A stretch of DNA of 64,000 nucleotides from IMG/VR virus record IMGVR_UViG_3300028591_000019, positions 13,408 to 77,407 of that record; one strand, 5' to 3'. Under the pieces are notes generated by a model. It was not told the DNA's origin. It saw only the letters and a list, made by a program, of their open reading frames with translations, and ran no database searches. Within the stretch, counting starts at the first letter, position 1; every line of letters begins with the position of its first letter. Origin of the DNA: a virus (lineage: Duplodnaviria > Caudoviricetes). A program made the position numbers and the translations under genes. Of this stretch, positions 1-64,000 are shown in pieces.

Positions 1-1490
1 TATTTCATCGTGTCCATCAGAATGCCAAGGCTCATTCCTGCACGGGCATTCTCTTTTTCTGTCTGCTCGGAGAAGATATCTCCAAACATTACGAACCGCC
101 ACTCATGCTTCAGACCTATCGTGGAGTACAGCCAGTTCATCATCGACTCAAAAGTTCTGTACACACAGCGCATATACTGGGATTCAATCTTTGCGCTTAT
201 CTCGACCATGCCGACTCTCGGCTCTGTGGTGGCATTTACGATACCACTACCAGATTTCATAATCGTGTAGCTGTATCCCTTAGAAGAAATCTCCGTTGCG
301 CTCGGTGCTTCCGCAAGCTGTTCCAGTTTCATGTTCTTCAGCGGAGCGGCGAAGAAGCCGATACCAGACGTATTGTTCTGGGCAAGCATCTGATACCACA
401 ACGCTTCAAAGAACGCTCTGCCAGAAGGAGACAGCTTATACGCATCTTCCATTGCGGTCATTCCGTTGGTGTCCGCATATTCCATCTCGCCAAGCACTAC
501 GCTGACAAGAGGATTGGCAAGCAATTCCAACTGCAAGTTTTCATACTGTGCAATCTGTGCCATCGAGAGCATCAAGCCCGTCATCGGCGGTACGACATTC
601 CTGTCGCTGTCATCACACTCAAACGTCCATACCGTTTCAGCAGGAAGCGTTACCCACCAGAACCATCTGCCGTTCTGGTAATACACATTCGGATTGCCAC
701 GCATCTTGCCGATATCCTGTCTCTTCAGAGAGGAATACTTAACACGCTTTCTGTCATCCACATAGCCAAGAAGGTCATCCAGATACGGAACAAACAAGTC
801 CCCAAACTGAAGCGGGTCTGTACCTTCCTCAAGGAAGTACATCATATTGAAAGCAACGGTATACTTTGTGATGTTATTGAACCCGACAATCTTGCACCAG
901 TCCTGCGGAAGTTGCTGAAGGAAGCAATAGTTAACATTGTTATGCGGTCTATCCAAAGACTTCCGCAGAATGTAAAAACCTTTTCCTTCCCGTCCGCATT
1001 GCATAGCAATCTGATGCGCTGTCTGTGCGGGGTCGATATATTTGGAAATCTTCTCTACAAGTCTCCATTCCCGCATGACAGTCTTCTTCTCTGCATCGGA
1101 AGTTATCTCTTCCAAGTCAGCAGGATAGGTGTAATGCCTGTAGGTCAGAATATCCGCATAAGTTTTGATAAGTTTGAAATAAGGATATGCCGTGTAGGTA
1201 AGAGCATTTGATACTTGTCTTAACGGCAGTTCGTTACCAGACGGGTTAAGAAGCATTTCGACAAGCTTGTTCTTGCCGTACTCTCTCGGAAGAGAAGTGA
1301 TTGCTTTGACACGGTCGTTCTGGACATACGGGTTCGCTGTCATCATCAAGTTCTGCATATTCGCAAGACCACGATACGCACCCGTTCTCGTAAGCGCAGA
1401 ATATAACGAATCGGACGGCATCCCGCTGTACTTCGATTCAATATCTCGGAACAGCTTCTGGAATGTCAGCTGATTCGTGTTCTCTTTCAA
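1..1490 (-). CDS. Putative phage portal protein (3' end runs off the left edge)
   Basis: Manual minus-strand translation from TTG at 1490 (LKENTNQLTFQKLFRDIESKY...YFKLIKTYADILTYRHY) is open over the part read; absent from the track presumably because no stop lies in the window; follows the terminase genes. Confidence 0.7.
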   Translation of the reverse strand, partial: MKENTNQLTFQKLFRDIESKYSGMPSDSLYSALTRTGAYRGLANMQNLMMTANPYVQNDRVKAITSLPREYGKNKLVEMLLNPSGNELPLRQVSNALTYTAYPYFKLIKTYADILTYRHYTYPADLEEITSDAEKKTVMREWRLVEKISKYIDPAQTAHQIAMQCGREGKGFYILRKSLDRPHNNVNYCFLQQLPQDWCKIVGFNNITKYTVAFNMMYFLEEGTDPLQFGDLFVPYLDDLLGYVDDRKRVKYSSLKRQDIGKMRGNPNVYYQNGRWFWWVTLPAETVWTFECDDSDRNVVPPMTGLMLSMAQIAQYENLQLELLANPLVSVVLGEMEYADTNGMTAMEDAYKLSPSGRAFFEALWYQMLAQNNTSGIGFFAAPLKNMKLEQLAEAPSATEISSKGYSYTIMKSGSGIVNATTEPRVGMVEISAKIESQYMRCVYRTFESMMNWLYSTIGLKHEWRFVMFGDIFSEQTEKENARAGMSLGILMDTMK

Positions 1491-1494
1491 TTCT

Positions 1495-1839
1495 TTATTC
1501 TCTTCCATTCAGTCGTTCTTGCTCCCGCTCAAGTTCTTCTTTAAACTCTTTAAGAAAGTCTACTTGTGCCTTTTCTATCGTTTCCCTGTGCTTCTCTTCA
1601 AACTCCCGTAGGATTTCAAGATTGTTCTCATTCAGCCATTCAGCATCATCTTTTGACAGGGCATCGTAATTCTCTTGACTGATTTCCGCTACGTCCTGTT
1701 CTTCCAGTTTCTCCCCTGTATAAACAAGAACGTACTTCGTTGTAATCCTGTGAAAACGCTCTTTCAGCGCAAACTTGATATTCTCATCTGTTGGTCGCAT
1801 AGCATACAGCCGCCACACTATGCTCTTTGTCTCGCTCAT
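1495..1839 (-). CDS. Hypothetical protein between terminase and portal
   Basis: Start moved to ATG 1839, overlapping the terL stop (ATGA); MSETKSIVWRLY... Confidence 0.6.
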   Translation of the reverse strand: MSETKSIVWRLYAMRPTDENIKFALKERFHRITTKYVLVYTGEKLEEQDVAEISQENYDALSKDDAEWLNENNLEILREFEEKHRETIEKAQVDFLKEFKEELEREQERLNGRE

Positions 1840-3659
1840 AACTGGTTTCCACCCTTCCTCACAAAACCAATCCTCGACTTCGTTCCCGATGTGGAATGCG
1901 GAATCTTGCCGCCCTTCCCAGAAAAGAACTTCGTCCATCTGTTTTCCTGCTTTACGCTCTCGACCAGTTCCTTGTACTCAATCAAGTGCGAAAGCCATAA
2001 AGCATATTTCGTTGCCGACCACATATCTCGCTGTATCGCTTTGCTGATTCGTTCTTCCCGAATCGAACTGCCCGATGCTTTCTTCCGTAGGTTGGCAATC
2101 TGTCCGCACATCTCTCTTGTCTTGATATACGGAACTGCTATTTGATTATCAACAGAATCGTCTTTGATTCTGTGAAGAAGCTTGTAAGCTTTGATTCCGC
2201 TGTGAAGGTTCGATACAAGCAACTGCACGTTCCTGTGTTCAAACTCCATCTCGGCGTACTTAATCATTTCACCGTCCGAATCGCCATGCCCTACGCTCGT
2301 ACCGCCTGTAGCACGAATCGGATAGATACACGGAATCGCATTCGGAAGTTCTATGTCAGCTAACTCATGGTCTATCGTGCAAAGGGGCGGGAGTCCGTCT
2401 CCCAAATCCTTGTGCAAATCTTCAAGCACAGACCTTCCGTATGAGTTAGCGTCAATCGCAATGTAAGTCCCTCTCCCACCATCGAGACAGAACCGATACC
2501 AACGGTCTTTCAACTGCCGTGCCTGTATCATGCTGTCTCGTGGCGGCGGGTTATCTGCAATGTAAACAAAACTTTTGAGGAACTTATCCTTTCCGTTCTG
2601 TTTCTCTAACTTGCAGACCGCAGTAGCGCATTTAGCGTTCCTCGCTCCTTCGGCATACGAAACGTCATATCCGATAACGTATATGACATCTTTATCTCCG
2701 CAATGCCGATTCTCCATGTACATCAGAGTCTTGCTCTCTGTCAGTACGGAATCCCTTATAACGGGGTTCTCGCTTGACCCCGTCCAGATAGAATCAATCT
2801 CTCGAAGCTGTGCTTCGGGAGTCTGCTTCTTCCGTAGGTCTTGATAATACTCGACTTCCCTTATCCCAGACAGACACGCTACCGTTGCGGGGAAATCCAG
2901 ACATATCGAGTTCTTACCCTCTAACATCTCTGCGAAAGTATCATTCCGATACTCGAAAGACGCATTCTGCTGATTGCCCGCAGACGTAATGTAGTTCTTC
3001 TGGAAGTGCGGGAAATTCGGGTCACGCTCCTTGTTCACCATTCTTGGAACACGGGCTGTCGGAAGGACTGCATTCGCAAATCTCTCGAAGTCGAATGCCT
3101 TGCCGCTTTCTTCCTGCGCTACCTCTTCTGCCGTAATGCTATGACAGTCGTTACCACGTTCTACAGATATTGTGATTGACGAGCCATAAGCCGTCTTAAT
3201 CTCAAATTTGTCTGAACTGTTCGTAACCACGTCCCAATGAGCCGCAAGGACTGGGTACTGCTGACATATCGCTTGCCACTTCTCCGATGCAATGCTTGCC
3301 ATCTGCTCCTTTGTCGGAGCGGCATAACGCATTGTTGTGGCAGGATACAAGACACCTATCAGCATCTTTGCTAGGAAGCAACAGAAACTCTTTGTAAATC
3401 CACGACTCGCCGTGACGAATGCGTGTTGGTAGTGGAAGAAGATTCTGATGAGGATTCTCTGTACAATCTCCAAGTAGTACAGAGGATTCTCCGCTTCCAT
3501 CAAGTCGAGCAGTCTGTCTGGCATTGCTCTCCAGTAGGAAACCAACAGCCCCCACGAATCCACATCGTACAGTTCGATTCCACCGTAGTCGATTTTCCGC
3601 TCGGTTTCCTCTCTGACCCATGCCCTCTTCGTGTTAGAATATTTCCATCCCTGTGGCAT
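1836..3659 (-). CDS. terL: Terminase large subunit
   Basis: 607 aa; Walker A-like ASRGFTKS, C-terminal nuclease motifs IGYDVS and IAIDANSYG; position ahead of portal. Confidence 0.85.
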   Translation of the reverse strand: MPQGWKYSNTKRAWVREETERKIDYGGIELYDVDSWGLLVSYWRAMPDRLLDLMEAENPLYYLEIVQRILIRIFFHYQHAFVTASRGFTKSFCCFLAKMLIGVLYPATTMRYAAPTKEQMASIASEKWQAICQQYPVLAAHWDVVTNSSDKFEIKTAYGSSITISVERGNDCHSITAEEVAQEESGKAFDFERFANAVLPTARVPRMVNKERDPNFPHFQKNYITSAGNQQNASFEYRNDTFAEMLEGKNSICLDFPATVACLSGIREVEYYQDLRKKQTPEAQLREIDSIWTGSSENPVIRDSVLTESKTLMYMENRHCGDKDVIYVIGYDVSYAEGARNAKCATAVCKLEKQNGKDKFLKSFVYIADNPPPRDSMIQARQLKDRWYRFCLDGGRGTYIAIDANSYGRSVLEDLHKDLGDGLPPLCTIDHELADIELPNAIPCIYPIRATGGTSVGHGDSDGEMIKYAEMEFEHRNVQLLVSNLHSGIKAYKLLHRIKDDSVDNQIAVPYIKTREMCGQIANLRKKASGSSIREERISKAIQRDMWSATKYALWLSHLIEYKELVESVKQENRWTKFFSGKGGKIPHSTSGTKSRIGFVRKGGNQL

Positions 3660-3660
3660 A

Positions 3661-4722
3661 TCAGCTTTCCCTTACTGGCGGGAGAATCCCAAGTTCAGCC
3701 ATGACTTCCTGTTCGTGTTCTGTCGGTTTGTCCAACAGTTCGTGGAAGACATCCTTAACTTGTCCTTCTTTCGGCAACTCTATGAGTTCCGATTCTCCGT
3801 TGTTCCGTCTCATGGTATTGACCGTACACATGATTATCTCGTCCACAACATCAAGCGAGGTATGATACTGCGGATGGTCTTTCGCCAGAATCGCTCGGAG
3901 TTCATCCACTCCTACGATTTGGTTATTCTGAACCGCTCCCTTTTCTTCGAGGTGCGTAATCAGCGCATCCACCTTCATCGCTTCCAACGGCTTTACATCG
4001 GTCGCTCTCATACCTTCACGAGCCATAGCGTCTTTAATCATGTCCGAATAACGCTTTGCTCCTTGGGAATCCCCAAGACCGACACAGCGTTTCCATTCAA
4101 GACGGGATACGCAAATCTCTCGCAGAGACATATCTACTCGGGGAGTAATCGCTCCCTTGTACTCAGCCGCCTGTTCTTTATACAAAGACTCCAGTTCTTC
4201 CAGTTCACGCTTGGTGTACTCAACTGGCTCTCCACCCTCGGAGAATTTCGCCCCCCATCGCTCTCTTGCTTGGGCAAGGATTGTGTCTTTTCTTTTCTTC
4301 GGCTCTGCCTTTTCGTAGACCGTTTCTCCTGCACCGAAAGTTGCATATTCGCCAGACTGTGCATTACGGTTTAAGTTTTGCTCTCTTAAATTTTGAAGGT
4401 ACTGCTTCCAGTCTTTTGACTGGTGTGCTATCTCTGCGTAGAACGGCGTGTCACAAGCGGCACAATAAATGTAAATCGCCATGACCTTGTCCTTGCATTG
4501 CTTCTGTAGTTCCTTGACTTTCGCCGTCTGGCAGTCAATACACCACGGAAGATACCCAGTTTTAAACCAAGTGTTTCGGACTCCCTTAGAATTGCTCGGT
4601 ACTAATTCCTCTCCGCAGGATAAGCAAAATCTATAATTAAGTTTGGCATCTTGCTCCAAAATGATTCCTCTTTCCACAAGATAACTATTCTTGTCTGCGA
4701 GATGCCCAAAACCATTAAACAC
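3661..4722 (-). CDS. Putative terminase small subunit / Zn-finger packaging-associated protein
   Basis: 353 aa with CLSC, CIDC, CAAC pairs; immediately upstream of terL; function from position only. Confidence 0.5.
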   Translation of the reverse strand: MFNGFGHLADKNSYLVERGIILEQDAKLNYRFCLSCGEELVPSNSKGVRNTWFKTGYLPWCIDCQTAKVKELQKQCKDKVMAIYIYCAACDTPFYAEIAHQSKDWKQYLQNLREQNLNRNAQSGEYATFGAGETVYEKAEPKKRKDTILAQARERWGAKFSEGGEPVEYTKRELEELESLYKEQAAEYKGAITPRVDMSLREICVSRLEWKRCVGLGDSQGAKRYSDMIKDAMAREGMRATDVKPLEAMKVDALITHLEEKGAVQNNQIVGVDELRAILAKDHPQYHTSLDVVDEIIMCTVNTMRRNNGESELIELPKEGQVKDVFHELLDKPTEHEQEVMAELGILPPVRES

Positions 4723-4769
4723 GGCATCTCGCCTTTCTTTCTTGGAGGAAGGACGCTTGTGTGAATCCT

Positions 4770-4823
4770 AAAAAAAATAGCACACCTGTCGTTCCTCAGA
4801 GAGGTTAGCACGACAAGTGTGCT
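4770..4823 (-). terminator. Intrinsic terminator between replication operon and packaging genes
   Basis: Minus strand AGCACACTTGTCG...CGACAGGTGTGCT followed by a T8 run. Confidence 0.7.
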
Positions 4824-4889
4824 GATTAGAAAGGTACACCACTACCCAACTACGCTTGTATTATACCACATTTGGTATTTGTTTGTCTA

Positions 4890-5090
4890 TCATTTATCGA
4901 CTAACTGTCTCCGATATATGATAGAAGTTCGCTTACATAACTCGCATCTTACGGTTGCAACTACGTCCGTGTCCTTATTGTACGGTACGTTCACCTCTCG
5001 TCCCCTGTGCCTTATACACAGAAAGTTTTCCTTATACACGCCAAGAGGTCTTCCGCACGTTTCGCAAATAAGAATACGTTCCTTTTGCAT
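4890..5090 (-). CDS. Small Zn-ribbon protein, Com-like regulator candidate
   Basis: MQKERILICETCGRPLG...VRCELCKR; CxxC...CxxC in about 66 aa; start uncertain. Confidence 0.5.
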   Translation of the reverse strand: MQKERILICETCGRPLGVYKENFLCIRHRGREVNVPYNKDTDVVATVRCELCKRTSIIYRRQLVDK

Positions 5091-5094
5091 CCTG

Positions 5095-5325
5095 CTATGA
5101 TATTCTCCTTTCTGTCTTGAACAGCGACAGCGGAACAGCATAACAGTCTATCGTCCCGTTGCTCTGTATCGGACACCGTACTATGTCCCTGTAATCGCAA
5201 CTGTAAATATCTGGCAACGATTTCGCCTGTGTGAACTTCACAAGGTTCTTTCCTTTTCCTACCTTATACGTTGCAATCAGTACTACTCTATCCTTCCATC
5301 TTGGTTGCCTTATCTCGATACACAT
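5095..5325 (-). CDS. Hypothetical protein
   Basis: 76 aa ORF tightly packed in the operon. Confidence 0.55.
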   Translation of the reverse strand: MCIEIRQPRWKDRVVLIATYKVGKGKNLVKFTQAKSLPDIYSCDYRDIVRCPIQSNGTIDCYAVPLSLFKTERRIS

Positions 5326-5804
5326 TACTCTTCCCCCTTATTCAAATCCAAATAAGTTATCCCTATTGCGTATGAACTCCAGACATCGGCTCGGAATCCG
5401 AAAAACCAATCTGGTTCATCCTTCGTTCCCTTTCCGTTTTTGAAGTCATGCTTCGCAAATCTGTCTATCAACGCTTGCCGTATATTTGCGTCCTTCGCTT
5501 TCATCGACCCGCAAAGGTTTATCTTCTCGTCCTTACGGAATATCGGGAACACGGAAATCCCTCTGTCTACAGCACATTGGATAAATCGTCCGTTCCATTC
5601 GATACTCTTAATCGTGCTTTGCCCTACCGCCATCCCGTAAGAAGCAAACGCTTCGTAAACCAGTTTCCCGTACTCCTCTGTCTTCACGATTCCAAGAAGT
5701 TCTTCGTTCGATATCTTCCCGAATCTCAACGGCATATACGTTTGTTCCTGCATAAGGCAGAAACCACTCTCTGTCGTTCCTACATCCAACGCCAAAATAT
5801 TCAT
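5325..5804 (-). CDS. RuvC-like Holliday junction resolvase
   Basis: N-terminal ILALDVGTTESG, LVYE, and C-terminal ADVWSSYAI acidic motifs of phage RuvC-like enzymes. Confidence 0.75.
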   Translation of the reverse strand: MNILALDVGTTESGFCLMQEQTYMPLRFGKISNEELLGIVKTEEYGKLVYEAFASYGMAVGQSTIKSIEWNGRFIQCAVDRGISVFPIFRKDEKINLCGSMKAKDANIRQALIDRFAKHDFKNGKGTKDEPDWFFGFRADVWSSYAIGITYLDLNKGEE

Positions 5805-5884
5805 CAGTCCAATAAAGCGAAGAGGATAAGAACTATAATCAACCGAACCGCTATTGCTACTGCCATCTCCGTCTGCTCCTTTCC

Positions 5885-7210
5885 TTAATCATCGAACGGG
5901 GCTTCCTCGCCCTCTACATCACGGAATCGTGATTCCGCATAATCGTTCTGGAAATCGTCCGCAGGATTGTCGAACCGATACTGCTCTCCAATCCATGTCA
6001 GCGGTAGCGAACCGCACGACCCGTTTCGGTTCTTTGCGATAATTAGCTTCGCTTCTCTCGGACTTATTTCCTCATCGTATACAGACGGTCTGTACGGGAA
6101 GAGGATAATATCCGCATCCTGTTCGATATCTCCAGATTCCCGAAGGTCTGACATAACAGGCTCATGCTCTGCTCTCTGTTCTGCGGAACGATTCAGCTGT
6201 GCAACGCAGATAACGGTACAGTCCATGTCCTGTGCGAGTCTCTTGAGAGCATGGGATATCTCTCCTATCTCCTGCGCTCTGGAACTATTCTTACGAACAT
6301 TCGTCTGCATAAGACCGATATAGTCTACGATTACCAAGTCGATTCCTCTTGCCTGTTTTGAAATCTTCCTGCATACCGTCTGCAACTTCGTGATAGAAAG
6401 TGTCCCGCTGTCGAATCCGTACATCTTCTTTGTCTTGAGCAGATTCGCAAACTCCTGCGTCTTGTTAAAAGCTGTTGAGGTGTCTTGCAACATTTCCTGT
6501 TCCGACATCCGAATCCCATTACAGATAAGACGCTTCATTATCTCGGAGTTCTTCATCTCAAGAGAGAACATCACGACCGTCTTGTCTTTCATCGCTACGT
6601 TCAATGCGATATTCTCTGCCAATGCGCTCTTGCCCATGCTCGGTCTTCCTGCTATGATGACAAGATTCCCTTTCCGCAAGCCGCCTATCGTTTTGTCAAG
6701 TTCCGTAAAGCCTGTCGGAGTTCCCTTTGTGTTGTCTCCGATTTCTGAGAAAGCGTTCAGCACTTCCATCTCGCCGTACTTGATAGCTTCCGTCTCGTCC
6801 CCATCCGCAATCGAATCCATTCTGGATTGCAGATTATCGAAGCAGGACTCGTTTTCTTCCTTGAACTCCTTTGCCGCTACACGCAACGCATCTCCAAACT
6901 TCCGTCTCTTAACTTGGCTTTTCAGCGTCTTGATATAGACGGGCATCTGCGACTTGTAATGTTCGCCTTGCAGGATATCCGTTATCACGTTCGTAATGAA
7001 GTCTGTTTCAAACAGGGAAGATACGGATACGAAATCAATCTTCTGATTCGACACATACAAGGCTTCCATTGCGGAGAATATTCTTCTGCAATCGTTACTG
7101 GAGAAATCATCCCTCTCCAGTTCTGCGAACGCTTGCTCAACGCTCTTCTCGTCTTCCATCATGCAACCGATTATCGCTCTCTCGATTACATTGTTCCGCT
7201 TTGCTTCCAT
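5885..7210 (-). CDS. dnaB: Replicative DNA helicase
   Basis: AGRPSMGKS, FSLEM, VDYIGLM, QLNR, SDLRESGDIEQDAD, KNRNG motifs. Confidence 0.95.
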   Translation of the reverse strand: MEAKRNNVIERAIIGCMMEDEKSVEQAFAELERDDFSSNDCRRIFSAMEALYVSNQKIDFVSVSSLFETDFITNVITDILQGEHYKSQMPVYIKTLKSQVKRRKFGDALRVAAKEFKEENESCFDNLQSRMDSIADGDETEAIKYGEMEVLNAFSEIGDNTKGTPTGFTELDKTIGGLRKGNLVIIAGRPSMGKSALAENIALNVAMKDKTVVMFSLEMKNSEIMKRLICNGIRMSEQEMLQDTSTAFNKTQEFANLLKTKKMYGFDSGTLSITKLQTVCRKISKQARGIDLVIVDYIGLMQTNVRKNSSRAQEIGEISHALKRLAQDMDCTVICVAQLNRSAEQRAEHEPVMSDLRESGDIEQDADIILFPYRPSVYDEEISPREAKLIIAKNRNGSCGSLPLTWIGEQYRFDNPADDFQNDYAESRFRDVEGEEAPFDD

Positions 7211-7233
7211 AGTGTGGTGTACCTACTTTCCTT

Positions 7234-8136
7234 TTATTCCTGCCTGTTCTTCAACGACTCACGAAGATTCCTCGCCAACTCTTGGAACTGCTTCCTCTGC
7301 TCTGTATCGTCTGGCTTCTGGCTCAAATCCTTGTACCGAGACTTCGTTTCCAACTTCTGTTTGTTCTGCATATACGGTCTGTTCTTATCGAAAGCGTCCA
7401 TCGTATCGAAGTTCCATCCTACCCATTGTCTGCTCATCGCTTCTTCAATTCTTTCAACAACAGCTTTCTCTCCACGTTTCTGGATTTCATTCTTCAGCTT
7501 TGTCAACAATTTCTGGAATCCAGTTGCTGACTTGTACGGTGTCTTGATTTCTTTCTTGTATTCAATCCATTCACCAAGTATCGAAACAACAGCAGGAGAA
7601 AAGTTCTTTGCCTTGACTTCTTCCATGAGAACTTCTGTTGAAAGAGTCCCGTTGTTCTTTGTCTTCTTCTGTTTCTCTGGCTTATCACCCTTGGGGGGAT
7701 TAAAGGGGGGATTATAAGTATCTTTATAAGTATTCTCATACTCTATATCTGTGTTTATATCTGGTAATGCTTTGCCCTCTGAGGCAAATCCATTTTCCCT
7801 ACAGGGCAAATCCATTTGCCCTTTTTGCAATAAGCACATTCCTGCTTCTGTAAATGAATACCATAGCGTCCTGTCAGTAGGAAGTTCATTATAGTTCCCT
7901 GTCTGAATAAGCCCTTCTTCAATAAGGTTGTTTAACGCTCCACGAATTTGCTTTGCGGAAGCATATGGGAACAAATCGCCAAACGCTTTCACGCTGTTAT
8001 ATGTCCAATAACATCCGTCATGGAAATGCTTCCCGTTCGCCATGTTCTTCTTTATCCAGAACTCAAAGTGATTTAACAGAACCGCTTCCAAGATTCCGTA
8101 TTTCTCTGCGATACCAATATCAAAACTGTGTTGCAT
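7234..8136 (-). CDS. Phage replication initiator / replisome organizer
   Basis: N-terminal winged-helix type start (MQHSFDIGIAEKYGILEAVLLNH...YWTYNS), low-complexity linker with iterons, directly upstream of dnaB. Confidence 0.75.
   Translation of the reverse strand: MQHSFDIGIAEKYGILEAVLLNHFEFWIKKNMANGKHFHDGCYWTYNSVKAFGDLFPYASAKQIRGALNNLIEEGLIQTGNYNELPTDRTLWYSFTEAGMCLLQKGQMDLPCRENGFASEGKALPDINTDIEYENTYKDTYNPPFNPPKGDKPEKQKKTKNNGTLSTEVLMEEVKAKNFSPAVVSILGEWIEYKKEIKTPYKSATGFQKLLTKLKNEIQKRGEKAVVERIEEAMSRQWVGWNFDTMDAFDKNRPYMQNKQKLETKSRYKDLSQKPDDTEQRKQFQELARNLRESLKNRQE
7771..7821. repeat. Iteron-like repeats, putative replication origin
   Basis: Perfect palindrome GGGCAAAT-CC-ATTTGCCC at 7804-7821 and degenerate copy AGGCAAAT-CC-ATTTTCCC at 7782-7799, next to an AT-rich tract inside the initiator gene. 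Confidence 0.55.
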
Positions 8137-8151
8137 TCTCTTCCCCCATTC

Positions 8152-8622
8152 TTAGAAACCAACATCTATTGTTTCATCCTCATCTCCGTCATAGGTAATC
8201 TCAAACGGAGAACCATTGACATTGAGGACTTCCTTGTAAATCTTCTTCTCGTACTGCCTAGACTCTTCTATCCAAGCCAAAGCTTTCATCAACCGCTTTG
8301 TCGGAAGAACTGTCGTGCAGAAGATTGCGTATTGCTGTTCGCCTGTTCGCTCCGTCATATAAGTGTCTGGTGTGCGGATTCCAGATACGAACACGAACTC
8401 TCGGTTCTTCAACGTCTTTGCTACCTCTACGGAAGCAAACCCCGCACAGACACAAGTTACTTTCTTGTAAACTGCTTTGTCGTTAACTAAAGTCGAATCG
8501 TACTGCAACGTGAAACGAACGCAAGGCTTCCCCTTCTTCGTCTCCGTTTCATACGCATCGCCGAACAGAGTTCCGTCAGCAATCGCATATACCTTGTTGC
8601 CGTCTTTCTGTGCTATCAACAT
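8152..8622 (-). CDS. Divergent SSB-like OB-fold protein
   Basis: IADGTL...VRFTL...VTCVC...FVFVSG pattern parallels SSB; acidic tail DGDEDETIDVGF. Confidence 0.55.
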   Translation of the reverse strand: MLIAQKDGNKVYAIADGTLFGDAYETETKKGKPCVRFTLQYDSTLVNDKAVYKKVTCVCAGFASVEVAKTLKNREFVFVSGIRTPDTYMTERTGEQQYAIFCTTVLPTKRLMKALAWIEESRQYEKKIYKEVLNVNGSPFEITYDGDEDETIDVGF

Positions 8623-8631
8623 TTGGCGTTA

Positions 8632-9069
8632 TTAAGCGAAAAATACGGACTCAGACTCGTCAGACGGTTCATCCTGCATCTCGCCCTCTATCGTGGCTGT
8701 ATCGACGTTATTAAGGTTTTCTGAGGAATATAACGCTCCTGCGTTGACGATGAACTCGGCTGTCACCTTGAATGCTTTCTGTCCTGTCTTCTTACTGCGG
8801 TATTCATCTGGTGCTTTTGTGCCGAAGACGATAACCCTATCGCCTTTCTCGCATTGTGTCGCAACGTCTGCCCAGTAATCCCATGCTTCGCACAGCAAAG
8901 ACTTCGGAGTGGACTTACCGCTCTTCTCGTCTTTCTGTCTGCCATAAAGAACATAAAAGATAGTATGGTGCTTGCCACTTGGTGTAACATTGAAAATAGG
9001 CTCGGCTGTAATCGTGCCGACTATTGTGGAAGGGTGATACCCTGTGTTTGTTCCCTGTTCTATCAGCAT
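8632..9069 (-). CDS. ssb: Single-stranded DNA-binding protein
   Basis: IVGTITAEP...TPSG...CEAW...KGDRVIVFG OB-fold pattern; acidic C-tail DEPSDESESVFFA. Confidence 0.7.
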   Translation of the reverse strand: MLIEQGTNTGYHPSTIVGTITAEPIFNVTPSGKHHTIFYVLYGRQKDEKSGKSTPKSLLCEAWDYWADVATQCEKGDRVIVFGTKAPDEYRSKKTGQKAFKVTAEFIVNAGALYSSENLNNVDTATIEGEMQDEPSDESESVFFA

Positions 9070-9157
9070 CGCTTTCTCCTTGTATAAGACTTAAAGGTTT
9101 GGGGCATGACCCATTTCATGCCCCGTCACTATACGACAACCAGAACCGTCTTTTATT

Positions 9158-10114
9158 TTAAGCCAAAGGGTCATCCTCGTCAAGGATTTCGCCCGTCTCT
9201 TCGTCTACGAGTACATCTTCGGCAGGAACTCCATCTACAACAACAGGCTCTTTCGGTTCTTTGTATTCACCCTTCGGTCTGTTGTCTACGTAGTCAACGC
9301 CGACAAACTCGTTGTTCTGTACGACAGGAACGCCTTGGTCGTTAGCCATTGCAGTCTGCATCTCAATTGACATCGGGGCATAGCCCTTTGACAGAAGCTG
9401 ACGAAGCATTGTCTTCATTGCCATGCCATCGAAATCCTTGTACCAGAACGAGGAGTACTTCCACAGTTCAGACTTCGGTACGTTCCCGCTGATATACAGT
9501 TGATAGTTCTCTTTGCTGAAAGCATTGGAGTATTTGTCTGCGTGTGCAAGCATCTTCTCCTTGCTCCAGTAAATTCCTTTATGAAATCCATTAAGAAGCT
9601 TAAAAAAGGCATAGTATCCTACTGTCGGTGTCTTGGCTCTCTCTTCTTCGTCCTCGATAACTTTGACTTCAATTTCTTCTGTAATCGGGTCAAATCGGAT
9701 AAGTTCGCCTTGCTTGATTGGAACAACATTCAGATTTTCGTACTGCCCAGTACGGACAGCCAACTGCAAGTAAGCTTTATACCCCATTTGAAATTGAGCC
9801 ACCTTGCGGTTGTTCTTGGTATCGTTGTACGGAACAAGATAGTACTGCCCAAGTTGCGGAGACGGAGACAGTCCAAGGGATTCTCCGATAAGCGCAGAGG
9901 ACAGAATCGTTCCTGCATCACACTCTTGCAAGGCAGGATTCGTAGATACGGCAGACGTAATGGCGGTAATAAATCTAGTCGCTCTCTTGGGGTCACCAAG
10001 CGTATTGTTGATAAGGTTCTTATATCCCTCGCTCTGAATAGCAAGAGAGAATGGTAATGGTTTCTTCTGCGGTATCGTATTTACTGCCTGTTGCAGATTC
10101 TGTTTCGGCTTCAT
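9158..10114 (-). CDS. recT: RecT-family single-strand annealing recombinase
   Basis: NPALQEC, LGLSPSPQLGQYYLVPY, AQFQMGYKAYLQLAVRTGQY, MAMKTMLR; start moved to ATG 10114 (ATGA overlap). Confidence 0.9.
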   Translation of the reverse strand: MKPKQNLQQAVNTIPQKKPLPFSLAIQSEGYKNLINNTLGDPKRATRFITAITSAVSTNPALQECDAGTILSSALIGESLGLSPSPQLGQYYLVPYNDTKNNRKVAQFQMGYKAYLQLAVRTGQYENLNVVPIKQGELIRFDPITEEIEVKVIEDEEERAKTPTVGYYAFFKLLNGFHKGIYWSKEKMLAHADKYSNAFSKENYQLYISGNVPKSELWKYSSFWYKDFDGMAMKTMLRQLLSKGYAPMSIEMQTAMANDQGVPVVQNNEFVGVDYVDNRPKGEYKEPKEPVVVDGVPAEDVLVDEETGEILDEDDPLA

Positions 10115-10305
10115 GCCTGTTCTCCTTTCATATTCTTGATTGCGTTCCCGATGCATCCGTTCTTCCCACAGTCCACGCAGAAGTAAAACTGTTTCATGCT
10201 AAAGTCATCTCCAGTACGAAGAGGTTGCACGTTCACTCTGTAATACTTCCCGTTTGTAATCTGTTTCCTGCACGAATCGCAAATAACGACATATTCTCTT
10301 CCCAT
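10111..10305 (-). CDS. Small Zn-finger-like hypothetical protein
   Basis: 64 aa, CDSC...CVDC; coupled to recT. Confidence 0.55.
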   Translation of the reverse strand: MGREYVVICDSCRKQITNGKYYRVNVQPLRTGDDFSMKQFYFCVDCGKNGCIGNAIKNMKGEQA

Positions 10306-10318
10306 GCTTCAATCCCCC

Positions 10319-11146
10319 TTATTTCTGCGGTACTCTTGTGTATTTGATTCCGTTGCTGACAACGAAGTTCTTAAACAGATTCTTCTGTGTCTCTGTCATA
10401 AACAGACGGACATCGTAGAACTTAACAGGCTCTTGCTTCGGAGCAGGAATCGGTTGCTGTACGGGTACTGGTTTCGGCTGAACAACGGCTTGCTGTACTT
10501 CCTGTTTCTTCTGCTCCTGCTCGGCTTTCATCCGTGCAATCTGTGCGGCTTTCTCTTCAAGCCTATTCTTAGTTTCAAGCGCAACTCCCATATCAAGAGA
10601 GTCAAGATACGCTTCAATCATTTCCGTTTCGTACTGGCTCTGCATCCCGTGCAGGATTCCAAGGTTCTTCTTGACGGCATTCAACGTCATATCAATAGAA
10701 GACTTGATGTCATCCATCTTGGCTGTTTTGTTCAGCCACTTCTGGTCGAAGACTTTCTCGAAAGAAAGGACGATTGCGGTATCTCCTGCAACAGAGTTGA
10801 AGTACTCTTCAATCTCCTGCTTCTTCTGACGCTTCACCCCGTCTTCCAGTTCCTTAACTTGCACATCCATAGAGGAAGCCGCATCGGTAAGAATCTGGGT
10901 GAGTTCGATACATTGCTGTATCGTCTTCTCAATCTTCTTCTCATGCTCTTTCTTGAGAGCGATACGGTAATCGGAAATCTTCTTTGCCAGATTCCTCAAG
11001 TCTGCGATATCCTGCTTCGCACTACGGATGCTTTCGTCCGTCACGACAACAGACTTGTACTTCTGTGCCGTCTCTAATGCCCAAGCCTTTAACGGCTCAT
11101 AGTTAGCAACGCCATTCAATCCCTCGTTTTCAACGATAATGTCCAT
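10319..11146 (-). CDS. DUF1351-like coiled-coil protein
   Basis: NYEPLK...YKSVVVT...AKQDIADLRNL, FDQKWLNKT; typical neighbour of YqaJ/RecT. Confidence 0.75.
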   Translation of the reverse strand: MDIIVENEGLNGVANYEPLKAWALETAQKYKSVVVTDESIRSAKQDIADLRNLAKKISDYRIALKKEHEKKIEKTIQQCIELTQILTDAASSMDVQVKELEDGVKRQKKQEIEEYFNSVAGDTAIVLSFEKVFDQKWLNKTAKMDDIKSSIDMTLNAVKKNLGILHGMQSQYETEMIEAYLDSLDMGVALETKNRLEEKAAQIARMKAEQEQKKQEVQQAVVQPKPVPVQQPIPAPKQEPVKFYDVRLFMTETQKNLFKNFVVSNGIKYTRVPQK

Positions 11147-11161
11147 AAGTTATCCCCTTTC

Positions 11162-11794
11162 TTAAAGTGCTAATATCAGCGGTGGCATCTGCTTTCTCTG
11201 TACATAGCCCCAAAATTCCGTTTCTTTTTCGATAAGCCATGATATATCTTCAACGTAATCTTCACGCTCAAACCGATAGGTTCGTATCACTTGATTCCCA
11301 TCCAGTCCTGTCAGACAAGCGTAAAGGTCTGCGAACTCATAGCCTGTCGATATCATCTGGTGCAGGACTTGTGTGAGATAGTGATTCGGAATCCGTCCGT
11401 CCCATTCGTCCCATTGGCTTCTCTTCGACAGCATCGCCGTCTTGATTTCAAGGATTCCTCTGCGGTCAAGCGCATCCGTCAGTTCACCGTCCAACGTGCT
11501 TGCGATAAACGGATATTCCTCTTGGAAGATAATCGTGTACTGGTGATAATCGATAGCCATTTCGGGATTGTATGCGGAGTACAGTTCACGCAATGCGGGT
11601 TCTGCTCTCTTCCCAAGTTCAATCGCTTCGTTCGTGACGAACCGCTGAACTGTTCCGACTTTCTCCCGATACAAGTCCACATTGGATTTCCATTTAGAAA
11701 CACCAAGAAGAGCGGCACAGTCGCTTCCACCTATGTGGTTACATCTCTCGGCAAGCCACTCTTCTTCGTTTTTACAATCAATTCTTATTTGCAC
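11162..11794 (-). CDS. YqaJ / lambda-exonuclease-like recombination nuclease
   Basis: WLAERCNHIGGSD, ASTLDG, LEIKT, YLTQVLHQM motifs. Confidence 0.9.
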   Translation of the reverse strand: MQIRIDCKNEEEWLAERCNHIGGSDCAALLGVSKWKSNVDLYREKVGTVQRFVTNEAIELGKRAEPALRELYSAYNPEMAIDYHQYTIIFQEEYPFIASTLDGELTDALDRRGILEIKTAMLSKRSQWDEWDGRIPNHYLTQVLHQMISTGYEFADLYACLTGLDGNQVIRTYRFEREDYVEDISWLIEKETEFWGYVQRKQMPPLILAL

Positions 11795-12047
11795 TTCTCT
11801 TCTCCCTCATTGCTTTGTCAGCGGCATCGATTGTGTTACAGGCAACTTTCAGCTGTCTGCGAAGTTCCTCGTTCTCGTTGCAAAGGGAAGTGTCGAAGCA
11901 CATGACCTTGTTGCTGACATTCCTGCAAGTCTGTGCATAGTTCTGGAGATAGTTGATAATCGAATCAATCTCCTGCATCTGCTTGCGAATATCGCCGTAA
12001 CTCTTAGAACGGACTTTGCCGTTTCTGTCTGTCCAAATCTTCATCAT
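11778..12047 (-). CDS. Hypothetical coiled-coil protein
   Basis: 89 aa ORF overlapping the yqaJ start. Confidence 0.55.
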   Translation of the reverse strand: MMKIWTDRNGKVRSKSYGDIRKQMQEIDSIINYLQNYAQTCRNVSNKVMCFDTSLCNENEELRRQLKVACNTIDAADKAMREKRSANKN

Positions 12048-12077
12048 CGTGGTGTCCTTTCATAAAGATTTTTAGTT

Positions 12078-12178
12078 GTCGGTCTGTTCCCGACTGCCAC
12101 TATGTCTTTCCATAGAGCCAGAAATAACACATGGCGTCTGTCTATTCCAGACTGTCACTATGTCTTTCCATAGAGCCA
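12078..12178 (-). ncRNA. Tandem two-hairpin RNA element, two 43-nt copies
   Basis: Copies at 12078-12120 and 12136-12178; stems CTATG/CATAG and GTCGG/CCGAC versus GTCTG/CAGAC (compensatory change). Confidence 0.55.
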
Positions 12179-12234
12179 TTCAGTAAGGAGTCGCAAAATG
12201 CCCAACCAAGGCAATGTCCCTAGCCACATGGGAC

Positions 12235-12308
12235 TGGCTGAGAACGGTGGGCTCGAACCACCAATACATGAGTCAAAGTCATGTGTGTTACCGTTACACC
12301 AGTTCTCA
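12235..12308 (-). tRNA. tRNA-Gln (anticodon TTG)
   Basis: Acceptor TGAGAAC/GTTCTCA-G-CCA, anticodon arm CATGA-CT-TTG-AC-TCATG, T-loop GGTTCGAGCC. Confidence 0.92.
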
Positions 12309-12310
12309 TC

Positions 12311-12440
12311 GAAAAAAGCGGGAGCGTTTACGAAATCCATAGCGTGCGATTACGGAATAGAGGATTCTCCTTTCTATAAATTCGTATTTTGGTGGTCAAA
12401 TCAAAGTAGTTGCTAACGTCCTTCGATTTTGCTCCCGCTA
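12311..12440 (-). ncRNA. Candidate structured RNA or tRNA leader
   Basis: 9-bp closing stem AGCGGGAGC (12317-12325) / GCTCCCGCT (12431-12439) with internal pairings, then T6 on minus just before the tRNA. Confidence 0.35.
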
Positions 12441-12492
12441 AAAACTCTCTGTACTGTGGTCTGTGCTTTCGCTGTGCCAATTGCAGAGAAGT

Positions 12493-12699
12493 TTATTCCC
12501 AGTTAGGATTGTTATCCCACCAGTCTTCTACATCTATCCTGCGAAGACATACATCGCATCCTGTGGGGTCACCGCTCGTGTCAACGTACACACTCTCGCA
12601 TTCCTCTCCGCATATCGGGCAGTTCACCTTGTGCGGATACTCTGGGTAGAAGTCTGGAATCATCTGATTCTCGACATCTCGCACATCTCCAAGACGCAT
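12493..12699 (-). CDS. Small Zn-finger hypothetical protein
   Basis: CPICGEECESVY...GCDVC; true start may be the later MIPDF. Confidence 0.6.
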   Translation of the reverse strand: MRLGDVRDVENQMIPDFYPEYPHKVNCPICGEECESVYVDTSGDPTGCDVCLRRIDVEDWWDNNPNWE

Positions 12700-12702
12700 A
12701 AG

Positions 12703-12909
12703 CTAGTCCTCGTCTTCCATCGGAATCCTGCAATAACTTGATAGAGATTTGTGCAAGCCCTTCTTGGCTCTCAAGCCACATTTGTCTGGACTGTTAAGAC
12801 ATTTGTCCTTACATATCGCTTGGACTTCACAAGACTTACAGCATAGGTTCAAGACTTGCTCTTCGCAGAAGAAATGCGAACATTTGATTTGCTCTTTAGG
12901 AAAAATCAT
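12703..12909 (-). CDS. Cys-rich hypothetical protein
   Basis: 68 aa with CCKSC...CKDKCLNSPDKCG. Confidence 0.55.
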   Translation of the reverse strand: MIFPKEQIKCSHFFCEEQVLNLCCKSCEVQAICKDKCLNSPDKCGLRAKKGLHKSLSSYCRIPMEDED

Positions 12910-12948
12910 TCTTTGCCCCCTTGTGCTATCAATTGCTACGAATTGCGG

Positions 12949-13191
12949 TTACTTATGCTCCGTAACCATGTAGTCAAGACTCACACCGAAATCCTTTGCG
13001 ATTACCATCAAGACATCAAGTCTTGGTACTACCTCGCCCCGCCCCCATCGGGAGATACTGTTCTTTGCAATCTGCAAATTTATCTCAAGAGACTCGACCG
13101 TAACGTGTGCTTCTCTGCACAATTCCTTTATGTTCTGGTAGACGGTTCTACCTACAGTACGAAACTCCTGCTTCTCTTTCGTAACTTTCAA
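12949..13191 (-). CDS. Cro-like XRE helix-turn-helix regulator
   Basis: NIKELCREAHVTVESLE...KNSISRW...IAKDFGVSLDY; TTG 13191 after GGAAGGAG; divergent from CI. Confidence 0.8.
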   Translation of the reverse strand: MKVTKEKQEFRTVGRTVYQNIKELCREAHVTVESLEINLQIAKNSISRWGRGEVVPRLDVLMVIAKDFGVSLDYMVTEHK

Positions 13192-13212
13192 GAAATCTTT
13201 TCTCCTTCCCGC

Positions 13213-13240
13213 TTGACATTTCAAGCATTTATGCTAAGAT
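13213..13240 (+). promoter_or_regulatory. Sigma-A promoter toward CI
   Basis: TTGACA-N16-TAAGAT with extended -10 TG; inverted repeat GCTTGA-CATT-TCAAGC over the -35. Confidence 0.6.
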
Positions 13241-13314
13241 TAAGACAAGAGGTGGACAAAATAACCCCCTCTGTCATATGGGGCTGTGCGGTATTCGGTT
13301 TGCTCGACACTTAC

Positions 13315-13343
13315 AGTTTACTGCACTTCCCCTATGCTGTCAA
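13315..13343 (-). promoter_or_regulatory. Sigma-A promoter toward cro and the lytic operon
   Basis: Minus strand TTGACA-N17-TAAACT; palindrome ATGCT-GTCA-AGCAT over the -35. Confidence 0.6.
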
Positions 13344-13377
13344 GCATTTTCTGCTAACTTTTTTGCATGGAATTGAA

Positions 13378-14010
13378 ATGTTTGATTATCTGTACGAAAA
13401 CATTCAAAGGATAGCGAGGGCGCAAAATCTTTCGCTTCGTGATGTCGAATCCCGTGCGGGACTCGGCAGGAATACTATTTATCGTTGGAAGCAAGCACAA
13501 CCATCTCGCTCATCTGCGGCAAAAGTTGCGAAGGTTCTGGGTGTTCCTGTTGAAAATCTGTACGAAACAACATCGCAAAGACGGGATGTCTTCTCATCGC
13601 CTGTAGGGAACTTAATACAGATGCCTATTGTTGGTTCTGTCCGTGCAGGATACGGCGGTCTGGCTGTAGAGGATTATCTCTACGATTACAAAGGCATCCC
13701 CGCAGAATCCTTGAGAGGATACCCGCCCAATGAGTGCAGACTCCTGCGTGTGCGTGGGAGTTCTATGTATCCGACTATCGTAGAAGGAGACACCGTCCTC
13801 GTACATAGGCAGGAAGACGTAGAGAGCGGAGAGATAGCCGTCATCTTAACGGAAGACGAGGAAGCGACTCTGAAGACCGTAGTGAAGGGAAAGGGATATC
13901 TGGAACTCGTTCCGAAGAATCCCGAATACCAGACCAAGAGATTTGATAACGGCAACTGTAAAGACATACATATCTGGGGCAAGGTACTGACCCTGTTCCG
14001 TGATTTCTAA
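13378..14010 (+). CDS. CI-like repressor, XRE HTH plus S24 autopeptidase (LexA-like)
   Basis: HTH N-terminus, VRAG cleavage site, GSSMYP serine, ATLK lysine; start moved to ATG 13378. Confidence 0.92.
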   Translation: MFDYLYENIQRIARAQNLSLRDVESRAGLGRNTIYRWKQAQPSRSSAAKVAKVLGVPVENLYETTSQRRDVFSSPVGNLIQMPIVGSVRAGYGGLAVEDYLYDYKGIPAESLRGYPPNECRLLRVRGSSMYPTIVEGDTVLVHRQEDVESGEIAVILTEDEEATLKTVVKGKGYLELVPKNPEYQTKRFDNGNCKDIHIWGKVLTLFRDF

Positions 14011-14023
14011 AAGGAGAGCGTAC

Positions 14024-14395
14024 ATGACAATCGGAGAACGTATTAAACTGAGAAGGGCTGAACTGAATATCTCGCAAGGAGAACTGGCGAGTGCGGTCGG
14101 CATGAAACATCAGACAAGCATCAGCAAAATCGAACTCGGACAACGAGGTGTCCCGCTCCATTATCTGGAAGCGATTGCCGAAAAGCTAAAGACAACTCCC
14201 GACTATCTCCTTGGTCGGACGGATGACCCCGAAACAGGAGTTCCAAAATTTGTACAACAGTTTGAAGATAACAAGTTAGCAGAGATTAACGCATTCGCTA
14301 CTTTGCTGTCTGAAGAGAACAGGGAAACCGTAGTTTCGTATATGAGGTTCTTGTATCAAGAACAGATGAGGGCTTCTTATGCAGACAAAGCGTAA
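14024..14395 (+). CDS. Second XRE HTH repressor
   Basis: MTIGERIKLRRAELNISQGELA...SISKIELG...TTPDYLLG; AAGGAG ribosome site. Confidence 0.88.
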   Translation: MTIGERIKLRRAELNISQGELASAVGMKHQTSISKIELGQRGVPLHYLEAIAEKLKTTPDYLLGRTDDPETGVPKFVQQFEDNKLAEINAFATLLSEENRETVVSYMRFLYQEQMRASYADKA

Positions 14396-15479
14396 GAACG
14401 AAGCAAGTTGGGACGGCAAGCGTTGGAGCATTAAGGTTCAGTCGAACGGCACACGCAAGTCGTTCTATTCTTCTATAGAGGGGAAAAAGGGAAAGATAGA
14501 CTGCGAGAAGAAAGCAGACGATTGGCTCGTAAACAGTCTTAACGGGGAGAACCTCAAGGTAGAGAAACTCTTTGACGATTTTATCGAGGACATGAAACAG
14601 CTTGATAAAAGCTATAAGCAGTTTGAATCTATCGGTAGGTCGAGAATCGTTCCGTCTATCGGGAAGAAAAAGATAAGTACTGTAACGGAACAGGATTTGC
14701 AGAACATTATACATAAGGCGAACCGAGACGGTCTGTCTAAGAAGACACAGCGCAACATCCGTGGCTGTATCTCTTCGTTCTTCAAGTACTGTCGAAAACG
14801 GAAGTGTACAACGCTTATCCCTTCCGATATAGAAATTCGCCGTACCGCTCCGACATACGAAAAGAAATCGCTTCAGCCCGAAGAGATTAAGAAGGTCTTC
14901 TCGTCCGAAATCACAACGTATAACGGAAGAGACATCGAGGACAGATATATCTACCTCTACCGCTTCGGCATCTGTACAGGACTCCGTCCAAGCGAACTGC
15001 TCGGTCTGCAATGGAAAGATATCTCTGGCGATATTATAACGGTACACCGTGGGATAAACAAAGAAGGGAAGATAACGTCTGGCAAGAACGAGAACGCAAA
15101 ACGGACATTTAAAATGTCTGCTACCGCTGAAGACGCTCTCCTCATGCAGAAGAAACAATTGAAAGAAGAACACATCGCTTCCATCTGGGTGTTCCCTTGG
15201 CGTGACGGAACTTCTACTTCTCTTGATAACTACTATAAAGCTTGGAAGAGATACGCAAAACGGAACGGCATTACGCCCGTCTCTCTGTATGAACTGTCAA
15301 GACATACCTTCGTAAGTCTGAACAAGCATATGCCTATCGAACTGCTGAAAGCAATTGTAGGACATAGTACTACAATGTCTACAACGGAGACATACGGACA
15401 CTTTTTGGAAGGTGAAATGGAACTGGCTCAGTCCTATCAAGATAAGGTCATGAAAGACCTTTTCAGCGGGAAATCTTGA
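14379..15479 (+). CDS. int: Tyrosine integrase
   Basis: TGLRPSELLGLQWKDI, YELSRHTF, VGHS...TYGH; adjacent att-like site. Confidence 0.92.
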   Translation: MQTKRKNEASWDGKRWSIKVQSNGTRKSFYSSIEGKKGKIDCEKKADDWLVNSLNGENLKVEKLFDDFIEDMKQLDKSYKQFESIGRSRIVPSIGKKKISTVTEQDLQNIIHKANRDGLSKKTQRNIRGCISSFFKYCRKRKCTTLIPSDIEIRRTAPTYEKKSLQPEEIKKVFSSEITTYNGRDIEDRYIYLYRFGICTGLRPSELLGLQWKDISGDIITVHRGINKEGKITSGKNENAKRTFKMSATAEDALLMQKKQLKEEHIASIWVFPWRDGTSTSLDNYYKAWKRYAKRNGITPVSLYELSRHTFVSLNKHMPIELLKAIVGHSTTMSTTETYGHFLEGEMELAQSYQDKVMKDLFSGKS

Positions 15480-15498
15480 GGACACTTTTGAGGACACT
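15475..15498 (+). repeat. Integrase arm-type repeats, left pair
   Basis: TTGAGGACACT twice in tandem at the int stop codon. Confidence 0.65.
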
Positions 15499-15623
15499 CG
15501 ATTTGCAGGATGTCTTAAACCGACTTGCAAAATATTCCTTATTAAGAATATTTCAAGCATATATGTTATAACTTATGACGGCAAAATAAGACAAATACTA
15601 CCTATAGTGCCATGAGTTGACTT

Positions 15624-15647
15624 GTTCAAGTCCCATCTGCCGCACCA
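15624..15647 (+). other. attP core resembling a tRNA 3' end (Leu-like)
   Basis: GTTCAAGTCCCATCTGCCGCACCA = T-loop, acceptor strand and CCA with no tRNA 5' half. Confidence 0.75.
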
Positions 15648-15675
15648 AAAAAATCCCAGAGTTCTGGGATTTTTC
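15648..15675. terminator. Bidirectional terminator after the att core
   Basis: AAAAAATCCCAGA-GT-TCTGGGATTTTT. Confidence 0.75.
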
Positions 15676-15691
15676 TTTATCTTGAGATGTC

Positions 15692-15714
15692 TTTGAGGAC
15701 ACTTTGAGGACACT
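15692..15714 (+). repeat. Integrase arm-type repeats, right pair
   Basis: TTTGAGGACAC twice in tandem, same orientation as the left pair. Confidence 0.65.
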
Positions 15715-15851
15715 TTATAAAAATATTTGGATATATATCGGAGGTTCTTCCTGCATCGCAAACAAAAAAGAAGGTCATCGCAGTACGATGACCTTTGTCT
15801 CCTTCTGCAACTTGGCAGACGAGATTTAAACGGTTGAGAACACTTTGGTGT

Positions 15852-16184
15852 TTAATCCCCGTTATTGTAATCATAAGAGTGAACAGCGTTTTTGTAAGAG
15901 CCGCAGTTCATCATCCATCCAGACACGCTTCCGTATTTAATAAGGTTCACATAAAAGATAACCGTCTCGTTACCCTCGGCATAAACAAAAACTGGAAGCT
16001 TGTCAGAACCAAGTATGGAATTGACTTGCGCTGTCGTTTGTTCAGTCAGCTTGTAGACATCTTCTACAAATGTAAATGTCTCACCCTCTATAAGGTCTAT
16101 GCGGGCATACAGACCACCGTCTGAACCACCGCCGCCGCCAGAACTCCCCATTAGAGCCTTTGTTAAAAGCATATCTTTCAGCAT
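15852..16184 (-). CDS. Hypothetical protein, tail-accessory-like
   Basis: LLTKALMGSSGGGGGS glycine linker start. Confidence 0.55.
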   Translation of the reverse strand: MLKDMLLTKALMGSSGGGGGSDGGLYARIDLIEGETFTFVEDVYKLTEQTTAQVNSILGSDKLPVFVYAEGNETVIFYVNLIKYGSVSGWMMNCGSYKNAVHSYDYNNGD

Positions 16185-16187
16185 AGG

Positions 16188-16376
16188 TTACGCTCCAATC
16201 TCAGCCCACGCAGTTCCATTGAAGTAAAAGGTTTTGTTCGTATCGAGTTCCTGTGCAAGGCTGTTCGTTGCAATCCCGCTTGTCGGCTTTGTATCAGTAG
16301 ATAGGCAGAGAATCTCTACATATCTTGAAGAGCCGCTTTCGACATTGACATATTTCTCTTCAACAATAGCTATCAT
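16188..16376 (-). CDS. Small hypothetical protein, tail-accessory-like
   Basis: CLSTDTKPT...ELDTNKTFYFNGTAW; start moved to ATG 16376 after AAGGAG. Confidence 0.6.
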   Translation of the reverse strand: MIAIVEEKYVNVESGSSRYVEILCLSTDTKPTSGIATNSLAQELDTNKTFYFNGTAWAEIGA

Positions 16377-16439
16377 CGAAACTTTACATCTCCTTAAAAT
16401 AGAATAAAATTGCAATTTATCTAGACAATCTATTATAAC

Positions 16440-16469
16440 AAAAAAGCATGGATTTTTCAAGAATCCATG
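16440..16469 (-). terminator. Intrinsic terminator ending the minus-strand small-gene arm
   Basis: GCATGGATT-N7-AATCCATGC followed by a T run on minus. Confidence 0.7.
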
Positions 16470-16479
16470 CCGTATTGTC

Positions 16480-16800
16480 TTAATCCATATCGTATGGTCT
16501 TGCTTTCTCGTGAAACTTGAGAAGCAGTTCTGTAATCTTCTTCTGCGGTATAATCTGCTTTATGCTCTTGCCAGTCTGCCTTGCGGACAGCATCGACTTC
16601 TGATTGAGACGCAACTGTTCTTCCGTCTGATAATACTCGGATACATACGGGCAGTAGGTGTACTGGGCGTAATACGATACCCGTTTCATATCGAACTTCA
16701 TCGTTTCTGGAATCGTCCGTATCTGCTTCGCATGGTATCCATTACAGCAAGGACACAATTCTTCCTTGTTGTTACCACTCCTCGTCTTTGTCTTTTCCAT
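16480..16800 (-). CDS. YgiT/MqsA-type Zn-finger protein without HTH
   Basis: CPCCNG...ETMKF...YTYCPYVSEYYQTEEQLRLNQKSM; start moved to ATG 16800. Confidence 0.5.
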   Translation of the reverse strand: MEKTKTRSGNNKEELCPCCNGYHAKQIRTIPETMKFDMKRVSYYAQYTYCPYVSEYYQTEEQLRLNQKSMLSARQTGKSIKQIIPQKKITELLLKFHEKARPYDMD

Positions 16801-16931
16801 CCTTCTCCTCTTCCCGAAGGATAACAAGCCTATCCTCTGCGTTGTATTTGTTGAAGAACGCTTCGATAAATAACAGCAACGAATCCATAGACATATCTCT
16901 GGCAAGCAACTCCTCGCCGCCGACATAAACC

Positions 16932-17156
16932 TTAAACCTTTGCTCCTGCATATGCTTCCTCTCTGCTCTTTATATTCTCATCATTCACCCAAGGAACGTA
17001 TACTTCTCTCCCGCACTTCTCGCACAAAGCTGTTCTCTCGAAATAACCGATATGCTTATCCCCGATAACAGCGTGTACATAGCCCGACCAAATCCTGTAC
17101 CCTACGTCTTCTCTGCACGTTTCGCAAAACACTTTATCCTGCATATTCCGCTTCAC
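16932..17156 (-). CDS. YgiT/MqsA-type Zn-finger protein without HTH
   Basis: FCETCREDV...IGDKHIGYFERTALCEKCGREVYVPWVNDEN. Confidence 0.6.
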   Translation of the reverse strand: MKRNMQDKVFCETCREDVGYRIWSGYVHAVIGDKHIGYFERTALCEKCGREVYVPWVNDENIKSREEAYAGAKV

Positions 17157-17448
17157 GCTCCCGTTCCCTGTATTTCCTGTTCTTCTCCCTTATCGCTTCC
17201 TTATGCCTTTGCTGATAACGTCTATCCTTTGCACGTTTCTTCTCGGCATACTCTGGGTCTTGCATCTTGATACGGTAATACTCCCGATTGTATTCTCTTT
17301 TCTTCTCGGAAGATTCGCAGTTCTTGATATACCGCTGTATTGCAAAGACGGCACAGGATACCGCTTCCTGTTCTTCCTCGTCATGTATTACCATCTCCTG
17401 CAAGACACACATAGACTTCCATGCTTGCTCCAAGGACATATTCTTCAT
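17134..17448 (-). CDS. Charged helical hypothetical protein
   Basis: KKREYNREYY tract; similar to the next gene. Confidence 0.55.
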   Translation of the reverse strand: MKNMSLEQAWKSMCVLQEMVIHDEEEQEAVSCAVFAIQRYIKNCESSEKKREYNREYYRIKMQDPEYAEKKRAKDRRYQQRHKEAIREKNRKYREREREAEYAG

Positions 17449-17750
17449 TCGGTTTCTGCCGTTCCCTTCTTCTTCTTTTCTCTTCCTTCGGCTCTATATC
17501 TCGCACGGTATTCCCGCTGATAATTCCTGTAATGCTCCGCAACCTCTGGGTTGACAATCCTGCGGTTCTTGTTGTACTCGTTCCGTTTCTCCCTGTTCTC
17601 CTCTTCGAGTATCGCCATCTGCAAAGCTTTTACGGCAAGCAAGAAGTACTGCATCTCTTCCTCGCTTCTTGGGTCTGCCGTCTCGAAATAATAAATCGCT
17701 TGGAACGCATCCTCTGCGTGAATAAGCGATAACTTCCTTGGTCTAGACAT
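17445..17750 (-). CDS. Charged helical hypothetical protein
   Basis: EKRNEYNKNRR...YQREYRARY; overlaps neighbours. Confidence 0.55.
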   Translation of the reverse strand: MSRPRKLSLIHAEDAFQAIYYFETADPRSEEEMQYFLLAVKALQMAILEEENREKRNEYNKNRRIVNPEVAEHYRNYQREYRARYRAEGREKKKKGTAETE

Positions 17751-18051
17751 ATCTATCCTGTATCCCTTCCGCTGTCGTATCTACAACCTCTATCTCTTTG
17801 CCGTACACTCGTATCCCGTTGTACTCCGCTTTATTCCTTGCTCTCTTCGCATCGTTAAGTGTTTCGTACAGAACAAGCGTCTTGTTCCCGATAGGTGCGA
17901 ATCCGATTAAACCATCCGTATATAGGAGAACCTGTATTGCTTTCTTCATACGCATCGGGATAAGCCAACTCGGACGCTTATACGGAATCTTGCCTACCCA
18001 GAATCCGTAACCTACGACTCTTACGCTTCCGTCTTCATTCTTCTCTAACAT
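17743..18051 (-). CDS. Hypothetical protein
   Basis: 102 aa ORF, coupled. Confidence 0.55.
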   Translation of the reverse strand: MLEKNEDGSVRVVGYGFWVGKIPYKRPSWLIPMRMKKAIQVLLYTDGLIGFAPIGNKTLVLYETLNDAKRARNKAEYNGIRVYGKEIEVVDTTAEGIQDRYV

Positions 18052-18186
18052 TCCCCGTCTTCACCCTTTCCCTTTTTTCTCTTAAATAATTCTGAGAAAA
18101 ATTCCTTATACACATGAACTACGGTAATAAGGAATCCGACAAACATAATCGCAAGAAAGATTAATCCGAAATAAATAAAAATTACC

Positions 18187-18534
18187 TTAAACGTCTGTTC
18201 GAGCATCGTCATCCTTCTTCTCCTTCCGACTCATGACAACAACCAACTTATCAACAGGGCGTATGTAGTCAATGAATACCCTCTCTATCTCCCAGTTGCC
18301 GTCTTTAAAAACTTGGAAGACTTTCTCCCCGTCTATCTTTATGTCCGTAATAGAACCCGCAGAATCGATATCCCTAATAATCTTGGAATAAATCATCGGC
18401 GTATCACTTTTCTTATCTTCGCCATGAACGTTCCAACATACCGCCATTCTCACGCTCGGATTGATACAAGCCGTTGTCTTGCAATACCCTTCGCTTGTCT
18501 TGTTGTCGCACACATACCCGCAACGCTCCGTCAT
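18187..18534 (-). CDS. Hypothetical protein with GYCKTT-x-CIN module
   Basis: Module shared with 43910-44239. Confidence 0.55.
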   Translation of the reverse strand: MTERCGYVCDNKTSEGYCKTTACINPSVRMAVCWNVHGEDKKSDTPMIYSKIIRDIDSAGSITDIKIDGEKVFQVFKDGNWEIERVFIDYIRPVDKLVVVMSRKEKKDDDARTDV

Positions 18535-18851
18535 CCTTCTCCATCCCTTTCCAAGTAATAATCGATATCTCCCGAATCGAACTTCATATTCATCTGCTTC
18601 TTATATACATCGAAGTACAGTTCGTCCTTGTCTCCGTTGTATGTTGCTTCGTAATACTTCCCGTCTTGTACAGAAGGGACGCACAGCAAAGCTTTCATAT
18701 TCTGTAAGGTCTTGCAGAACCAGACAACGGCAACATCGTGCGCTCCCTGTATATCGGGGTTAGCATCGTATAACTCGCTTTCCGTTATATGTTTTGCGAG
18801 GTCGATAAAATCCTGTACTTGCATCCTCATTCGCTCTCGTCCTTTCCGCAT
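18531..18851 (-). CDS. DUF6275-like protein
   Basis: VVWFCKTLQNMKALL...DGKYYEATYNGDKDELYFDVYKK; true start probably about 18 nt shorter. Confidence 0.7.
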   Translation of the reverse strand: MRKGRERMRMQVQDFIDLAKHITESELYDANPDIQGAHDVAVVWFCKTLQNMKALLCVPSVQDGKYYEATYNGDKDELYFDVYKKQMNMKFDSGDIDYYLERDGEG

Positions 18852-19072
18852 ATTTCTTCAAGATATTTGCCTAACGCTTCTTCCTTGTTATTGTAATAGT
18901 CTCCTATCTCCCTATCGTAGACACTCCCGTCGGCTTGCAAGAAGAATCGCTCTTTGCCGTAATCGACAGAGGTTATCATCGCAAACGCATCCCAAAACCC
19001 TTCATTGTATCCCTCGCCGTATTCTCCTGTGTTTGCGTTATGCAAGTCTTCCCAGAATTCAATCTCGTTCAT
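18827..19072 (-). CDS. Hypothetical protein
   Basis: 81 aa; resembles the C-half of 19533-19859. Confidence 0.55.
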   Translation of the reverse strand: MNEIEFWEDLHNANTGEYGEGYNEGFWDAFAMITSVDYGKERFFLQADGSVYDREIGDYYNNKEEALGKYLEEICGKDESE

Positions 19073-19242
19073 TTGTCCGCCCCCTCGAACAAGGAAACGC
19101 CCTTCTCGGTTTCCTCGATATACTTATCGACTTCTCTCTCAAGACGTTTGCTTTCCGTAAGAACATCCATGCTCCTCGTCTTGAAGTATCGCTTCTGCAT
19201 CTCCCGCATTTCTTTAACAAGCTTTACAAAATCGTTCGTCAT
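19069..19242 (-). CDS. Small hypothetical protein (not in track)
   Basis: Manual translation MTNDFVKLVKEMREMQKRYFKTR..., 57 aa, ATGA overlaps at both ends. Confidence 0.6.
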   Translation of the reverse strand: MTNDFVKLVKEMREMQKRYFKTRSMDVLTESKRLEREVDKYIEETEKGVSLFEGADK

Positions 19243-19520
19243 TCCTCTTCTCCTCTCCCGCCAAATTCTTTTTCATATAACATTTCAAAATATTCTTGCC
19301 AAATATAATCCATGCGTTTTTCAATGTCTCCATACGCAACTCGATTATCATCATCTGGAGATATCCCATATAACGATTCCATCCTCGCTACGATATATCC
19401 CCAAGAGATAGAGTAATCGTTCTCTTTCGTTCGCTTTTCCTCTATCCAAGTTTCTCCACGGGCGACTTGCTCTAGGGCGGTCTTCAAACTTAAATAGATT
19501 TCACTCGGTCGCTGGCTCAT
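19239..19520 (-). CDS. Hypothetical protein
   Basis: 93 aa, GGAGAAG ribosome site. Confidence 0.55.
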   Translation of the reverse strand: MSQRPSEIYLSLKTALEQVARGETWIEEKRTKENDYSISWGYIVARMESLYGISPDDDNRVAYGDIEKRMDYIWQEYFEMLYEKEFGGRGEEE

Positions 19521-19532
19521 TCGCTTCTCCTC

Positions 19533-19859
19533 TCACAGACTTCCGTCATCACCTATTCGGTTTGCAAACTCTTCAATTGCTTCATCAAGAGTCATATATG
19601 TACAACTGTCTCTTGAATAAATAATTCCTTTTGCTTCATTCTCCATGAAGTAATACTGCTTTCCGTGCCACACACTTGACAGAAAATTAAGCACCTCAAA
19701 TTCTCCCTTTTTGAATCCATCATCGTATGCTTTCTGTAACTCTTTCCCGATATCTATCATTTTGCTTCCCCCATCATATCTAATTGCTGTATCCATTGCA
19801 GAAGACATCACGGTCGACATATCCTGCTGGAAACATACAAACGCTTTGGTGTCACTCAT
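19533..19859 (-). CDS. Hypothetical protein
   Basis: 108 aa, coupled. Confidence 0.55.
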   Translation of the reverse strand: MSDTKAFVCFQQDMSTVMSSAMDTAIRYDGGSKMIDIGKELQKAYDDGFKKGEFEVLNFLSSVWHGKQYYFMENEAKGIIYSRDSCTYMTLDEAIEEFANRIGDDGSL

Positions 19860-20022
19860 TCGCTTCTTCTTCCAGTTCGCACCATAACGGTCTTCCCATA
19901 AATTTCTCTATCTGATACCTGTCTGGAACTCCATACGAGAAAAGAATACAGCAATCTCTGTCTCTTTCATGAAACGGACATTCTCTACATGATGACGGCA
20001 TTGGCATATCTATGCGTATCAT
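19852..20022 (-). CDS. Small MP-x-SC-x-x-CP module protein (not in track)
   Basis: Manual translation MIRIDMPMPSSCRECPF..., 56 aa. Confidence 0.55.
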   Translation of the reverse strand: MIRIDMPMPSSCRECPFHERDRDCCILFSYGVPDRYQIEKFMGRPLWCELEEEANE

Positions 20023-20210
20023 TTCAGCACCCCCTGTTTGTAATTCACTTCATAATTTGGAATATGCAATGGGCAACAGTTGGTTGGATTAACATATCTT
20101 CTATGGGCAGAGCAGTAATAAATAAGTGCCGTGCTTGCCGTAGATGAAGACGACCTAATACAGTTCTGACAACATTTCATTTGCTTTTCCTCTCCACATC
20201 TGCGACGCAA
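20019..20210 (-). CDS. Small Cys-rich hypothetical protein
   Basis: MKCCQNC...YCSAH...CCP; start likely later than the track. Confidence 0.5.
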   Translation of the reverse strand: MRRRCGEEKQMKCCQNCIRSSSSTASTALIYYCSAHRRYVNPTNCCPLHIPNYEVNYKQGVLK

Positions 20211-20419
20211 GTCACTTCATATTGTTGATTCCATGTCGGCACAACAGATTGATTCCACATTGGGCAGATTGCGTTCGTCTGTCTGCAAATTCCGCATGGA
20301 AGTCGAAATGCACAATAACTGGTATATGCAGTTGAAGTGCCAACTCCAGTACCGTTTTCAGTTGGTATGTATGTCATTCGCTTCTCCTTTCGCCGACCTC
20401 TCGCATCATTCTTCTCCAC
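20177..20419 (-). CDS. Small hypothetical protein
   Basis: CAFRLPCGICRQTNAICP motif; start likely later. Confidence 0.5.
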   Translation of the reverse strand: MEKNDARGRRKEKRMTYIPTENGTGVGTSTAYTSYCAFRLPCGICRQTNAICPMWNQSVVPTWNQQYEVTCVADVERKSK

Positions 20420-20495
20420 TTCTGCCGATTATTCGGTTCTTGCTTATGCTCCCACAACCATCTGATTGCGCTGATGTAGTATTTGAGTTTCTGTA

Positions 20496-20819
20496 TCATT
20501 CGCTTCTCCTATCACCCTTTGAACACCATTTAATTGGTGAGTATCCAATAGTTACTATGCTTGGTTCAGTTCGTGTATACTGAACATATTTGCTACACTC
20601 ATTTGCGTATCGGCAATCCTCACAGCGCACCAGATTTTGAACGACAGTAAAGGTAAAGCCACCACCAGTAATATCATCAATATCTTCTGTCGATATAATC
20701 CATTCCCTCATTCGCTTCACCTCTCGCCTTTCCAACACCACGCATCTTCTGGTCTTTGCCGTTCGTTCAGATGCGCCATAGGACACCCAACCAATTCCTT
20801 TTTGGGATTGTGCTTGCAC
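20496..20819 (-). CDS. Small VRC-x-DC module protein
   Basis: MREWII...LVRCEDCRY...WCSKG; true start near 20710. Confidence 0.5.
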   Translation of the reverse strand: MQAQSQKGIGWVSYGASERTAKTRRCVVLERREVKRMREWIISTEDIDDITGGGFTFTVVQNLVRCEDCRYANECSKYVQYTRTEPSIVTIGYSPIKWCSKGDRRSE

Positions 20820-21016
20820 TCATAGCACCGCACGACTTTCAAATACTCAACTTCTTTGCCGCTCTTTGTATGAAAGACAATGCGAGGAGTATTCTCCATG
20901 TTTACGTCCATAAGCGCATCGAACTGCTCGTCTGTAATAGGGCTATTAAGCGTAAGCGTTATTTCGTCTCTAAGCATTCCTTTTCCACTTCCCACGGTTC
21001 TGGCAGTGGCATCCAA
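20717..21016 (-). CDS. Small VVRC module protein
   Basis: MLRDEITL...VVRCYECKH...WCWKGER; true start near 20974. Confidence 0.5.
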   Translation of the reverse strand: MDATARTVGSGKGMLRDEITLTLNSPITDEQFDALMDVNMENTPRIVFHTKSGKEVEYLKVVRCYECKHNPKKELVGCPMAHLNERQRPEDAWCWKGER

Positions 21017-21414
21017 GCTTGCACTACAGGGTTTGAAGCATCGTTACACCATCCACCTGTAAAGTTTGGAATAATAAGGAATTGGCAAACCCAAACCTTG
21101 TCTCCACCACTTACATAATATAGACCCGATTTTTTCGGCAACTCCTCACTGCACGGCATCCATCGGTGTCGTGGATAATTTTTGTATTGATTCCACGCAT
21201 CACATTCACCGCATTTTTCTTCTGGCTGTGCAGATGGTAATTTTATGATTGCTATAATACTCCGGGTATTAGATTCATCAACACGACAAAGTGCATCAAT
21301 CGCCGCCCGTCTGCTAATTAAATCATCCATCGGCTTTCCTTCCTGCCTTATATGGCTCTGGTCGTGGCATCCATGCGACAATGCCATCAAAATAAGCAGG
21401 GAACATCCATCCAA
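20959..21414 (-). CDS. Mosaic DUF551-like protein
   Basis: MDDLISRRAAI...PSAQPE...RWMPCSEELP...VQAWMPLPEPW; true start near 21330. Confidence 0.6.
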   Translation of the reverse strand: MDGCSLLILMALSHGCHDQSHIRQEGKPMDDLISRRAAIDALCRVDESNTRSIIAIIKLPSAQPEEKCGECDAWNQYKNYPRHRWMPCSEELPKKSGLYYVSGGDKVWVCQFLIIPNFTGGWCNDASNPVVQAWMPLPEPWEVEKECLETK

Positions 21415-21853
21415 ACTCTATATCGTATTTCCCAATCATCATTGCCCCTGCATCGTTCTGACATATTGTCCACATATTTTCTTCTGGCAACCTCTCCGTC
21501 ACAGGTATCCACCGTTGTTCTGGCTGTGCGGATGGCTTATATTTATTGCAAGCACAGATGTTATCATTACCTATGCCGTTTCCGAAAATCACATCATCGT
21601 TTTTACTTGGGCAGTCTGGGTACGAATAATTGCAACTATCACATAGATTTGTCTGATTATCTGGCTGTGCGGGTGGCAGATTGTTGATTACTTTCTCAAT
21701 AATCTTTTTGGATGCAGACCAGTTTTGATACTTCCTGTGACAGTCTCCACACAAATCCTCATTCATTTCTTTTCCACAGTTATCACAATACGCATAACAG
21801 AATGCATCGTAAACCGCATCTATCGCCCTTTTTCTGCTGACTGAATCATTCAT
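21323..21853 (-). CDS. Mosaic DUF551-like protein
   Basis: MNDSVSRKRAI...PPAQPD...PSAQPE-RWIPVTERLP...VAWMPRPEPY. Confidence 0.6.
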   Translation of the reverse strand: MNDSVSRKRAIDAVYDAFCYAYCDNCGKEMNEDLCGDCHRKYQNWSASKKIIEKVINNLPPAQPDNQTNLCDSCNYSYPDCPSKNDDVIFGNGIGNDNICACNKYKPSAQPEQRWIPVTERLPEENMWTICQNDAGAMMIGKYDIEFGWMFPAYFDGIVAWMPRPEPYKAGRKADG

Positions 21854-22463
21854 CGGTTCTCCTTTCTGCTTTATGCTTCAGAAATTGTTCCCAACACGCA
21901 ACGCCTACAGTATGCGGGCAGGAGTCCAACAGTTCGCATTTTTCTGGCAACCATTTGTCTATGTCGTTATAGTTGCAAGCGCAAGTGTCACCAAAAAGTT
22001 CTGCAAGTAGACAGGCAACTGTATGATTGTTCCACTCTGGCTGTACGGGTAGCAATGCCTTGATAGCCGCAACATCCCGTCTCCATTGGTTGCGTTCTGC
22101 CACCTCTGCATCATCATCGTGCCATACAAGCGGTTCTTCACCAAGTGCTTCAATTGCCGCTCGTCTGCTGATTAAGTCATCCATTGTCGCCCGTCTGCTG
22201 ATTAAATCGTCTATTCTCTCTCTAAGAACTATTAATTCATTCAGCCAATCCGCAAGCTGTTCAGCCTCATATGTGGCATCTCTCATATCCATGTAATCGT
22301 TAGATTCTATTCGTGCTTTCAACCGACATTCTTTGGCTATCTCGCTATAGTAAGTAACTGCATCTTCGAGTGTCATATCTCGTTCTCTTCCCCCTTTTCT
22401 CGGATATAATGCTCGTAATCGTTCTCGCAATCGTAAGGACAGTCTATCCAGTCGAAATGGCAA
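21846..22463 (-). CDS. Mosaic hypothetical protein
   Basis: MTLEDAV...EQLADWL then DDLISRR twice; true start near 22376. Confidence 0.55.
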   Translation of the reverse strand: MPFRLDRLSLRLRERLRALYPRKGGRERDMTLEDAVTYYSEIAKECRLKARIESNDYMDMRDATYEAEQLADWLNELIVLRERIDDLISRRATMDDLISRRAAIEALGEEPLVWHDDDAEVAERNQWRRDVAAIKALLPVQPEWNNHTVACLLAELFGDTCACNYNDIDKWLPEKCELLDSCPHTVGVACWEQFLKHKAERRTDE

Positions 22464-22561
22464 CCCGTTAACCGTGCGACTATAATCCGCTTATTGCACT
22501 TCCTGCATATCCTGCTACGTTCTTCCTGTACAGATTGAGATATCGCTATCATTTCGCACAT
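22373..22561 (-). CDS. Small Cys-rich hypothetical protein
   Basis: ICRKC...GCHFDWIDCPYDC. Confidence 0.5.
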   Translation of the reverse strand: MCEMIAISQSVQEERSRICRKCNKRIIVARLTGCHFDWIDCPYDCENDYEHYIREKGEENEI

Positions 22562-22692
22562 CGTCTCTTTCTTCCTCTAAATTGGTCTATAAAGTCGCAC
22601 AAGATGTCGTAAGCCATAAACAGAATAACTAAAAGCCATACAAGGACTGAAATCCCGAGAACAATAATAAGTGCTATCTCTAGACCGTGCAT
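22549..22692 (-). CDS. Small single-pass membrane protein (not in track)
   Basis: Manual translation MHGLEIALIIVLGISVLVWLLVILF..., 47 aa. Confidence 0.45.
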   Translation of the reverse strand: MHGLEIALIIVLGISVLVWLLVILFMAYDILCDFIDQFRGRKRRCAK

Positions 22693-22703
22693 TTCTCTCA
22701 ACC

Positions 22704-22973
22704 TCACATACTTCCGTCATCTGGGTTAAATGTAGGCTCGTATAATATGTCATGTTCCAACTGCTCTATTGCTCGTTGATAATCGCAATCCGTTTCTTTT
22801 GTTCTCATATCTGCTCCGCAGTTTGGGCATTTGGCAGGAACGTCCTTTAATCTACAAGTCTTTGGTTCGCCGCAATTTGAACATACAAGACGATGCCATC
22901 CGTAAGCATAACCGACTTTAATCCACCTCGGATAATGCGCTAAACATAACGAATCTAATACTGGACTATCCAT
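22704..22973 (-). CDS. Zn-ribbon hypothetical protein
   Basis: RWI...CSNCGE...KCPNCGADMR. Confidence 0.6.
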   Translation of the reverse strand: MDSPVLDSLCLAHYPRWIKVGYAYGWHRLVCSNCGEPKTCRLKDVPAKCPNCGADMRTKETDCDYQRAIEQLEHDILYEPTFNPDDGSM

Positions 22974-23193
22974 CGTTTTCCTTTTCCCCTCTCATTAAAG
23001 CGCATACTGTCTCGAAATCTTCTCTTACCGCATAGCTGTGATGTTTTAGAATGACTCTTGTCGGTCGTTCTCTAAAGTCGTACTTTCGTGCCAACGCACA
23101 ATCAAGATAGTCACCTTTTTCTATGCTTATGACTTCATCTGCAACAACAGCGATATCTCTCTTTTCAAGAGTTGTCAGCTTAATCAGTTTCAT
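22966..23193 (-). CDS. Hypothetical protein
   Basis: MKLIKLTTL...YAVREDFETV. Confidence 0.55.
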   Translation of the reverse strand: MKLIKLTTLEKRDIAVVADEVISIEKGDYLDCALARKYDFRERPTRVILKHHSYAVREDFETVCALMRGEKENDG

Positions 23194-23527
23194 CGTTTTC
23201 TTCCTTCATCCTTTTCCCGCAGGACGGACAGTAGTTGAACTCTTTAATGAAATCGATATCAAATGCTTTATAAATCCACGGGAAGAACTTGCCGCATTTG
23301 GTACACCAATAACCGTCTTGCCCTTGTTCGTTTTCTCCGTAGAACCATCGACCACACTCTCGCTCAACGGCATCGTCTGTTTGCATTTGTATATGCTCCA
23401 TCCATTGTTCCACACGGAACGATGGAATCAATCTTGCCCCATTCGTGTAAACCTCGTCTTTATCCACAAACCCATACGACCGTTCAAATTCTTCCCATGT
23501 TTTCGGGAACGTCATTAAGTCGCTCAT
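23180..23527 (-). CDS. Zn-ribbon hypothetical protein
   Basis: MTFPKTWEEFERSYGFVDK...CTKCG...FNYCPSCGKRM. Confidence 0.6.
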   Translation of the reverse strand: MSDLMTFPKTWEEFERSYGFVDKDEVYTNGARLIPSFRVEQWMEHIQMQTDDAVERECGRWFYGENEQGQDGYWCTKCGKFFPWIYKAFDIDFIKEFNYCPSCGKRMKEENDETD

Positions 23528-23853
23528 TCCTCTTCCCCCTTCGGCTGTCTTTCCTTTTTGTTGAACTTATTCCCGTAAGAATCTCTCCAATGCGGACAAG
23601 AATAACAATCTCCCGAACAGTCTCCCCAGAAATCGTCCTTCTTGACATAACAGGAATCGTTGTCGTATTCGGGGCAGTACCGTACATCGTATGCTCCCTT
23701 TACCGTTGCATATCCTCTCTTCCTTGCGACCCATCCCTGTACAGGCTTAAACTCCCTTGCCCAACTGCATCCGTTTGTTATGCTCTTCCCGCAAGTCCAA
23801 CATAAACTCTCCTGCCCTATCCGTATCTTGACTGCGTTCTCTTCCGTCAGCAT
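23524..23853 (-). CDS. Cys-rich hypothetical protein
   Basis: LCWTCGKSITNGCSWAREFKPVQGW. Confidence 0.6.
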   Translation of the reverse strand: MLTEENAVKIRIGQESLCWTCGKSITNGCSWAREFKPVQGWVARKRGYATVKGAYDVRYCPEYDNDSCYVKKDDFWGDCSGDCYSCPHWRDSYGNKFNKKERQPKGEEE

Positions 23854-23869
23854 TTCTTCTCCTCTTCTC

Positions 23870-24052
23870 TTATCCCGCTCCGTAAATATCCTTGCAATCC
23901 TCGCAGAAATCCTCTTCCTCTTTCCTGTCGTAATACCATCCCGCTTCTTCCGCTTCCTGCACTGCTTCCTTGAAAGTACTCTTCCCTTCCAACTCTATCC
24001 CGCAATAATCGCAAACAGGATAATACTTACCTTCTCTTGAATCGATAGACAT
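23870..24052 (-). CDS. Small Zn-finger protein, first gene of the minus arm
   Basis: VCDYCG...AEEAGW...FCEDC. Confidence 0.6.
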   Translation of the reverse strand: MSIDSREGKYYPVCDYCGIELEGKSTFKEAVQEAEEAGWYYDRKEEEDFCEDCKDIYGAG

Positions 24053-24119
24053 TTCCGTTCCCTTCTCTTATCTCTTAGATTTTTCCTTCCTCTCTCAAGA
24101 CTCTGTCTTATCTCCCTAT

Positions 24120-24149
24120 ACTCTATCATCCCGATTAGTCTTATGTCAA
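24120..24149 (-). promoter_or_regulatory. Sigma-A promoter candidate for the minus arm
   Basis: TTGACA-N18-TAGAGT on minus. Confidence 0.45.
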
Positions 24150-25041
24150 TACTCTCTAATCCCCGTTTTTTCTTGCATTGCCTTTTTATATAGGATATAA
24201 TGTACTCGCATCTTGAGGTCAGCATCTATGTTTTGTCCGTGTTTCTTCACCCCCTTTCTACGGGCAAACAAAAGAGAGAGAGGTTCACGCCCCTCTCTTT
24301 CTTTTTTTATATTTTTTTACCTACCCCTTATCTGGCATTTACATTTCCCGTACCGATTCTTTACCTACCCCCCGCCTACCCTTTACATATCCTTTATCCA
24401 ATGTCAATCTATACATTTACATTATTCTTATAGGACATTTCGTCATATTTTATCTAAGACATTTTTAAGACTATTTTGCAGAGCTTTATAGGGGAAGGAT
24501 AGCATAGTGCTGATGCGATTTTCGCCCTATGCATAGACTGCAAAATATCCCCCATATGCTGATATTGCTAGTATTTTAAACGGATTCCTATCCCCATTGA
24601 CACATTGTCATTATACATATGCATTACTTTATACATTTTCTTTCGGTTTACTTTTCAATCGTTAACGTGTTGATAGTTAACTAGTTAACAATCGCCTAGA
24701 GTGGCGGATTATAGCAGTTTTTCCCCATTATATATATTATTCTTGTATTATATATATATTATATATATCTCATAGATATAAGAATATTCTATACAAGGAT
24801 ATGCATAAGAAATGAATAAAGGTAAAAAATGAAATGAACATAAATTGAAATTGCAAAAAAAGAAGAAAAAAGTTAAAAAAATTTTTGTTTTGAGATGGGA
24901 TTGTTTGCGGATAGCTATACACGCGTGCGCGAGGATTGCACTTTTCAAGCGGATACAGTCGAATTGGATTTGATAAACTGTCATTGTCGCCAAGCCGAAC
25001 AGGCTTAAATTCAAGACGGCAAAAAAGAAAGGAATAAAGCA

Positions 25042-25938
25042 ATGAAACAGAACGTAAAGAAAGCAACCGCAAAGAAAGTCACTAACAGCGACAGAAAATC
25101 AATCATGTTGACCGCACACAAACTGAGCAATCACGGAAAATCGATGCAGTGGAAAACGGCACTCAAAACGGCATGGAAAGCGTTTAAAGGTGGATGCCTT
25201 GAATCCGTAACCGATATCGAATCGGCAATGATTTACGAGCTTGGCAAGGCAAGCGAAACGAAATTAATCGAAAGAATCGCTCATAAGTATTTGAGCAAAC
25301 TGGTCAGAGAATCAAAATCTATGAAAGATGAAAACGGCGAGCAGGTCGATAATGAGTTGTCAGTATCCGCACAAAAAGCGTTTTACCACTGGGGATTTTA
25401 TGGATTTGAGAACGAAACCTATCGGGATTACGTTCAGAATATCGCATTGGCTACAATGCGATTAATCCGCAAGCCCGACTATATCCAGTCTAAAAACGAC
25501 TGGAGGATAGAAAACGGATATGAACCATTGACTATTGTCAATCTTATTTGGAATGGGGCTTCCATCGGCTGGAATATGACCATGAAGCAAATTTATAATC
25601 GCATGAGAAAAAACGCAAAAACTCATAAGTATGAATATTTCAATGTTGATTCACTGGATAGAACTGCAATAAACAGTGACGGTGAAGAGTTTAACCAGTA
25701 CGATACTATCGACGCCGAATCCGTAAAAGGTCAGTACGGCTTTTCTAGCAAGACAGAATACTGGATGGTATGGGATGCAATCAAATCCGTTTGCAAGGAT
25801 GAAAAGGAGCTTGCAATTGTCGCATACAGGAAAAACGGAAACAAAACACAGAAACAAACTGCTGACTACATGGGATTGTGTCAGCAGAACATTGCTAGGA
25901 CATTGAAACAGATTGCAGAAAGATATCACGCAATTTAA
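25042..25938 (+). CDS. Sigma-factor-like protein with C-terminal region-4-type HTH
   Basis: 298 aa; C-terminal KTQKQTADYMGLCQQNIARTLKQI HTH; YVQNIALATM region-2-like segment; stand-alone with its own terminator. Confidence 0.6.
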   Translation: MKQNVKKATAKKVTNSDRKSIMLTAHKLSNHGKSMQWKTALKTAWKAFKGGCLESVTDIESAMIYELGKASETKLIERIAHKYLSKLVRESKSMKDENGEQVDNELSVSAQKAFYHWGFYGFENETYRDYVQNIALATMRLIRKPDYIQSKNDWRIENGYEPLTIVNLIWNGASIGWNMTMKQIYNRMRKNAKTHKYEYFNVDSLDRTAINSDGEEFNQYDTIDAESVKGQYGFSSKTEYWMVWDAIKSVCKDEKELAIVAYRKNGNKTQKQTADYMGLCQQNIARTLKQIAERYHAI

Positions 25939-25955
25939 TAAATGAATGGATGGAC

Positions 25956-25990
25956 AAAAAGACCGCCCACACATCGGGCGGTCTTTTTTT
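25956..25990 (+). terminator. Intrinsic terminator
   Basis: AAAAAGACCGCCC-N7-GGGCGGTC-T7. Confidence 0.85.
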
Positions 25991-26073
25991 ATGCCTAAAA
26001 ATCAAAAAATCTTTTTTCATAAAAAAATAATTTTTTGTGTAGTAAATCGGGATTTTGTGACTCTGTTATCAGT

Positions 26074-26136
26074 GCAAGGCAAGCAAGCGAACGCAAGCAA
26101 GCGAACGCAAGCGAACGCAAGCAAGGCAAGCGAACG
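26074..26136 (+). repeat. Short tandem repeat of GCAAGCGAAC / GCAA units
   Basis: Four GCAAGCGAAC units interspersed with GCAA and GCAAG. Confidence 0.85.
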
Positions 26137-26162
26137 AAAAACAGGAAGGATGGAAAAATAAA

Positions 26163-26327
26163 ATGACAATGTATGAAATTCTGAAAGAAATTGAAACAGT
26201 AAAAATCAAGATGAAAAATCATCGTTCAGAGTGGTTCGGGATGCTTGGTACAGAGTGGGAAAAAGCGGACTGGATGAAAAAACGCAATCGCTTAAATGAA
26301 CTGCTCGCAATGCTTGCAAGAGCATAA
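26163..26327 (+). CDS. Small hypothetical protein (not in track)
   Basis: Manual translation MTMYEILKEIETVKIK..., 54 aa, after motif copy 1. Confidence 0.5.
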   Translation: MTMYEILKEIETVKIKMKNHRSEWFGMLGTEWEKADWMKKRNRLNELLAMLARA

Positions 26328-26441
26328 TGCAAGCGAAAAACACACCATGCAGAAAATGAAAAAAATTTTTTCGTGCAGTGTAGTAAAACAAAAAATCGTG
26401 ACTCTGGTATTAATGACAAGATGAGAAAGGAAAAAAAGAAA

Positions 26442-26720
26442 ATGAACATGAAAATCAAAATCCTGCAAGCTAATATTTCAACACCGTACAAATTCCTGTC
26501 GTACAAAACTGCACAGCGTGAAAACTTTTCCCTGTTAGATTACGATTGTGTTTTTGATGGAGAAGTTGACGTAAATAGCCTTGACGATATTTTTGCAATT
26601 TTCAACACGGATGAAAGACCGAATCCGATGACAATGCATTCATTAAGCGTTTCCGATTTAGTCGTGACGAAAGACGGCACGTTTTATTGCGACAATTTCG
26701 GATGGAAAAAAATTCTATGA
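26442..26720 (+). CDS. YodL-domain protein
   Basis: ILQ...YKFLSY...DYDCVFDG...LDDIFAIFN...HSLSVSDLVV...FYCDNFGW. Confidence 0.8.
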   Translation: MNMKIKILQANISTPYKFLSYKTAQRENFSLLDYDCVFDGEVDVNSLDDIFAIFNTDERPNPMTMHSLSVSDLVVTKDGTFYCDNFGWKKIL

Positions 26721-26950
26721 AAGGAAATGAAAAAATGAAAGACGGAAAATTAATTGGGAAAGCTGTTATCTTGAAAGGCTTTAACGGTAGTCGGTCGGAT
26801 GACTGGGTGATTATAAAGGATTATGACGGGAAATATTACTGGGCATCTTTCGGCGATGATAAAATATGCATTCCGTTTTACAGAAATGAATTTATCGTGC
26901 CGAGAGATAACATAAAACGTGAATTTCGGAAATGCAGTAACCAAAAATAA
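26687..26950 (+). CDS. Hypothetical protein
   Basis: MKDGKLIG...; true start later than the track. Confidence 0.5.
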   Translation: MRQFRMEKNSMKGNEKMKDGKLIGKAVILKGFNGSRSDDWVIIKDYDGKYYWASFGDDKICIPFYRNEFIVPRDNIKREFRKCSNQK

Positions 26951-27009
26951 TATATTATTTCATGCTGTAGTAAAACAGAAAATCGTGACTCTGTAAAGGA
27001 TGAACAGAT

Positions 27010-27038
27010 AAGCACTCAAAAAAATGAGTGCTTTTTTG
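27010..27038 (+). terminator. Terminator-like hairpin just after motif copy 3
   Basis: AAGCACTCA-AAAAAA-TGAGTGCTTTTTT. Confidence 0.6.
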
Positions 27039-27087
27039 TTTGCTCTTTGCGGATGCAAAAAACAAAAAATAATGGAGGCACAAAAAA

Positions 27088-27858
27088 ATGACCACAAAAA
27101 AATCAATCTATGAATCATTCGGAATCCAGTTTGACGGTGAAAAAATTCTTTCCCCGATGGGAGCGATTCGTCCCCTGTTGAAAAATGGCAACACGAAAGT
27201 CGGAAAGAACGTGTACACGTTTTCAATCTTGCCTACAAACAAAATGTTTAATGTTGATGGCATAGAAATGAAAGGAACGTGTCCATGCACTTGCAAAGAT
27301 TGCTACGGCACAAAAGGATGCTGTGCATATGATAGCTCTGTCGCAAGCTATGCAAGGAATACAATTCTCGTGCGGAAACATCTTTCCTTTGTGCGTGATG
27401 CAATCATGGCACAGATTCTTGCGGATAAAATCCGTACGGTGAGAATCCATGCGGTCGGTGATTTCGATGGAAATGCAGAATATGTGGAGATGTGGAAAGA
27501 CATAATCCGCAAGAATCCAAACGTGCAGTTTTGGACATATACAAAGTTTGCTCAGTTTGGGAATGCATTCGATGAACTGCCAAACGGAAACATTGTAAAG
27601 TCTGTTATTCCGAAAATCGGATTCAATTTCGGGGAATGCGGATATGTAATCGATACATATCGGTACTTGAAAAGTATTGGGGAAGATGTGTATGTGTGCA
27701 GATGCGGAATTGACGATAATCAGCACTGCACACACTGCAAACATTGCAGTACACACAAGTATGTTCTGTTCGTCATCCATGGAAACGGATATCGTGCAGA
27801 AAAGGATGCACGATATGCAGAACTGGTGGAACTGATTGAGTCGCAGGATAGGGAATGA
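27088..27858 (+). CDS. GP88-family, radical-SAM-like protein
   Basis: GNTKVG, CPCTCKDCY (CxxxCxxC), RIHAVGDF, FWTYTK motifs. Confidence 0.75.
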   Translation: MTTKKSIYESFGIQFDGEKILSPMGAIRPLLKNGNTKVGKNVYTFSILPTNKMFNVDGIEMKGTCPCTCKDCYGTKGCCAYDSSVASYARNTILVRKHLSFVRDAIMAQILADKIRTVRIHAVGDFDGNAEYVEMWKDIIRKNPNVQFWTYTKFAQFGNAFDELPNGNIVKSVIPKIGFNFGECGYVIDTYRYLKSIGEDVYVCRCGIDDNQHCTHCKHCSTHKYVLFVIHGNGYRAEKDARYAELVELIESQDRE

Positions 27859-27878
27859 AAAATTCCCTATCTTTTTTT
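27847..27878 (+). terminator. Intrinsic terminator
   Basis: GATAGGGAAT-GAAAA-ATTCCCTATC-T7, directly before motif copy 4. Confidence 0.8.
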
Positions 27879-27937
27879 GAATGCAGTGTAGTAATTTGCG
27901 ATTTTGTGACTCTGTTATGTGTGGAAAGGATGAAGAA

Positions 27938-28186
27938 ATGAATATGACGATTGAGAGAAAAGCAAAACTGTACGACGGCAGATGTATGGATGTTTTCGGA
28001 CTGACGGAAAAAATGTCGACTGAAGAAAAGGCAAGAAAATTCGATACGCTTATAGCTTTGGCGATTATGGCAAACAGTGGCGATGAAGGTATCGATGTCG
28101 TTGGATGCATTTCCAAATTTGAGGATTTCGGCATGACTAGGTCTGAAATCAACGATGTATTGCGTAAAAGGTTCTTTGCTAACTGA
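27938..28186 (+). CDS. Hypothetical protein
   Basis: MNMTIERK... after AAAGGA. Confidence 0.55.
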   Translation: MNMTIERKAKLYDGRCMDVFGLTEKMSTEEKARKFDTLIALAIMANSGDEGIDVVGCISKFEDFGMTRSEINDVLRKRFFAN

Positions 28187-28279
28187 AATAATATATTATT
28201 TCGGGATGTAGTAAAACGCAAAAATGTGACTCATGAAGGGGTAGTATATCCAATTTTAAGAATGGAGAGGTGAAAATCT

Positions 28280-28498
28280 ATGTTCGGAATGAAGAAAACT
28301 GCAAAGAATGATGGGAAAAAGGCTTGTCTGATGCTCGTGAATTGTGGGTATGGCTTGTGTGGCTTTGAAGATGATTCTCATGCGTATGCGATTTATGAAA
28401 ACCGATTTACTGGAAAGCAAATCCGTTTTTGCATGGATGACGCAACATATGAACCGATTGATAATGCAAGAATCGTGCGAAGCTGTTTTGCACGATGA
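28280..28498 (+). CDS. Hypothetical protein
   Basis: 72 aa after GGAGAGG. Confidence 0.55.
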   Translation: MFGMKKTAKNDGKKACLMLVNCGYGLCGFEDDSHAYAIYENRFTGKQIRFCMDDATYEPIDNARIVRSCFAR

Positions 28499-28590
28499 AA
28501 AAAATTTATTTTCGATGTAGTAAATCGTGAAATTGTGACTCTGATATAAATGCAAACAAACGAAATCAATGAAAGGATGGAATTTGAACC

Positions 28591-28899
28591 ATGATGATGA
28601 AGAGATTTTACTTGAACGGATGCTGTGTCGATGATGCGGTCGTTGAAAAGCATACTACACGCTATGTGAAAACCGAAAGCGGTAAATCGTGGAGAAAAAC
28701 AGATGAAGAAACCGAAACCATAACAGCAAGGCAGTACTGCAACATTGTGGAGGCTGTTCCGTTCTTCCGTAATCTTGGGGGCAAGGAAATCGTAAGCAAA
28801 GGATATACCTATTACGGATATATACCGATTCAGATTACAAGCATCTCACCCGACAGGAACGCAAAGCACGTTTACCAGTTCAGTTTTAAGCTGAACTGA
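28591..28899 (+). CDS. Hypothetical protein
   Basis: 102 aa after motif copy 6; PFFRNLGGKE...ITSISPD. Confidence 0.6.
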   Translation: MMMKRFYLNGCCVDDAVVEKHTTRYVKTESGKSWRKTDEETETITARQYCNIVEAVPFFRNLGGKEIVSKGYTYYGYIPIQITSISPDRNAKHVYQFSFKLN

Positions 28900-29017
28900 T
28901 TTTTTAATTATGGAGATGTGAAAAATGAATCGTGCGATTTACAGACCGATGTTTAGCCGTTTGCTGTGTGCGGTGCTGATTGATATCGAGGAAATTTGAA
29001 AGGATGGTGCTGTGGAA

Positions 29018-29146
29018 ATGTTTGTCGAAACGCTAAGTGAAGCGAGGAAACTCGCAAAGGAAATCAACGGGACATACCGCAAGGTTGATAGCGGATGGTT
29101 GGTTCTTTCGTGGGCTGAATATCATGTATGGATTAACCAAAAATGA
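29018..29146 (+). CDS. Small hypothetical protein (not in track)
   Basis: Manual translation MFVETLSEARKLAKE..., 42 aa. Confidence 0.45.
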   Translation: MFVETLSEARKLAKEINGTYRKVDSGWLVLSWAEYHVWINQK

Positions 29147-29242
29147 CAAACTGGATGCATGAAAAAAATATTTTTTGAACGTGTAGTAAATTTGGAAAAT
29201 GTGACTCTGATATGAACGCATTAAGTGAAAGGAGAATGATGT

Positions 29243-29551
29243 ATGACTGAAAAATATATGCCCAAAGTTGGAGAAAAAGTGACCCTGTGCAATTGGTACT
29301 GTGCTACGAAAACTCCGTACACAGTTATCAAGGTAAGCAAGTCTGAAGTAACTGTGCAGGAATGCGAACTTCTGTTCTGTGGTGTTCGGCACTACGATAC
29401 TATTGCGGACGAAATCCGTGAGAATCCTAACGGACGGACGGCAACTCTGCGGTGGAGTCCGAAGCGTGGCTGTTGGATGGAGAGTCCTGTCCGTTCGTGG
29501 TCTGACCGAGCGGTGTTTGGCAAGTGGGAACACGAACCCTATCTTAACTAA
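29243..29551 (+). CDS. Hypothetical protein
   Basis: 102 aa after motif copy 7, GAAAGGAG ribosome site. Confidence 0.65.
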   Translation: MTEKYMPKVGEKVTLCNWYCATKTPYTVIKVSKSEVTVQECELLFCGVRHYDTIADEIRENPNGRTATLRWSPKRGCWMESPVRSWSDRAVFGKWEHEPYLN

Positions 29552-29566
29552 GGATGGTGATTTGAA

Positions 29567-29938
29567 ATGTTACAGGATGAAAATGCATTTGCAGAGAATC
29601 CGCAGGCAATGCGTGTTCTTGTCAAGTCTTTCAAGGACAAGGTAAAGACTTTGAAAAAAATTCATCATAATGCACTGATGACGCACAACAATCCGCAGAA
29701 AGTTATCGATGAGTTTGTCGATGCTGTCGGATATGAAAATGCCAAGAATGTTATCGCAAATTTGGTAAATGCGAGAGCGAAATGGGACGGAAGAATCTCT
29801 CCGAAAAATAAAGAATGGGCAAGCAATCTTGCGGACATCGACCGAGAAGTAATCACCTGCATATGTTATGCCGATGATGCGATTCACTCCGCACATCTTG
29901 ACCAACTTTGCGACTACATGAGAAGAAAGGAAGTGTAA
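29567..29938 (+). CDS. DUF3849-like protein
   Basis: WDGRISPKNKEWA...IHSAHLD. Confidence 0.65.
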   Translation: MLQDENAFAENPQAMRVLVKSFKDKVKTLKKIHHNALMTHNNPQKVIDEFVDAVGYENAKNVIANLVNARAKWDGRISPKNKEWASNLADIDREVITCICYADDAIHSAHLDQLCDYMRRKEV

Positions 29939-30089
29939 ATATGCCCGAGAAAGTATGGAGAATCACATTCGAGAAGAACGGCAGAGAATACTGGACAGCC
30001 TTGCGTGAATCGACAGCGGAAAGTGCTGTTGCACAGTTCATTGAATGGAACAAAGACGCAAAAGTTTTGACTGTAAAGGAGATGTAAAC

Positions 30090-30251
30090 ATGGAAAGGAT
30101 GTACCCCTGTGATGCAAGCGGAATGTGTCCGTATGAAACATTCGATAATCCAGAAAGGATGTATTTCTGCCGTGACCATTGCGGTCTTGGTGTAGATGAA
30201 TCAGATGAGCAGTACATTTGGGACGATGAAGAAAGTGAGGATGATGAATAA
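30090..30251 (+). CDS. Small Cys/acidic hypothetical protein
   Basis: YPCD...CPY...CRDHCGLGVDE with acidic tail. Confidence 0.55.
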   Translation: MERMYPCDASGMCPYETFDNPERMYFCRDHCGLGVDESDEQYIWDDEESEDDE

Positions 30252-30442
30252 TGATGTTGAAAGTAATGGATTTATGCAAGCAAATTCCAAAGATGCGTGT
30301 GCAGATTTGTAACGCATCCACATTGGAAGTCCTGTTTGAAGGTGTCATTGAAGATTGTCCGTATCGTATTTGCGACATGGATATCGAAAAGGTTGAAGCG
30401 CAGTTCGTAAACGGTGTTGACTATCTTATTCTTGCAGAATGA
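30251..30442 (+). CDS. Hypothetical protein
   Basis: 63 aa, coupled. Confidence 0.55.
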   Translation: MMLKVMDLCKQIPKMRVQICNASTLEVLFEGVIEDCPYRICDMDIEKVEAQFVNGVDYLILAE

Positions 30443-30457
30443 AAGGAGAATGAAGCA

Positions 30458-30751
30458 ATGTATTGCGAAAGAAAAAGAAATGTAAACTTGTCGGTAAGTT
30501 TTGAAATCCAGTTGGCAGATGTTATCCGATTGATAACTGCCAGTTTGGTGTGCGTTTATTATTCTGATGAGTTCGGGGATTCTAACTTCTTTGAAGCAAA
30601 CGGTGAAGGAGAACTTCGCAAAAAGGCAAAAGAAGCCAATGTCCTTGATGCAACAGTAAACAGTATCGGCAACTTGAATGGGAAAATAGTCATCCTTTGC
30701 GATAAAAAGTTGCAGACACTATCTGAAGCTTCCATTGATATAGATGTATGA
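30458..30751 (+). CDS. Hypothetical protein
   Basis: 97 aa, GAAAGGAG ribosome site. Confidence 0.6.
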   Translation: MYCERKRNVNLSVSFEIQLADVIRLITASLVCVYYSDEFGDSNFFEANGEGELRKKAKEANVLDATVNSIGNLNGKIVILCDKKLQTLSEASIDIDV

Positions 30752-30766
30752 AAGGAGAATGAAGCC

Positions 30767-31003
30767 ATGGCAAACAGTTTCAGAAAATATATCATGACGG
30801 ATTACAAAGAGGTTATCAAGAAAATGAAAAAGATTGGTGCGGAGAACATCCACGGAATCAGCGGAGAACATCGGGCATTGAATATGGAAACGAAAGAATG
30901 GAAACCATATTATACAATACATTACAACAAACGTGCGGAGTTTGAAATCAGTCCGTCCGTGTTGGACAAACTCGTTGAACTTGGTGTGCTTGTAAAAGAA
31001 TGA
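30767..31003 (+). CDS. Hypothetical protein
   Basis: 78 aa, GAAAGGAG ribosome site. Confidence 0.6.
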   Translation: MANSFRKYIMTDYKEVIKKMKKIGAENIHGISGEHRALNMETKEWKPYYTIHYNKRAEFEISPSVLDKLVELGVLVKE

Positions 31004-31326
31004 ATGGGGGTGCTGAGATGGGCAGGCGTAGCCGAGTGTGTAAATTTCGGAACAAACTCTTCCAGTACGATTTCGATAAATGCATGGTGTACTGGGTGAG
31101 CAAACCCACTAAATACATACTGGAAGATAACGAGGAGTGGATGTCAGAACATGGATATCCACTCTTCCCTATTAATGAAGATGGATACATGGATGTCAAA
31201 GGCATCGGTCTTTCCGAGATGAATTGGAAGGACAAAGAAGCAAGAAATGAGTACCTTGAAATGTGGTGTGATGAACTGGATGAAGAAACTCGCATTCTCG
31301 CAAAAGAATATGAACTATGGGGGTGA
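31000..31326 (+). CDS. Hypothetical protein
   Basis: RVCKFRNKLFQYDF...GLSEMNW. Confidence 0.6.
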   Translation: MNGGAEMGRRSRVCKFRNKLFQYDFDKCMVYWVSKPTKYILEDNEEWMSEHGYPLFPINEDGYMDVKGIGLSEMNWKDKEARNEYLEMWCDELDEETRILAKEYELWG

Positions 31327-31332
31327 AAAATA

Positions 31333-31635
31333 ATGGAGAAAAAGATGTATGAACTGAACGGATACAAGATATATATCGAGAAGACAAAATATGAATACAA
31401 TGGACGGCTTGCCGTGCAAGCATACATTGTGGAAGATGATGGATGGGTCGAACCTTATGGCACTATCACAGTCAATCTTCCTAACGAGCAGATAACCGAT
31501 AAGGACTGCGGATTTGTTGATGAAAACAATATGCCGTTCATTTCCGAATGGCTTGAAGAAAATGGACTAGCCGAAATTACTGGCAGGATTGGTATGAGCG
31601 GTTACTGCTTCTATTCTGAAATGAGATTCAAATAA
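31333..31635 (+). CDS. DUF4313-like protein
   Basis: YNGRLAVQ...EPYGTITVNL...FVDENN...WLEENGLA...SGYCFY. Confidence 0.75.
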   Translation: MEKKMYELNGYKIYIEKTKYEYNGRLAVQAYIVEDDGWVEPYGTITVNLPNEQITDKDCGFVDENNMPFISEWLEENGLAEITGRIGMSGYCFYSEMRFK

Positions 31636-31718
31636 AAAAATATTTTTTGGGATAGTGTAGTAATTTCCAAAATCGTGACTCTGTATACAACGAACAAAAA
31701 ATGAGAGGAGAAAAATGT

Positions 31719-32612
31719 ATGAACGTATATGAGATTGTTACAGACCGCATCGTGAAAGAACTTGAGAACGGACAGATTCCGTGGAAGAAGCCTTGGGTCG
31801 GCACGGAATACGCATGGGGAAGAAACAACGGAAAGTTCTACTCCATTCTGAATCAGTTACTGGTCGAAAAGAGCGGTGAATATGCTACTTTCGGAAAGAT
31901 TCAGAAAGATGGTGGCAAGGTTAAGAAAGGTGCAACGCACAAAGACATCTTCTGTTGGGGGATGCGAGAGTCCAAAACAGAAAAGGACAAGGATGGAAAG
32001 CCAAAGATGATTCCATACTTGAAATGGTGGCAAGTGTTCAACATCAAGGAAGACACCGACCTAGATGTTAAATATCACAAGGAACTGGTGCAGACATTCG
32101 ATACTGCTCCAATCGAGGAGATTGACCGCATCATTAATGATTATGCGGGGCGGAGCGGTGTGAAGTTCATCACCGATAAGGGATGCGACCGTGCCTACTA
32201 CTCCCCCACTGACCACACGATTCATCTTCCGAGCATCGAACAGTTTAAGAATGTTGCCCTGTATTACAGCACAAAGTTCCATGAGATGATTCACAGCACA
32301 GGGCATAAGTCCTTGCTGAATCGGTTTGAAAAGGGACAGACAAAGTTTGGGAGCGAGGTCTATTCCAAAGAGGAACTAGTCGCAGAGATTGGAACGGCTT
32401 GTATTCTGAATCGGTTGGGAATCGAAACGGATGATTCGTTCCGCAACAGCACAGCCTATGTGCAGAACTGGGCAAAGCATCTCAAGGCAGACAGCAAGAT
32501 GATTGTGTCGGCATCCAGTAAAGCAGAGAAAGCCGTGAAGTTAATCTTCAACGAACTGGACGAGAAAGAAAACAATAATGATGCCACCGAAATGGTGGCA
32601 TCTGTTGCATAA
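31719..32612 (+). CDS. ardC: ArdC-family antirestriction / ssDNA-binding protein
   Basis: IPWKKPW, YATF, GGKVKKG, VFNI, AYYSP, HEMIHSTGH zincin motif, YSKEELVAE, AYVQNW. Confidence 0.88.
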   Translation: MNVYEIVTDRIVKELENGQIPWKKPWVGTEYAWGRNNGKFYSILNQLLVEKSGEYATFGKIQKDGGKVKKGATHKDIFCWGMRESKTEKDKDGKPKMIPYLKWWQVFNIKEDTDLDVKYHKELVQTFDTAPIEEIDRIINDYAGRSGVKFITDKGCDRAYYSPTDHTIHLPSIEQFKNVALYYSTKFHEMIHSTGHKSLLNRFEKGQTKFGSEVYSKEELVAEIGTACILNRLGIETDDSFRNSTAYVQNWAKHLKADSKMIVSASSKAEKAVKLIFNELDEKENNNDATEMVASVA

Positions 32613-32626
32613 GAAAGGAGAAAAAT

Positions 32627-32821
32627 ATGTTTGGTGCAATGACGGTCGAACAGTTCCTGTATTTCGCAATGGATGATTGCGAGGTTGGAATCTTTAACCT
32701 TGACAGCGGAGATGAAGCTGTCTTCAAAACAATCGATGAAGCTGTAGCAAAGTACGGCAACTGTGATGTGTGTTCGTGGGATGTCGAGGACGGACACATT
32801 TGCTTGAACATTGAAGAATAA
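32627..32821 (+). CDS. Small acidic hypothetical protein
   Basis: 64 aa, GAAAGGAG ribosome site. Confidence 0.6.
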   Translation: MFGAMTVEQFLYFAMDDCEVGIFNLDSGDEAVFKTIDEAVAKYGNCDVCSWDVEDGHICLNIEE

Positions 32822-32823
32822 GG

Positions 32824-33162
32824 ATGGTGAAATGCATGACTGATATTAAGAATTTAACTCCGCACTCTATCGTGGTAATCCTGTCGGATGACATCCGATA
32901 CGTTATCACTCCGAGCGATTCTGTCGCTCGTTGTTCCTCTTCCACCGAGGTCATCGGTGAGGTGAATGGAGTTCCGCTGACTCGCACAATTTACGGTGAG
33001 GTTGTCGGACTCCCACAACCGAAAGAGAACACGATTTATATCGTGTCCACTCTTGTTGCACAGGCTTGTCCCGACAGGGATGACTTGTTTATCCCGAATG
33101 AAATCGTCCGTGACACAAACGGCAAGGTTATCGGATGCAAATCGTTCGGAAGAGTTCATTAA
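32824..33162 (+). CDS. NLTPH-motif protein, candidate Crn4-like ring nuclease
   Basis: KNLTPH...VAR...GEVVGLP...YIVSTLVA...RDDLFIP...VRDTNGKVIGC. Confidence 0.5.
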   Translation: MVKCMTDIKNLTPHSIVVILSDDIRYVITPSDSVARCSSSTEVIGEVNGVPLTRTIYGEVVGLPQPKENTIYIVSTLVAQACPDRDDLFIPNEIVRDTNGKVIGCKSFGRVH

Positions 33163-33176
33163 AGGGGATGAATAAA

Positions 33177-33326
33177 ATGCCAAATGGAAAATGGTTAATC
33201 ACATATCGAAAACGATTTGGTCGGAAAGAATATATGGCAATTATATATAAGGATATTACATTGCAGGAAGCAATCAAACGGTTTGAAGAGATATATCCTT
33301 TCGCTATAATCACATCAATCGTGTAA
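33177..33326 (+). CDS. Small hypothetical protein
   Basis: MPNGKWLITY..., AAAGGGG ribosome site. Confidence 0.45.
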   Translation: MPNGKWLITYRKRFGRKEYMAIIYKDITLQEAIKRFEEIYPFAIITSIV

Positions 33327-33338
33327 GGGGGAACGAGC

Positions 33339-33812
33339 ATGAATAAACATGGCGAACTGAAAATCATGACGGCAAAGGAACTGGTAGACACGTTCATCCT
33401 TGGAGATGCACAGGAAGGGATGGATTATGCTGTGCTTGACTTCACAAAGAAAGAACTGAACGGCATTCCTGCGAAATATCTTGATATCGAAAAAGTATAC
33501 GAGGATGCATGGGGATGGAACGGCATTCGAGTGATGGAAAGTCCGCTCGGTACGGAAGAAACCATCATCGTTATCGGACATTACGGTTCGATGATTTCGG
33601 ATTGCATGGCTATCAATGCAGAGAATCTTACCTACGATTGCTACGGCATCACAGAACGTATTCATAACACAATTTACAACTGCGGTGGTGAGGAATTGAA
33701 CGATGACACGCTTCTGATTGTCGAGATGCACGATGCGATGTATAAGCGTGCAGAGGAAGATGCGAAATGCGAAAGAATCCTTGCAGATGCCAAGAAAAAA
33801 ATGTGTATGTGA
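33339..33812 (+). CDS. Hypothetical protein
   Basis: 157 aa. Confidence 0.6.
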   Translation: MNKHGELKIMTAKELVDTFILGDAQEGMDYAVLDFTKKELNGIPAKYLDIEKVYEDAWGWNGIRVMESPLGTEETIIVIGHYGSMISDCMAINAENLTYDCYGITERIHNTIYNCGGEELNDDTLLIVEMHDAMYKRAEEDAKCERILADAKKKMCM

Positions 33813-33865
33813 TGTAGTAAACCACCAAATCGTGACTCTGTATAGAGCGAAAGGAGCAAAAACAA

Positions 33866-35113
33866 ATGGAAGAAAAGAAAAACGAAAACATTTATGCAAT
33901 TTGGGAATGCCACATGGATGAGCTTCGCAAAAAAGTAAAGACCATACAGAAGAAATGCGAAAAATACGGATGCGACTTCACGTTTGAAGAAGTTGGCGAG
34001 GAAATCCGTGAGGTAACAGACAGAGAACTGGTTGACCCTAACACTGGGAAGCCAGTTGTCCACCATCTCAAGTTCATCCTCGTCCATGCGGAAGGAACTG
34101 CTGTCATTAACGGATGGGAATTCGTTGCGTCAGTTGAACACACGGAAAACGGAAACATTTTCCGCAAAGCGATGACGGATGTTGAAATTCCGCAGAGATA
34201 TAGATGCTCTGACCCATACTGTGAGCATTGCAACAGCCACAGAATGCGGAAAGGGACGTTCATCGTTCGCAATGTTGAGAGCGGTGAGTTCAAACAAGTC
34301 GGACACAACTGCTTGAATGATTACACGCACGGAATGTCCGCATCGTTTGCTTCTTTTAATGCATCTCTGAAGTCCGTGTTTGAAGAAGCACAGAATCAAC
34401 CGATTAGCGGTGTCAGTTGGTTCGCAAAAAGCTTTGGGACGAGAGAAGTCCTCTGCTACTCCGCAGAAACGATTCGGCACTTTGGTTATTCCAAGTCTGA
34501 AAACGGATATGATAGCACAAAAGAACGTATGCGTAGGTTCTTTGACTGTCAGCATGGTGGTCTCTTTCCTAGCAAACTAAACGATGAAGTTCGTGAGCAG
34601 ATGGAGAGCGTTGGCTTCAATCATGAATCCGATGGAGCGAACAAGATGGTAGATGATGCTCTTGCGTGGCTTAACGAACAAGAGGAAAAGAATGATTACA
34701 TTCACAACCTCAAAGTAGCTTGCTCGTTGGATTACACAGCGTACAACAAGTTCGGACTTCTTGTTTCGCTATTCCCAACTTACACAAGAGAGATGGGATT
34801 GTATGAAAAGAGAGCAAAAGAAACGGAGCAGGGAAAATCTTCCGACTATGTTGGAAATGTCGGAGATAAGGTTGATGTTGATGTGGACAGCATCAAGTGC
34901 GTTACTTCTTGGGAATCTTCTTATGATGGATACCACACATCGGTAACGTACATTTGGAAAATCATAGGCAAAGATGGGAACGTGTTCACTTGGAAGACAA
35001 GCAAGTGGATGGACGAGGAGAATCCACCTAGGTTAATCAAGGGAACAGTAAAAGAACACAAAGAGTTCCGTGAAATCAAACAGACAGAACTTACACGGTG
35101 CAGGATTGCATAA
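33866..35113 (+). CDS. Large early protein with Zn-finger and C-terminal OB-like domain
   Basis: CEHCNSHRMRK...QVGHNCL; YVGNVGDKVDVDV...FTWKTS; after motif copy 9. Confidence 0.65.
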   Translation: MEEKKNENIYAIWECHMDELRKKVKTIQKKCEKYGCDFTFEEVGEEIREVTDRELVDPNTGKPVVHHLKFILVHAEGTAVINGWEFVASVEHTENGNIFRKAMTDVEIPQRYRCSDPYCEHCNSHRMRKGTFIVRNVESGEFKQVGHNCLNDYTHGMSASFASFNASLKSVFEEAQNQPISGVSWFAKSFGTREVLCYSAETIRHFGYSKSENGYDSTKERMRRFFDCQHGGLFPSKLNDEVREQMESVGFNHESDGANKMVDDALAWLNEQEEKNDYIHNLKVACSLDYTAYNKFGLLVSLFPTYTREMGLYEKRAKETEQGKSSDYVGNVGDKVDVDVDSIKCVTSWESSYDGYHTSVTYIWKIIGKDGNVFTWKTSKWMDEENPPRLIKGTVKEHKEFREIKQTELTRCRIA

Positions 35114-35133
35114 GAAAGGATGGTGCTTTGAAA

Positions 35134-35355
35134 ATGTCGGAAGCATATGACGCATTGTTTTGGATTTCGAGCGGTACGATGGGCATTCTGATGAGAGAGA
35201 AAACAGGAATCAAGGATAATCGGTACGATACGATAGATGATTTCCGCATCTTCGTTATCAAAGAAGCGCAGAAACTGGATACCCCCAACACAAAATCTTG
35301 GTTGGAACTATTCAACAGAATCGACTTTACGAAATATAAGAAAGGATGTGAATGA
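35134..35355 (+). CDS. Hypothetical protein
   Basis: MSEAYDAL... Confidence 0.5.
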   Translation: MSEAYDALFWISSGTMGILMREKTGIKDNRYDTIDDFRIFVIKEAQKLDTPNTKSWLELFNRIDFTKYKKGCE

Positions 35356-35356
35356 T

Positions 35357-35743
35357 ATGACATCTTACGATACAGAAATCAGATGCAGACTTTATACGCT
35401 CCTCGACCGTTACGAGGAACTGGACGGACTTTTTACTTGGGAGTTCATGAACAAAATCGCAGATGAATTTAGGTGGAGCAAATGGGAAAGACTGGATATG
35501 AGCATTGATGATGCATTGGAAGAGTATGCGGATGACAATATAGATAAATGGATTCGCCAGTTGAAAGGTAACAACCTCTACAGGGTCAAGGTTGTGCTTG
35601 AGTTTGATGTTGAATCCGCAGACAAACTGGATACGGTTGTCAGCAACGTAAAGGAACTGTTCTACGATAAGTCGGTGGAAGATTACGGTGCGATTAAGGA
35701 TGCTCGTTTAGTGAATGCGGTTGGAAAGGAAGTGGATGAGTGA
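35357..35743 (+). CDS. Hypothetical protein
   Basis: MTSYDTEIRC... Confidence 0.55.
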   Translation: MTSYDTEIRCRLYTLLDRYEELDGLFTWEFMNKIADEFRWSKWERLDMSIDDALEEYADDNIDKWIRQLKGNNLYRVKVVLEFDVESADKLDTVVSNVKELFYDKSVEDYGAIKDARLVNAVGKEVDE

Positions 35744-35849
35744 TATGAAACTTGCTGAAAAATTCATACAGTTGCTTCTGAAGTGGAAGATTGTGGAGTT
35801 CGTACATGATGATGGCGAACTTTATTTTTGGGAAGAGGAGAAATAAATC

Positions 35850-36155
35850 ATGGGATACTTCAAATGGAAGCCGAGCAAGGCACAAAAAGAAATATTCAAG
35901 AATAAGATGTGCGAGATAGAAAAGTTCTGTGAAGAAAACAATATCTCGCACTCTTCTTCTTATGACAGTTACTACTTTGAAATTAAAGGGCAAAAGTATC
36001 GTGTCAGTAATCATTCGCCAGAGAGCAGTCCCTACCATTGGGGAAGAGATGCCGACACACGTTATATCAACGCAAGCAAACTCCGCATCATTCAAATCTA
36101 CATTGATTTGATGTATGGAAGCAAACTGGACGGGCATGGATATGTCATTGAATAA
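35850..36155 (+). CDS. Hypothetical protein
   Basis: WKPSKAQ...YYFEIKGQKYRVSNH. Confidence 0.65.
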   Translation: MGYFKWKPSKAQKEIFKNKMCEIEKFCEENNISHSSSYDSYYFEIKGQKYRVSNHSPESSPYHWGRDADTRYINASKLRIIQIYIDLMYGSKLDGHGYVIE

Positions 36156-36164
36156 GAAAGGAGA

Positions 36165-36776
36165 ATGAATATGGGCTATAAAATGTCTGACTTTCGTAAA
36201 ATGTTTGCTGACAAAGTTTCGGAGTATCTCAACAGGGGATATATGTTTAACGAAAGAATTCGTAGTCTTGGCAATGAGGTTGTAAAGGTTGATTTGTTTA
36301 AAGGAAACGAATGCGTTCGCGTTGCCATTTTCCGTGAACACGAAAGCAATTGGAAGTCAAGCAACAGATATGACTGGTGGACGCTTGAACACGTTTCAAT
36401 CGTTGTAGGGAAATATAATGACCCGACAGGATGGAACGATAGGCTTGAAATTGTAGAGAGAAAGGATTTCTATAGCAAGGGCGAACTAAATGATGGGTAT
36501 TTTGTTGACAATAAAGATGAAGCAATCGAAATGTGCAGGAAACATTTCAGAAGACTTGATGCAAGGCATTTCCATGCGGAAAAAATAATATATTCTGAAG
36601 ATGTTAAGTCGATTGTGCTTCCGTTCGTCCGCAGACAGCCTAGGTGTGGCAGAAAGAAAGTCGAGGACATTGCTTCCGTTACGAAGTGTTCTATCGATGA
36701 ATACAACAGGTATATGTATTACAATGTCAGGCTTCATGACGGTAAAAACTTTCAGCTTATAGCTAGATGTAATTGA
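36165..36776 (+). CDS. Hypothetical protein
   Basis: 203 aa, GAAAGGAG ribosome site. Confidence 0.65.
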   Translation: MNMGYKMSDFRKMFADKVSEYLNRGYMFNERIRSLGNEVVKVDLFKGNECVRVAIFREHESNWKSSNRYDWWTLEHVSIVVGKYNDPTGWNDRLEIVERKDFYSKGELNDGYFVDNKDEAIEMCRKHFRRLDARHFHAEKIIYSEDVKSIVLPFVRRQPRCGRKKVEDIASVTKCSIDEYNRYMYYNVRLHDGKNFQLIARCN

Positions 36777-36796
36777 TTAGATGGGGGTGAAATTAA

Positions 36797-37234
36797 ATGA
36801 CGCTGTTTGAACTTTCAAAAGACCAAGTAAAGGAACTGCGTGAAGATTATCTCACACAGCATTTCAACAGCTTGTCGGAAACGGTCGATGACGTCACGGA
36901 TGAGATGCTTATCGAGGAATATGGAAGCACAGACTTCTCCAACGATGACTTCATGGCAAAGCCGAGAGAATGTGCTGACAACTATGAGGTGGCTGTCGAT
37001 TTTGAAGAAACAGAATGGTGTGGCAATTGTGACCACGAGGTTACGTTGCATTGGGATATCCGTGAGAATGGCTTCCGTGCATACTGCCCTTACTGTGGAA
37101 AGAGGTTAATGCTTTGCGATGCTTGTATGCATCGTTTTGGGGATATGCATGACAACTGGCAATCATGCAAGAACTGTCTGTTCAAGAATAAAGGATTTGC
37201 CAAAGATGATGTGTATGTATGGAACAAAAAATAA
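36797..37234 (+). CDS. Two-module hypothetical protein with Zn ribbon
   Basis: Acidic N-half plus WCGNC...CPYCGKRLMLCDAC. Confidence 0.6.
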   Translation: MTLFELSKDQVKELREDYLTQHFNSLSETVDDVTDEMLIEEYGSTDFSNDDFMAKPRECADNYEVAVDFEETEWCGNCDHEVTLHWDIRENGFRAYCPYCGKRLMLCDACMHRFGDMHDNWQSCKNCLFKNKGFAKDDVYVWNKK

Positions 37235-37481
37235 TTTTCATCTTGGTGTAGTAATCCTCAGATTTGTGACTCTGTATACAGCGAAAGGATAGTGATACAG
37301 AATGAAAAATCATGGTCGGTTTCCAATTTGGTTTACTGGAACTCGCAGAACACACTGGAGAGTAGTTTGGCAAAAAGAAGACGGCACATGCTGGTGCAAA
37401 TGGTACGGGCAGTTGATTGAAATAAACTGGGGTATTGCAATGTTCCGTACTGTTGAAAAGTATTAAAGGATGGTGATGTGA

Positions 37482-37739
37482 ATGCCGAGAAAGAAAAAGA
37501 CTGAGCCGAAGCAGACCGTCACGCATTCCAAGATGCGAACGCTTAACGAAATACTGGATGAGTTGGAAACATACAGGGCGAAATACGGAAATCGTCCTGT
37601 TGTTTCTTTCGGGGAAACAATGGGCGAATACAACGGAAAAACAAATCCTCATGTACTGCACGTTCGTGTAAGTGCGGATGAATGCAAGCCGATTTACTTC
37701 GCTTCTACAAACGACAAAGTTAGAAAGGTGGTCGATTAA
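37482..37739 (+). CDS. Hypothetical protein
   Basis: 85 aa after AAAGGATGGTG. Confidence 0.55.
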   Translation: MPRKKKTEPKQTVTHSKMRTLNEILDELETYRAKYGNRPVVSFGETMGEYNGKTNPHVLHVRVSADECKPIYFASTNDKVRKVVD

Positions 37740-37801
37740 TAATGGGTGCAATTATGGCGTATATTTTCCTGTTCGTGTTGGGGCTTCTGCTTTCATAAAT
37801 A

Positions 37802-38329
37802 ATGGGGTGCGAAACAATGGTCAAGATAGAACGAAAGAAAAAGACAAAAGAGTTTTATTGGGTGAATCGTGATGAAGGAACATTTTGTATGGACGGAGAA
37901 GTACACAACTTATCCGAGTACGATTTGAATGAAGTGTTCCGAGGTTCTTGTTTAAATGATGGGGTTCTGGAGAAGCACTTCCGTGTTATTCAACTGATGC
38001 GTGACATCGATGCGGATTGCTACTACACAAAGTACATGGACTTCACGAGTCCAGAAAAGGATTCACAATGTATCCAGTACAGATTCCTGTGCGGTAACGT
38101 CTTCGCATTGCACACAACAAAAGAATGCAAGCGGTTTTCCGAATTGCTTTCTCTTGTAGATGATTTCTGTGTGTGCGCTCCGCTTGAAGAGGAACGTGCG
38201 AAAGAACATGGTAATCATATCCTATGTGTAGCATTCAGTATCAACAATGTATGGAAGAAAAGTAACCTTGACTACATCCGACAAGAGAGGAAGGAATACA
38301 AAGGCAATGACAAAGGCAGATATGATTAA
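37802..38329 (+). CDS. Hypothetical protein
   Basis: 175 aa. Confidence 0.55.
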   Translation: MGCETMVKIERKKKTKEFYWVNRDEGTFCMDGEVHNLSEYDLNEVFRGSCLNDGVLEKHFRVIQLMRDIDADCYYTKYMDFTSPEKDSQCIQYRFLCGNVFALHTTKECKRFSELLSLVDDFCVCAPLEEERAKEHGNHILCVAFSINNVWKKSNLDYIRQERKEYKGNDKGRYD

Positions 38330-38579
38330 GGTCAAGCGTCACGGAAAGCTTCTCGCAATCGATACGGTATGCGGATGGCAGTACTGGGAATACGATGGCG
38401 CATTGTACTCTATCAATTCCGATGGCAATCCAGAACGGATGAGCATCTGGTGTTCGATGAGCAGACTGGATGGTCATCTGCATAGGCTGTGGAGAATCTG
38501 TGGGAAAAAGAAATTCACAGAATGTGATGATATGGTAATCGTAGACAAAGAAAGAATGTCCCAGTTCAGTTGGGCATAA
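38322..38579 (+). CDS. Hypothetical protein
   Basis: MIKVKRHG..., overlapping the upstream stop. Confidence 0.55.
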   Translation: MIKVKRHGKLLAIDTVCGWQYWEYDGALYSINSDGNPERMSIWCSMSRLDGHLHRLWRICGKKKFTECDDMVIVDKERMSQFSWA

Positions 38580-38598
38580 GAGAAAGGAGAAAAATAAT

Positions 38599-38838
38599 AT
38601 GGCAAAGCGTGGATTTAAAGATATATGTGACAAGTTGCAGAAAGCGCATAACATTCTTCTGGAAATTCTTGATGATGTGCAGGAGAAGCGTGACGCAATC
38701 GATGACAAGACGATGGAGTACGACAGGGATTATACGGATGCAGAGCAGGAAGCAATGGATGCTCTTGATGAAATCGAATCAAGTGTTGATGATGCTGTCA
38801 CTTCTATCGAAGAAGCGATGGACGCTTGCGGATATTGA
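38599..38838 (+). CDS. Highly acidic small helical protein
   Basis: 24 of 79 residues are D or E. Confidence 0.65.
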   Translation: MAKRGFKDICDKLQKAHNILLEILDDVQEKRDAIDDKTMEYDRDYTDAEQEAMDALDEIESSVDDAVTSIEEAMDACGY

Positions 38839-38853
38839 AAGGAGAATAATTCT

Positions 38854-39165
38854 ATGGATAAGCAATACGATGTAAAGATTTTGCTCACAAAAGAAGATGG
38901 TTCGACATATGATTACGATGCAACGGTAGAGTTTAGCCACGAGGACAACGACTACGGCAACGGCTATCATATGGGTATTCGGTCGAAAGATGAGCCGTTC
39001 GGATTCGGCGTGTATGACATCAGATATGATGTCGAGTTCAGAAAAGACCAAATCCTTGAATGGTTAATGGGTTGGTACGAGAGCAGATTCAATGGCAAGG
39101 GCGGAAGATGGGCAATCAAACGCTTCTCTATTGAAGTTAACGGCAATGTGAAAGAAGGGGCGTGA
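38854..39165 (+). CDS. Hypothetical protein
   Basis: 103 aa, GAAAGGAG ribosome site. Confidence 0.65.
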   Translation: MDKQYDVKILLTKEDGSTYDYDATVEFSHEDNDYGNGYHMGIRSKDEPFGFGVYDIRYDVEFRKDQILEWLMGWYESRFNGKGGRWAIKRFSIEVNGNVKEGA

Positions 39166-39191
39166 TTAGCATGGTGGCTAGAATTTAAACA

Positions 39192-39272
39192 ATGCTTGAT
39201 ATCTGTCAAGCATATTTTTTACCCTATAATAAGACGTATAGTCTTGACGCATACATCACTATATGCTACAAT
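39192..39272 (+). promoter_or_regulatory. Sigma-A promoter with upstream inverted repeat
   Basis: TTGACG-N17-TACAAT at 39244-39272 with extended TG; inverted repeat ATGCTTGA-TATCTG-TCAAGCAT at 39192-39213. Confidence 0.7.
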
Positions 39273-39311
39273 GTTATTAACGAACTAATTAGAAAGGACG
39301 GTCAAGCATAA

Positions 39312-39488
39312 ATGTTCAAACGGTTTACTAAGGTAAGCAATCGAACGAAGAAATACGCTGTCGATGGCGGTACATACAGATGGTTGGAGATTGTGGACTT
39401 CCTCGCAAAGCTTGAGAACGCAATCGAGGATGGAAGATTGGTTCTTCCGAAAGATGTAGAGGACGAATTGTATGGGAACGAAGAGTAA
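39312..39488 (+). CDS. Small hypothetical protein (not in track)
   Basis: Manual translation MFKRFTKVSNRTKKY..., 58 aa, AGAAAGGA ribosome site. Confidence 0.55.
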   Translation: MFKRFTKVSNRTKKYAVDGGTYRWLEIVDFLAKLENAIEDGRLVLPKDVEDELYGNEE

Positions 39489-39723
39489 GACGCTCCAGAT
39501 GTTTCCGATGAAAGCATTCAGAAAGAATGTAGTCACAAAAACATACCAGTTCGTTGTTACAAGGGAAACAGATTTCAATGAGGAAGCATGGGAACTGATT
39601 TATGTAGATGCGGAGAGCCTTGATGTTGCCAAGATAAAGGCAAAAGAACAGGCAGAATCATACGGATACACTTGCGAACCAGATTTCGTAAAGATTGTAA
39701 GGGATGCAACACCAGACGAATAG
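39472..39723 (+). CDS. Hypothetical protein
   Basis: True start likely later than the track. Confidence 0.45.
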   Translation: MGTKSKTLQMFPMKAFRKNVVTKTYQFVVTRETDFNEEAWELIYVDAESLDVAKIKAKEQAESYGYTCEPDFVKIVRDATPDE

Positions 39724-39756
39724 AGAAAAGACATATTGTTTTGGGGGTGAAAAACA

Positions 39757-40725
39757 ATGTTGGATGCGAAACTTTTGAAAGCAAGAGATACCTACCTCAA
39801 GAATTGCAGGACAAACGAGATGTCCGAAGGAACGGTAGAAAATTACAACCGTGTTCTCCGTCAGTACATGGATAGCATGGAAAGGAATGGACACACAGAA
39901 CCTACGATTCAATCCGTTGCGGATTGGAAGTTCGAGTTGATGGATGAGAACTCTCCGTATCATGTCAAGGTAACAACCGCTTCTGGATATATCAATATGC
40001 TGTCGGCATTCTTCGACTGGGCAAAAGCGATGGAACTCCTTGAAAAGAATCCTGTCCTGCCCACGCTTAAGCCGTCAAGGAAAGCGGTACGGAATGAGAT
40101 GAAAAGACCGTATGAACATCCGATGGATGAGATTGATTACGCACACATCGTGTACGGTGAAAGACCGAATCATGCAAAAGGAGAAACTTGGAAGCGCAAC
40201 AAAGCAATGTACACAGTTCTCCTTACGACAGCGATTCGTAACAGCGAACTCCGCAGTCTCACGCTTGACGATGTCAACTTCGATGACGGATACATTACGA
40301 TTCGTCACGGCAAAGGAGATAAGATGCGGTATGTTGCGTTCCCGAAAGTCGCACAGGATGCCGTGCAGGAATACTTGGACGATGGATACAGACCCAAAGA
40401 TATCCCGACCTCTGCCCCGCTCTTCGGTTCTAAAGGAAACCGTTTCGCAGACGGATGGCACGAAATCGACAGGCACACATTGTCTCAGCTTGTCGAGCGT
40501 CAAGTGCAGAGAATGACGGGCAAGGATGGAATCCGTTCTCACGCACTCCGTCATGCATCCGCTTCCATTATGTTGGACAAGAATATGTCGATGGAAGAAA
40601 TTTCCTCTCTGCTTGGGCATGAAAGCGTAGCAACGACTGCCCTGTATGCCCAGAGACTTCGTCCGACTCTGCCGAGCGAACACGCAAACGATGTGTTCGG
40701 GTCTATCAAGCCTGTCGGTGCATAA
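39757..40725 (+). CDS. Second tyrosine recombinase, XerC/D-like
   Basis: AIRNSELRSL, IRHGKGDKMR, SHALRH, LLGHESVATTALY. Confidence 0.92.
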   Translation: MLDAKLLKARDTYLKNCRTNEMSEGTVENYNRVLRQYMDSMERNGHTEPTIQSVADWKFELMDENSPYHVKVTTASGYINMLSAFFDWAKAMELLEKNPVLPTLKPSRKAVRNEMKRPYEHPMDEIDYAHIVYGERPNHAKGETWKRNKAMYTVLLTTAIRNSELRSLTLDDVNFDDGYITIRHGKGDKMRYVAFPKVAQDAVQEYLDDGYRPKDIPTSAPLFGSKGNRFADGWHEIDRHTLSQLVERQVQRMTGKDGIRSHALRHASASIMLDKNMSMEEISSLLGHESVATTALYAQRLRPTLPSEHANDVFGSIKPVGA

Positions 40726-40804
40726 CTAAAGCAAGGCTTAATAACGGGATGCTTTCGCAACCGCAATTAAAGAATGCGTCCCCAAATTTAAATAAAGAAA
40801 GGAA

Positions 40805-41020
40805 GTGTTAGAAATGTTAGTTAAGGATTTTGTAGCAATGGATAAGTTTGGTTCTCTCTTCCAAGTTGTTGACGCAACACGAACAGGGTATGTGAGTTAC
40901 CCCGACCAATGCACCCTCATAACAGGAGACAGGAATGTCGTTTGTAAAGAGTTTGGCGAACACGAAGTCGTAGGAGTAGCTCCTAAAAGCAGACGCGCTT
41001 TACTGATTTTCATCAAGTAA
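40805..41020 (+). CDS. Hypothetical protein
   Basis: 71 aa. Confidence 0.5.
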   Translation: MLEMLVKDFVAMDKFGSLFQVVDATRTGYVSYPDQCTLITGDRNVVCKEFGEHEVVGVAPKSRRALLIFIK

Positions 41021-41043
41021 TATGGAAAGGATGGTACACCACA

Positions 41044-41256
41044 ATGGGAAGATACTTCAAGACATTCCAGACGCAGAAAGAAAGAACAAAATGGATAAGA
41101 GAGATGCAGAAAGAGAATCCGAAGTTCTGTGTCTGTTTCTGCGAACCTACAAACAGTTCCGATAAGAAACTCTTTGAAGCAAGCGGTGTCGATACAAACA
41201 TTATGAAGTACGCTTGCATTTATACATTCGACCATAACGTAGAAAGGGCGGTGTGA
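41044..41256 (+). CDS. Hypothetical protein
   Basis: 70 aa. Confidence 0.5.
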   Translation: MGRYFKTFQTQKERTKWIREMQKENPKFCVCFCEPTNSSDKKLFEASGVDTNIMKYACIYTFDHNVERAV

Positions 41257-41696
41257 TTATGGCTATCGATAAAAATGTAATGGGGATGTCACTCCAGATG
41301 AACGAGGAGTTCATCACAAATCTTGCAAAGCAGATGGTAAGCGAAAGTATTATGGAAACTCTCGGCGGTGGGAACAAGTTTGTCGAGACAATTGTTGGTG
41401 AAATCCTTAAAACAAAAGTTGACCCAAAGAGTGGGAAAGTATCAACTTACTCTGATTCTATACCATACATTCAATGGCTCATCAACAAAGTCATTCGAGA
41501 TGAACTCGAAGGAACTGTGCAGGAAATCCTTGATGAGAATCGCCCAGAGATTCGTAAAAGAATCAAGAAGGAACTTATGAAGGAAAAGACAATTAATGAT
41601 TGTTTCAATGCCTTTGCCGAAAGCGTAACAAATTCTATCAGTTCCGTTTGGAGAACGCAGATTGACGTTACGTTCCTTCATAGTAATAACGAATAA
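41253..41696 (+). CDS. Hypothetical helical protein
   Basis: 147 aa. Confidence 0.6.
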   Translation: MIMAIDKNVMGMSLQMNEEFITNLAKQMVSESIMETLGGGNKFVETIVGEILKTKVDPKSGKVSTYSDSIPYIQWLINKVIRDELEGTVQEILDENRPEIRKRIKKELMKEKTINDCFNAFAESVTNSISSVWRTQIDVTFLHSNNE

Positions 41697-41705
41697 GGAA
41701 AGGAT

Positions 41706-42110
41706 GTGTGTCTAAGAATGTCCACGAATACATTTGACCGCAAGCTTGAAATAACAGACCCAGAATCAGTCAAGAAACTTACCGAGATTATGGATGGCGA
41801 ACCGCATCAGATAGTAACTCGAACGGATAATCCGATGGTTACGCTTCCACTACCAGATGCACCAGATGACGCTTATTTGACATTTGATTGCACCGTACAG
41901 GTACAAGACAATGTGGAAGAACTTCTAAAAGAGCGTAAAGAACTCCGTGACTTCGTTATATGGGTAGCCGATGAAATCTTCGATGAATACTTCGAGGACA
42001 ATGCAGGAGCATTCTCCGAGATAGCGTGTCGCAAATTGTACAAACTTGGAATCGTTAAGAGAGATAAGGAGATATGGATATATGAACACAGCGAAGTTGC
42101 ACAAGATTAA
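41706..42110 (+). CDS. Mosaic hypothetical protein
   Basis: 134 aa. Confidence 0.55.
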   Translation: MCLRMSTNTFDRKLEITDPESVKKLTEIMDGEPHQIVTRTDNPMVTLPLPDAPDDAYLTFDCTVQVQDNVEELLKERKELRDFVIWVADEIFDEYFEDNAGAFSEIACRKLYKLGIVKRDKEIWIYEHSEVAQD

Positions 42111-42360
42111 ACTCAGAGAAGAGTTCGCAGACGCTGTTCTGTACGGAGATAAAACATTTGAAGTTCGTGAGAACGACAGAGGTTATCAGAAAGATGACCT
42201 CGTTCAGTTTGACGTAATCGATAAGTATTATCATGAGTCTGTTTCTCATCCGCTTATGAAAGAAACATATCGCATTACCTATGTCTTGAACGGATGGGGA
42301 ATCGAACCGAAGTTTGTGGTGTTCAGCATCAAGAATGTGAGGGATGAATTCAATGAGTGA
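42082..42360 (+). CDS. ASCH / DUF3850-like PUA-fold protein
   Basis: HKIKLREEFADAVLYGDKTFEVRENDRGYQKDD...ITYV. Confidence 0.8.
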   Translation: MNTAKLHKIKLREEFADAVLYGDKTFEVRENDRGYQKDDLVQFDVIDKYYHESVSHPLMKETYRITYVLNGWGIEPKFVVFSIKNVRDEFNE

Positions 42361-42388
42361 TTGCATGACGCAGGAAGATGCGATGAAC

Positions 42389-42801
42389 ATGAATAATGAA
42401 CAAGCTATACAGATACTAAAGCCGATGCAAATGATGATGCGTGACCAACACGGATGCCCTATAAGCGATGCGTATTTTGCGTTGGGAAAGGCGTTGGAAG
42501 CGTTGGAAGCGTTTGGTAAAGAACCCAAATGGATACCCGTTAAGTTCCGACCGATGGATAAAGAAGAAAAGCAATATTGGGAAGAGCATTATTCGATGAA
42601 GAAGATTCCGTCACGTTCGATTGTCCCATGCCAGAAGGCGGGCAGGAAGTGTGGGTATGCTCCAAATGCGGGAACGTATGGCAGGATACTTGCCAATGGG
42701 ATGATGGCGGTCTTTATCTCGAAAGCAACGGAGATTGGGAAGATATCGTTGCATGGATGCCGTTTGAAAAACCGAAGCCGTGGAAAGGGGAAGAGGAGTG
42801 A
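42389..42801 (+). pseudogene. DUF551-like gene split by a frameshift near 42590
   Basis: Frame 1 gives ...KWIPVKFRPMDKEEKQYWEEHY; another frame continues DEEDSVTFDCPMP...IVAWMPFEKP. Confidence 0.55.
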
Positions 42802-42919
42802 TAGCATTAGCGTTTTGGGTCATCGGATGGGCAGGGGCTTTCCTGCTCCTTCCGATAGGTCAATGGATTAGCTACAAAAGAGATTGTAAAAAGCATGGGA
42901 AAGAACAAGCTGATGAGAT

Positions 42920-43111
42920 TTGGAGAAGGACGAGGTGAAGAAGATGCGTGAATATGTAAGGGTTTATTGTTGCGGAGATTGTATCCATTATAACTGGAAG
43001 AAGCATAAATGCAATCTGGGGGCGAGCGAAGAGGGCGATGCAAAAGACCATTTCTATCGTGACTGCCCGTTAGGAATTTGTACGGAAGAAGAAAGAGAGA
43101 GCAGACGATGA
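42920..43111 (+). CDS. Small Cys-rich hypothetical protein
   Basis: CCGDCIHY...CNLG...CPL. Confidence 0.5.
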   Translation: MEKDEVKKMREYVRVYCCGDCIHYNWKKHKCNLGASEEGDAKDHFYRDCPLGICTEEERESRR

Positions 43112-43299
43112 GCATTCTGATTAAGGGAATGGAGATGCCGAAGAGTTGCCACGAATGTCCGTTGTTGTATGTGACGAGCATTTGTGATGGGTCAAAGGAT
43201 TGCCCGTTGCAACCGCTTGTGAGGTGTGAAAACTGCAATGAAGAAATGCAGGAAGTAGCTAATAAAGACGCTTTTTATGGAGAAGCGTTAAATGATTAA
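43108..43299 (+). CDS. MSILIKGM-x-MPKSC module protein, short copy
   Basis: Shares its N-terminus with the next gene. Confidence 0.55.
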   Translation: MSILIKGMEMPKSCHECPLLYVTSICDGSKDCPLQPLVRCENCNEEMQEVANKDAFYGEALND

Positions 43300-43314
43300 G
43301 GAGAAGGAACATAC

Positions 43315-43662
43315 ATGAGCATATTAATTAAGGGTATGAATATGCCGAAGAGTTGTTATGATTGTCCGCTTGCGATGCAAGATTACACCACTTTGTTTGG
43401 GAATAATTTTAAGCAGACAAGAAACAGTTATGCGTGTGTACTAACACACAAGGTAATAACAAGCACGAAGCGCAATCGATTCTGCCCTCTCATCATCGTC
43501 CCATCGCATGGGAAGTTGATTGATGTGGATAAAGTGTTAGACGAACTTTCGCATAAGCTAGGCATACGAAGTCTCGACTATCTGACTCCAAGTGAACGGG
43601 CTATTGTCAGTTGGTTTCGTACCGCTCCCACAATTATAGAAGCGGAGGAGGGCGAGACATGA
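43315..43662 (+). CDS. MSILIKGM-x-MPKSC module protein, long copy
   Basis: ...CPL...PSHGKLIDVD...APTIIEAE. Confidence 0.6.
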   Translation: MSILIKGMNMPKSCYDCPLAMQDYTTLFGNNFKQTRNSYACVLTHKVITSTKRNRFCPLIIVPSHGKLIDVDKVLDELSHKLGIRSLDYLTPSERAIVSWFRTAPTIIEAEEGET

Positions 43663-43913
43663 AAGACAATGAAATCTTTGCCCGTATTGCAAGAGATGTC
43701 GCAGATGTCGGGAACAGTATGTTTGGCGTAAGAGACCTAACAATCTGGATGACAAAAGATTTGTTCAATCGGCTTGTCTCGGAACAGTTTGTTCTCCAAA
43801 AAGACAGCGCAATGATAACGCTTTTTGGTTGCAAAGTTAAAGTTGTGCTTTTTCCTTGTGCTGGTATGCGATGGATAGTCGGCTACGAGGGGAAAGCAGA
43901 GGAGGACGAATGA
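43659..43913 (+). CDS. Hypothetical protein
   Basis: ATGA overlap. Confidence 0.55.
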   Translation: MKDNEIFARIARDVADVGNSMFGVRDLTIWMTKDLFNRLVSEQFVLQKDSAMITLFGCKVKVVLFPCAGMRWIVGYEGKAEEDE

Positions 43914-44239
43914 TGAGAACAATGTGCGGTAGTCCTTGCTTACACTACGATTGCTCCAACAGAAACATCTTTGGCTATTGCAAAACAACGGTGTGCATCA
44001 ATAAACACTACTATCAAGAGGAGCTGTGGGATTTGTCGTCAACAACAAACAAAACCGAGAATGTGATTATAAAACAGCCGACCAACGCTGACCGCATACG
44101 GGCTATGAGCGACGAGGAATTGGCAGAGTGGATTAACAAGCACGATTGTCATACGAACCTTTACGGATATGACACTAAAGAAGCTATACTCGACTGGCTG
44201 AAACAGGAGGTTTCAGATGAAAAGTGCATGGATGTATGA
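43910..44239 (+). CDS. Mosaic hypothetical protein
   Basis: GYCKTTVCIN plus TNADRIRAMSDEELAEW modules. Confidence 0.6.
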   Translation: MMRTMCGSPCLHYDCSNRNIFGYCKTTVCINKHYYQEELWDLSSTTNKTENVIIKQPTNADRIRAMSDEELAEWINKHDCHTNLYGYDTKEAILDWLKQEVSDEKCMDV

Positions 44240-44468
44240 CGGATATACCAAGATTAAAGTCGGAACAGGTAGACATACAAGAATGGTTGAAAAGCACATC
44301 TACAAATGTCTGCATTGTGGGTGGAATGTAAGAACAGAACGCACAGAAAAACCACCGCAATACTGCCCAAATTGCCAGAGCGATATGAGAGGTGAAGCGA
44401 ATGAGGGAAAAGCTATACAAGGCTTCAGATATTATCGGCATTTTAGCGGAAGAGGTAACGGATGCTGA
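44217..44468 (+). CDS. Zn-ribbon hypothetical protein
   Basis: YKCLHCG...YCPNCQSDMR. Confidence 0.55.
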   Translation: MKSAWMYDGYTKIKVGTGRHTRMVEKHIYKCLHCGWNVRTERTEKPPQYCPNCQSDMRGEANEGKAIQGFRYYRHFSGRGNGC

Positions 44469-44673
44469 ATTATTAAGAGTCATAAAACGGCTGTCTAATA
44501 TTCCATCTGCCGTGGTAAGGTGCGAGGATTGCAAACACTTTGACCTTGACCACTTTGAGAACGTAAGAGGTATACCGCTTATCGTGGCACACGAAATTTG
44601 TAACAGATGGGGTAACGGATGCAAGACGGATTCAAACGGCTTCTGTTTCTTAGGTGATAGGGGGAGCGATTAA
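44401..44673 (+). CDS. VVRC module hypothetical protein
   Basis: VVRCEDCKH...GFCFLG. Confidence 0.55.
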   Translation: MREKLYKASDIIGILAEEVTDAELLRVIKRLSNIPSAVVRCEDCKHFDLDHFENVRGIPLIVAHEICNRWGNGCKTDSNGFCFLGDRGSD

Positions 44674-44674
44674 T

Positions 44675-45010
44675 ATGAGTGAACTAAAACCTTGCCCATT
44701 TTGCGGTGGAGTTGGGAAGGTCAGTTTCAAAGACTATAAGTTTTATGGTCGAAACGGTTTTGGCGATAAGAAAATTAAATATCGAATACAAGTCATATGT
44801 AACAGGTGTCATTCAAGAGGAAAACCAATTATAACAGATTGGTTAATCAATCCCAATCCGTATATAAGCAAATGGGGGAACTGCGGAGATGGAACATCAC
44901 AAGAAGGTTCAAAGCAGACATCTATGTTTAAGCCATATGTCGAGCAAGCAATCGAAGCATGGAACAGGAGAGCGAACGATGAAATACTTGGTTGTAACGA
45001 AAAACTATAA
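44675..45010 (+). CDS. Lar-family restriction alleviation-like protein
   Basis: MSELKPCPFCGG...ICNRC...AIEAWNRR. Confidence 0.75.
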   Translation: MSELKPCPFCGGVGKVSFKDYKFYGRNGFGDKKIKYRIQVICNRCHSRGKPIITDWLINPNPYISKWGNCGDGTSQEGSKQTSMFKPYVEQAIEAWNRRANDEILGCNEKL

Positions 45011-45236
45011 TAAAGAGCTGTTTTCGGCAATAGATATAGACGATTTGCTGTTGTTTTTAGCACAGTATTTCGGGAATGATAAACGTAAACCAGTTCTGCG
45101 ATGTGGAATTAATGGTTGCAACACGATTGATGAAAAGGTCGAAATGTATAATGCGCTTACTTACTTTGACGATGATAAGATAAAGCAGATTTATGAAATA
45201 GGAGAACATATATATGGAGAAGCGAATGATGGATAA
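44979..45236 (+). CDS. Hypothetical protein
   Basis: MKYLVVTK... Confidence 0.5.
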   Translation: MKYLVVTKNYNKELFSAIDIDDLLLFLAQYFGNDKRKPVLRCGINGCNTIDEKVEMYNALTYFDDDKIKQIYEIGEHIYGEANDG

Positions 45237-45540
45237 ATACGAAAAGATTGTATGGGCATTGCGTGAATGCTGTGGTGATGGAAGCGATGAAGCCCAGTTT
45301 TGCGACTGCGATTCGTGTCCGTATAAAGAGTATATCGAGGAACATGATTGCTACACCGATTATACAAAATGCGGAGACAAGGTTGGCAGAGATGCCGCCG
45401 ATGCAATCGAAGAACTTGTGCAACTTTGTGCAAACTTGCACGAAGAACTTGTGCAAACTCGCACAAACCTTACACTTATGGACGGATGTGATTGCTTGGA
45501 TGGCGTTGCCAATGCCGTGGAACAAGAAAGGAGGCTCTGA
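45214..45540 (+). CDS. Hypothetical protein
   Basis: ALRECC...CDSCPY...DAADAIEEL. Confidence 0.6.
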   Translation: MEKRMMDKYEKIVWALRECCGDGSDEAQFCDCDSCPYKEYIEEHDCYTDYTKCGDKVGRDAADAIEELVQLCANLHEELVQTRTNLTLMDGCDCLDGVANAVEQERRL

Positions 45541-45663
45541 ATGATACATCATTATCTGACAACATATTATGAAGATGGGAAACGGTATGCTGAAGCTTGG
45601 ATGCAGTTCAATATCTTCGGTCTGTGCTTTTGTTTCTCTAAGAGAAGAAAGGAAATATGAGCG

Positions 45664-45906
45664 ATGCAGACGAATGAAGCAATTGACGTTCTGCGGGAGC
45701 ATGAAGGGAAATGGTTGATGGCTACAGAGATGGCTATCTCCGCATTGGAGAGAAATGTCCCAAAGAAACCTGTGGAAACGAAGAAATATGCCGACCTGTA
45801 TCTTGGGTTCTGCCCAATCTGTATGGATGGTAGCAATTCTAAGTTTAACTATTGTTGTAAATGCGGACAAAGATTGGATTGGGGAGAGGGGAATCAAGAT
45901 GTATAG
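45664..45906 (+). CDS. Zn-ribbon hypothetical protein
   Basis: PKKP...CPIC...YCCKCGQRLDW. Confidence 0.65.
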   Translation: MQTNEAIDVLREHEGKWLMATEMAISALERNVPKKPVETKKYADLYLGFCPICMDGSNSKFNYCCKCGQRLDWGEGNQDV

Positions 45907-46084
45907 AGAAGAAATGAAGCCTTGTCCTTTCTGCGGTGGGAAACCAGAACTCATACCGCTTCTTGCTAATGAATGTTTTATCAAATGCAAGAAGTGCAAG
46001 ATAGAACAGGGTAACATATATCACAGTAAGAAATCCGCTATAACAGCATGGAACAGGAGAAAATCAGATGGCGATGTGCAGTAA
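45899..46084 (+). CDS. Lar-family restriction alleviation-like protein
   Basis: MKPCPFCGG...IKCKKC...AITAWNRR. Confidence 0.75.
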   Translation: MYREEMKPCPFCGGKPELIPLLANECFIKCKKCKIEQGNIYHSKKSAITAWNRRKSDGDVQ

Positions 46085-46424
46085 AGAAGAACCCTGTGTC
46101 GCAAAGACGAACTGGGGATACTGTAGGCTGAAGGGAACACGGATAGAACGCAACACAAAGGAGATAGAGATGGCGAAAGGGAAATACAAAGTCAAGTTTG
46201 CTTGGAAAAAGTTTGAGCATCAGTTCCTTATTGTTCCGACAATCGGAATAATTACCTATAATCAAGCCGAATGGGATTGGTACGAATACATCCCATCCTT
46301 TGCAGTATCTTTTGCGTGGCTGTGCTTTGGATTCAAGATAGAACTGGATGCATTGTCGGCATTCGCAGACGGTCTTCCCTGTCACCGCAGAGAAACCATG
46401 CTGAACGTAGAAGTTAAGAACTGA
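46068..46424 (+). CDS. Hypothetical protein
   Basis: 118 aa. Confidence 0.45.
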   Translation: MAMCSKEEPCVAKTNWGYCRLKGTRIERNTKEIEMAKGKYKVKFAWKKFEHQFLIVPTIGIITYNQAEWDWYEYIPSFAVSFAWLCFGFKIELDALSAFADGLPCHRRETMLNVEVKN

Positions 46425-46450
46425 AACATGAAAAAAAGGAGTATAAATAT

Positions 46451-46684
46451 ATGAAACAGTTTCTTGCAGAGCATCTTTCAACGTGGGCGGGTATGTTTTG
46501 CCTTGCTATGTACATTTTCAAGAACAATATCTGGTGGGCAATCGGCTTCATTGCAATGTTCCTTGTCAATACATTCTTCCGTCTGTATAAACACGCCCAG
46601 TTCACCGTATTCACACAGAAACAGCGTGAAGAGTTCGAGCGAGAGTGTGCGGCTTCTTCCGCACGGCAAATGACAGGCAAATAA
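46451..46684 (+). CDS. Small two-helix membrane protein
   Basis: Two hydrophobic segments; last plus-strand gene. Confidence 0.55.
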   Translation: MKQFLAEHLSTWAGMFCLAMYIFKNNIWWAIGFIAMFLVNTFFRLYKHAQFTVFTQKQREEFERECAASSARQMTGK

Positions 46685-46875
46685 CAGTCAAGTAAACTGG
46701 GCTTAATAAAGATTTCTAAGCTATTTAATATATTCATGCGTAAAGTTATAGGTCTAAGCAGTTAAAACGCATGAGAAATCTTAATAAGGAGAATATGCAC
46801 TGGTCAAGAAGATGTTCACCCCGTGTTTTTCTTTTGTACGGAAACGTGTAGTCAAATAGCCGTCAAATAAAACAA

Positions 46876-46903
46876 GAGACGCTATGCAAAAACATAACGT
46901 CTC
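46876..46903 (-). terminator. Terminator-like hairpin between convergent operons
   Basis: GAGACG...CGTCTC stem with T-rich tail on minus. Confidence 0.5.
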
Positions 46904-47054
46904 CTAAGATTATATCAGCACGTGGCTGTATAATAACTGCCAATTGCCTGTCTATACGTCCTAGGATGTCATATAGATAACGGGACTTACTGTTGGCATA
47001 CTTGTTTCTTCGTAATGATTATAACGGGTTCGCCGTCATCGCTCAAGAAAACGC

Positions 47055-47498
47055 TCATAGTGTCACAAGATAGAGGAAGTCTCCTCGACCGCTTCTGCTG
47101 TTGCCGTAACAATATCCTTGTATATATGTTGCTCCACCCGCCACAAATGAAACATTATTGTAGGTGTTGTATCTGCCGACCGAGTTTGTAGAACCAGTAT
47201 TCTGATACTGCGAATCGTTCACATACAATCTCCATCTGCAATAGGTAATGTAGTTACCGCTTCCCGCTGTGTTCATATTACTGGTTGCCAACACATAGAT
47301 ATTCCCAGTAAATGACTTCTTGCAGTAGAACTGCCTAGATGTCGAATCATACGAAAAGTATTCTGGGTTGAAGCTTTCTTTAACATTCGTTGACGGTATC
47401 GTGTATGTGCTTCCGCTCATTTGACCGTAGAATGCAAGAACTGGCAACCCTGTTAAATCTGTTAAAGAAGCCTGTGGTACGTTAATAATTCCTGTCAT
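47055..47498 (-). CDS. Small beta-rich tail-tip-like protein, type A copy 2
   Basis: MTGIINV...EYFSYD...LYVN; parallels 50879-51316. Confidence 0.55.
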   Translation of the reverse strand: MTGIINVPQASLTDLTGLPVLAFYGQMSGSTYTIPSTNVKESFNPEYFSYDSTSRQFYCKKSFTGNIYVLATSNMNTAGSGNYITYCRWRLYVNDSQYQNTGSTNSVGRYNTYNNVSFVAGGATYIQGYCYGNSRSGRGDFLYLVTL

Positions 47499-47502
47499 AT
47501 CT

Positions 47503-47934
47503 TTAAGCTGTTGCGGTCATAAAGAAACCGCATTGTGTTCCGCACGTTCCGCTACCGTCAATCGTTACCGTCATTACGAACGTATCTCCTGCCTTAAAAC
47601 TCGCAGTCGCAGACGATGTTCCGCTACCAGTTGCTGTAACTGTCCCGCTTACTATCGTTGTTGTTGTGCCAGACGATGTCTTCTTAAAAGAATAATCTAC
47701 GCTTCGACCAGAACCGCCAGAACCCTGTCTATAGCTTCCCTTTCCGTATACAACAATATCGGCAGAGAAGTCTTTCAGTACAGTAAACGTGCCAGACGAA
47801 TAGGATAAGTAATCATGGGCATATCCGTAAACCGTATTGTTCCATGTCGCAGATGACGTAGTGGATTCTCTCCCGTAATAGCAAATCAACCCTTCAAAAT
47901 TCAAGCCACCTAGCGGAATAAATCCAGTTGCCAT
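47503..47934 (-). CDS. Small beta-rich tail-tip-like protein, type B copy 2
   Basis: YAHDYLSYSSGTFTVLKDF...SFKAGDT; clear paralog of 51313-51756. Confidence 0.6.
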   Translation of the reverse strand: MATGFIPLGGLNFEGLICYYGRESTTSSATWNNTVYGYAHDYLSYSSGTFTVLKDFSADIVVYGKGSYRQGSGGSGRSVDYSFKKTSSGTTTTIVSGTVTATGSGTSSATASFKAGDTFVMTVTIDGSGTCGTQCGFFMTATA

Positions 47935-47937
47935 ACA

Positions 47938-48180
47938 TTATTGCTCCTGCGGTTCGTCTTCTGGAATTACTATCCTGTTATCTACTGCGCTGTCACGAAC
48001 CATTCCATTCGCATCTATAACCATGCATTGCACATAATCAATCGTTGGCACATGACCGTATCCATATGCTCCAAGGTATGCGTGGAAGCCTTGACGAGCG
48101 GCTTCAAGCGTTTCGTGTACAACGACTCCTTTCGTGTATACCCCATCTGTTGACCTTTGAACTTGCACAAGAAAAAACAT
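47938..48180 (-). CDS. Small tail-module hypothetical protein
   Basis: 80 aa. Confidence 0.6.
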   Translation of the reverse strand: MFFLVQVQRSTDGVYTKGVVVHETLEAARQGFHAYLGAYGYGHVPTIDYVQCMVIDANGMVRDSAVDNRIVIPEDEPQEQ

Positions 48181-48197
48181 ATCATCTCTCTCCCCTA

Positions 48198-49475
48198 TTA
48201 ATTATCTTTCTTTATTAGCAAAACATTCGCTGTTGTCGCTGACGAACACGTTCCGTTTAGAACAAGAGAACCGCTCGATGTTGTCCAGTTAATCTGTGAA
48301 GTAATAGCTGACGGATTCGCAAACACACAGTTTGCGACAACATGGTCTGCCGTAATGCTTGCATCCGTGACAGTAGCAAAGTCTCCTGTCGTTGCTGAAC
48401 ACGCAACACTTGCAAAGTACAAATTACTGCTTGAAGAACTGGATGCTGTTTCGGCATTTGTCCATATCCTTATCTCTCCATTTGAATAGTAATATATTGG
48501 ATGCTCAACGGTTAAATTTATATTTGTAGCGTTATATGCCATGCCTAAGAAGATATAGACTTTCCCGTCTTCACTACTTGGCAATGATTGCGTATACCCA
48601 TCCATTTTTACCCCGCCGCCAGTTTGCGGAGTGCATTGCAGGTATACTGGCGCAGGATAGTTTAGCGTTAAAGCAGAACCAGTTGTATTAAATGAATAAC
48701 CCAACAGCAACGCATATTGTTGATAAAGAACCCCATTAGCAATATTGCTCCCCGCCGTCTGTGTCCCATTAGCGGTGCAATATAAAATCGCACCAAACGG
48801 GTCAATCGTTCTTGTGTTTGGTGTCCTAGCCGCCGTTGCGTTAGTAGCTGTAGATGTGTTTGCGGGTACTAAGCTTTCGCCGTCAAGAGATGTAAACCAC
48901 AATCTGTACCTATATCCAGTATCGGCGGCTGTAAGCCCATAATAAAACGGGCGCAAATAGATTGTGTCTGTAGAATCAAATCCTTTGTAACAAACCCAAC
49001 AACCACCCGAAACTCTTGTCGAGTCATAAATAAACATCATTGTATAGTTGATGTTAAATATTGTAGATTCTGCTGTTGCCGCCGCCAGATTGTTATAAAC
49101 AGGCTTCGCACCAAGTCCATTAATATTGATAGTGAATCCCGCCGCCGATGTTACAACACCGTTCTTTAAAACGACACACACGCCATCATAATAGGAATCT
49201 AATCCATCAATAGTTGCCGTGAATACAGTAGAAGTACTTGTGCTATCAACTGCACCATAAAGAACCCCGTTTGACATCGTTGCGTTCCCGTTAGCAACTG
49301 GAGAATTAGCATACGTTGCAGTTCCTGTTGCTTGTACTCCAGACGCTAAATGAAAAGACTTTCCAGACACAACGTCTTCTGCTGTAGCAGTATCTCCAGT
49401 TAAATCTATAATTGTATCGTTGCCGTATACTACTTTATTGACAGCCATATATGCGTTCTCCTTATGACGGAGCAA
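48198..49475 (-). CDS. Tail fibre-like protein
   Basis: MAVNKVVYGNDTIIDLTGD start shared with the neighbour; T/S/G-rich mosaic body. Confidence 0.7.
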   Translation of the reverse strand: MLRHKENAYMAVNKVVYGNDTIIDLTGDTATAEDVVSGKSFHLASGVQATGTATYANSPVANGNATMSNGVLYGAVDSTSTSTVFTATIDGLDSYYDGVCVVLKNGVVTSAAGFTININGLGAKPVYNNLAAATAESTIFNINYTMMFIYDSTRVSGGCWVCYKGFDSTDTIYLRPFYYGLTAADTGYRYRLWFTSLDGESLVPANTSTATNATAARTPNTRTIDPFGAILYCTANGTQTAGSNIANGVLYQQYALLLGYSFNTTGSALTLNYPAPVYLQCTPQTGGGVKMDGYTQSLPSSEDGKVYIFLGMAYNATNINLTVEHPIYYYSNGEIRIWTNAETASSSSSSNLYFASVACSATTGDFATVTDASITADHVVANCVFANPSAITSQINWTTSSGSLVLNGTCSSATTANVLLIKKDN

Positions 49476-50058
49476 CAGTACCGATTGTTACAGTCTTACC
49501 ACCCGCCGCATTATCTGTTTCCGTGTACGCAATTGCGTTAACAGTTACTTGCGTATAGTAATCGTAATCGCCATCACCAGACGGTAAATATGTCTTTGCC
49601 GTTGTGTATGGAGTTACAGTTTTTGCCGTTGCCTTTTGGTCACCAGAACCAGTATATGTTCCTATTACACCAAGAATCGGAACGCCGTTCCTAATATTCC
49701 CCGCAATTATCTTTGCCTGTTCCGTAGAATCGATACTAACCGTCCCAGTACCGTCATGGTATCCGTTCTGAATCGTGTATGTCCCCGCAACTGTTGAAAT
49801 CGTACCCGATACCGAACCACGATTCGGCATTGTGCCAGTCAGTTCAACACCATTCTTATACGCTGTCTTTCCTGCAAGGATTTCAGCCGCTGTAGCTGTC
49901 GCATCGGAAGTATCCGCATCGTAAGTACACGTTCCTGTGCTTGTTGCACCGCTTGGAAGATGAAATATCTTCCCTTCTAATACATCGGACGCTGTTACGT
50001 CATCGCCTGTTAGGTCAATAAGCGTCTGATTGCCGAATATAACCTTATTGATAGCCAT
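49462..50058 (-). CDS. Tail fibre-associated protein
   Basis: MAINKVIFGNQTLIDLTGD, GKTAY...GTMPN...GYHDG, GGKTVTIG. Confidence 0.7.
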   Translation of the reverse strand: MAINKVIFGNQTLIDLTGDDVTASDVLEGKIFHLPSGATSTGTCTYDADTSDATATAAEILAGKTAYKNGVELTGTMPNRGSVSGTISTVAGTYTIQNGYHDGTGTVSIDSTEQAKIIAGNIRNGVPILGVIGTYTGSGDQKATAKTVTPYTTAKTYLPSGDGDYDYYTQVTVNAIAYTETDNAAGGKTVTIGTVAPS

Positions 50059-50076
50059 ATCTATCAGTTATCTCCC

Positions 50077-50544
50077 TTATCCTATAGTTGCGGTTTCCCC
50101 GCCCTTAATATTGCTGACTTCCGTCAGAGGTATAGACAATACAGTTACGTCATCGTCCATAACAAGGTTCTGCGTTTCCATTGTCTGTTCATATGTTCTT
50201 GGTGTTGCGCTGTAAGACCCCATATAATGCTCGTATTCACCGCCGCCGCCCGTAGAAGAGACGATATCTCCCTTCCACATAGCTACCATCGTGGACTGGT
50301 TGCTTCCCATCCATATGCACCATACGGCATCTCCGACAGATGCATCGGATAGCGATGATGCGTATGGAATACGCATTTCATAGTCATCAAAAGCGTCCTT
50401 AACCCCTATCTTTCCGTCAGACGGGGCAGACGATACCATATACAGTTTCGACCGCATACAGTTGTCTGTCATCCGCTTCGTAACGGACTCGATAATAGGG
50501 GTTAAGTTCTTCGCTATCTTTACTGCTTCTGCGTTAGTGTTCAT
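50077..50544 (-). CDS. Tail/baseplate-associated protein
   Basis: C-terminal DVTVLSIP...GGETATIG parallels the end of 49462-50058. Confidence 0.55.
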   Translation of the reverse strand: MNTNAEAVKIAKNLTPIIESVTKRMTDNCMRSKLYMVSSAPSDGKIGVKDAFDDYEMRIPYASSLSDASVGDAVWCIWMGSNQSTMVAMWKGDIVSSTGGGGEYEHYMGSYSATPRTYEQTMETQNLVMDDDVTVLSIPLTEVSNIKGGETATIG

Positions 50545-50550
50545 TGCACC

Positions 50551-50856
50551 TTATTTCTTGGCTGTCGGTTCTTTCTTCTGAAGAAGCTGAACGATATTGT
50601 CGTATGTTCCGTTCGCCGCTACCGTAACAACGATTGCATTAACGAAAGCGATGCATACAGACTCTGCCGTCAGACCTACCGTGAAGTGTGTACCAAGGAT
50701 AATCCCGACAAGTGCCACAACATAGGCAATTACTTGAACAGGAATCTTTTTGAACCACTCCCACTCAATCTGTTTTACAAACTGAGTCACCATCGTTACG
50801 AGAAGTGTCGCTCCTGCGTTAGTCGCAAGGTATTCCCAAGTAAAAAATCCTTCCAT
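50551..50856 (-). CDS. Putative holin
   Basis: 101 aa, two to three hydrophobic helices, basic C-tail. Confidence 0.6.
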   Translation of the reverse strand: MEGFFTWEYLATNAGATLLVTMVTQFVKQIEWEWFKKIPVQVIAYVVALVGIILGTHFTVGLTAESVCIAFVNAIVVTVAANGTYDNIVQLLQKKEPTAKK

Positions 50857-50878
50857 TTCTATCCATTCCTTTCTTATG

Positions 50879-51316
50879 TTATGAAGCCAATCTAATTCCC
50901 ATGCCGCCAGTTATATACCCAGAAGTGCTTCCGTGGCATCTATACTGGACTGTGTCTCCTGCGCTTAATGAAACCGTAACAGACGCAAATGTATTTGTAC
51001 TTGTTGGTGCTGACCTCGTCCAAGTTCCTACAGTAGTTCCGTTCACACGCACCTCGCACGTTCCAGTATTCGATGACCCAGTATTCTGGTTATACATCTG
51101 GTTCATAAACGGGTCTATAACCACGTTACACCCCTGTAACGCAGTAAAAACTCCGTCTGCATATGAAAAATAATCATTGTTATAGACAACACGCAAATAG
51201 TTGTCTGGCGTTATCCATGCATTAGCCGTAGAACCATGCCCCATATACACGGCAATCGGAGCATCCGTCATATCTGCTCCTGCGCCATATGCTGATACAT
51301 TCGTAATTCCTATCAT
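50879..51316 (-). CDS. Small beta-rich tail-tip-like protein, type A copy 1 (C1q/TNF-like)
   Basis: DYFSYADGVFT...VRVNG...VSLSAGDTVQ. Confidence 0.55.
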   Translation of the reverse strand: MIGITNVSAYGAGADMTDAPIAVYMGHGSTANAWITPDNYLRVVYNNDYFSYADGVFTALQGCNVVIDPFMNQMYNQNTGSSNTGTCEVRVNGTTVGTWTRSAPTSTNTFASVTVSLSAGDTVQYRCHGSTSGYITGGMGIRLAS

Positions 51317-51756
51317 GTTGACCTCATCGTAATCATGAATCCCGCATCGACCAGATAAGTGTTCACAGTATGCGCCGCAGTAATCCGAACCGTGTCTCCT
51401 GCCTTAAAAGAATATGAAAACGCATCTGGTGTTCCATTCCCCGTATATGTGATTGTCCCAGAACTTACAGTAGTCGTTCTCACTAGAAACGTATATGTAA
51501 GCGGGAAATTGCCGCTACCTCCAGACGAACCATTTCTCGTTCCGCTTCCGACAATCCTCACGTTGCCAGTAAAGTCTTTTAAAACGGTAAAAACACCACC
51601 GCTGTAAGAGAAATAGTCGTGGCTATACGCATAGCTTGCGTTTGTTGCGGGGATTCCGTCCGCTCCTGCGGCTCTTCTGCCCCAATACCAACAGACAACA
51701 TCCCCAGAAGACAGCCCCGTATTTACTGGATTCATTCCGTTCGTCTTCCCTAGCAT
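51313..51756 (-). CDS. Small beta-rich tail-tip-like protein, type B copy 1
   Basis: YSHDYFSYSGGVFTVLKDF...SFKAGDT. Confidence 0.6.
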   Translation of the reverse strand: MLGKTNGMNPVNTGLSSGDVVCWYWGRRAAGADGIPATNASYAYSHDYFSYSGGVFTVLKDFTGNVRIVGSGTRNGSSGGSGNFPLTYTFLVRTTTVSSGTITYTGNGTPDAFSYSFKAGDTVRITAAHTVNTYLVDAGFMITMRST

Positions 51757-51768
51757 CTGTTGCTCTCC

Positions 51769-52626
51769 TTACTTATGTACAAGGATAGAAACGATATTCG
51801 GTGTCGTGGTATTGTCTTTTGCCCAGATATATACGTTATCTGAACCGCAATCGCACACAGGGCTGAACACACCAGACGTTGCGGATACGACATCGTACAC
51901 GACTTCTGCAAACATAGACGATGTCACTCCCGAACAAGAGATAGCGTACCGATAAGGATAATCGCTATTCGGGTCTACTGCCGTATTCGGGTTGTTTGTC
52001 GGAGAAGGAATCGTGGGAGACGTAAACTTCAATACGGTAGTGATGTTATCATCCAATGCTTCCCCGTCTACCGTTCTTGTAACAGGAACAGCCCCGATAT
52101 TCGCAGGAGTCGGATACGGATGAACGTGGTCTGCCCTTGAAAGATTGCTTGCAGTACCCGCACTAGCTGTAGAAGCCAACGGTAAAGCCGCTGTATCACT
52201 CGCTGTTCCCGTACCGTCTGTTCCGAATCTGGAAACCGTATAAATCTGAATCGGACTGCTGTTCTGGAAAGTAATTGTCGTTCTAACCCACAAATAACTG
52301 CCTTGCGGAACAGTCGGAACAGAAGAAGACCATGCTCCAGTCGGTACGTTTGTCCCACTTGTCCCCACTTGGTACTCAATTTCTTGAGAAGTAATGGTCG
52401 GTGGGCTTCCTGTGCTTCCCGTGTCTCCTTTATCTCCCTTATCTCCCTTAGAGACAAGCAATCCCCAAAATTCTCCCGCAACAGGGGTAACACCCTGTAC
52501 GGGTTGCAAGGCAATGAACGCAGAGCCACCGTAAGTTACGACATCAAGCCTAGAATAAGACGTAGAAGGGGAATATACCCCTTTCGGTGTCATCATTACC
52601 TTGCCTAAATTGACAGTTGTTGCCAT
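51769..52626 (-). CDS. Tail fibre protein with short collagen-like segment
   Basis: GDKGDKGDTG, PTGAWSSSVPTVPQGSYLWVRT, ADHVHP motifs. Confidence 0.75.
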   Translation of the reverse strand: MATTVNLGKVMMTPKGVYSPSTSYSRLDVVTYGGSAFIALQPVQGVTPVAGEFWGLLVSKGDKGDKGDTGSTGSPPTITSQEIEYQVGTSGTNVPTGAWSSSVPTVPQGSYLWVRTTITFQNSSPIQIYTVSRFGTDGTGTASDTAALPLASTASAGTASNLSRADHVHPYPTPANIGAVPVTRTVDGEALDDNITTVLKFTSPTIPSPTNNPNTAVDPNSDYPYRYAISCSGVTSSMFAEVVYDVVSATSGVFSPVCDCGSDNVYIWAKDNTTTPNIVSILVHK

Positions 52627-52657
52627 TTCTTAATATTCCCCTCTATATATTCTTGAT

Positions 52658-53020
52658 TTATCCCTTATCGCTCTCATCTGGTATGTCGTTCTTGGCTAAC
52701 TCATCGTACTTATGCGATGCAACCTCTACGACACCCTTCTTTACCGTTTCCACGCTCTTAATCGCCGCCATAGACAGCAATTCTACGCTCGTAAAATCGA
52801 ACCATTTCTGTATAAGCGTGTCGGAAACCTCATCCCCGTAGTAACTCAAGAACAAAACAGCAAGTGCGAACACGATATTCAGCACGATAACGAGTACAAC
52901 TATCTTCTTGCTGTATCTCGGCTGTTTTTCTGCTGATTCCGCATTTACTTCACCAGTTCCGTGTACTGTGGCTTCCCTGTTATGCATCCTCTGCCCCTCG
53001 GTGTCTCTATCCAGTACCAT
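52658..53020 (-). CDS. Membrane protein, holin-like
   Basis: SKKIVVLVIVLNIVFALAVLFL plus a second helix; directly after endolysin; start uncertain (about 52987). Confidence 0.5.
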   Translation of the reverse strand: MVLDRDTEGQRMHNREATVHGTGEVNAESAEKQPRYSKKIVVLVIVLNIVFALAVLFLSYYGDEVSDTLIQKWFDFTSVELLSMAAIKSVETVKKGVVEVASHKYDELAKNDIPDESDKG

Positions 53021-53703
53021 CCCGTGTCCTCATCCGTCTCAAGATAGGGTAATTTATCCCCTCTGTGCGCTGTAATGCCGATTTTAGGATAAATCGTACC
53101 CGCTCCCGTCCGAATAATGACAGAACCACCCTTAACAAGCACATACGGTGGCTTGACCGTAATCGGCTCTTCACTTCCATTCGTCAGAACCATCATCGTA
53201 TGCCCGTTCCCGACATACACATCGCCAACTTGTGCATAATTGTCGGAATTTGTATGCTTTGAGTCCGTAAATTTCTCGAATTTACCCGTCTGCATGAACG
53301 ATTTGACAATGCTCCCCGTATAACCGCTCGGAGCATGGTTCAGACCCGCAAAGATATAGCACGAAACAACGAGAGAAGAACAATCGAAATCACCTTTCCC
53401 CTTGGAGATAGCCATTTCAGCAGTACTTCCTGCTCGAATATAGGATTCTATGGATTTGTACCCTGTCCAACGATTAGGTTGGCTGTATCCGTAGTTGCGA
53501 TTGTCGCAAATCAAGCGCATATATCGTGCCGCCCTCTCTGCCATACTCTTATCCTTGCAACGAAGTACGGTATGCCACCCGTTTGTACGGACATAGAACT
53601 TCCTTGTCGCTATTTCTTTGCCTGTCTGGTCACCCGCAATAGCACCGTCAACTCCGATGCCACCGTTTTCGTCCATAACAGCGTGTCCTATTGTGACTGC
53701 CAT
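52945..53703 (-). CDS. Endolysin, NlpC/P60-like Cys-His catalytic domain plus SH3b-like binding domain
   Basis: YGYSQPNRW, DFDCSSLV, GDVYVGNGHT; C-terminal IRTGAGT...GWY. Confidence 0.82.
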   Translation of the reverse strand: MAVTIGHAVMDENGGIGVDGAIAGDQTGKEIATRKFYVRTNGWHTVLRCKDKSMAERAARYMRLICDNRNYGYSQPNRWTGYKSIESYIRAGSTAEMAISKGKGDFDCSSLVVSCYIFAGLNHAPSGYTGSIVKSFMQTGKFEKFTDSKHTNSDNYAQVGDVYVGNGHTMMVLTNGSEEPITVKPPYVLVKGGSVIIRTGAGTIYPKIGITAHRGDKLPYLETDEDTGWYWIETPRGRGCITGKPQYTELVK

Positions 53704-53758
53704 GTTCTATAATCCTTTCCGCAGTATCCCGTCATGCTAATATCCCTAATTGTCTTAT

Positions 53759-53767
53759 ATTATAGCA
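53759..53767 (-). promoter_or_regulatory. Extended -10 element upstream of endolysin
   Basis: TGCTATAAT on minus in the 70-nt intergenic gap. Confidence 0.4.
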
Positions 53768-53772
53768 TAAAA

Positions 53773-55086
53773 TTAAAGGGATAATCTCTGCAATTCTTCA
53801 TATTCCTTTATGTCTACAATCTGTAATGCCTGTTCCATCGGGAGAAACATCTTAAATCTCTTCTCCTCTCCCGTCATTCTGTACAATTTATTCCAGTAAT
53901 AGACGTTTGCAAGGCTTCTCGCCCTGTGCATCCAACAAATGTTCTTGTCCCGTTTGTTCATCGTGCCATACTTCTGGTAACACCATGCCGTACAACACCC
54001 ACATCCAGTACCTATCGAGCAGTAGAAGCACTCATCATCCGACATTGTTCTCCTGTCTATGCTTGCCATCTCATCACGAAGACGCTGATGCTCATGCTCC
54101 TTGTATATGCCGTTGAAGCAGTCCCCTATCACAACAGGCTTTTGCTCTCCGTTCAGCGACATCTCCATATATCGGATACAAGGATACGCTTTGCCGTCTA
54201 CATCAAAGGACAGCATCTGCCCCGAACCACCGCAATATGTGCTAAGTTCATGCTCTGATTGCGGGCGAAAAGAGAACTCTTGGAAGATATTTGTCTCGTA
54301 AATATGCTTGTCATCGTCAAGCATATAGTCGGCAATCTGCTTCAGCTGACGATAATACTCTTTCGCTTCCTCTACTGTCCATTCATGCTCATAAATAGGA
54401 TTTGCGTTGATTTCTGTGTACCCACGCTCCGCAAAATACTGTACTGTCTTATGAAAATGCGGCAGATTCTCTGGGGAAATCGTGACTTTTGTGCCTAAAT
54501 AGCGGTCAAATCTCTCCGTATAATCGAGAAGAGCCTTGTTTGCTTCTTCCCAACTACCGCTACCATCCGCATGAACACGGCAGGAATCGTGCATCTCCTT
54601 ATCTCCGTCCACCGTAACAGAGAACGATAATCTGCTCCCAAATCTCTCCAAAAATCTCTGCACAGACGGGTCAAAATAGCACACTCCGTTACTCGTAATA
54701 GAGATTCTGAAGTATTCTGCCCAGATATGCTTCCGTTCTATCGCCTTTCTCCAGAAATAATCGCAAGTATCGTAGATTAAATCTGCCGCAAGCAACGGTT
54801 CTCCACCGATGAACTCCAAAACAAGAGCCGTTGTGTTCTTGTTAATGAAACCATTCGGGTCATCCTCGTCATACATCTCGAACAGATAGTCTACGATGCG
54901 TTTTGCCGTATCCAGAGACATAAAACGCTTCCCTTTATGCGTTTCGTAGCAGTATTTGCATTGCAGATTGCACGAATCCGTCACGACAAACGTGACATTT
55001 CTCGTCTGTGCTATACCAAGAGGATTCTCTGGATGCAATTCCGATACCATTTCGTTGTATTGACGCACGATATCTTCACTCTCCAA
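53773..55086 (-). CDS. Radical SAM / SPASM peptide maturase, CXXX-repeat target type
   Basis: CNLQCKYC, FIGGEPLL, SNG, DGDKEMHD; SPASM cysteines CGG...YPC...CFYC...GCGCC...C. Confidence 0.9.
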   Translation of the reverse strand: MESEDIVRQYNEMVSELHPENPLGIAQTRNVTFVVTDSCNLQCKYCYETHKGKRFMSLDTAKRIVDYLFEMYDEDDPNGFINKNTTALVLEFIGGEPLLAADLIYDTCDYFWRKAIERKHIWAEYFRISITSNGVCYFDPSVQRFLERFGSRLSFSVTVDGDKEMHDSCRVHADGSGSWEEANKALLDYTERFDRYLGTKVTISPENLPHFHKTVQYFAERGYTEINANPIYEHEWTVEEAKEYYRQLKQIADYMLDDDKHIYETNIFQEFSFRPQSEHELSTYCGGSGQMLSFDVDGKAYPCIRYMEMSLNGEQKPVVIGDCFNGIYKEHEHQRLRDEMASIDRRTMSDDECFYCSIGTGCGCCTAWCYQKYGTMNKRDKNICWMHRARSLANVYYWNKLYRMTGEEKRFKMFLPMEQALQIVDIKEYEELQRLSL

Positions 55087-55384
55087 GAACGAACTTCATC
55101 TGCTTCGTATCGAACAGGAACTCATACCCATGCGGCTTGTTTCTTATGCTTTCTGGGCAGTATTTCTTGTCCATCTCGTCCTTGAGCATCTCCAGTTCTA
55201 CCCATCTCGTCTCGACAACATCGATATAATGCTGAAGAATATCCCAGTTTACGTCCTTATCCTTCATAAGAAACGCAATGTTATCTCTTCCCGCCTGTTG
55301 TTCGTAAAACTTCCTCTCTACAAGCAGACTGTCCTGCTCATCGATATCTACGATTCCCGCTTTAATCTCCAATTTAATTGCCAT
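55076..55384 (-). CDS. Accessory protein of the CXXX-repeat modification system
   Basis: 102 aa helical ORF between precursor and maturase, overlapping the maturase start; position and size match the recalled family. Confidence 0.6.
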   Translation of the reverse strand: MAIKLEIKAGIVDIDEQDSLLVERKFYEQQAGRDNIAFLMKDKDVNWDILQHYIDVVETRWVELEMLKDEMDKKYCPESIRNKPHGYEFLFDTKQMKFVLGE

Positions 55385-55411
55385 AATGGTTTTCTTTCCT
55401 CTCCCGTAGTT

Positions 55412-56032
55412 TTATCTTGCCTGTACGCCGCAAGTGCTTGTGCAATCTGTGCTACAAGTTCCCTTGCAACTCCCCTTGCACCCTTGCAAACATCCTGTAT
55501 AACAAGTTTTAATACAGTTTGTTTTGCAAGAGCCTTGGCAAGTCGTGTCACACGCACTTATACAATCAAACGAGCATACGCCGCCGCACCCGCTTGAGCA
55601 AGCATTGCCGCATCCAGAACATCCAGTACAGCTTCCAGTACAGCTTCCAGAACATCCCTTGCATCCAGACCCGCATCCAGTTACGCACAGCCCCGAACAA
55701 GACGATTTGCAGTCTGTCGTACTGCTTGTAACCTTATATCCTTCCGCTGTTGTAAGGAACGTGCCGAGTGCATCTATAGCCTTAATAACATCGCCAGAAG
55801 CCACTTCGGATATACCCGTGTCATTTATTGCATTGAGCGGTATTGCAATCTTATTAACGTGTTCTGGCAAGACCGCGCCACCTTCTGTAGGCTGTACTTC
55901 GTAGTCGTATGCAGAAGAACCGTAGGATACAAGCGTTCCCTTGTACTTCCTGCGGAGCATTTCCGCTTTTACCCTTGCTTTGAGAGCAATGAACTCTTCC
56001 GCAAGATATCTGTTCCCAACTGTTAATGCCAT
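55412..56032 (-). CDS. Cys-rich CXXX-repeat target protein with a 105-aa N-terminal domain
   Basis: 25 cysteines in the last ~100 aa, mostly spaced Cxxx (CKSSCSGLCVTGC...CSTDCTSTC). Confidence 0.88.
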   Translation of the reverse strand: MALTVGNRYLAEEFIALKARVKAEMLRRKYKGTLVSYGSSAYDYEVQPTEGGAVLPEHVNKIAIPLNAINDTGISEVASGDVIKAIDALGTFLTTAEGYKVTSSTTDCKSSCSGLCVTGCGSGCKGCSGSCTGSCTGCSGCGNACSSGCGGVCSFDCISACDTTCQGSCKTNCIKTCYTGCLQGCKGSCKGTCSTDCTSTCGVQAR

Positions 56033-56047
56033 ATCACGTTCGTCTCC

Positions 56048-56479
56048 TTATGCAAAGACTCCGCAAATCTTATGCCATTCTCCCTCGTAGTAATAGGACA
56101 GCGTACTGTCTTCTGGATTTATCCACAGCATAGTCGTATCGGTAGGCTGTGATGTCTGAATAACAAATCTTGAGTTTGTAAGACCAAGTGCCGCCCTTGC
56201 CGCTTCCTGTGTTGTTGCTCCTGTACCGCCGCAACTAATAGGGAGTGTGCCGAACTGCGGATTCCCAGACTCTGTCGCAAACACCGCTCCCGTTCCCGTC
56301 AAAGCCTGTACAGGATTCGTCCCTTGTCCTTCAAGAAGACCGCCTTGTGTAAGCGTGGTAGCACCCGTACCACCATTTTCGACAGCCATAAGTTCGACAG
56401 CGTTCGACAAATCGTTAAGGTTATCGGCATCTATCGGCGGGACGGAGTCGTTATTCCATTGTGGATTTACATATGCCAT
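56048..56479 (-). CDS. Short tail fibre-like protein
   Basis: NGGTGATT and CGGTGATT repeats, IDADNLN. Confidence 0.65.
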   Translation of the reverse strand: MAYVNPQWNNDSVPPIDADNLNDLSNAVELMAVENGGTGATTLTQGGLLEGQGTNPVQALTGTGAVFATESGNPQFGTLPISCGGTGATTQEAARAALGLTNSRFVIQTSQPTDTTMLWINPEDSTLSYYYEGEWHKICGVFA

Positions 56480-56502
56480 ATATCTGTTTACCTTTCCTTA
56501 TA

Positions 56503-57786
56503 TTAAGCGTTTGCCATGCTCTTTAACGAGTCTGACAATGAAGTAACGGTCGCAATCGGGAAGTCGGATATCGATGTCGCAGATATCGTCATCTCTCCCG
56601 TCTGACCTATCGGTATCGTAAAGCCGTTGATAAGGTGCTTTTCGTATGGATTCCCTTGTTTATCTGGTCTTCGGATAAGAACAAGGCTGTTTTCCGTAAG
56701 GTGGAACATCTGCTGAGAAGATATCGAAATTGATTTCTTCAATACCGTATTCCTCTTGAGTTCAAACTCTGCCAAGTCCATGCAAACTTGGTTCGTATAG
56801 TATCCTGCCTTACTCTGCCTGTCCGTCTTCAGCCCGATGATATTGATATTTGTATCCGAACGTGGGTCAAAGTTCTGCGCTCTTCCCCCGACAACAGCAT
56901 ATCCATCGTTCAAAGCCTGTCCTACACGGATAATATCGTTCTTAACCTCGCTTGCGAGAATCGTATAGGTTGCTCCCAAGAACTGCTGTTCGCTTGTCGA
57001 GAACTCCCATTGCAACGGCTTATCTGTATCTAGGATATCGTCCTGCGAAGCATCAACTCTCAACGCTCCGTATGCATCGTATCCTATCCATCCCGCAATC
57101 ATCTCGTTTAATCCTAACAAAACGTCTGCGTATGTGTCTCCTTCTGAGTCAAATCGTGCCGTGTAAGGAGAACGGACAAGCGAAGCAAACGAACCGTCTG
57201 GAAGCTTCTGAATCTTGTCGTTGTAATAGTCCGTAAACACAGGCGGTGTCGTATCTATCGGGATTCCGTTACCGCTGTCTATCTGCAATATCCCGCTCAT
57301 CGCTTCAAAGATATTGGAATTAACAGGACATTCGTATGTCCCTTCAAACTGACCGCCTAATGTCCCGTCCAGAACTGCCCATTTATCGACAAGAGACAGC
57401 GTAGTCGTGTTCTCATTCGGTCGCAGAGATTCCTGCGGGTCTTTGATATAAAACACCCCTTGAGGAAGCAGATACGGCAATCCGTTTGGCAACTGTACCC
57501 CCATCAGCAAACGAACTTTTGTGCCTATCCACACGTTGTTCACGTTGTACGAGAACAAATCGTTGACATTTGCAAGCTGAATAGAAGCCGTTCTTCGCAT
57601 ACCGTTCTGCAAATTCACAGACAGACTCCCACCGTTCTGAATAAAGGTCTTATCCCTTTGCGATATGGAATTATCGTCTATTACGAACGCAACAGTATTG
57701 TCGGGCTGAAGAAACTCTAGCCGTGTCCGTTTACGAAAATTCGTTTTTAATGTCTGTAAATACAGTTCCCAATCGGTTTTCGGCAT
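56503..57786 (-). CDS. Tail / baseplate hub-like protein
   Basis: 427 aa; MRRTASI...QGVFYI; position after the distal tail gene. Confidence 0.6.
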   Translation of the reverse strand: MPKTDWELYLQTLKTNFRKRTRLEFLQPDNTVAFVIDDNSISQRDKTFIQNGGSLSVNLQNGMRRTASIQLANVNDLFSYNVNNVWIGTKVRLLMGVQLPNGLPYLLPQGVFYIKDPQESLRPNENTTTLSLVDKWAVLDGTLGGQFEGTYECPVNSNIFEAMSGILQIDSGNGIPIDTTPPVFTDYYNDKIQKLPDGSFASLVRSPYTARFDSEGDTYADVLLGLNEMIAGWIGYDAYGALRVDASQDDILDTDKPLQWEFSTSEQQFLGATYTILASEVKNDIIRVGQALNDGYAVVGGRAQNFDPRSDTNINIIGLKTDRQSKAGYYTNQVCMDLAEFELKRNTVLKKSISISSQQMFHLTENSLVLIRRPDKQGNPYEKHLINGFTIPIGQTGEMTISATSISDFPIATVTSLSDSLKSMANA

Positions 57787-57792
57787 GACGGA

Positions 57793-57990
57793 TTAATTCT
57801 CCTCTGCAACCTCTTTCTTCTTCTTGCTCTGCTTCTTGACCTTCTGAATCTCCTTGATATTCGGATGATACGGAGCAAACATCTGCCCCTCTACAGTCTC
57901 AAAAAACTTGCCGTTGAACTTGGAAATCGTGAACTCACGACCGCTCCACAGAATCAACTTATCGCCTTTCTTTACATTGGTGTCTACCAT
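57793..57990 (-). CDS. Small hypothetical protein
   Basis: 65 aa, GGATAAGAGG ribosome site. Confidence 0.55.
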   Translation of the reverse strand: MVDTNVKKGDKLILWSGREFTISKFNGKFFETVEGQMFAPYHPNIKEIQKVKKQSKKKKEVAEEN

Positions 57991-58013
57991 ATCCTCTTAT
58001 CCTTGTCCTTTCC

Positions 58014-61000
58014 TTAAACTACTACAGTTAAGTATCCATCATTCGTAATGGTCGCATCCAATACTTGCAGGAATCCTGTTCCAATCTCAAGCAGATTCCC
58101 TTCCGTGCTGAGTACCAACGAAGACCCTTCGTATCCGTCTGGCACACTCCAATACAGGCATCCGTCATCGATATCCACATCGACAGAGGTCAGATACAGA
58201 TTATCTTTCTCCCACAAATCATCGGACGGGAGCAGGATTATAGAAGCCTGTTTCGCATCCGCAACCTCTACCCACGGGAACGACATCTGAATCGGAATAA
58301 CTGCGCTTCTATCATTTACCGTCATTGAGATAGACCCGTTCACATCTATCTGCCACAGCGCACCCTTTGCATCACGCAGGAATTTCGGGTTCGTACTTGT
58401 AGACAATGCCATGATTTTATCCGCAAGTTCCCATGTGTCTGAATAGGAATTGTTCGAGCAATCTCCTATCAACGCTGTCAACGTACCAGATTTGTAATTG
58501 AGAGAAGACGGCTGTACAATCGGATACCTCGTAAAGTTCTGCAACACGCTCACATTGCTGTTGTTGCTGATGCTTCCCGCATCTACGTTTCCTGCAACAA
58601 TAAAGCTTTGCAGTACATGATAGAAGCCATCATCCTGCAATTCGCACTCCATAAGTGTATACGTTCCGAACTGCGGAGTTACAGGATTCGACACATATGG
58701 GGCGGCAACATATGTTTCTTGACCACGCAGGAAGACATAATAGACATAGGTCGTTCTGCTCTTTACTCCGTAGTCTCTGAACACAAGGAAGTCTTGAGAT
58801 AAGTCCGCAATATGTCGGAGAATCTTTTCATTTGATGCCTGTCTGTATATCGAAGCACCGTACAGGCTGTCTCCGTTACCGCCATTTACATCGGCAACAA
58901 GATTCCTGTCGTTGAACGTAGCAATCAAGAAAGTCTGTGCATCGTACATCGGCTCATACCAACTGCCGCCCATCAAGTTATCGATTGTAGTCTCGGTAAG
59001 CGTACCGCTGTACAACCAGATATAGTCGCAGTTCTGCTGTCCGTTCAGCTTAATAGCCGATACGTTGTCCTGCGTATAAGACACTTCCGCATCCCATACA
59101 TTGATAACTTGAGATATCGGTGTAGGATACAGCGTAGTATCTGGATACAAATCCGTAGCGGGGAATAAACCGCCTGTATAGGTGACTTGTTTGAGATAAA
59201 AGTGTGTCGGTGTCAACGCACATACGAGCCAGTCGTTTGCTTTCAGCGTGAACGACCGTGTATATAGAACCGTATCACCCTGTTTCAGCGTTGCTCCTGT
59301 CGGAGTAACATTCAGAACAACCGACTCACCTTCCGTCTGAAGTTCCCAAACATCCAGACCGCCCGTTATATCCGTTCTCTGCCCTCTCCATGCAAAAGAC
59401 CAAGGCTTTGCGAAAGAGAGTGGTACATCGCTTGTGCTGTCCCAAGTCGCAATCGCTCCCGCAGGAAGACGAAGTATCCCGTCTCCGTAGGTTTCGGTGT
59501 ATCCCTCGTTAATCCATCCTTCCAGAACAGTCCTGTTAATCCAAGATATCTGTACATAAGGAGCATTCAGCTGTCTGCACACGGTAACAAGACCTTCGGA
59601 GTCTGCTGTCGGATACGATACCGCAAACGATACCCAACCAGTATCTGCCTGTACTCCGTTCTCCGTCTGTACAACCAACCGTACCGAATATGTATTACCA
59701 TCCAGAAGCCCATCGTAGGACAGGCTGAGAAGATTCGTATACAGAAAGCCCGTATCTACGAGCATATTGTCTGTATCTGCTTCGTTCCGTAAGAACCATT
59801 CTACCCAAGCAAGCGTATCGCCCTGTGCCTGTTGATATGTCGCAGTTATGTCGATGCTTCTTGTCGTATACGGATTTGCAATCGGAGTTATCGCAACCGT
59901 AGGTGTCGAACGTGTAATGAAAACACTTGAAGACAACTGCTTTGTACATCCAGAAACGAGCGTAATAGAGAACTTGTCTCCTGCACTCGGTGTCTTTGAT
60001 ACAGAGATACCGTAATCGGACAGCGATACATACATACCGTTGTAATACCATCCCGCAAGTTCGTCCGTCTCCGTATTAGCGTCCCGATACTCGAACGTGT
60101 ACTTCCCGCTGAACGGGAATTTCTGCTCTATTGTCGGGATATTTGCCGTTATCCCAACAAGCGAACCGACTGCTGTATAGGTAAGCGAACCCGCTTGATA
60201 ATCTACTGTAATCGTGTTCCCGCTTGCAGGAGTTCCCGTTATCGTGATACCGCAGTCAGCTAAGTTAATCGTACTTCCGCTGTATAGCCAATTCGTCCCA
60301 TCGTAGATTATGTTATACTTGCCTGTCTCGGATACTTGAGATTCCCATGTGTTGACATCGATACTTGCGGATTCAATTCCCGCAACGACCGAAACGTCTA
60401 TCTTTGGAGACACAAACGCAGTTTCTCCGACCGTATATTCGACAGTAATAACATCTCCGTTCGCCGCAGTACCGCTGAAGGAGATACCGTATTCTGATAT
60501 CGTGACATTGCTTCCAGACAGCTTCCAGTTCGTTCCGTCATAAGAAAACACATATGTACCGTTTGCTGAAACTTTAGCTTTCCATGTCGTTTCGTCTACC
60601 GCAACATCGTAAATATCCCCTTTTGCTGTCGCAGTCGCTATGCCTACAACGTATGAAACATCGATAGCGTCTCCGCTTGCAGGAGTTCCGCTTGCAGATA
60701 TTCCGTATGTTGAAAGAGACACGGAAGAACCGTTGTACATCCAGTCCATTCCGTCATACTCGAAATGATACGACCCGTCTTCCGTTATCGCACCCGACCA
60801 AGTCGGCTTTGAAATCGTGACACCGCTTACCGTTCCCGTTGCGCTGTACGAGGAGACATCTCCCGTGCCATCCCATTGCGTAATCGTAATCTTGTATCCG
60901 TTCTCATATCCGTTTACTATACCGACACTCGCAAGAGTTGCCGCAGATATCGTATCAGCTTCAAACGTCTGGACATTCCCCTTGTTATCTGTAGGCGAGA

Positions 61001-61199
61001 ACGCAGGAGACACCGCAATCTTCCCTGTCGAATATACAAGCGTACTCAGCGCATCGTTCTGTGCGATATCGATTTTATAAGCAGTCATCGGACTTCCCGA
61101 AAACTGCCACTTCACATCCAATCCGTTCGTAACATCTACGACTCCGCTTCCTGTACCAGACAGGGTGGACGGTATTATGTTTGTAGGTTGACTAATCAT
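58014..61199 (-). CDS. Large distal tail / baseplate protein with four internal repeats
   Basis: 1061 aa after the tape measure gene; repeats of G-x-Y-x-F-x-YDG-x-x-W...YGI...GTPA-x-GD. Confidence 0.7.
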   Translation of the reverse strand: MISQPTNIIPSTLSGTGSGVVDVTNGLDVKWQFSGSPMTAYKIDIAQNDALSTLVYSTGKIAVSPAFSPTDNKGNVQTFEADTISAATLASVGIVNGYENGYKITITQWDGTGDVSSYSATGTVSGVTISKPTWSGAITEDGSYHFEYDGMDWMYNGSSVSLSTYGISASGTPASGDAIDVSYVVGIATATAKGDIYDVAVDETTWKAKVSANGTYVFSYDGTNWKLSGSNVTISEYGISFSGTAANGDVITVEYTVGETAFVSPKIDVSVVAGIESASIDVNTWESQVSETGKYNIIYDGTNWLYSGSTINLADCGITITGTPASGNTITVDYQAGSLTYTAVGSLVGITANIPTIEQKFPFSGKYTFEYRDANTETDELAGWYYNGMYVSLSDYGISVSKTPSAGDKFSITLVSGCTKQLSSSVFITRSTPTVAITPIANPYTTRSIDITATYQQAQGDTLAWVEWFLRNEADTDNMLVDTGFLYTNLLSLSYDGLLDGNTYSVRLVVQTENGVQADTGWVSFAVSYPTADSEGLVTVCRQLNAPYVQISWINRTVLEGWINEGYTETYGDGILRLPAGAIATWDSTSDVPLSFAKPWSFAWRGQRTDITGGLDVWELQTEGESVVLNVTPTGATLKQGDTVLYTRSFTLKANDWLVCALTPTHFYLKQVTYTGGLFPATDLYPDTTLYPTPISQVINVWDAEVSYTQDNVSAIKLNGQQNCDYIWLYSGTLTETTIDNLMGGSWYEPMYDAQTFLIATFNDRNLVADVNGGNGDSLYGASIYRQASNEKILRHIADLSQDFLVFRDYGVKSRTTYVYYVFLRGQETYVAAPYVSNPVTPQFGTYTLMECELQDDGFYHVLQSFIVAGNVDAGSISNNSNVSVLQNFTRYPIVQPSSLNYKSGTLTALIGDCSNNSYSDTWELADKIMALSTSTNPKFLRDAKGALWQIDVNGSISMTVNDRSAVIPIQMSFPWVEVADAKQASIILLPSDDLWEKDNLYLTSVDVDIDDGCLYWSVPDGYEGSSLVLSTEGNLLEIGTGFLQVLDATITNDGYLTVVV

Positions 61200-61221
61200 A
61201 TCTTCGTCTGTGTCTCCTATA

Positions 61222-64000
61222 TTAGTTGCAGTAAATCGGTAGCACCGAAAGCACTTCGGACAACGGTTTATTCAGCATATCCGAACCGACTTTCATGCCG
61301 TTGATTATGATGTTATGGCTATCAGTATTGCTCGTATTGAACCCCATCCTGCTCTGCGGTTTGTCCATCATCGCCGACATCCCGAACATCCTTTCGAGCG
61401 AAGAAGTGAAGTCCGCAAACTGCTGACTCCGTTTCGGTGAAAGGATTGCATTCGACAATTTGCCGTTCAACACGACCTCGTCTGCCTTTGTAGCCTTGAA
61501 CATATATCCAAGACCGTTCGCAATGCCGCCCGAATCGTAAGAATCCAAAGCCGTTCCGTTCGACAAAGCGGTAATAAGGTTAAGCAAGTCTCCGATAACT
61601 CCTTCAACATTGCCTGTCAGACCGCCCGCTTTGCTCTTCATCATCCGTTTCAGAACCTTCTCGATATTTACATCCTTCTTGCCGTCTATCGCTTTCTGAA
61701 TATCATCCTTCAGTTCGCTCCACACATCTTCAAGATAGTCGTACTGCGCTTGGAGATAATCCTTTTGCTTTTCAGCAAGGTCTTCCTGCGCTTTCAGAAT
61801 GTCTTTCTGGTCTGCCATCCATTCCCATTGCCCTGTCTCCGCATTAAAGTACCGAACCGTTCTCTCTGTCTGAGCGTTGATAAGTTCCTGCTCTGCTTCG
61901 AGCAAATCCATCCTTGCTTCTTCAAGCTTGGTCGCTTTTTCGGATACTTCCTTCCCGTATTGCAGATAGAACAATTCCGCATCTATCGCTTCAAGTTGCT
62001 TGTCAAGTGCGTCCCCCGCCTTTTCGAGCAAGTCTTCCATATATTGCTGAAGTTTCTCCCACCAGTCTCCAGAAGAAGCAGAGCCTTTACCACCAATGCC
62101 AGCAATCTTCTTGCTACGGTCAGCAAGCCCTGCCCCAGATGGTACTGTTCCATAATAGTGGTGAGGAACTTCTAAATAATCTTGAGCAAAAAGTTTCCTC
62201 GTTTCAGTAGCATTATGAATAACAGCACCTTTTGGCAGAGAAATAAGTGCAGGTCTACCGCCATTAACAAAGAACGATTTCCCACCAGTCTCGATAAGTT
62301 CTGGATTAAACCCGCCTTTTTCATCGTTTACCCAAGTAAGACCGCCCTTAAAACTACTCGTTCCTGTTGCGGAATGCCCTTCTCCATATCCTTCTCCGCC
62401 ACCTTCGCCGCCTTCGCCGCCAACGCCATAAGAGGCGATGAAGTTCAAATAATATGTCTTCGCCGCACTTTCTGCCGTGCTAACAATGCCACCTATTTCG
62501 GTTTTAACATCATCGGCATTAGTAGAGAATTTTAGCTTCTTTTCTTCGGCTACCTTCTTCTCTAGGTCATCAATCTGATTGATAAGTCCTTGTAATGCGG
62601 CTACATCAACGCTTGGGTCATAAACGCCTGTTGCCTGTTGCATCGAAAGAATTGCAGTGGCACTTACTTCAAGTGCGTTCGCAACCTTGAGCAATTGCTC
62701 TGGGTCATCAGTTATCGCAAAATCAAAACCGCCGTCAGCGTTTTTCTTTACAGCCGCAAGACCGTCCGCAACTTTATACCAACCATCCGCCGTTTTTTCA
62801 ACACCTTTAGCGTTTGATATGAGGTCAAACAGACCACGCCCCATGCTCTTCTCGCTGAAGACATCTTTCAATTCTTTTGCGTGTTTTAAAATGTCTTCTC
62901 CAGATTTGCCTTGTACATAATCCGCACCAAAAAGAAGCTTTGCCCCCTCTTGAAATGCGTTAGAACCAAAATACCCCTTGTCCCCCGCTTCGACCATCTT
63001 GTCGAAAGCATCCGACATGGTTTGGAAATTGTCGTCCTTTTCACCGCCAGAACTTAATGCATTCTTATATGCTTCTAAAGCGTTCTTTGCTTTATTTGCC
63101 GCATCCGCATTTTCATCAAGGCTTCCAGTAGCGTCCTCAACATTGCTTGCAAATTCTGGGAACATTGCGTCCAGAACTTCTAATTTCGCCGCCAGAAGTT
63201 CTTGGTCTTTAATCGTATCTTGTAGATTCTTCCGATACGCATCAAATTCTTCCTGCGTATCTAGAAGCCCCCACTTTTGGTCACCCCTTAGGATTTCTTG
63301 TTCTTCTGCTTTCCATCTGTTTCGCCTTGATTCCCGTGCGGCATCTACTTGTGGTTTCAAGAACCCCGCCGCAGACAAGAGGCTCATATATTCCTTTGAA
63401 TTATATATCTCTCTTCTCTGCTCTACCCCTAAAGTCCTTGCGGATTGTTGTACCTCTTCAATCGCCGTGTGAATTGCGTCATAATACTTGATAATGCCAT
63501 CATCAGACCAATCAGCGGCTTCCCACATTCCTTCTCTTACTACAGCCGCACCAGACAAAGCATCATGTATAATATTCGAGACTTCTGGATTCTTTGACAG
63601 ATAGGATTGCACATATTTAACAGCGGCTTTCTTTTGCCGTTCAAATAAATATTGCGTTTCCAAATTCTCCGCTGTACGGGTTTCAGCCTCAACAGCCTCG
63701 CCTACGTTCGCCTTAATTTTCTCCGCTGTTAACTGCCCATATTTCCCGACAAGAGAATCAACTGCTGACGCTTCATACCCAAGCGCAACTGCTAATTGCC
63801 TAGATGCTTCCGCTTGTTCCTTTGAACCATCCGTTGCTTTTTGATATGCGCTGTATAGTTCAACAACCTTAGATGTTTCTTCTGCGGATTTCTGAGCGTT
63901 CTCCATAGAAGCATCTGCCGCTTCTTGAATAGACTGCCTATACTTTTGGACGGCAATAACTGTTGCTGTTATTGCGGCTGTAATTCCAGCAAGCACAAGC
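61222..64000 (-). CDS. Tape measure protein (5' end beyond the right edge)
   Basis: Over 924 aa, alanine-rich coiled coil; ATGT...PELIE and YDSGG motifs typical of tape measure C-termini. Confidence 0.85.
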   Translation of the reverse strand, partial: LVLAGITAAITATVIAVQKYRQSIQEAADASMENAQKSAEETSKVVELYSAYQKATDGSKEQAEASRQLAVALGYEASAVDSLVGKYGQLTAEKIKANVGEAVEAETRTAENLETQYLFERQKKAAVKYVQSYLSKNPEVSNIIHDALSGAAVVREGMWEAADWSDDGIIKYYDAIHTAIEEVQQSARTLGVEQRREIYNSKEYMSLLSAAGFLKPQVDAARESRRNRWKAEEQEILRGDQKWGLLDTQEEFDAYRKNLQDTIKDQELLAAKLEVLDAMFPEFASNVEDATGSLDENADAANKAKNALEAYKNALSSGGEKDDNFQTMSDAFDKMVEAGDKGYFGSNAFQEGAKLLFGADYVQGKSGEDILKHAKELKDVFSEKSMGRGLFDLISNAKGVEKTADGWYKVADGLAAVKKNADGGFDFAITDDPEQLLKVANALEVSATAILSMQQATGVYDPSVDVAALQGLINQIDDLEKKVAEEKKLKFSTNADDVKTEIGGIVSTAESAAKTYYLNFIASYGVGGEGGEGGGEGYGEGHSATGTSSFKGGLTWVNDEKGGFNPELIETGGKSFFVNGGRPALISLPKGAVIHNATETRKLFAQDYLEVPHHYYGTVPSGAGLADRSKKIAGIGGKGSASSGDWWEKLQQYMEDLLEKAGDALDKQLEAIDAELFYLQYGKEVSEKATKLEEARMDLLEAEQELINAQTERTVRYFNAETGQWEWMADQKDILKAQEDLAEKQKDYLQAQYDYLEDVWSELKDDIQKAIDGKKDVNIEKVLKRMMKSKAGGLTGNVEGVIGDLLNLITALSNGTALDSYDSGGIANGLGYMFKATKADEVVLNGKLSNAILSPKRSQQFADFTSSLERMFGMSAMMDKPQSRMGFNTSNTDSHNIIINGMKVGSDMLNKPLSEVLSVLPIYCN

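Follow-up and report, generated by a model that had tools for sequence, protein, structure and literature searches.

The locus studied lies in the genome of a tailed phage (Caudoviricetes; IMG/VR record IMGVR_UViG_3300028591_000019), which is complete at 77,407 bp and bounded by direct terminal repeats of 127 bp. Positions 13,408 to 77,407 of this record, a stretch of 64,000 nucleotides, constitute the window in which features are numbered. The phage is of the gut type. A gene for a 298-aa sigma-like protein is followed on the same strand by an arm of small genes, among which a bipartite motif recurs (Table 1). Exact searches detected 10 copies of TGTAGTAA-N11-GTGACTC between 26038 and 37272, all intergenic and on the plus strand, at the same starts and with the same fixed 11-nt spacer as claimed in a preliminary description of this DNA. 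There were no exact matches in 100 dinucleotide-preserving shuffles. A scan of both strands of the whole genome with up to two mismatches returned the same 10 forward copies, none in reverse orientation and none elsewhere, in agreement with the earlier observation that the motif is confined to this 11-kb region. Allowing three mismatches added just two sites (19646 and 46077) versus 1.44 expected by chance, and in front of the sigma-like gene itself no motif was found within this limit, again as first described. An exact search of 2.9 million IMG/VR contigs detected the pattern in 36, as one copy each on either strand, indicative of a chance background; no other contig contained more than one copy. 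The boxes are not sigma-70-like, and classical sigma-70 promoters have a wider gap than the 11 nt separating the 8-mer (box 1) from the 7-mer (box 2). A sigma-70 promoter scan detected 25 sites versus 34.4 in shuffles.

Table 1. Features of the sigma-like gene and the motif-driven arm (window positions)
Feature	Position	Strand	Evidence or associated features
Putative host sigma-A-type extended -10, TG-a-TAAACT	24971..24979	+	Read from sequence; ~63 nt before sigma gene
Sigma-like gene, 298 aa	25042..25938	+	Profile searches, folds, comparison of relatives
Intrinsic terminator of sigma gene unit	25957..25994	+	12-bp GC-rich stem and U run; -23.8 kcal/mol; z-score -5.8
Proposed private promoter 1	26038..26063	+	Predicted start near 26074; 54-aa gene at 26163
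GCAAGCGAAC-type tandem repeats, leader of first private transcript	26079..26136	+	
Proposed private promoter 2	26379..26404	+	YodL-like gene (26442-26720) and 71-aa gene
Proposed private promoter 3	26966..26991	+	Precedes GP88-family gene (27088-27858)
Hairpin and U run in promoter 3 leader	27010..27039	+	-19.4 kcal/mol; z-score -5.9
Terminator after GP88 gene	27845..27879	+	Hairpin 27845-27873; directly before promoter 4
Proposed private promoter 4	27887..27912	+	82-aa gene at 27938; Shine-Dalgarno 11 nt past box 2
Proposed private promoter 5	28207..28232	+	72-aa gene at 28280; sole copy without TG
Proposed private promoter 6	28516..28541	+	102-aa gene at 28591
Proposed private promoter 7	29182..29207	+	~9-gene operon (29243-31635), including DUF3849 and DUF4313
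Proposed private promoter 8	31656..31681	+	ArdC (ArdC-N + MPTase, 31719-32612) and next genes
Proposed private promoter 9	33813..33838	+	415-aa gene at 33866 and next genes
Proposed private promoter 10	37247..37272	+	37302-39165
Proposed regulon, ~40 small genes	26163..39165	+	
Terminator closing motif-driven arm	39192..39220	+	9-bp stem and U run; z-score only -1.8
Host-type promoter TTGACG-17-TACAAT	39244..39272	+	Sequence; opens next, motif-free unit

Genes for YodL, GP88, DUF3849, DUF4313 and ArdC were identified in the arm, and approximately 35 others were without assignment; the cargo of one relative, L015, adds DUF3846 and DarA_C. The DnaB, RecT, portal, tape measure and tail genes lie outside the arm on the opposite strand and have no copy of the motif. 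The motif-free unit after 39244 contains a tyrosine recombinase (39757-40725; Pfam Phage_integrase). Integrase genes are present in this phage and a cI-type helix-turn-helix gene in a relative. The earlier suggestion of anti-defence cargo was borne out in part: ArdC and the polyvalent-protein-type domain families, from which alone the label is taken, point to such a function, but most of the genes have no assignment and for these the role is presumed.

The 298-aa protein was the sole sigma-region-4-like frame in the genome, and no phage RNA polymerase was detected in those large proteins that were examined. Its layout comprises an extra N-terminal helical module (residues 10 to 52), a sigma-2-like domain containing an insertion (approximately residues 52 to 187) and sigma domain 4 (residues 223 to 298). 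Fold searches matched the last of these to sigma domain 4 with Z scores of 7.0 to 7.9 (rmsd, 1.7 to 3.4 A over 56 to 66 residues), and nearly all of the top matches, including 4g6d_A, 3mzy_A, 6dxo_A, 8jzt_A and 2h27_D, were sigma factors. Sigma-F (1l0o_C) was detected in a PDB profile search (E, 9e-4), and Pfam Sigma70_r4 gave subthreshold matches in seven of nine family members (best E, 0.0014). The top 50 Foldseek matches of the whole model were almost entirely sigma chains, while the nearest ESM Atlas clusters, by features and by structure, were mostly sigma-factor families. For the N-terminal model (pLDDT, 82.6), the best matches were sigma-2 domains, but these were weak and involved a helical domain (Z, 4.9 to 5.8; sigma-28, 5.8; SigE-N, 5.3; SigR, 5.2; T4 gp55, 5.2; SigB, 5.0). 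Foldseek detected no matches with this model, and Pfam Sigma70_r2 (PF04542) matched nothing in the genome or in the family members. A D-x-x-Q-N/S motif, as well as an invariant Trp, is located in the family at what would be sigma regions 2.2 and 2.3. NCBIfam matches to SigB/F/G, SigE and ECF models were all subthreshold (for TIGR02937, a score of 16.3 against a cutoff of 42.9), as were the scores for every curated sigma model. These analyses point to a sigma domain-4 fold combined with a domain-2-like fold that is weaker but consistent. Only nine relatives of the protein were found; tblastn of 50,697 GenBank phage records gave no match at an E of 0.01, and the only PHROGs match was phrog_11138, whose function is unassigned (E, 2.6e-4).

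The sequences surrounding the motif were also as initially reported. All 10 copies have an A/T tract upstream and a Shine-Dalgarno sequence and gene downstream, with the start codon 26 to 100 nt past box 2; nine of the copies are followed by TG and the exception, 28207, by AT; and the copy at 27887 directly follows a terminator. Terminators are present beside only some copies (25957, 27010, 27845 and 28876). In this phage, L011 and L015, an A-tract and then a T-tract occur 6 to 21 nt before box 1. A pyrimidine-G is conserved 10 to 11 nt past box 2; if this G were +1, the A-tract/T-tract block would sit at the positions of the UP-element subsites, whose centers are near -43 and -53 (PMC3326320). 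The Shine-Dalgarno sequence begins 11 to 12 nt past box 2 at 27887, 33813 and 37247 and likewise at the L015 promoters 4456, 5981 and 7358, indicating that transcription starts within ~11 nt of box 2 and, hence, that box 2 falls in the -10 region. Past box 2 there is a TG-n-TAT at five sites and a TG-TATA at three sites, while L015 has TTTATA plus TAnnAT-like hexamers. As TG-n-TAT and TTTATA resemble an extended -10, a host-sigma component may be conceivable. The TAT moves by one base between promoter subclasses, with the pyrimidine-G staying at 10 to 11 nt. The two boxes do not form an inverted or a direct repeat, and only ~15 to 30 bp are common to the copies.

Covariation within one genome alone identifies neither a phage nor a host factor as the reader of the boxes. 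In the related phages, a comparison already proposed in the preliminary description, an 8-mer/7-mer array with a gap of exactly 11 nt was present in every contig that offered usable sequence beyond the gene. The layout was the same throughout, with every copy following the gene on the same strand, but the boxes were lineage specific. Relatives with 82 to 87% protein identity had boxes identical to those of this phage, while L011 (55% identity) had nine copies of RGTTGTAN-N11-GTGACTC, L012 (48%) had four copies of GGTTGTAA-N11-nnGrCTC, L015 (42%) had 12 copies of RGGAATAW-N11-GTGCTAC, L014 and L016 had GGTTATAW-N11-GTGAT..., and L249 (23%) had at least six copies of GGTTGTAA-N11-nCTGTTw. At least five box dialects were present among phages with cargo proteins that are 77 to 83% identical. 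Promoter 1 was equivalently placed in L009, L010 and L013, and orthologues were detected for promoter 2 (L011 and L012) and promoter 5 (L011 and L015). Promoters of orthologous genes had kept the spacer and altered the boxes; the ArdC spacer is tttccaaaatc here and tttctaaaatc in L015, and that of YodL is aacaaaaaatc here and aacaaaaaaac in L011. The predicted recognition helix of domain 4 tracked box 1, with ..QQAI(A/S)xR in each of the three GGTTGTAA-type proteins, even that with 23% identity, and CQQNIART here, while the region-2.3/2.4-like helix grouped with box 2. Boxes and predicted recognition helices thus change together. Gene order between the copies was reshuffled among this phage, L011 and L015: the 54-aa gene precedes GP88 here but follows it in L011, and DUF4313 precedes ArdC here but follows it in L015.

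The sigma gene had a putative host-type promoter in every lineage with upstream sequence and never its own motif. In the relatives, the -10 at 24971-24979 corresponds to TAWRCT hexamers with gt(c/t)at after them, and in L249 the promoter is complete (TTGACG-17-TAAACT). With a terminator of its own, the gene is monocistronic. At the level of sequence, this promoter and separate terminator support the first step of the two-step cascade suggested earlier, while the folds, the relatives' arrays, the kept spacers and the helices argue for the postulated pairing of a private promoter class with the 25042-25938 protein; of these lines of evidence, the comparison of lineages carries the most weight. 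As the promoters are recoded in step with the protein, the phage probably runs its 13-kb accessory block on a private transcription switch. We consider it probable that host sigma-A makes the phage sigma and that the latter drives the accessory arm via the private promoters. Host sigma-A would transcribe the sigma gene from the extended -10, with the transcript stopping at 25957-25994, and the phage sigma plus host core RNA polymerase would then act at the 10 private promoters. Domain 4 would read box 1 (TGTAGTAA; ~-36 to -29), the sigma-2-like domain would read box 2 and the following T(G/T)TAT (~-17 to -5), and the alpha C-terminal domains would use the A-tract/T-tract block (~-57 to -42). 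Transcription would start near the conserved pyrimidine-G, switching on ~13 kb of accessory genes, including the ArdC anti-restriction homologue. Core binding, start sites and timing are predicted features of this scheme.

Other explanations were weighed against the observed motif statistics, anatomy, folds and cross-lineage covariation. It is unlikely that host sigma-A reads a weak (extended) -10 past box 2 and that the boxes are an asymmetric site, centered near -30, at which an activator from the phage binds (the sigma-like protein working via its helix-turn-helix only, or another phage protein), an arrangement known from T4 MotA/AsiA sigma appropriation or class II activation. The TG-n-TAT and TG-TATA sequences and the L015 hexamers would fit such a site, as would the weak sigma-2 evidence and the limitation of confident assignment to the C-terminal helix-turn-helix. 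Use of those hexamers as a -10 would, however, place starts 14 to 18 nt past box 2, resulting in loss of the strong Shine-Dalgarno sites in at least six promoters. In the comparison with MotA/AsiA, -10-like TAT sequences do occur past box 2, but the Shine-Dalgarno positions argue that the starts would be too close for these to act as the -10. Further points against an activator are the one-base shift of the TAT relative to the fixed pyrimidine-G, the resemblance of the N-terminal half to sigma-2 and the grouping of the region-2.3/2.4-like helix with box 2. The nearest folds of the phage protein are Bacillota SigE/SigF/SigB-type factors, and hence the promoters could mimic such a class and be read by an alternative sigma of a Bacillota host (e.g., for sporulation or stress), the phage protein being unrelated. 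The specificities of host alternative sigmas are generally conserved across related hosts, whereas at least five dialects occur among phages with such similar cargo; in addition, the arrays always start right after the sigma-like gene and the recognition helices track the boxes, making reading by a host alternative sigma very improbable.

The preliminary description had raised recombination joints for cassette gain, loss and shuffling as an alternative. The differing gene order among lineages bears out the shuffling, and the promoter-terminator cassettes of T4-type phages are documented shuffling substrates (PMC2839356). A primary function as joints is nevertheless extremely unlikely. The strict co-orientation with genes, the UP-like tract, the fixed ribosome-site distance, the box asymmetry and the change of the boxes in concert with a DNA-binding protein are all marks of a transcription signal, and the length of shared sequence is short. 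Repeated promoters would more plausibly give rise to shuffling as a by-product. There is similarly little likelihood of the copies being operators at which a repressor keeps the arm silent, e.g., during lysogeny. Integrase genes here and a cI-type gene in a relative could mean that the arm has to be silenced, but the boxes lack repeat symmetry, most sites have no host-type -35/-10 pair to occlude (the promoter scan was below shuffle expectation) and the copies keep a constant position with respect to ribosome sites.

The proposed phage sigma and its promoters were compared with known systems. In phiEco32-like phages, a sigma-70-family phage protein (phiEco32 gp36; gp47 of Salmonella phage 7-11) and host core polymerase read phage-specific promoters (GTAAtg-N16-aCTA in 7-11); among relatives, homologous sigmas go with dissimilar promoter consensus sequences located at similar places in the genome, and host sigma-70-type promoters serve the early genes and with them the route to the sigma (PMC8948821). 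The likeness consists of a phage sigma-like protein, phage-specific promoters differing among relatives and a host-type promoter that would act first. There is, however, no detectable sequence similarity (tblastn, 50,697 phage records), the spacing differs, and those sigmas drive middle or late (essential) genes rather than an accessory arm only; their function was demonstrated experimentally, while here it is deduced. In SPO1, host sigma-A transcribes the early genes, including that for a phage sigma, and the core is then redirected; the SPO1 sigmas (gp28 and gp33/34) have a non-host promoter consensus, control the middle/late program and replace host transcription. The order of sigma-A, phage sigma and non-host promoters would be shared, as would a host among the Gram-positive bacteria, but the protein family is another, and the regulon here is a dispensable-looking island, with the rest of the phage appearing to be on other promoters. 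Context for the SPO1 cascade is provided in PMC13401047.

Promoter-early stem-loop (PeSL) cassettes of T4-type phages have strong, sigma-70-like promoters read by the host (Arbiol et al. 2010, PMC2839356). As here, one promoter is present in many copies, partly paired with terminators, among small nonessential genes whose content and order between copies vary among relatives. In contrast to PeSLs, the consensus here is non-host and changes with the phage sigma-like protein, and terminators occur at some copies only. The ECF (group 4) sigmas have sigma-2 and sigma-4 without a clear sigma-3, to which the sigma-2-like domain and sigma-4 here would correspond, and a further likeness would be the highly conserved bipartite promoter defining a small regulon. 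They differ in that the present protein has the additional module and insertion and a TIGR02937 score below the cutoff, the boxes lack the AAC -35 and CGT -10 signature, the sigma gene is monocistronic and no anti-sigma candidate was identified; the absence of a motif upstream of the sigma gene would mean that, unlike ECF sigmas, it is not autoregulated.

Iyer et al. 2017 (PMC5512222) list ArdC-N + MPTase and YodL among the polyvalent-protein domains found in mobile elements of Firmicutes. The arm resembles polyvalent-protein and conjugative leading-region sets in its ArdC-N + MPTase, YodL, DUF3849 and DUF4313 and, in L015, DUF3846 and DarA_C. Here, in contrast, the domains are unfused, outside any conjugative leading region and in separate small genes of a tailed phage, each or a few per proposed private promoter. 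A tentative and rather doubtful extension is that this is a new, fast-evolving phage sigma family whose sole job is a counter-defence arsenal and that each lineage has recoded both boxes and helices. The outcome would be at least five natural dialects, all with the boxes a fixed 11 nt apart, and an arsenal shielded both from control by host sigma-A and from related phages in coinfection, and the promoter would be a tag for ~40 small candidate anti-defence genes per genome.

Repeats similar to those at 26079-26136 were also observed in the first leader of L012, L013, L015 and L016. The hairpin in the promoter 3 leader is a candidate attenuator or short-RNA end, and the arrangement recurs in L011, where the stem sequence is another.

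An exact search of the window detected 10 matches to TGTAGTAA-N11-GTGACTC (an 8-mer, box 1, and a 7-mer, box 2, separated by an 11-nt spacer), all on the plus strand, confirming the positions of the copies in the preliminary description; no match was found in 100 dinucleotide-preserving shuffles. Allowing three mismatches in the window added only two further sites, which is chance level. The virus record is complete (77,407 bp with 127-bp direct terminal repeats, the window being its bases 13408 to 77407), and a scan of this whole genome with up to two mismatches returned only the same 10 forward copies, upholding the earlier claims that the motif is absent outside the array region and ahead of the sigma-like gene. 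When 2.9 million IMG/VR contigs were scanned, 36 of them matched the exact pattern, once each and on either strand, and the box patterns of two relatives behaved likewise. As only single matches occurred across IMG/VR, the 10-fold array is unique to the lineage of this phage.

All 10 copies are intergenic, and start codons follow box 2 by 26 to 100 nt, behind strong AAAGGAGG-type ribosome sites. When the sites were aligned, further features proved to be conserved: upstream of box 1 by 6 to 21 nt, an A-tract followed by a T-tract; in the "variable" spacer, a 3′ half rich in A/T; and after box 2, a TG(n)TAT sequence and, at positions 10 and 11, a pyrimidine-G. The ribosome site begins 11 to 12 nt after box 2 at 27887, 33813, and 37247, and also at 4456, 5981, and 7358 of L015, a contig with a relative of the sigma-like gene; if these ribosome sites are used, then transcription must start no later than approximately position 11. 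The conserved pyrimidine-G is a natural candidate for the −1/+1 step. With this putative start site, box 2 would be located at about −17 to −11, T(G/T)TATA at −10 to −5, box 1 at −36 to −29, and the A/T block at about −57 to −42. This position of the A/T block is the one described for the UP-element subsites of the alpha-CTD, which have centers near −43 and −53 and for which an A-tract followed by a T-tract is optimal (PMC3326320). In their geometry, the sites correspond to bipartite promoters of the kind used by multisubunit bacterial polymerases, and we are highly confident that the 10 sites are promoters.

Two other features were observed in the leaders (Table). Repeats of an (A)CGCAAGC type, similar to those in the leader of the first transcript, were present in the first leader after the sigma-like gene in contigs L012 (∼1590 to 1625), L013 (∼2075 to 2110), L015 (∼3215 to 3250), and L016 (∼1140 to 1205), and the sigma-like gene's own leader also contains GCAAGC-like words; these repeats may be an array of sites for a regulator that binds RNA or DNA. 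The promoter-hairpin arrangement seen before the GP88 gene recurs at 9416 to 9500 of L011 with a different stem sequence, and the hairpin is a candidate for an attenuator or for the end of an ∼50-nt RNA.

Table. Features of the plus-strand arm and its surroundings
Feature	Position in window	Details
Other integrase	14379-15479	
Palindrome GTTAACTAGTTAAC, then 5 nt on CCTAGAGTGGCGG	24676-24707	Divergent intergenic region between minus-strand early arm and sigma-like gene
A/T tract, TTTTGAGA-N11-GCGGATA, then GCTATACACGCG	24875-24925	∼150 nt before sigma-like gene
Sigma-like gene	25042-25938	Plus strand; 298 aa
Strong terminator of sigma-like gene	25957-25994	−23.8 kcal/mol, z −5.8
Four to six tandem GCAAGCGAAC-like repeats	26079-26136	Leader of first private-promoter transcript
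YodL	26442	Pfam
Strong hairpin and U run	27010-27039	−19.4 kcal/mol; within ∼20 nt after promoter 3 (26966), before GP88 gene
GP88	27088	Pfam
DUF3849	29567	Pfam
DUF4313	31345	Pfam
ArdC-N + MPTase	31719	Pfam
Terminator ending motif-driven part	near 39192-39220	
Host-type promoter TTGACG-17-TACAAT	39244-39272	Good, near consensus; starts motif-free unit directly after motif-driven arm
Second tyrosine recombinase	39757-40725	Phage_integrase, E 4e-27

The genome is that of a tailed phage, with two tyrosine recombinases and with the portal, tape-measure, tail, DnaB, and RecT genes on the minus strand. GC skew and open reading frames placed a plus-strand arm at ∼25.0 to 46.5 kb of the window. This arm is opened by the sigma-like gene, which is monocistronic, and the 10 motifs come after it. 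Small genes and the second tyrosine recombinase lie downstream of the host-type promoter. Among the cargo, the genes downstream of the sigma-like gene, ArdC-N/MPTase and YodL have been described as domains of polyvalent proteins in mobile elements of Firmicutes, and ArdC has been described as an antirestriction protein (PMC5512222); the cargo of L015 adds DUF3846 and DarA_C (Pfam). PHROGs returned only "unknown function" for the other cargo proteins tested, and the earlier designation of the cargo as antidefense is therefore reasonable for part of the arm but a guess for most of it. A megablast comparison of the arm with GenBank phages gave no match, Rfam at gathering thresholds gave nothing in window positions 24000 to 40000, and tblastn with DnaB gave distant matches only, the best being from human fecal viromes. 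The host would be a member of the Bacillota, judging only from the strength of the AAAGGAGG-type ribosome sites and from the sigma folds that come closest to the protein.

In every lineage with upstream sequence to compare, the sigma-like gene is preceded by a host-type −10 element (TAAACT, TATACT, TATGCT, or TATATT, then gt(c/t)at), which is TG-a-TAAACT in this phage and part of a full TTGACG-17-TAAACT promoter in L249. The private motif was never found upstream of this gene. Further upstream, CCTAGAGTGGCGG is almost invariant in five lineages and is followed by an AT-rich (TA)n stretch; it and the adjacent palindrome are a possible operator or origin. The element nearer to the gene matches the private promoters in its geometry and TATACA..CG tail and differs in its boxes.

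Apart from the gene for the sigma-like protein, the genome has no reading frame resembling sigma region 4. With Pfam, only a subthreshold Sigma70_r4 match was detected (E 0.012), as in seven of the nine family members, and Sigma70_r2 was matched by none of the nine. Subthreshold NCBIfam matches to SigB/F/G, SigE, and ECF models covered the C-terminal 100 residues of most members. Residues 223 to 298 of the AlphaFold model aligned to sigma domain 4 (Z 7.0 to 7.9), with a list of matches consisting almost purely of sigma factors. Residues 1 to 195, modeled separately (pLDDT 82.6), had their best fold matches among sigma-2 domains (sigma-28, SigE, SigR, T4 gp55, SigB, sigma-H, and RpoE; Z 4.9 to 5.8 over 78 to 91 residues), consistent with the predicted N-terminal half being sigma-2-like, at a level of matching below that which would be self-sufficient. 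Foldseek placed sigma chains at almost all of the top 50 positions for the whole model with weak E-values, and neither the whole nor the N-terminal model had a match at E ≤ 0.001. The nearest ESM Atlas clusters were mostly sigma-factor families, being viral sigma-like and helix-turn-helix clusters by language-model features and mostly Bacillota SigE-type and SigB/F/G-type sigmas by structure.

Boxes, spacers, and recognition helices were compared among the contigs carrying relatives of this protein, leaving out the 1,238-bp contig of P0009, and the covariation of motif and gene in related phages raised in the preliminary description was borne out. Each contig had an array of the same layout directly after the gene's terminator, consisting of an A/T tract, an 8-mer, exactly 11 nt, a 7-mer, a T-rich TAT, and then a gene; all copies were on the strand of the sigma-like gene, and the box letters were lineage specific, forming a series of dialects.

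Table. Box dialects in contigs carrying relatives of the sigma-like gene
Contig	Protein identity to phage	Copies	Pattern
L009, L010, L013	82-87%	1 each (contig ends)	TGTAGTAA/G-N11-GTGACTC
L011	55%	9	RGTTGTAN-N11-GTGACTC
L012	48%	4	GGTTGTAA-N11-nnGrCTC
L014, L016	36-41%	1 each (contig ends)	GGTTATAW-N11-GTGAT(GC)
L015	42%	12	RGGAATAW-N11-GTGCTAC
L249	23%	at least 6	GGTTGTAA-N11-nCTGTTw

In the promoters of orthologous genes, the "variable" spacers were recognizably homologous and the boxes had been rewritten. The spacer of the ArdC promoter is tttccaaaatc in this phage and tttctaaaatc in L015, with 5/8 and 3/7 box positions changed, and that of the YodL promoter is aacaaaaaatc versus aacaaaaaaac in L011. 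GP88 and ArdC (27088 to 27858 and 31719 to 32612) are 77 to 83% identical across lineages (compared with L011 and L015), while the sigma-like proteins are 39 to 55% identical, indicating either that the sigma is evolving much faster or that the cargo has been exchanged between lineages. The predicted domain-4 recognition helix, CQQNIART in this phage, tracked box 1. The relatives P0004, P0005, and P0010, despite an identity of just 23% between P0010 and the phage protein, share a ..QQAI(A/S)xR helix and all have GGTTGTAA-type boxes; SQ(P/V)AV(H/S)KR was paired with GGTTATAW boxes and GQSQVSKR with RGGAATAW boxes. A region-2.3/2.4-like helix with an invariant Trp fell into three groups matching the three box-2 types. 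The spacer homology, the contrast between cargo and sigma, and the helix tracking make the covariation more than a matter of shared descent.

In the mechanism that we propose, host sigma-A would transcribe the sigma-like gene, and the product would join the host core polymerase, with box 1 being read by domain 4, box 2 and its flank by the sigma-2-like domain, and alpha-CTD contacts to the A/T block assisting; the 10 promoters would subsequently drive ∼13 kb of small genes. It is probable that the motifs are paired with this protein acting as a sigma factor, the sigma-2 assignment and the position of the start site being the weakest links of the proposal. The main alternative is that the sites are read by an activator together with host sigma-A, as TAT-containing hexamers follow box 2, but the positions of the ribosome sites argue against this reading. 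The existence of five dialects in phages whose cargo is near-identical makes recognition by a host alternative sigma unlikely. A phage single-subunit or multisubunit RNA polymerase was also considered for reading the sites; the large proteins checked included no such polymerase, and the UP-like tracts favor the host enzyme.

The preliminary description had offered recombination joints as an alternative to promoters. As a primary function, this does not explain the observations, since the orientation of the copies, the UP-like tracts, and the covariation with a DNA-binding protein would all be unaccounted for. Gene order between copies is, however, shuffled among lineages, a behavior on record for PeSL cassettes in T4-type phages (PMC2839356), so it is probable that the repeats are substrates for recombination as well. 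A function as operators fits neither the asymmetry of the boxes nor their fixed distance to the ribosome sites.

In textbook examples, sigma factors encoded by phages switch on middle and late genes. If a sigma is set aside for an accessory island containing ArdC, as appears to be the case here, the switch would be put to a different use. The functionally closest systems are phage sigma cascades, among them that of SPO1 gp28. In phiEco32 and 7-11, dissimilar promoters located at similar genome positions are read by related sigmas (PMC8948821). The present protein differs from the phiEco32, 7-11, and SPO1 gp28 sigmas in belonging to a family without detectable sequence relation to them, and the system differs from phage sigma cascades in an apparent regulon that excludes replication and morphogenesis genes and in a well-resolved dialect series at fixed geometry. 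The signature of ECF sigmas, comprising autoregulation, an anti-sigma, and AAC/CGT boxes, was not found. A full-text literature search for the box sequence gave irrelevant matches only, and no publication describing a phage sigma that serves antidefense genes exclusively was found. The relatives provide natural sigma-promoter pairs with identical geometry and differing boxes, in which orthologous promoters reveal the changed bases; such pairs could be useful for studying how sigma domains read DNA and for orthogonal expression systems in Gram-positive bacteria. The promoter is also a regulatory handle for finding antidefense genes among dozens of small unknown ORFs, an idea shared with the regulatory-sequence-based discovery in archaeal viruses (PMC11065993).

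The sigma-like family is tiny, with 6 proteins among 1.84 billion representatives; searching 5.8 billion protein clusters with a profile added one member and brought the total to 10. No members were detected in 50,697 GenBank phage records or, in family-profile scans, in IMG/VR or GTDB genomes, and a metagenome scan for relatives returned only a fragment of the same phage. Residues 1 to 99 of P0009, the most distant member, have a weak NCBIfam match to the anti-CRISPR AcrIIA3 family (E 0.01, below the cutoff), which is probably due to chance. At 360 to 430 of L012, the sigma-like gene has an in-frame TAA within its conserved N-terminal module, and the protein as called (P0005) consequently begins 35 residues late; either the gene is naturally truncated or the assembly is wrong.

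Follow-up and report, generated by a model that had tools for sequence, protein, structure and literature searches.

Three co-oriented genes in the tail module of a temperate phage of ruminant-gut anaerobes encode a cysteine-rich "ladder" protein, a small accessory protein and a radical SAM (rSAM) enzyme. On balance, the cassette appears to be the bacterial CXXX-repeat system of radical SAM maturation in a form adapted to phages, with a tail component as its substrate, and its product is probably an enzyme-crosslinked, stalk-like tail appendage. The stretch of DNA analysed (64,000 nucleotides, referred to as the window) derives from a complete 77-kb phage genome with DTR, in which a tape measure protein, an integrase and a CI-like repressor are encoded, the latter two in line with a temperate lifestyle. 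The cassette and its neighbours comprise the following features:

56503 to 57786, minus strand: context, tail protein phrog_1887 (E 8e-27)
56048 to 56479, minus strand: context, tail-fibre-like protein of 143 aa directly upstream of the ladder gene, with weak tail-fibre PHROG matches and two GGTG motifs
55412 to 56032, minus strand: ORF of the ladder protein (target), 206 aa, PF27846 precomputed for an identical protein
55712 to 56032, minus strand: N-domain of the ladder protein, residues 1-107, small, helical and specific for phage ladder proteins
55430 to 55711, minus strand: cysteine ladder, residues 108-201, 25 cysteines
55076 to 55384, minus strand: accessory protein, 102 aa, remote homologue of TIGR04116 (CXXX_rpt_assoc)
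53773 to 55086, minus strand: radical SAM/SPASM maturase, 437 aa, TIGR04115, phrog_1802
54949 to 54972, minus strand: CxxxCxxC radical SAM motif, maturase residues 39-46, invariant across four aligned relatives
53935 to 54234, minus strand: SPASM region, maturase residues 285-384, seven conserved cysteines
52945 to 53703, minus strand: context, protein with an endolysin-like domain (PF25309, E 2e-47) and SH3, directly downstream of the maturase gene

The original prediction, made from the sequence of the window, had placed three co-oriented genes between tail genes and an endolysin and a fibre-like gene in front of the ladder gene, and both statements hold for the ORFs listed above. Further fibre-like genes are located beyond the endolysin-like/SH3 gene. 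The cassette genes are tightly packed and run in the same direction as the tail genes; the maturase gene has a TTG start and overlaps the accessory gene by 11 nt. No excess of promoter or terminator signals was found bracketing the cassette. Transporter, peptidase or immunity genes, the absence of which had been claimed before, were not recognised near the cassette by ORF, Pfam-type and PHROG annotation. A sheep-gut RNA library contains contigs which are 100% identical across the cassette and the tail genes, one of them bridging the fibre and the ladder gene. These contigs, which give neither strand nor level and might stem from DNA carry-over, hint at transcription of the cassette.

The maturase passes the NCBIfam profile TIGR04115 (rSAM_Cxxx_rpt) with 362 bits (cut-off 350) over positions 1 to 359 of 359. 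C39, C43 and C46 as well as C285, C303, C353, C356, C362, C365 and C384 are invariant in the alignment with four relatives; profile and cysteines confirm the radical SAM enzyme with CxxxCxxC and SPASM-type cysteines described earlier. TIGR04115 calls for an adjoining target whose cysteines recur every four residues, and the ladder gene is located two genes upstream of the maturase gene. The series TIGR04114 to 04117, named in the original prediction, turned out to be the right one. Its NCBIfam entries describe the CXXX-repeat system, namely a target repeat (TIGR04114), the maturase (TIGR04115), the accessory protein (TIGR04116) and target subfamilies (TIGR04117 and 04118), next to a second maturase (TIGR04119). 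The latter was not found in the phage genome, where the sole match was the SPASM region of the rSAM enzyme itself (24 bits, cut-off 150), and it was not found as a separate gene in about 170 viral or prophage loci either.

Models of characterised families score lower on the maturase: the PapB family NF047865 with 170 bits (cut-off 340), SCIFF with 92 bits, QhpD (TIGR03906) with 91 bits (cut-off 453), HxsB with 73 bits (cut-off 370), the CrpC family TIGR04463 with 61.6 bits (cut-off 525) and the anaerobic sulfatase maturase TIGR03942 with 52 bits. The rSAM core is right at the start of the enzyme (the alignment to the SCIFF model begins with model position 97 at residue 29).

The HMM search proposed originally thus assigned the maturase to TIGR04115 and the accessory protein, remotely, to TIGR04116. 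The accessory protein itself does not match TIGR04116 even at E ≤ 1 (cut-off 50 bits). A profile search yielded 144 clusters of its family, about 90-100 aa large, and nine out of 80 family members touch TIGR04116 weakly. A profile built from 80 sequences (A5) aligned to a bona fide TIGR04116 member with an hhalign probability of 94.8% (E 5.5e-8), while the narrow profile A2 gave no significant alignment (E 0.12). The PqqD model PF05402 matched neither the accessory protein nor any other part of the cassette in five prophage-bearing genomes, and an RRE-like role of the accessory protein is therefore unsupported by sequence.

The ladder protein carries its 25 cysteines within residues 108-201. 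Four residues separate successive cysteines in 21 of the 24 spacings and three residues in the other three, in agreement with the predicted 206-aa protein ending in 25 cysteines mostly four residues apart. The filler residues are rich in Gly, Ser and Thr, with 3-4% Asp at each filler position, and 107 residues precede the first cysteine. Among 32 dereplicated relatives, 983 spacings of four, 302 of three and 19 others were counted. The ladder-coding DNA is nearly without tandem repeats (one 12-nt unit, 2.8 copies); thus, the cysteine period is held at the protein level and is due neither to recent duplication nor to chance. In a bovine-gut strain, 130 nt of the ladder are replaced by 142 nt (net +12 nt). 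PF27846 (tSAM_targ_Cxxx_rpt) is precomputed on a protein identical to that of the window, for which TIGR04117 gave a weak match (17 bits, cut-off 50) and TIGR04114 none; the ladder protein of the relative locus L001 reaches TIGR04114 (21 bits, cut-off 20). The full-length protein was modelled by AF2 with a pLDDT of 45 overall and about 30 in the ladder, for which no fold is predicted. The protein ends right after the ladder without any further domain, and no signal peptide, TM segment or cell-wall-binding domain is visible in it.

The long N-terminal domain, formerly suggested to replace a short leader, comprises 107 residues, is predicted to be helical and represents the usual architecture in phage loci. 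A conserved N-domain was found in 33 homologues of the ladder protein, and it is present in 63 of 80 viral loci and in 18 prophage loci (17 of 18 for the linkage to the enzyme), only beside this rSAM enzyme wherever the contig allows the assessment. Modelled alone from 32 sequences, it is predicted to form three to four helices (AF2, pLDDT 65). From the PDB, Foldseek returned nothing below E 4, and its BFVD matches were confined to uncharacterised proteins of this family; neither database showed a likeness to known fibre domains. The domain was not found inside longer proteins either, which is weak evidence. Since the N-domain is conserved across lineages whose flanking tail genes are unrelated, its only conserved partners are the accessory protein and the enzyme, and docking of the maturase therefore fits this domain as well as, or better than, docking to the virion.

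Judged by sequence, the cassette is common to hundreds of uncultured phages. At least 300 viral stretches contain the arrangement of N-domain plus ladder, accessory protein and rSAM enzyme, and the genes are co-oriented in nearly all of them. In the loci L001, L004 and L005 it lies between fibre genes, and a tail-fibre-like gene upstream of the ladder gene is kept in L004/L006 and L005/L007. Among the 125 flanking genes of 33 dereplicated loci, the annotated families in the top 25 are exclusively tail fibre, tail, virion structural and endolysin families. In most related phage loci, as in the window, the cassette is embedded among tail-fibre genes. Most loci have the first ladder cysteine near residue 105-120, making a two-domain target rather than a leader-core peptide the norm in phages, and the ladder contains between 11 and 122 cysteines.

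In at least eight contigs of one subgroup, the reading frame of the ladder extends into a beta-rich C-terminal domain of 125-190 aa. Between variant classes, this domain shares only 19-62% identity, compared to 80-96% for N-domain and ladder, and it is swapped between phages. For L149 and L159, searches of isolate phages, Pfam and PHROGs with the swapped domain gave no match. In L165, the ladder is fused to two glycine-rich PF12810 domains (E 5e-90), and in permuted relatives the ladder comes first and the helical domain last. In-frame fusion of a ladder to hypervariable C-terminal or glycine-rich domains is expected of a fibre shaft. Of the two features taken to mark a tail fibre, the position in a tail-fibre block was found in the window itself and the exchange of the distal domain in relatives only, not in the window's protein.

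The cassette is also present on contigs of 130-244 kb, which makes simple carriers of lysogenic conversion unlikely, and in TAG-recoded phages. Prophage relatives (loci L087-L104, among relatives of Flavonifractor, Christensenella or Oscillospiraceae) reside in strictly anaerobic Clostridia, hosts that fit the oxygen-sensitive rSAM chemistry. The cassette was not found in isolate phages, the best phage-database matches being uncultured contigs. Blastn with the cassette gave no match. With the ladder protein as the query, tblastn did not match any isolate phage either, probably due to low-complexity filtering. In Salmonella phage SPAsTU (SPN3US-like), unannotated ladder ORFs adjoin two distant rSAM genes (enzymes about 24% identical); no usable statement on these ORFs was found for the virion proteome.

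The cassette shares with the bacterial CXXX-repeat system (e.g. L002, MT837480.1) the TIGR04115 maturase, a target with a cysteine every three to four residues (PF27846 by precomputed annotation), a helper of about 95 aa homologous to TIGR04116 at the profile level, and adjacent, co-oriented genes. In contrast to the L002 target, which has a Tat signal and adjacent tatA and tatC genes, the phage target bears the helical N-domain of 107 aa and is encoded without tatA/tatC. Furthermore, the bacterial system includes TIGR04119, which the phage genome lacks, while the phage cassette is located within a tail-fibre block and its accessory protein is too diverged for a direct TIGR04116 match.

Covalent crosslinks stabilising a phage particle are known from the isopeptide chainmail of the HK97 capsid, which is formed autocatalytically and between molecules. 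There, the capsid is concerned, whereas here a dedicated radical enzyme is proposed to act on a protein of the tail module; to our knowledge, no enzyme-installed thioether is known in a virion protein. Crosslinking of cysteines to other residues inside a functional protein subunit is carried out by the rSAM/SPASM enzyme QhpD on QhpC of quinohemoprotein amine dehydrogenase. Unlike the ladder protein, QhpC is the subunit of an enzyme, in which three crosslinks are made; it is transported to the periplasm and lacks a repeat ladder, and the QhpD score of the phage enzyme is far below the cut-off.

The best-scoring characterised relative, PapB, forms one thioether per motif in the serial, four-residue-spaced cysteine motifs of PapA (freyrasin; PMC12373016). 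PapA differs in being a short leader-core peptide of CXXXD motifs with Asp as the acceptor (PMC12373016). A PapB-type ranthipeptide was rejected for the window on the basis of the score below the cut-off and the Asp content of the ladder, which shows no acceptor pattern of the CXXXD/E type. A canonical RiPP cluster was likewise ruled out by the conserved substrate domain of 107 aa and by the lack of a nearby peptidase or transporter and of an RRE.

Thioether crosslinking of a cysteine-rich protein by an rSAM/SPASM enzyme has been demonstrated for CrpA/CrpC of Methanococcus voltae (Dieter et al. 2026, PMC13692751). CrpC is similar to the phage maturase in its SPASM architecture with seven auxiliary cysteines, and it introduces thioether (ranthionine) crosslinks into a repeat protein rather than a peptide (PMC13692751). 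The N-terminal domain of CrpA promotes engagement of the enzyme, a small companion protein improves processing, and a metal-related role was proposed for CrpA (PMC13692751). However, CrpC belongs to another family (TIGR04463) and has a fused RRE, while the phage enzyme starts directly at the rSAM core, and CrpA is an archaeal, cellular protein without any link to viruses, whose 17-residue repeats contain C-X-X-Q/D instead of CXXX. In the antiphage system HXS (HxsA-D; Li et al. 2026, PMC13128918), rSAM enzymes together with a small protein mature a repeat-bearing effector that also has a folded domain. HXS differs in its His-Xaa-Ser repeats, its bacterial defence function and its periplasmic effector with a peptidoglycan-binding domain, compared to a phage-encoded cassette in a late tail operon here. 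No paper describing such a system in phages was found in the literature on TIGR04115, CXXX repeats, phage ranthipeptides and phage cysteine-rich proteins with radical SAM enzymes, and no characterised TIGR04115 member in the searchable literature. The earlier statement that no characterised example exists thus still holds for phages, but the general principle has a precedent in CrpA/CrpC (PMC13692751).

Taken as a crosslinked tail appendage, the cassette might act as follows. During late infection, with a strict anaerobe as the host, the ladder protein, its TIGR04116-like helper and the TIGR04115 maturase would be made from the tail operon, of which the cassette would be a co-transcribed part. 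As the analogy to PapB, the SCIFF maturases, QhpD and CrpC suggests, many of the ladder's 25 cysteines would be turned by the enzyme into thioether crosslinks within the protein, and the segment without a predicted fold would become a chain of small covalent rings, i.e. a stalk that is stiff and withstands both reduction and proteases. The helical N-domain, standing in place of the Tat signal of the bacterial-type relative, may serve as a handle for assembly or attachment and perhaps for enzyme docking as well; in some relatives, a swappable binding domain would be located at the far end of the ladder. Compared with the original proposal of a crosslinked appendage, the maturase family, the position in the tail-fibre block and the two-domain target are borne out, while thioether chemistry, incorporation into the virion and a rigid, protease-resistant or metal-binding nature of the product are putative. 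The tail-appendage reading is weakened by the lack of the Asp acceptors of PapA-type CXXXD motifs in the ladder, by the absence of a confident AF2 fold or of likeness to known fibre domains, and by the fact that chaperones, morons and other non-structural genes also occupy tail-fibre regions. As the window's ladder protein has no domain beyond the ladder, the analogy to receptor-binding proteins rests on its relatives.

A different modification of the ladder, such as formylglycine formation from cysteine, epimerisation or C-methylation, or a mainly metal/Fe-S-binding or disulfide segment with few modified residues, is rather unlikely. The SPASM family includes the anaerobic sulfatase maturases (TIGR03942), the ladder has no acidic acceptor motif and TIGR04115 is without a characterised member, all of which would be compatible with such a chemistry; on the other hand, the closest-scoring characterised families (PapB, SCIFF and QhpD) all form thioethers, and the strict period of three to four residues with small filler residues suits serial formation of small rings. 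It is unlikely, too, that the ladder protein is matured but absent from the finished particle, being made late and set free in soluble form when the cell lyses (for instance as a bacteriocin-like agent, a factor that binds metals or surfaces, or a modulator of adsorption), with an N-domain used for leader-like docking only. Conservation of the N-domain together with enzyme and accessory protein instead of the adjoining tail genes, the Tat export in bacterial relatives, the end of the window's protein right after the ladder, and the enzyme engagement and metal-related role described for CrpA (PMC13692751) would be in accordance with such a product. It is opposed by the lack of peptidase, exporter and immunity genes and by the consistent position inside fibre gene blocks rather than at the operon end. 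Moreover, fusions to hypervariable and glycine-rich domains are hard to square with a leader-core arrangement, and the permuted domain order argues against a simple N-terminal leader.

Tail-fibre assembly proteins are typically encoded directly after fibre genes, and a fibre-like gene precedes the ladder gene in the window as well as in L001, L004 and L005. That the cassette is an assembly aid, with a chaperone- or scaffold-like cysteine-rich protein which folds or attaches neighbouring fibres and is then discarded, is nevertheless improbable: a chaperone would need no dedicated rSAM enzyme, a range of 11 to 122 cysteines would not be expected of it, the upstream fibres are unrelated between lineages, and being fused to swappable distal domains is characteristic of structural fibres. 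Defence islands are often found near tail or lysis genes, and the phage is temperate, as would suit a prophage-borne moron acting in defence or superinfection exclusion during lysogeny; rSAM-matured repeat proteins such as the HxsA effector can block the entry of phage DNA (PMC13128918). This origin is hardly probable at all given the tight, co-oriented packing with the tail genes without bracketing promoter or terminator signals, the ladder protein without signal peptide or cell-wall-binding domain, the low HxsB score, and the occurrence on the 130-244 kb contigs and in TAG-recoded phages.

For a tail appendage, the consequences would extend beyond the phage of the window. It is possible, if short of probable, that the host-recognition apparatus of many phages of anaerobes consists in part of an rSAM-stapled cysteine-ladder rod of 11-122 units, anchored by a helical domain and sometimes carrying an exchangeable binding tip. 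In such a rod, a structural protein of the virion would for the first time bear thioethers put in place by an enzyme. As a fibre shaft it would be of a new kind that is not related to the beta-helical or coiled-coil ones, a covalent chain of rings taking the place of a folded trimeric shaft. RiPP-type radical chemistry would then reach virus particles, beyond small secreted peptides, the "ranthipeptide" gene-cluster calls in genomes of gut Clostridia would be explained as prophage tail genes, and the uncharacterised TIGR04115 family would gain a tractable substrate. A genetically encoded, enzyme-stapled rod with a length set by the repeat number would also be of biotechnological appeal. A tail appendage of this kind would further suggest that phages of the anaerobic gut rely on oxygen-sensitive maturation steps, with a bearing on why they are difficult to propagate and on how stable their particles are under proteolytic, reducing conditions.

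The three co-oriented genes of the original prediction, with products of 206, 102 and 437 aa, were all recovered as open reading frames (ORFs) on the minus strand of the window:

55412-56032, minus strand, ORF, ladder protein (206 aa)
55076-55384, minus strand, ORF, accessory protein (102 aa)
53773-55086, minus strand, ORF with TTG start, radical SAM (rSAM) enzyme (437 aa), overlapping the 102-aa gene by 11 nt

Residues 1-107 of the 206-aa protein (the N-domain) are free of ladder cysteines. The 25 cysteines expected at mostly four-residue spacing lie across residues 108-201, with 21 spacings of four and three of three, and the filler residues are for the most part Gly, Ser and Thr. Since the ladder-coding DNA is scarcely repetitive (a single 12-nt unit, 2.8 copies), the period is upheld at the protein level. 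The enzyme contains CxxxCxxC at residues 39-46 and seven further cysteines, invariant in an alignment with four relatives (35-57% identity), in agreement with the SPASM-type set assigned to it.

The HMM search proposed for the enzyme placed it in the curated NCBIfam family TIGR04115 ('radical SAM peptide maturase, CXXX-repeat target family'; 362 bits, cut-off 350, aligned end to end). It fell far short of the models of characterised families, namely PapB (170 bits, cut-off 340), SCIFF (92, 425), QhpD (91, 453), HxsB (73, 370) and the CrpC family (62, 525). PF27846 (tSAM_targ_Cxxx_rpt) is precomputed on a protein identical to the ladder protein, which matched the local models only weakly (TIGR04117, 17 bits). 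The 102-aa protein had no direct match in family-model scans; when 1.84 billion representatives were searched with a profile, 144 clusters were recovered, almost all with lengths of 90-100 aa. An 80-sequence accessory profile aligned end to end (hhalign probability 94.8%, E 5.5e-8) with a genuine TIGR04116 member (104.6 bits on that model) from L002 (MT837480.1), and nine of the 80 sequences touch TIGR04116 individually. Because of these matches, the 102-aa protein is read as a putative diverged TIGR04116 accessory. Model searches did not find the second maturase, TIGR04119, in the entire phage genome, nor as a separate gene among about 170 related loci. The enzyme lacks an RRE-like extension at its N-terminus (the SCIFF alignment begins at model position 97, which pairs with residue 29), and the PqqD model did not detect the accessory.

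L002 is filed as 'Bacteriophage sp.', but is bacterial-looking over positions 2222-6270, where it encodes a full CXXX system (Tat-signal target, TIGR04115, TIGR04119, TIGR04116, then tatA- and tatC-like genes). Its target carries a Tat signal where the phage ladder protein has the N-domain; thus, the N-terminal 'address' varies with destination.

The 77,407-bp IMG/VR record has direct terminal repeats and is rated complete. Its genes for an integrase, a CI-like repressor, replication and a tape-measure protein mark it as a temperate tailed phage. The minus-strand gene order is tape measure, 1061-aa tail protein, phrog_1887 tail protein, 143-aa fibre-like protein, ladder protein, accessory, rSAM enzyme, endolysin-like-domain/SH3 protein, small membrane protein and further fibre-like genes. 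The endolysin-like/SH3 and membrane-protein genes (52658-53703) thus lie within the fibre region, and two more fibre-like genes, each followed by small beta-rich genes, occupy 47055-52626 (51769-52626 and 48198-49475), which could mean either a virion-associated 'lysis' pair or a split fibre block. Promoter-like or terminator-like signals bracketing the cassette were not found, counts being no higher than the shuffled expectation. Gut metagenomes of sheep and cattle, from several studies, contain near-identical DNA. Contigs from a sheep-gut RNA library are identical over the cassette and tail genes, one of them bridging the fibre and ladder genes; they weakly support a tail cassette, as DNA carry-over could explain them too. 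Prophage copies of the N-domain protein are found in genomes of Oscillospiraceae, Christensenella, Flavonifractor and other Clostridia. These hosts are strict anaerobes, matching the requirement of radical SAM chemistry.

The enzyme profile matched 304 viral stretches and a second profile 224. In the best 80 of the 304 (39-56% identity; 47 clusters at 85% enzyme identity), the N-domain protein is present in 63 loci, on the same strand as the enzyme and adjoining it on the upstream or downstream side, and the ladder almost always starts at residue 105-120. The accessory immediately precedes the enzyme in at least 41. In bacterial genomes, the enzyme lies within 2 kb in 17 of 18 N-domain loci, the last being cut by a contig end. 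The trio might have been located mostly outside tail modules; instead, when 125 genes flanking 33 dereplicated cassettes were compared with PHROGs, the annotated families among the top 25 were all tail fibre, tail, virion structural or endolysin. These tail genes are mostly unrelated from lineage to lineage, and therefore the cassette moves as a module among tail regions. It is also found on contigs of 130-244 kb. In some viral contigs (L012, L018, L019, L023-L030, L034, L039, L053, L084; about a dozen loci), the rSAM gene and its neighbours are fragmented under table 11, but long ORFs return with TAG as sense, and three of them (L012, L018, L030) then encode ladder proteins of 190-193 aa. These are probably TAG-recoded phages with the same cassette. 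Many cassettes have a fourth gene, located between those for the ladder protein and the accessory, which is not present in the window (L001:7101-7709, L009:7178-7690, L013:7115-7690, L015:7050-7583, L043:7063-7620, L060:7077-7649, L069:7108-7659). Its product, of about 170-200 aa, is diverged and on visual inspection looks acidic and helical; jackhmmer found no homologues of the L001 protein among the other loci.

Ladder length ranges from 11 to 122 cysteines. Among 32 dereplicated ladder proteins, spacings of four (983) outnumber spacings of three (302), 19 being of other sizes, and Asp makes up only 3-4% at each filler position. A bovine-gut strain (26-kb metagenome contig matching over the whole stretch) has 142 nt in place of 130 nt of the window ladder (55480-55611), the net 12 nt being the size of one additional CXXX unit. 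In addition, this strain carries one extra nucleotide after 55393, in the spacer that separates the ladder gene from the accessory gene. In closely related contigs (L149-L180) a conserved linker joins the ladder in frame to a C-terminal domain that is beta-rich and 125-190 aa long; in L163 and L167 this domain is a separate ORF just downstream. It shares 19-62% identity from one variant class to another, compared to 80-96% for N-domain plus ladder, a mosaic pattern typical of receptor-binding tips. In L165, a 40-Cys ladder is fused to two glycine-rich domains (PF12810, ALK_LTK_GRD-type; E 5e-90). Glycine-rich proteins adjoining or fused to ladder proteins (L004:4901-5674, L165:3703-6207) hint that these two low-complexity modules pair repeatedly in fibre regions. 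The order is permuted in L072, L107, L147 and L151, with the ladder first and the helical domain last.

The best-supported reading is that enzyme and accessory would install serial intramolecular thioether crosslinks in the ladder late in infection, and that the product would serve as a stalk-like tail component. Family membership, obligate linkage, position in the tail block and fibre-like modularity in relatives form its genomic basis. We infer the reaction from analogy with PapB (PMC12373016), SCIFF maturases, QhpD and CrpC (PMC13692751); physical properties and virion incorporation of the ladder protein are likewise presumed. The archaeal CrpC, a recent precedent for rSAM thioether crosslinking at the protein level, acts on a 29-kDa Cys-rich protein, which it engages via the substrate's N-terminal domain (PMC13692751). 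As the accessory and enzyme are the only conserved partners of the N-domain, the latter may be a docking handle for maturation instead of a virion anchor, or both. The structure prediction suggested for the precursor gave low confidence (pLDDT 65 for the N-domain and 45 over the full length), and the N-domain had no PDB match.

A ladder chemistry other than thioether formation, wherever the protein is located, is possible but on the unlikely side; in its favour, no TIGR04115 member is characterised in the literature searched, and the ladder is without acidic acceptors. That the ladder protein is made late and set free at lysis, its N-domain serving as a leader-like handle, is unlikely, and a function as fibre-assembly aid is quite improbable. 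Defence or a moron expressed in lysogeny, for which analogy with HXS (PMC13128918) could be adduced, appears least probable.

Salmonella phage SPAsTU (L105, an SPN3US-like jumbo phage) contains three unannotated CXXX-ladder ORFs at 2103-3124 (130, about 130 and 68 aa). They are flanked on one side by the gene of a 'putative virion structural protein' and on the other by two genes annotated as radical SAM, whose products share only about 24% identity with the window enzyme. No report of a CXXX-ladder/rSAM system in a phage or tail context was found in the literature. The component families are already known as computational definitions.
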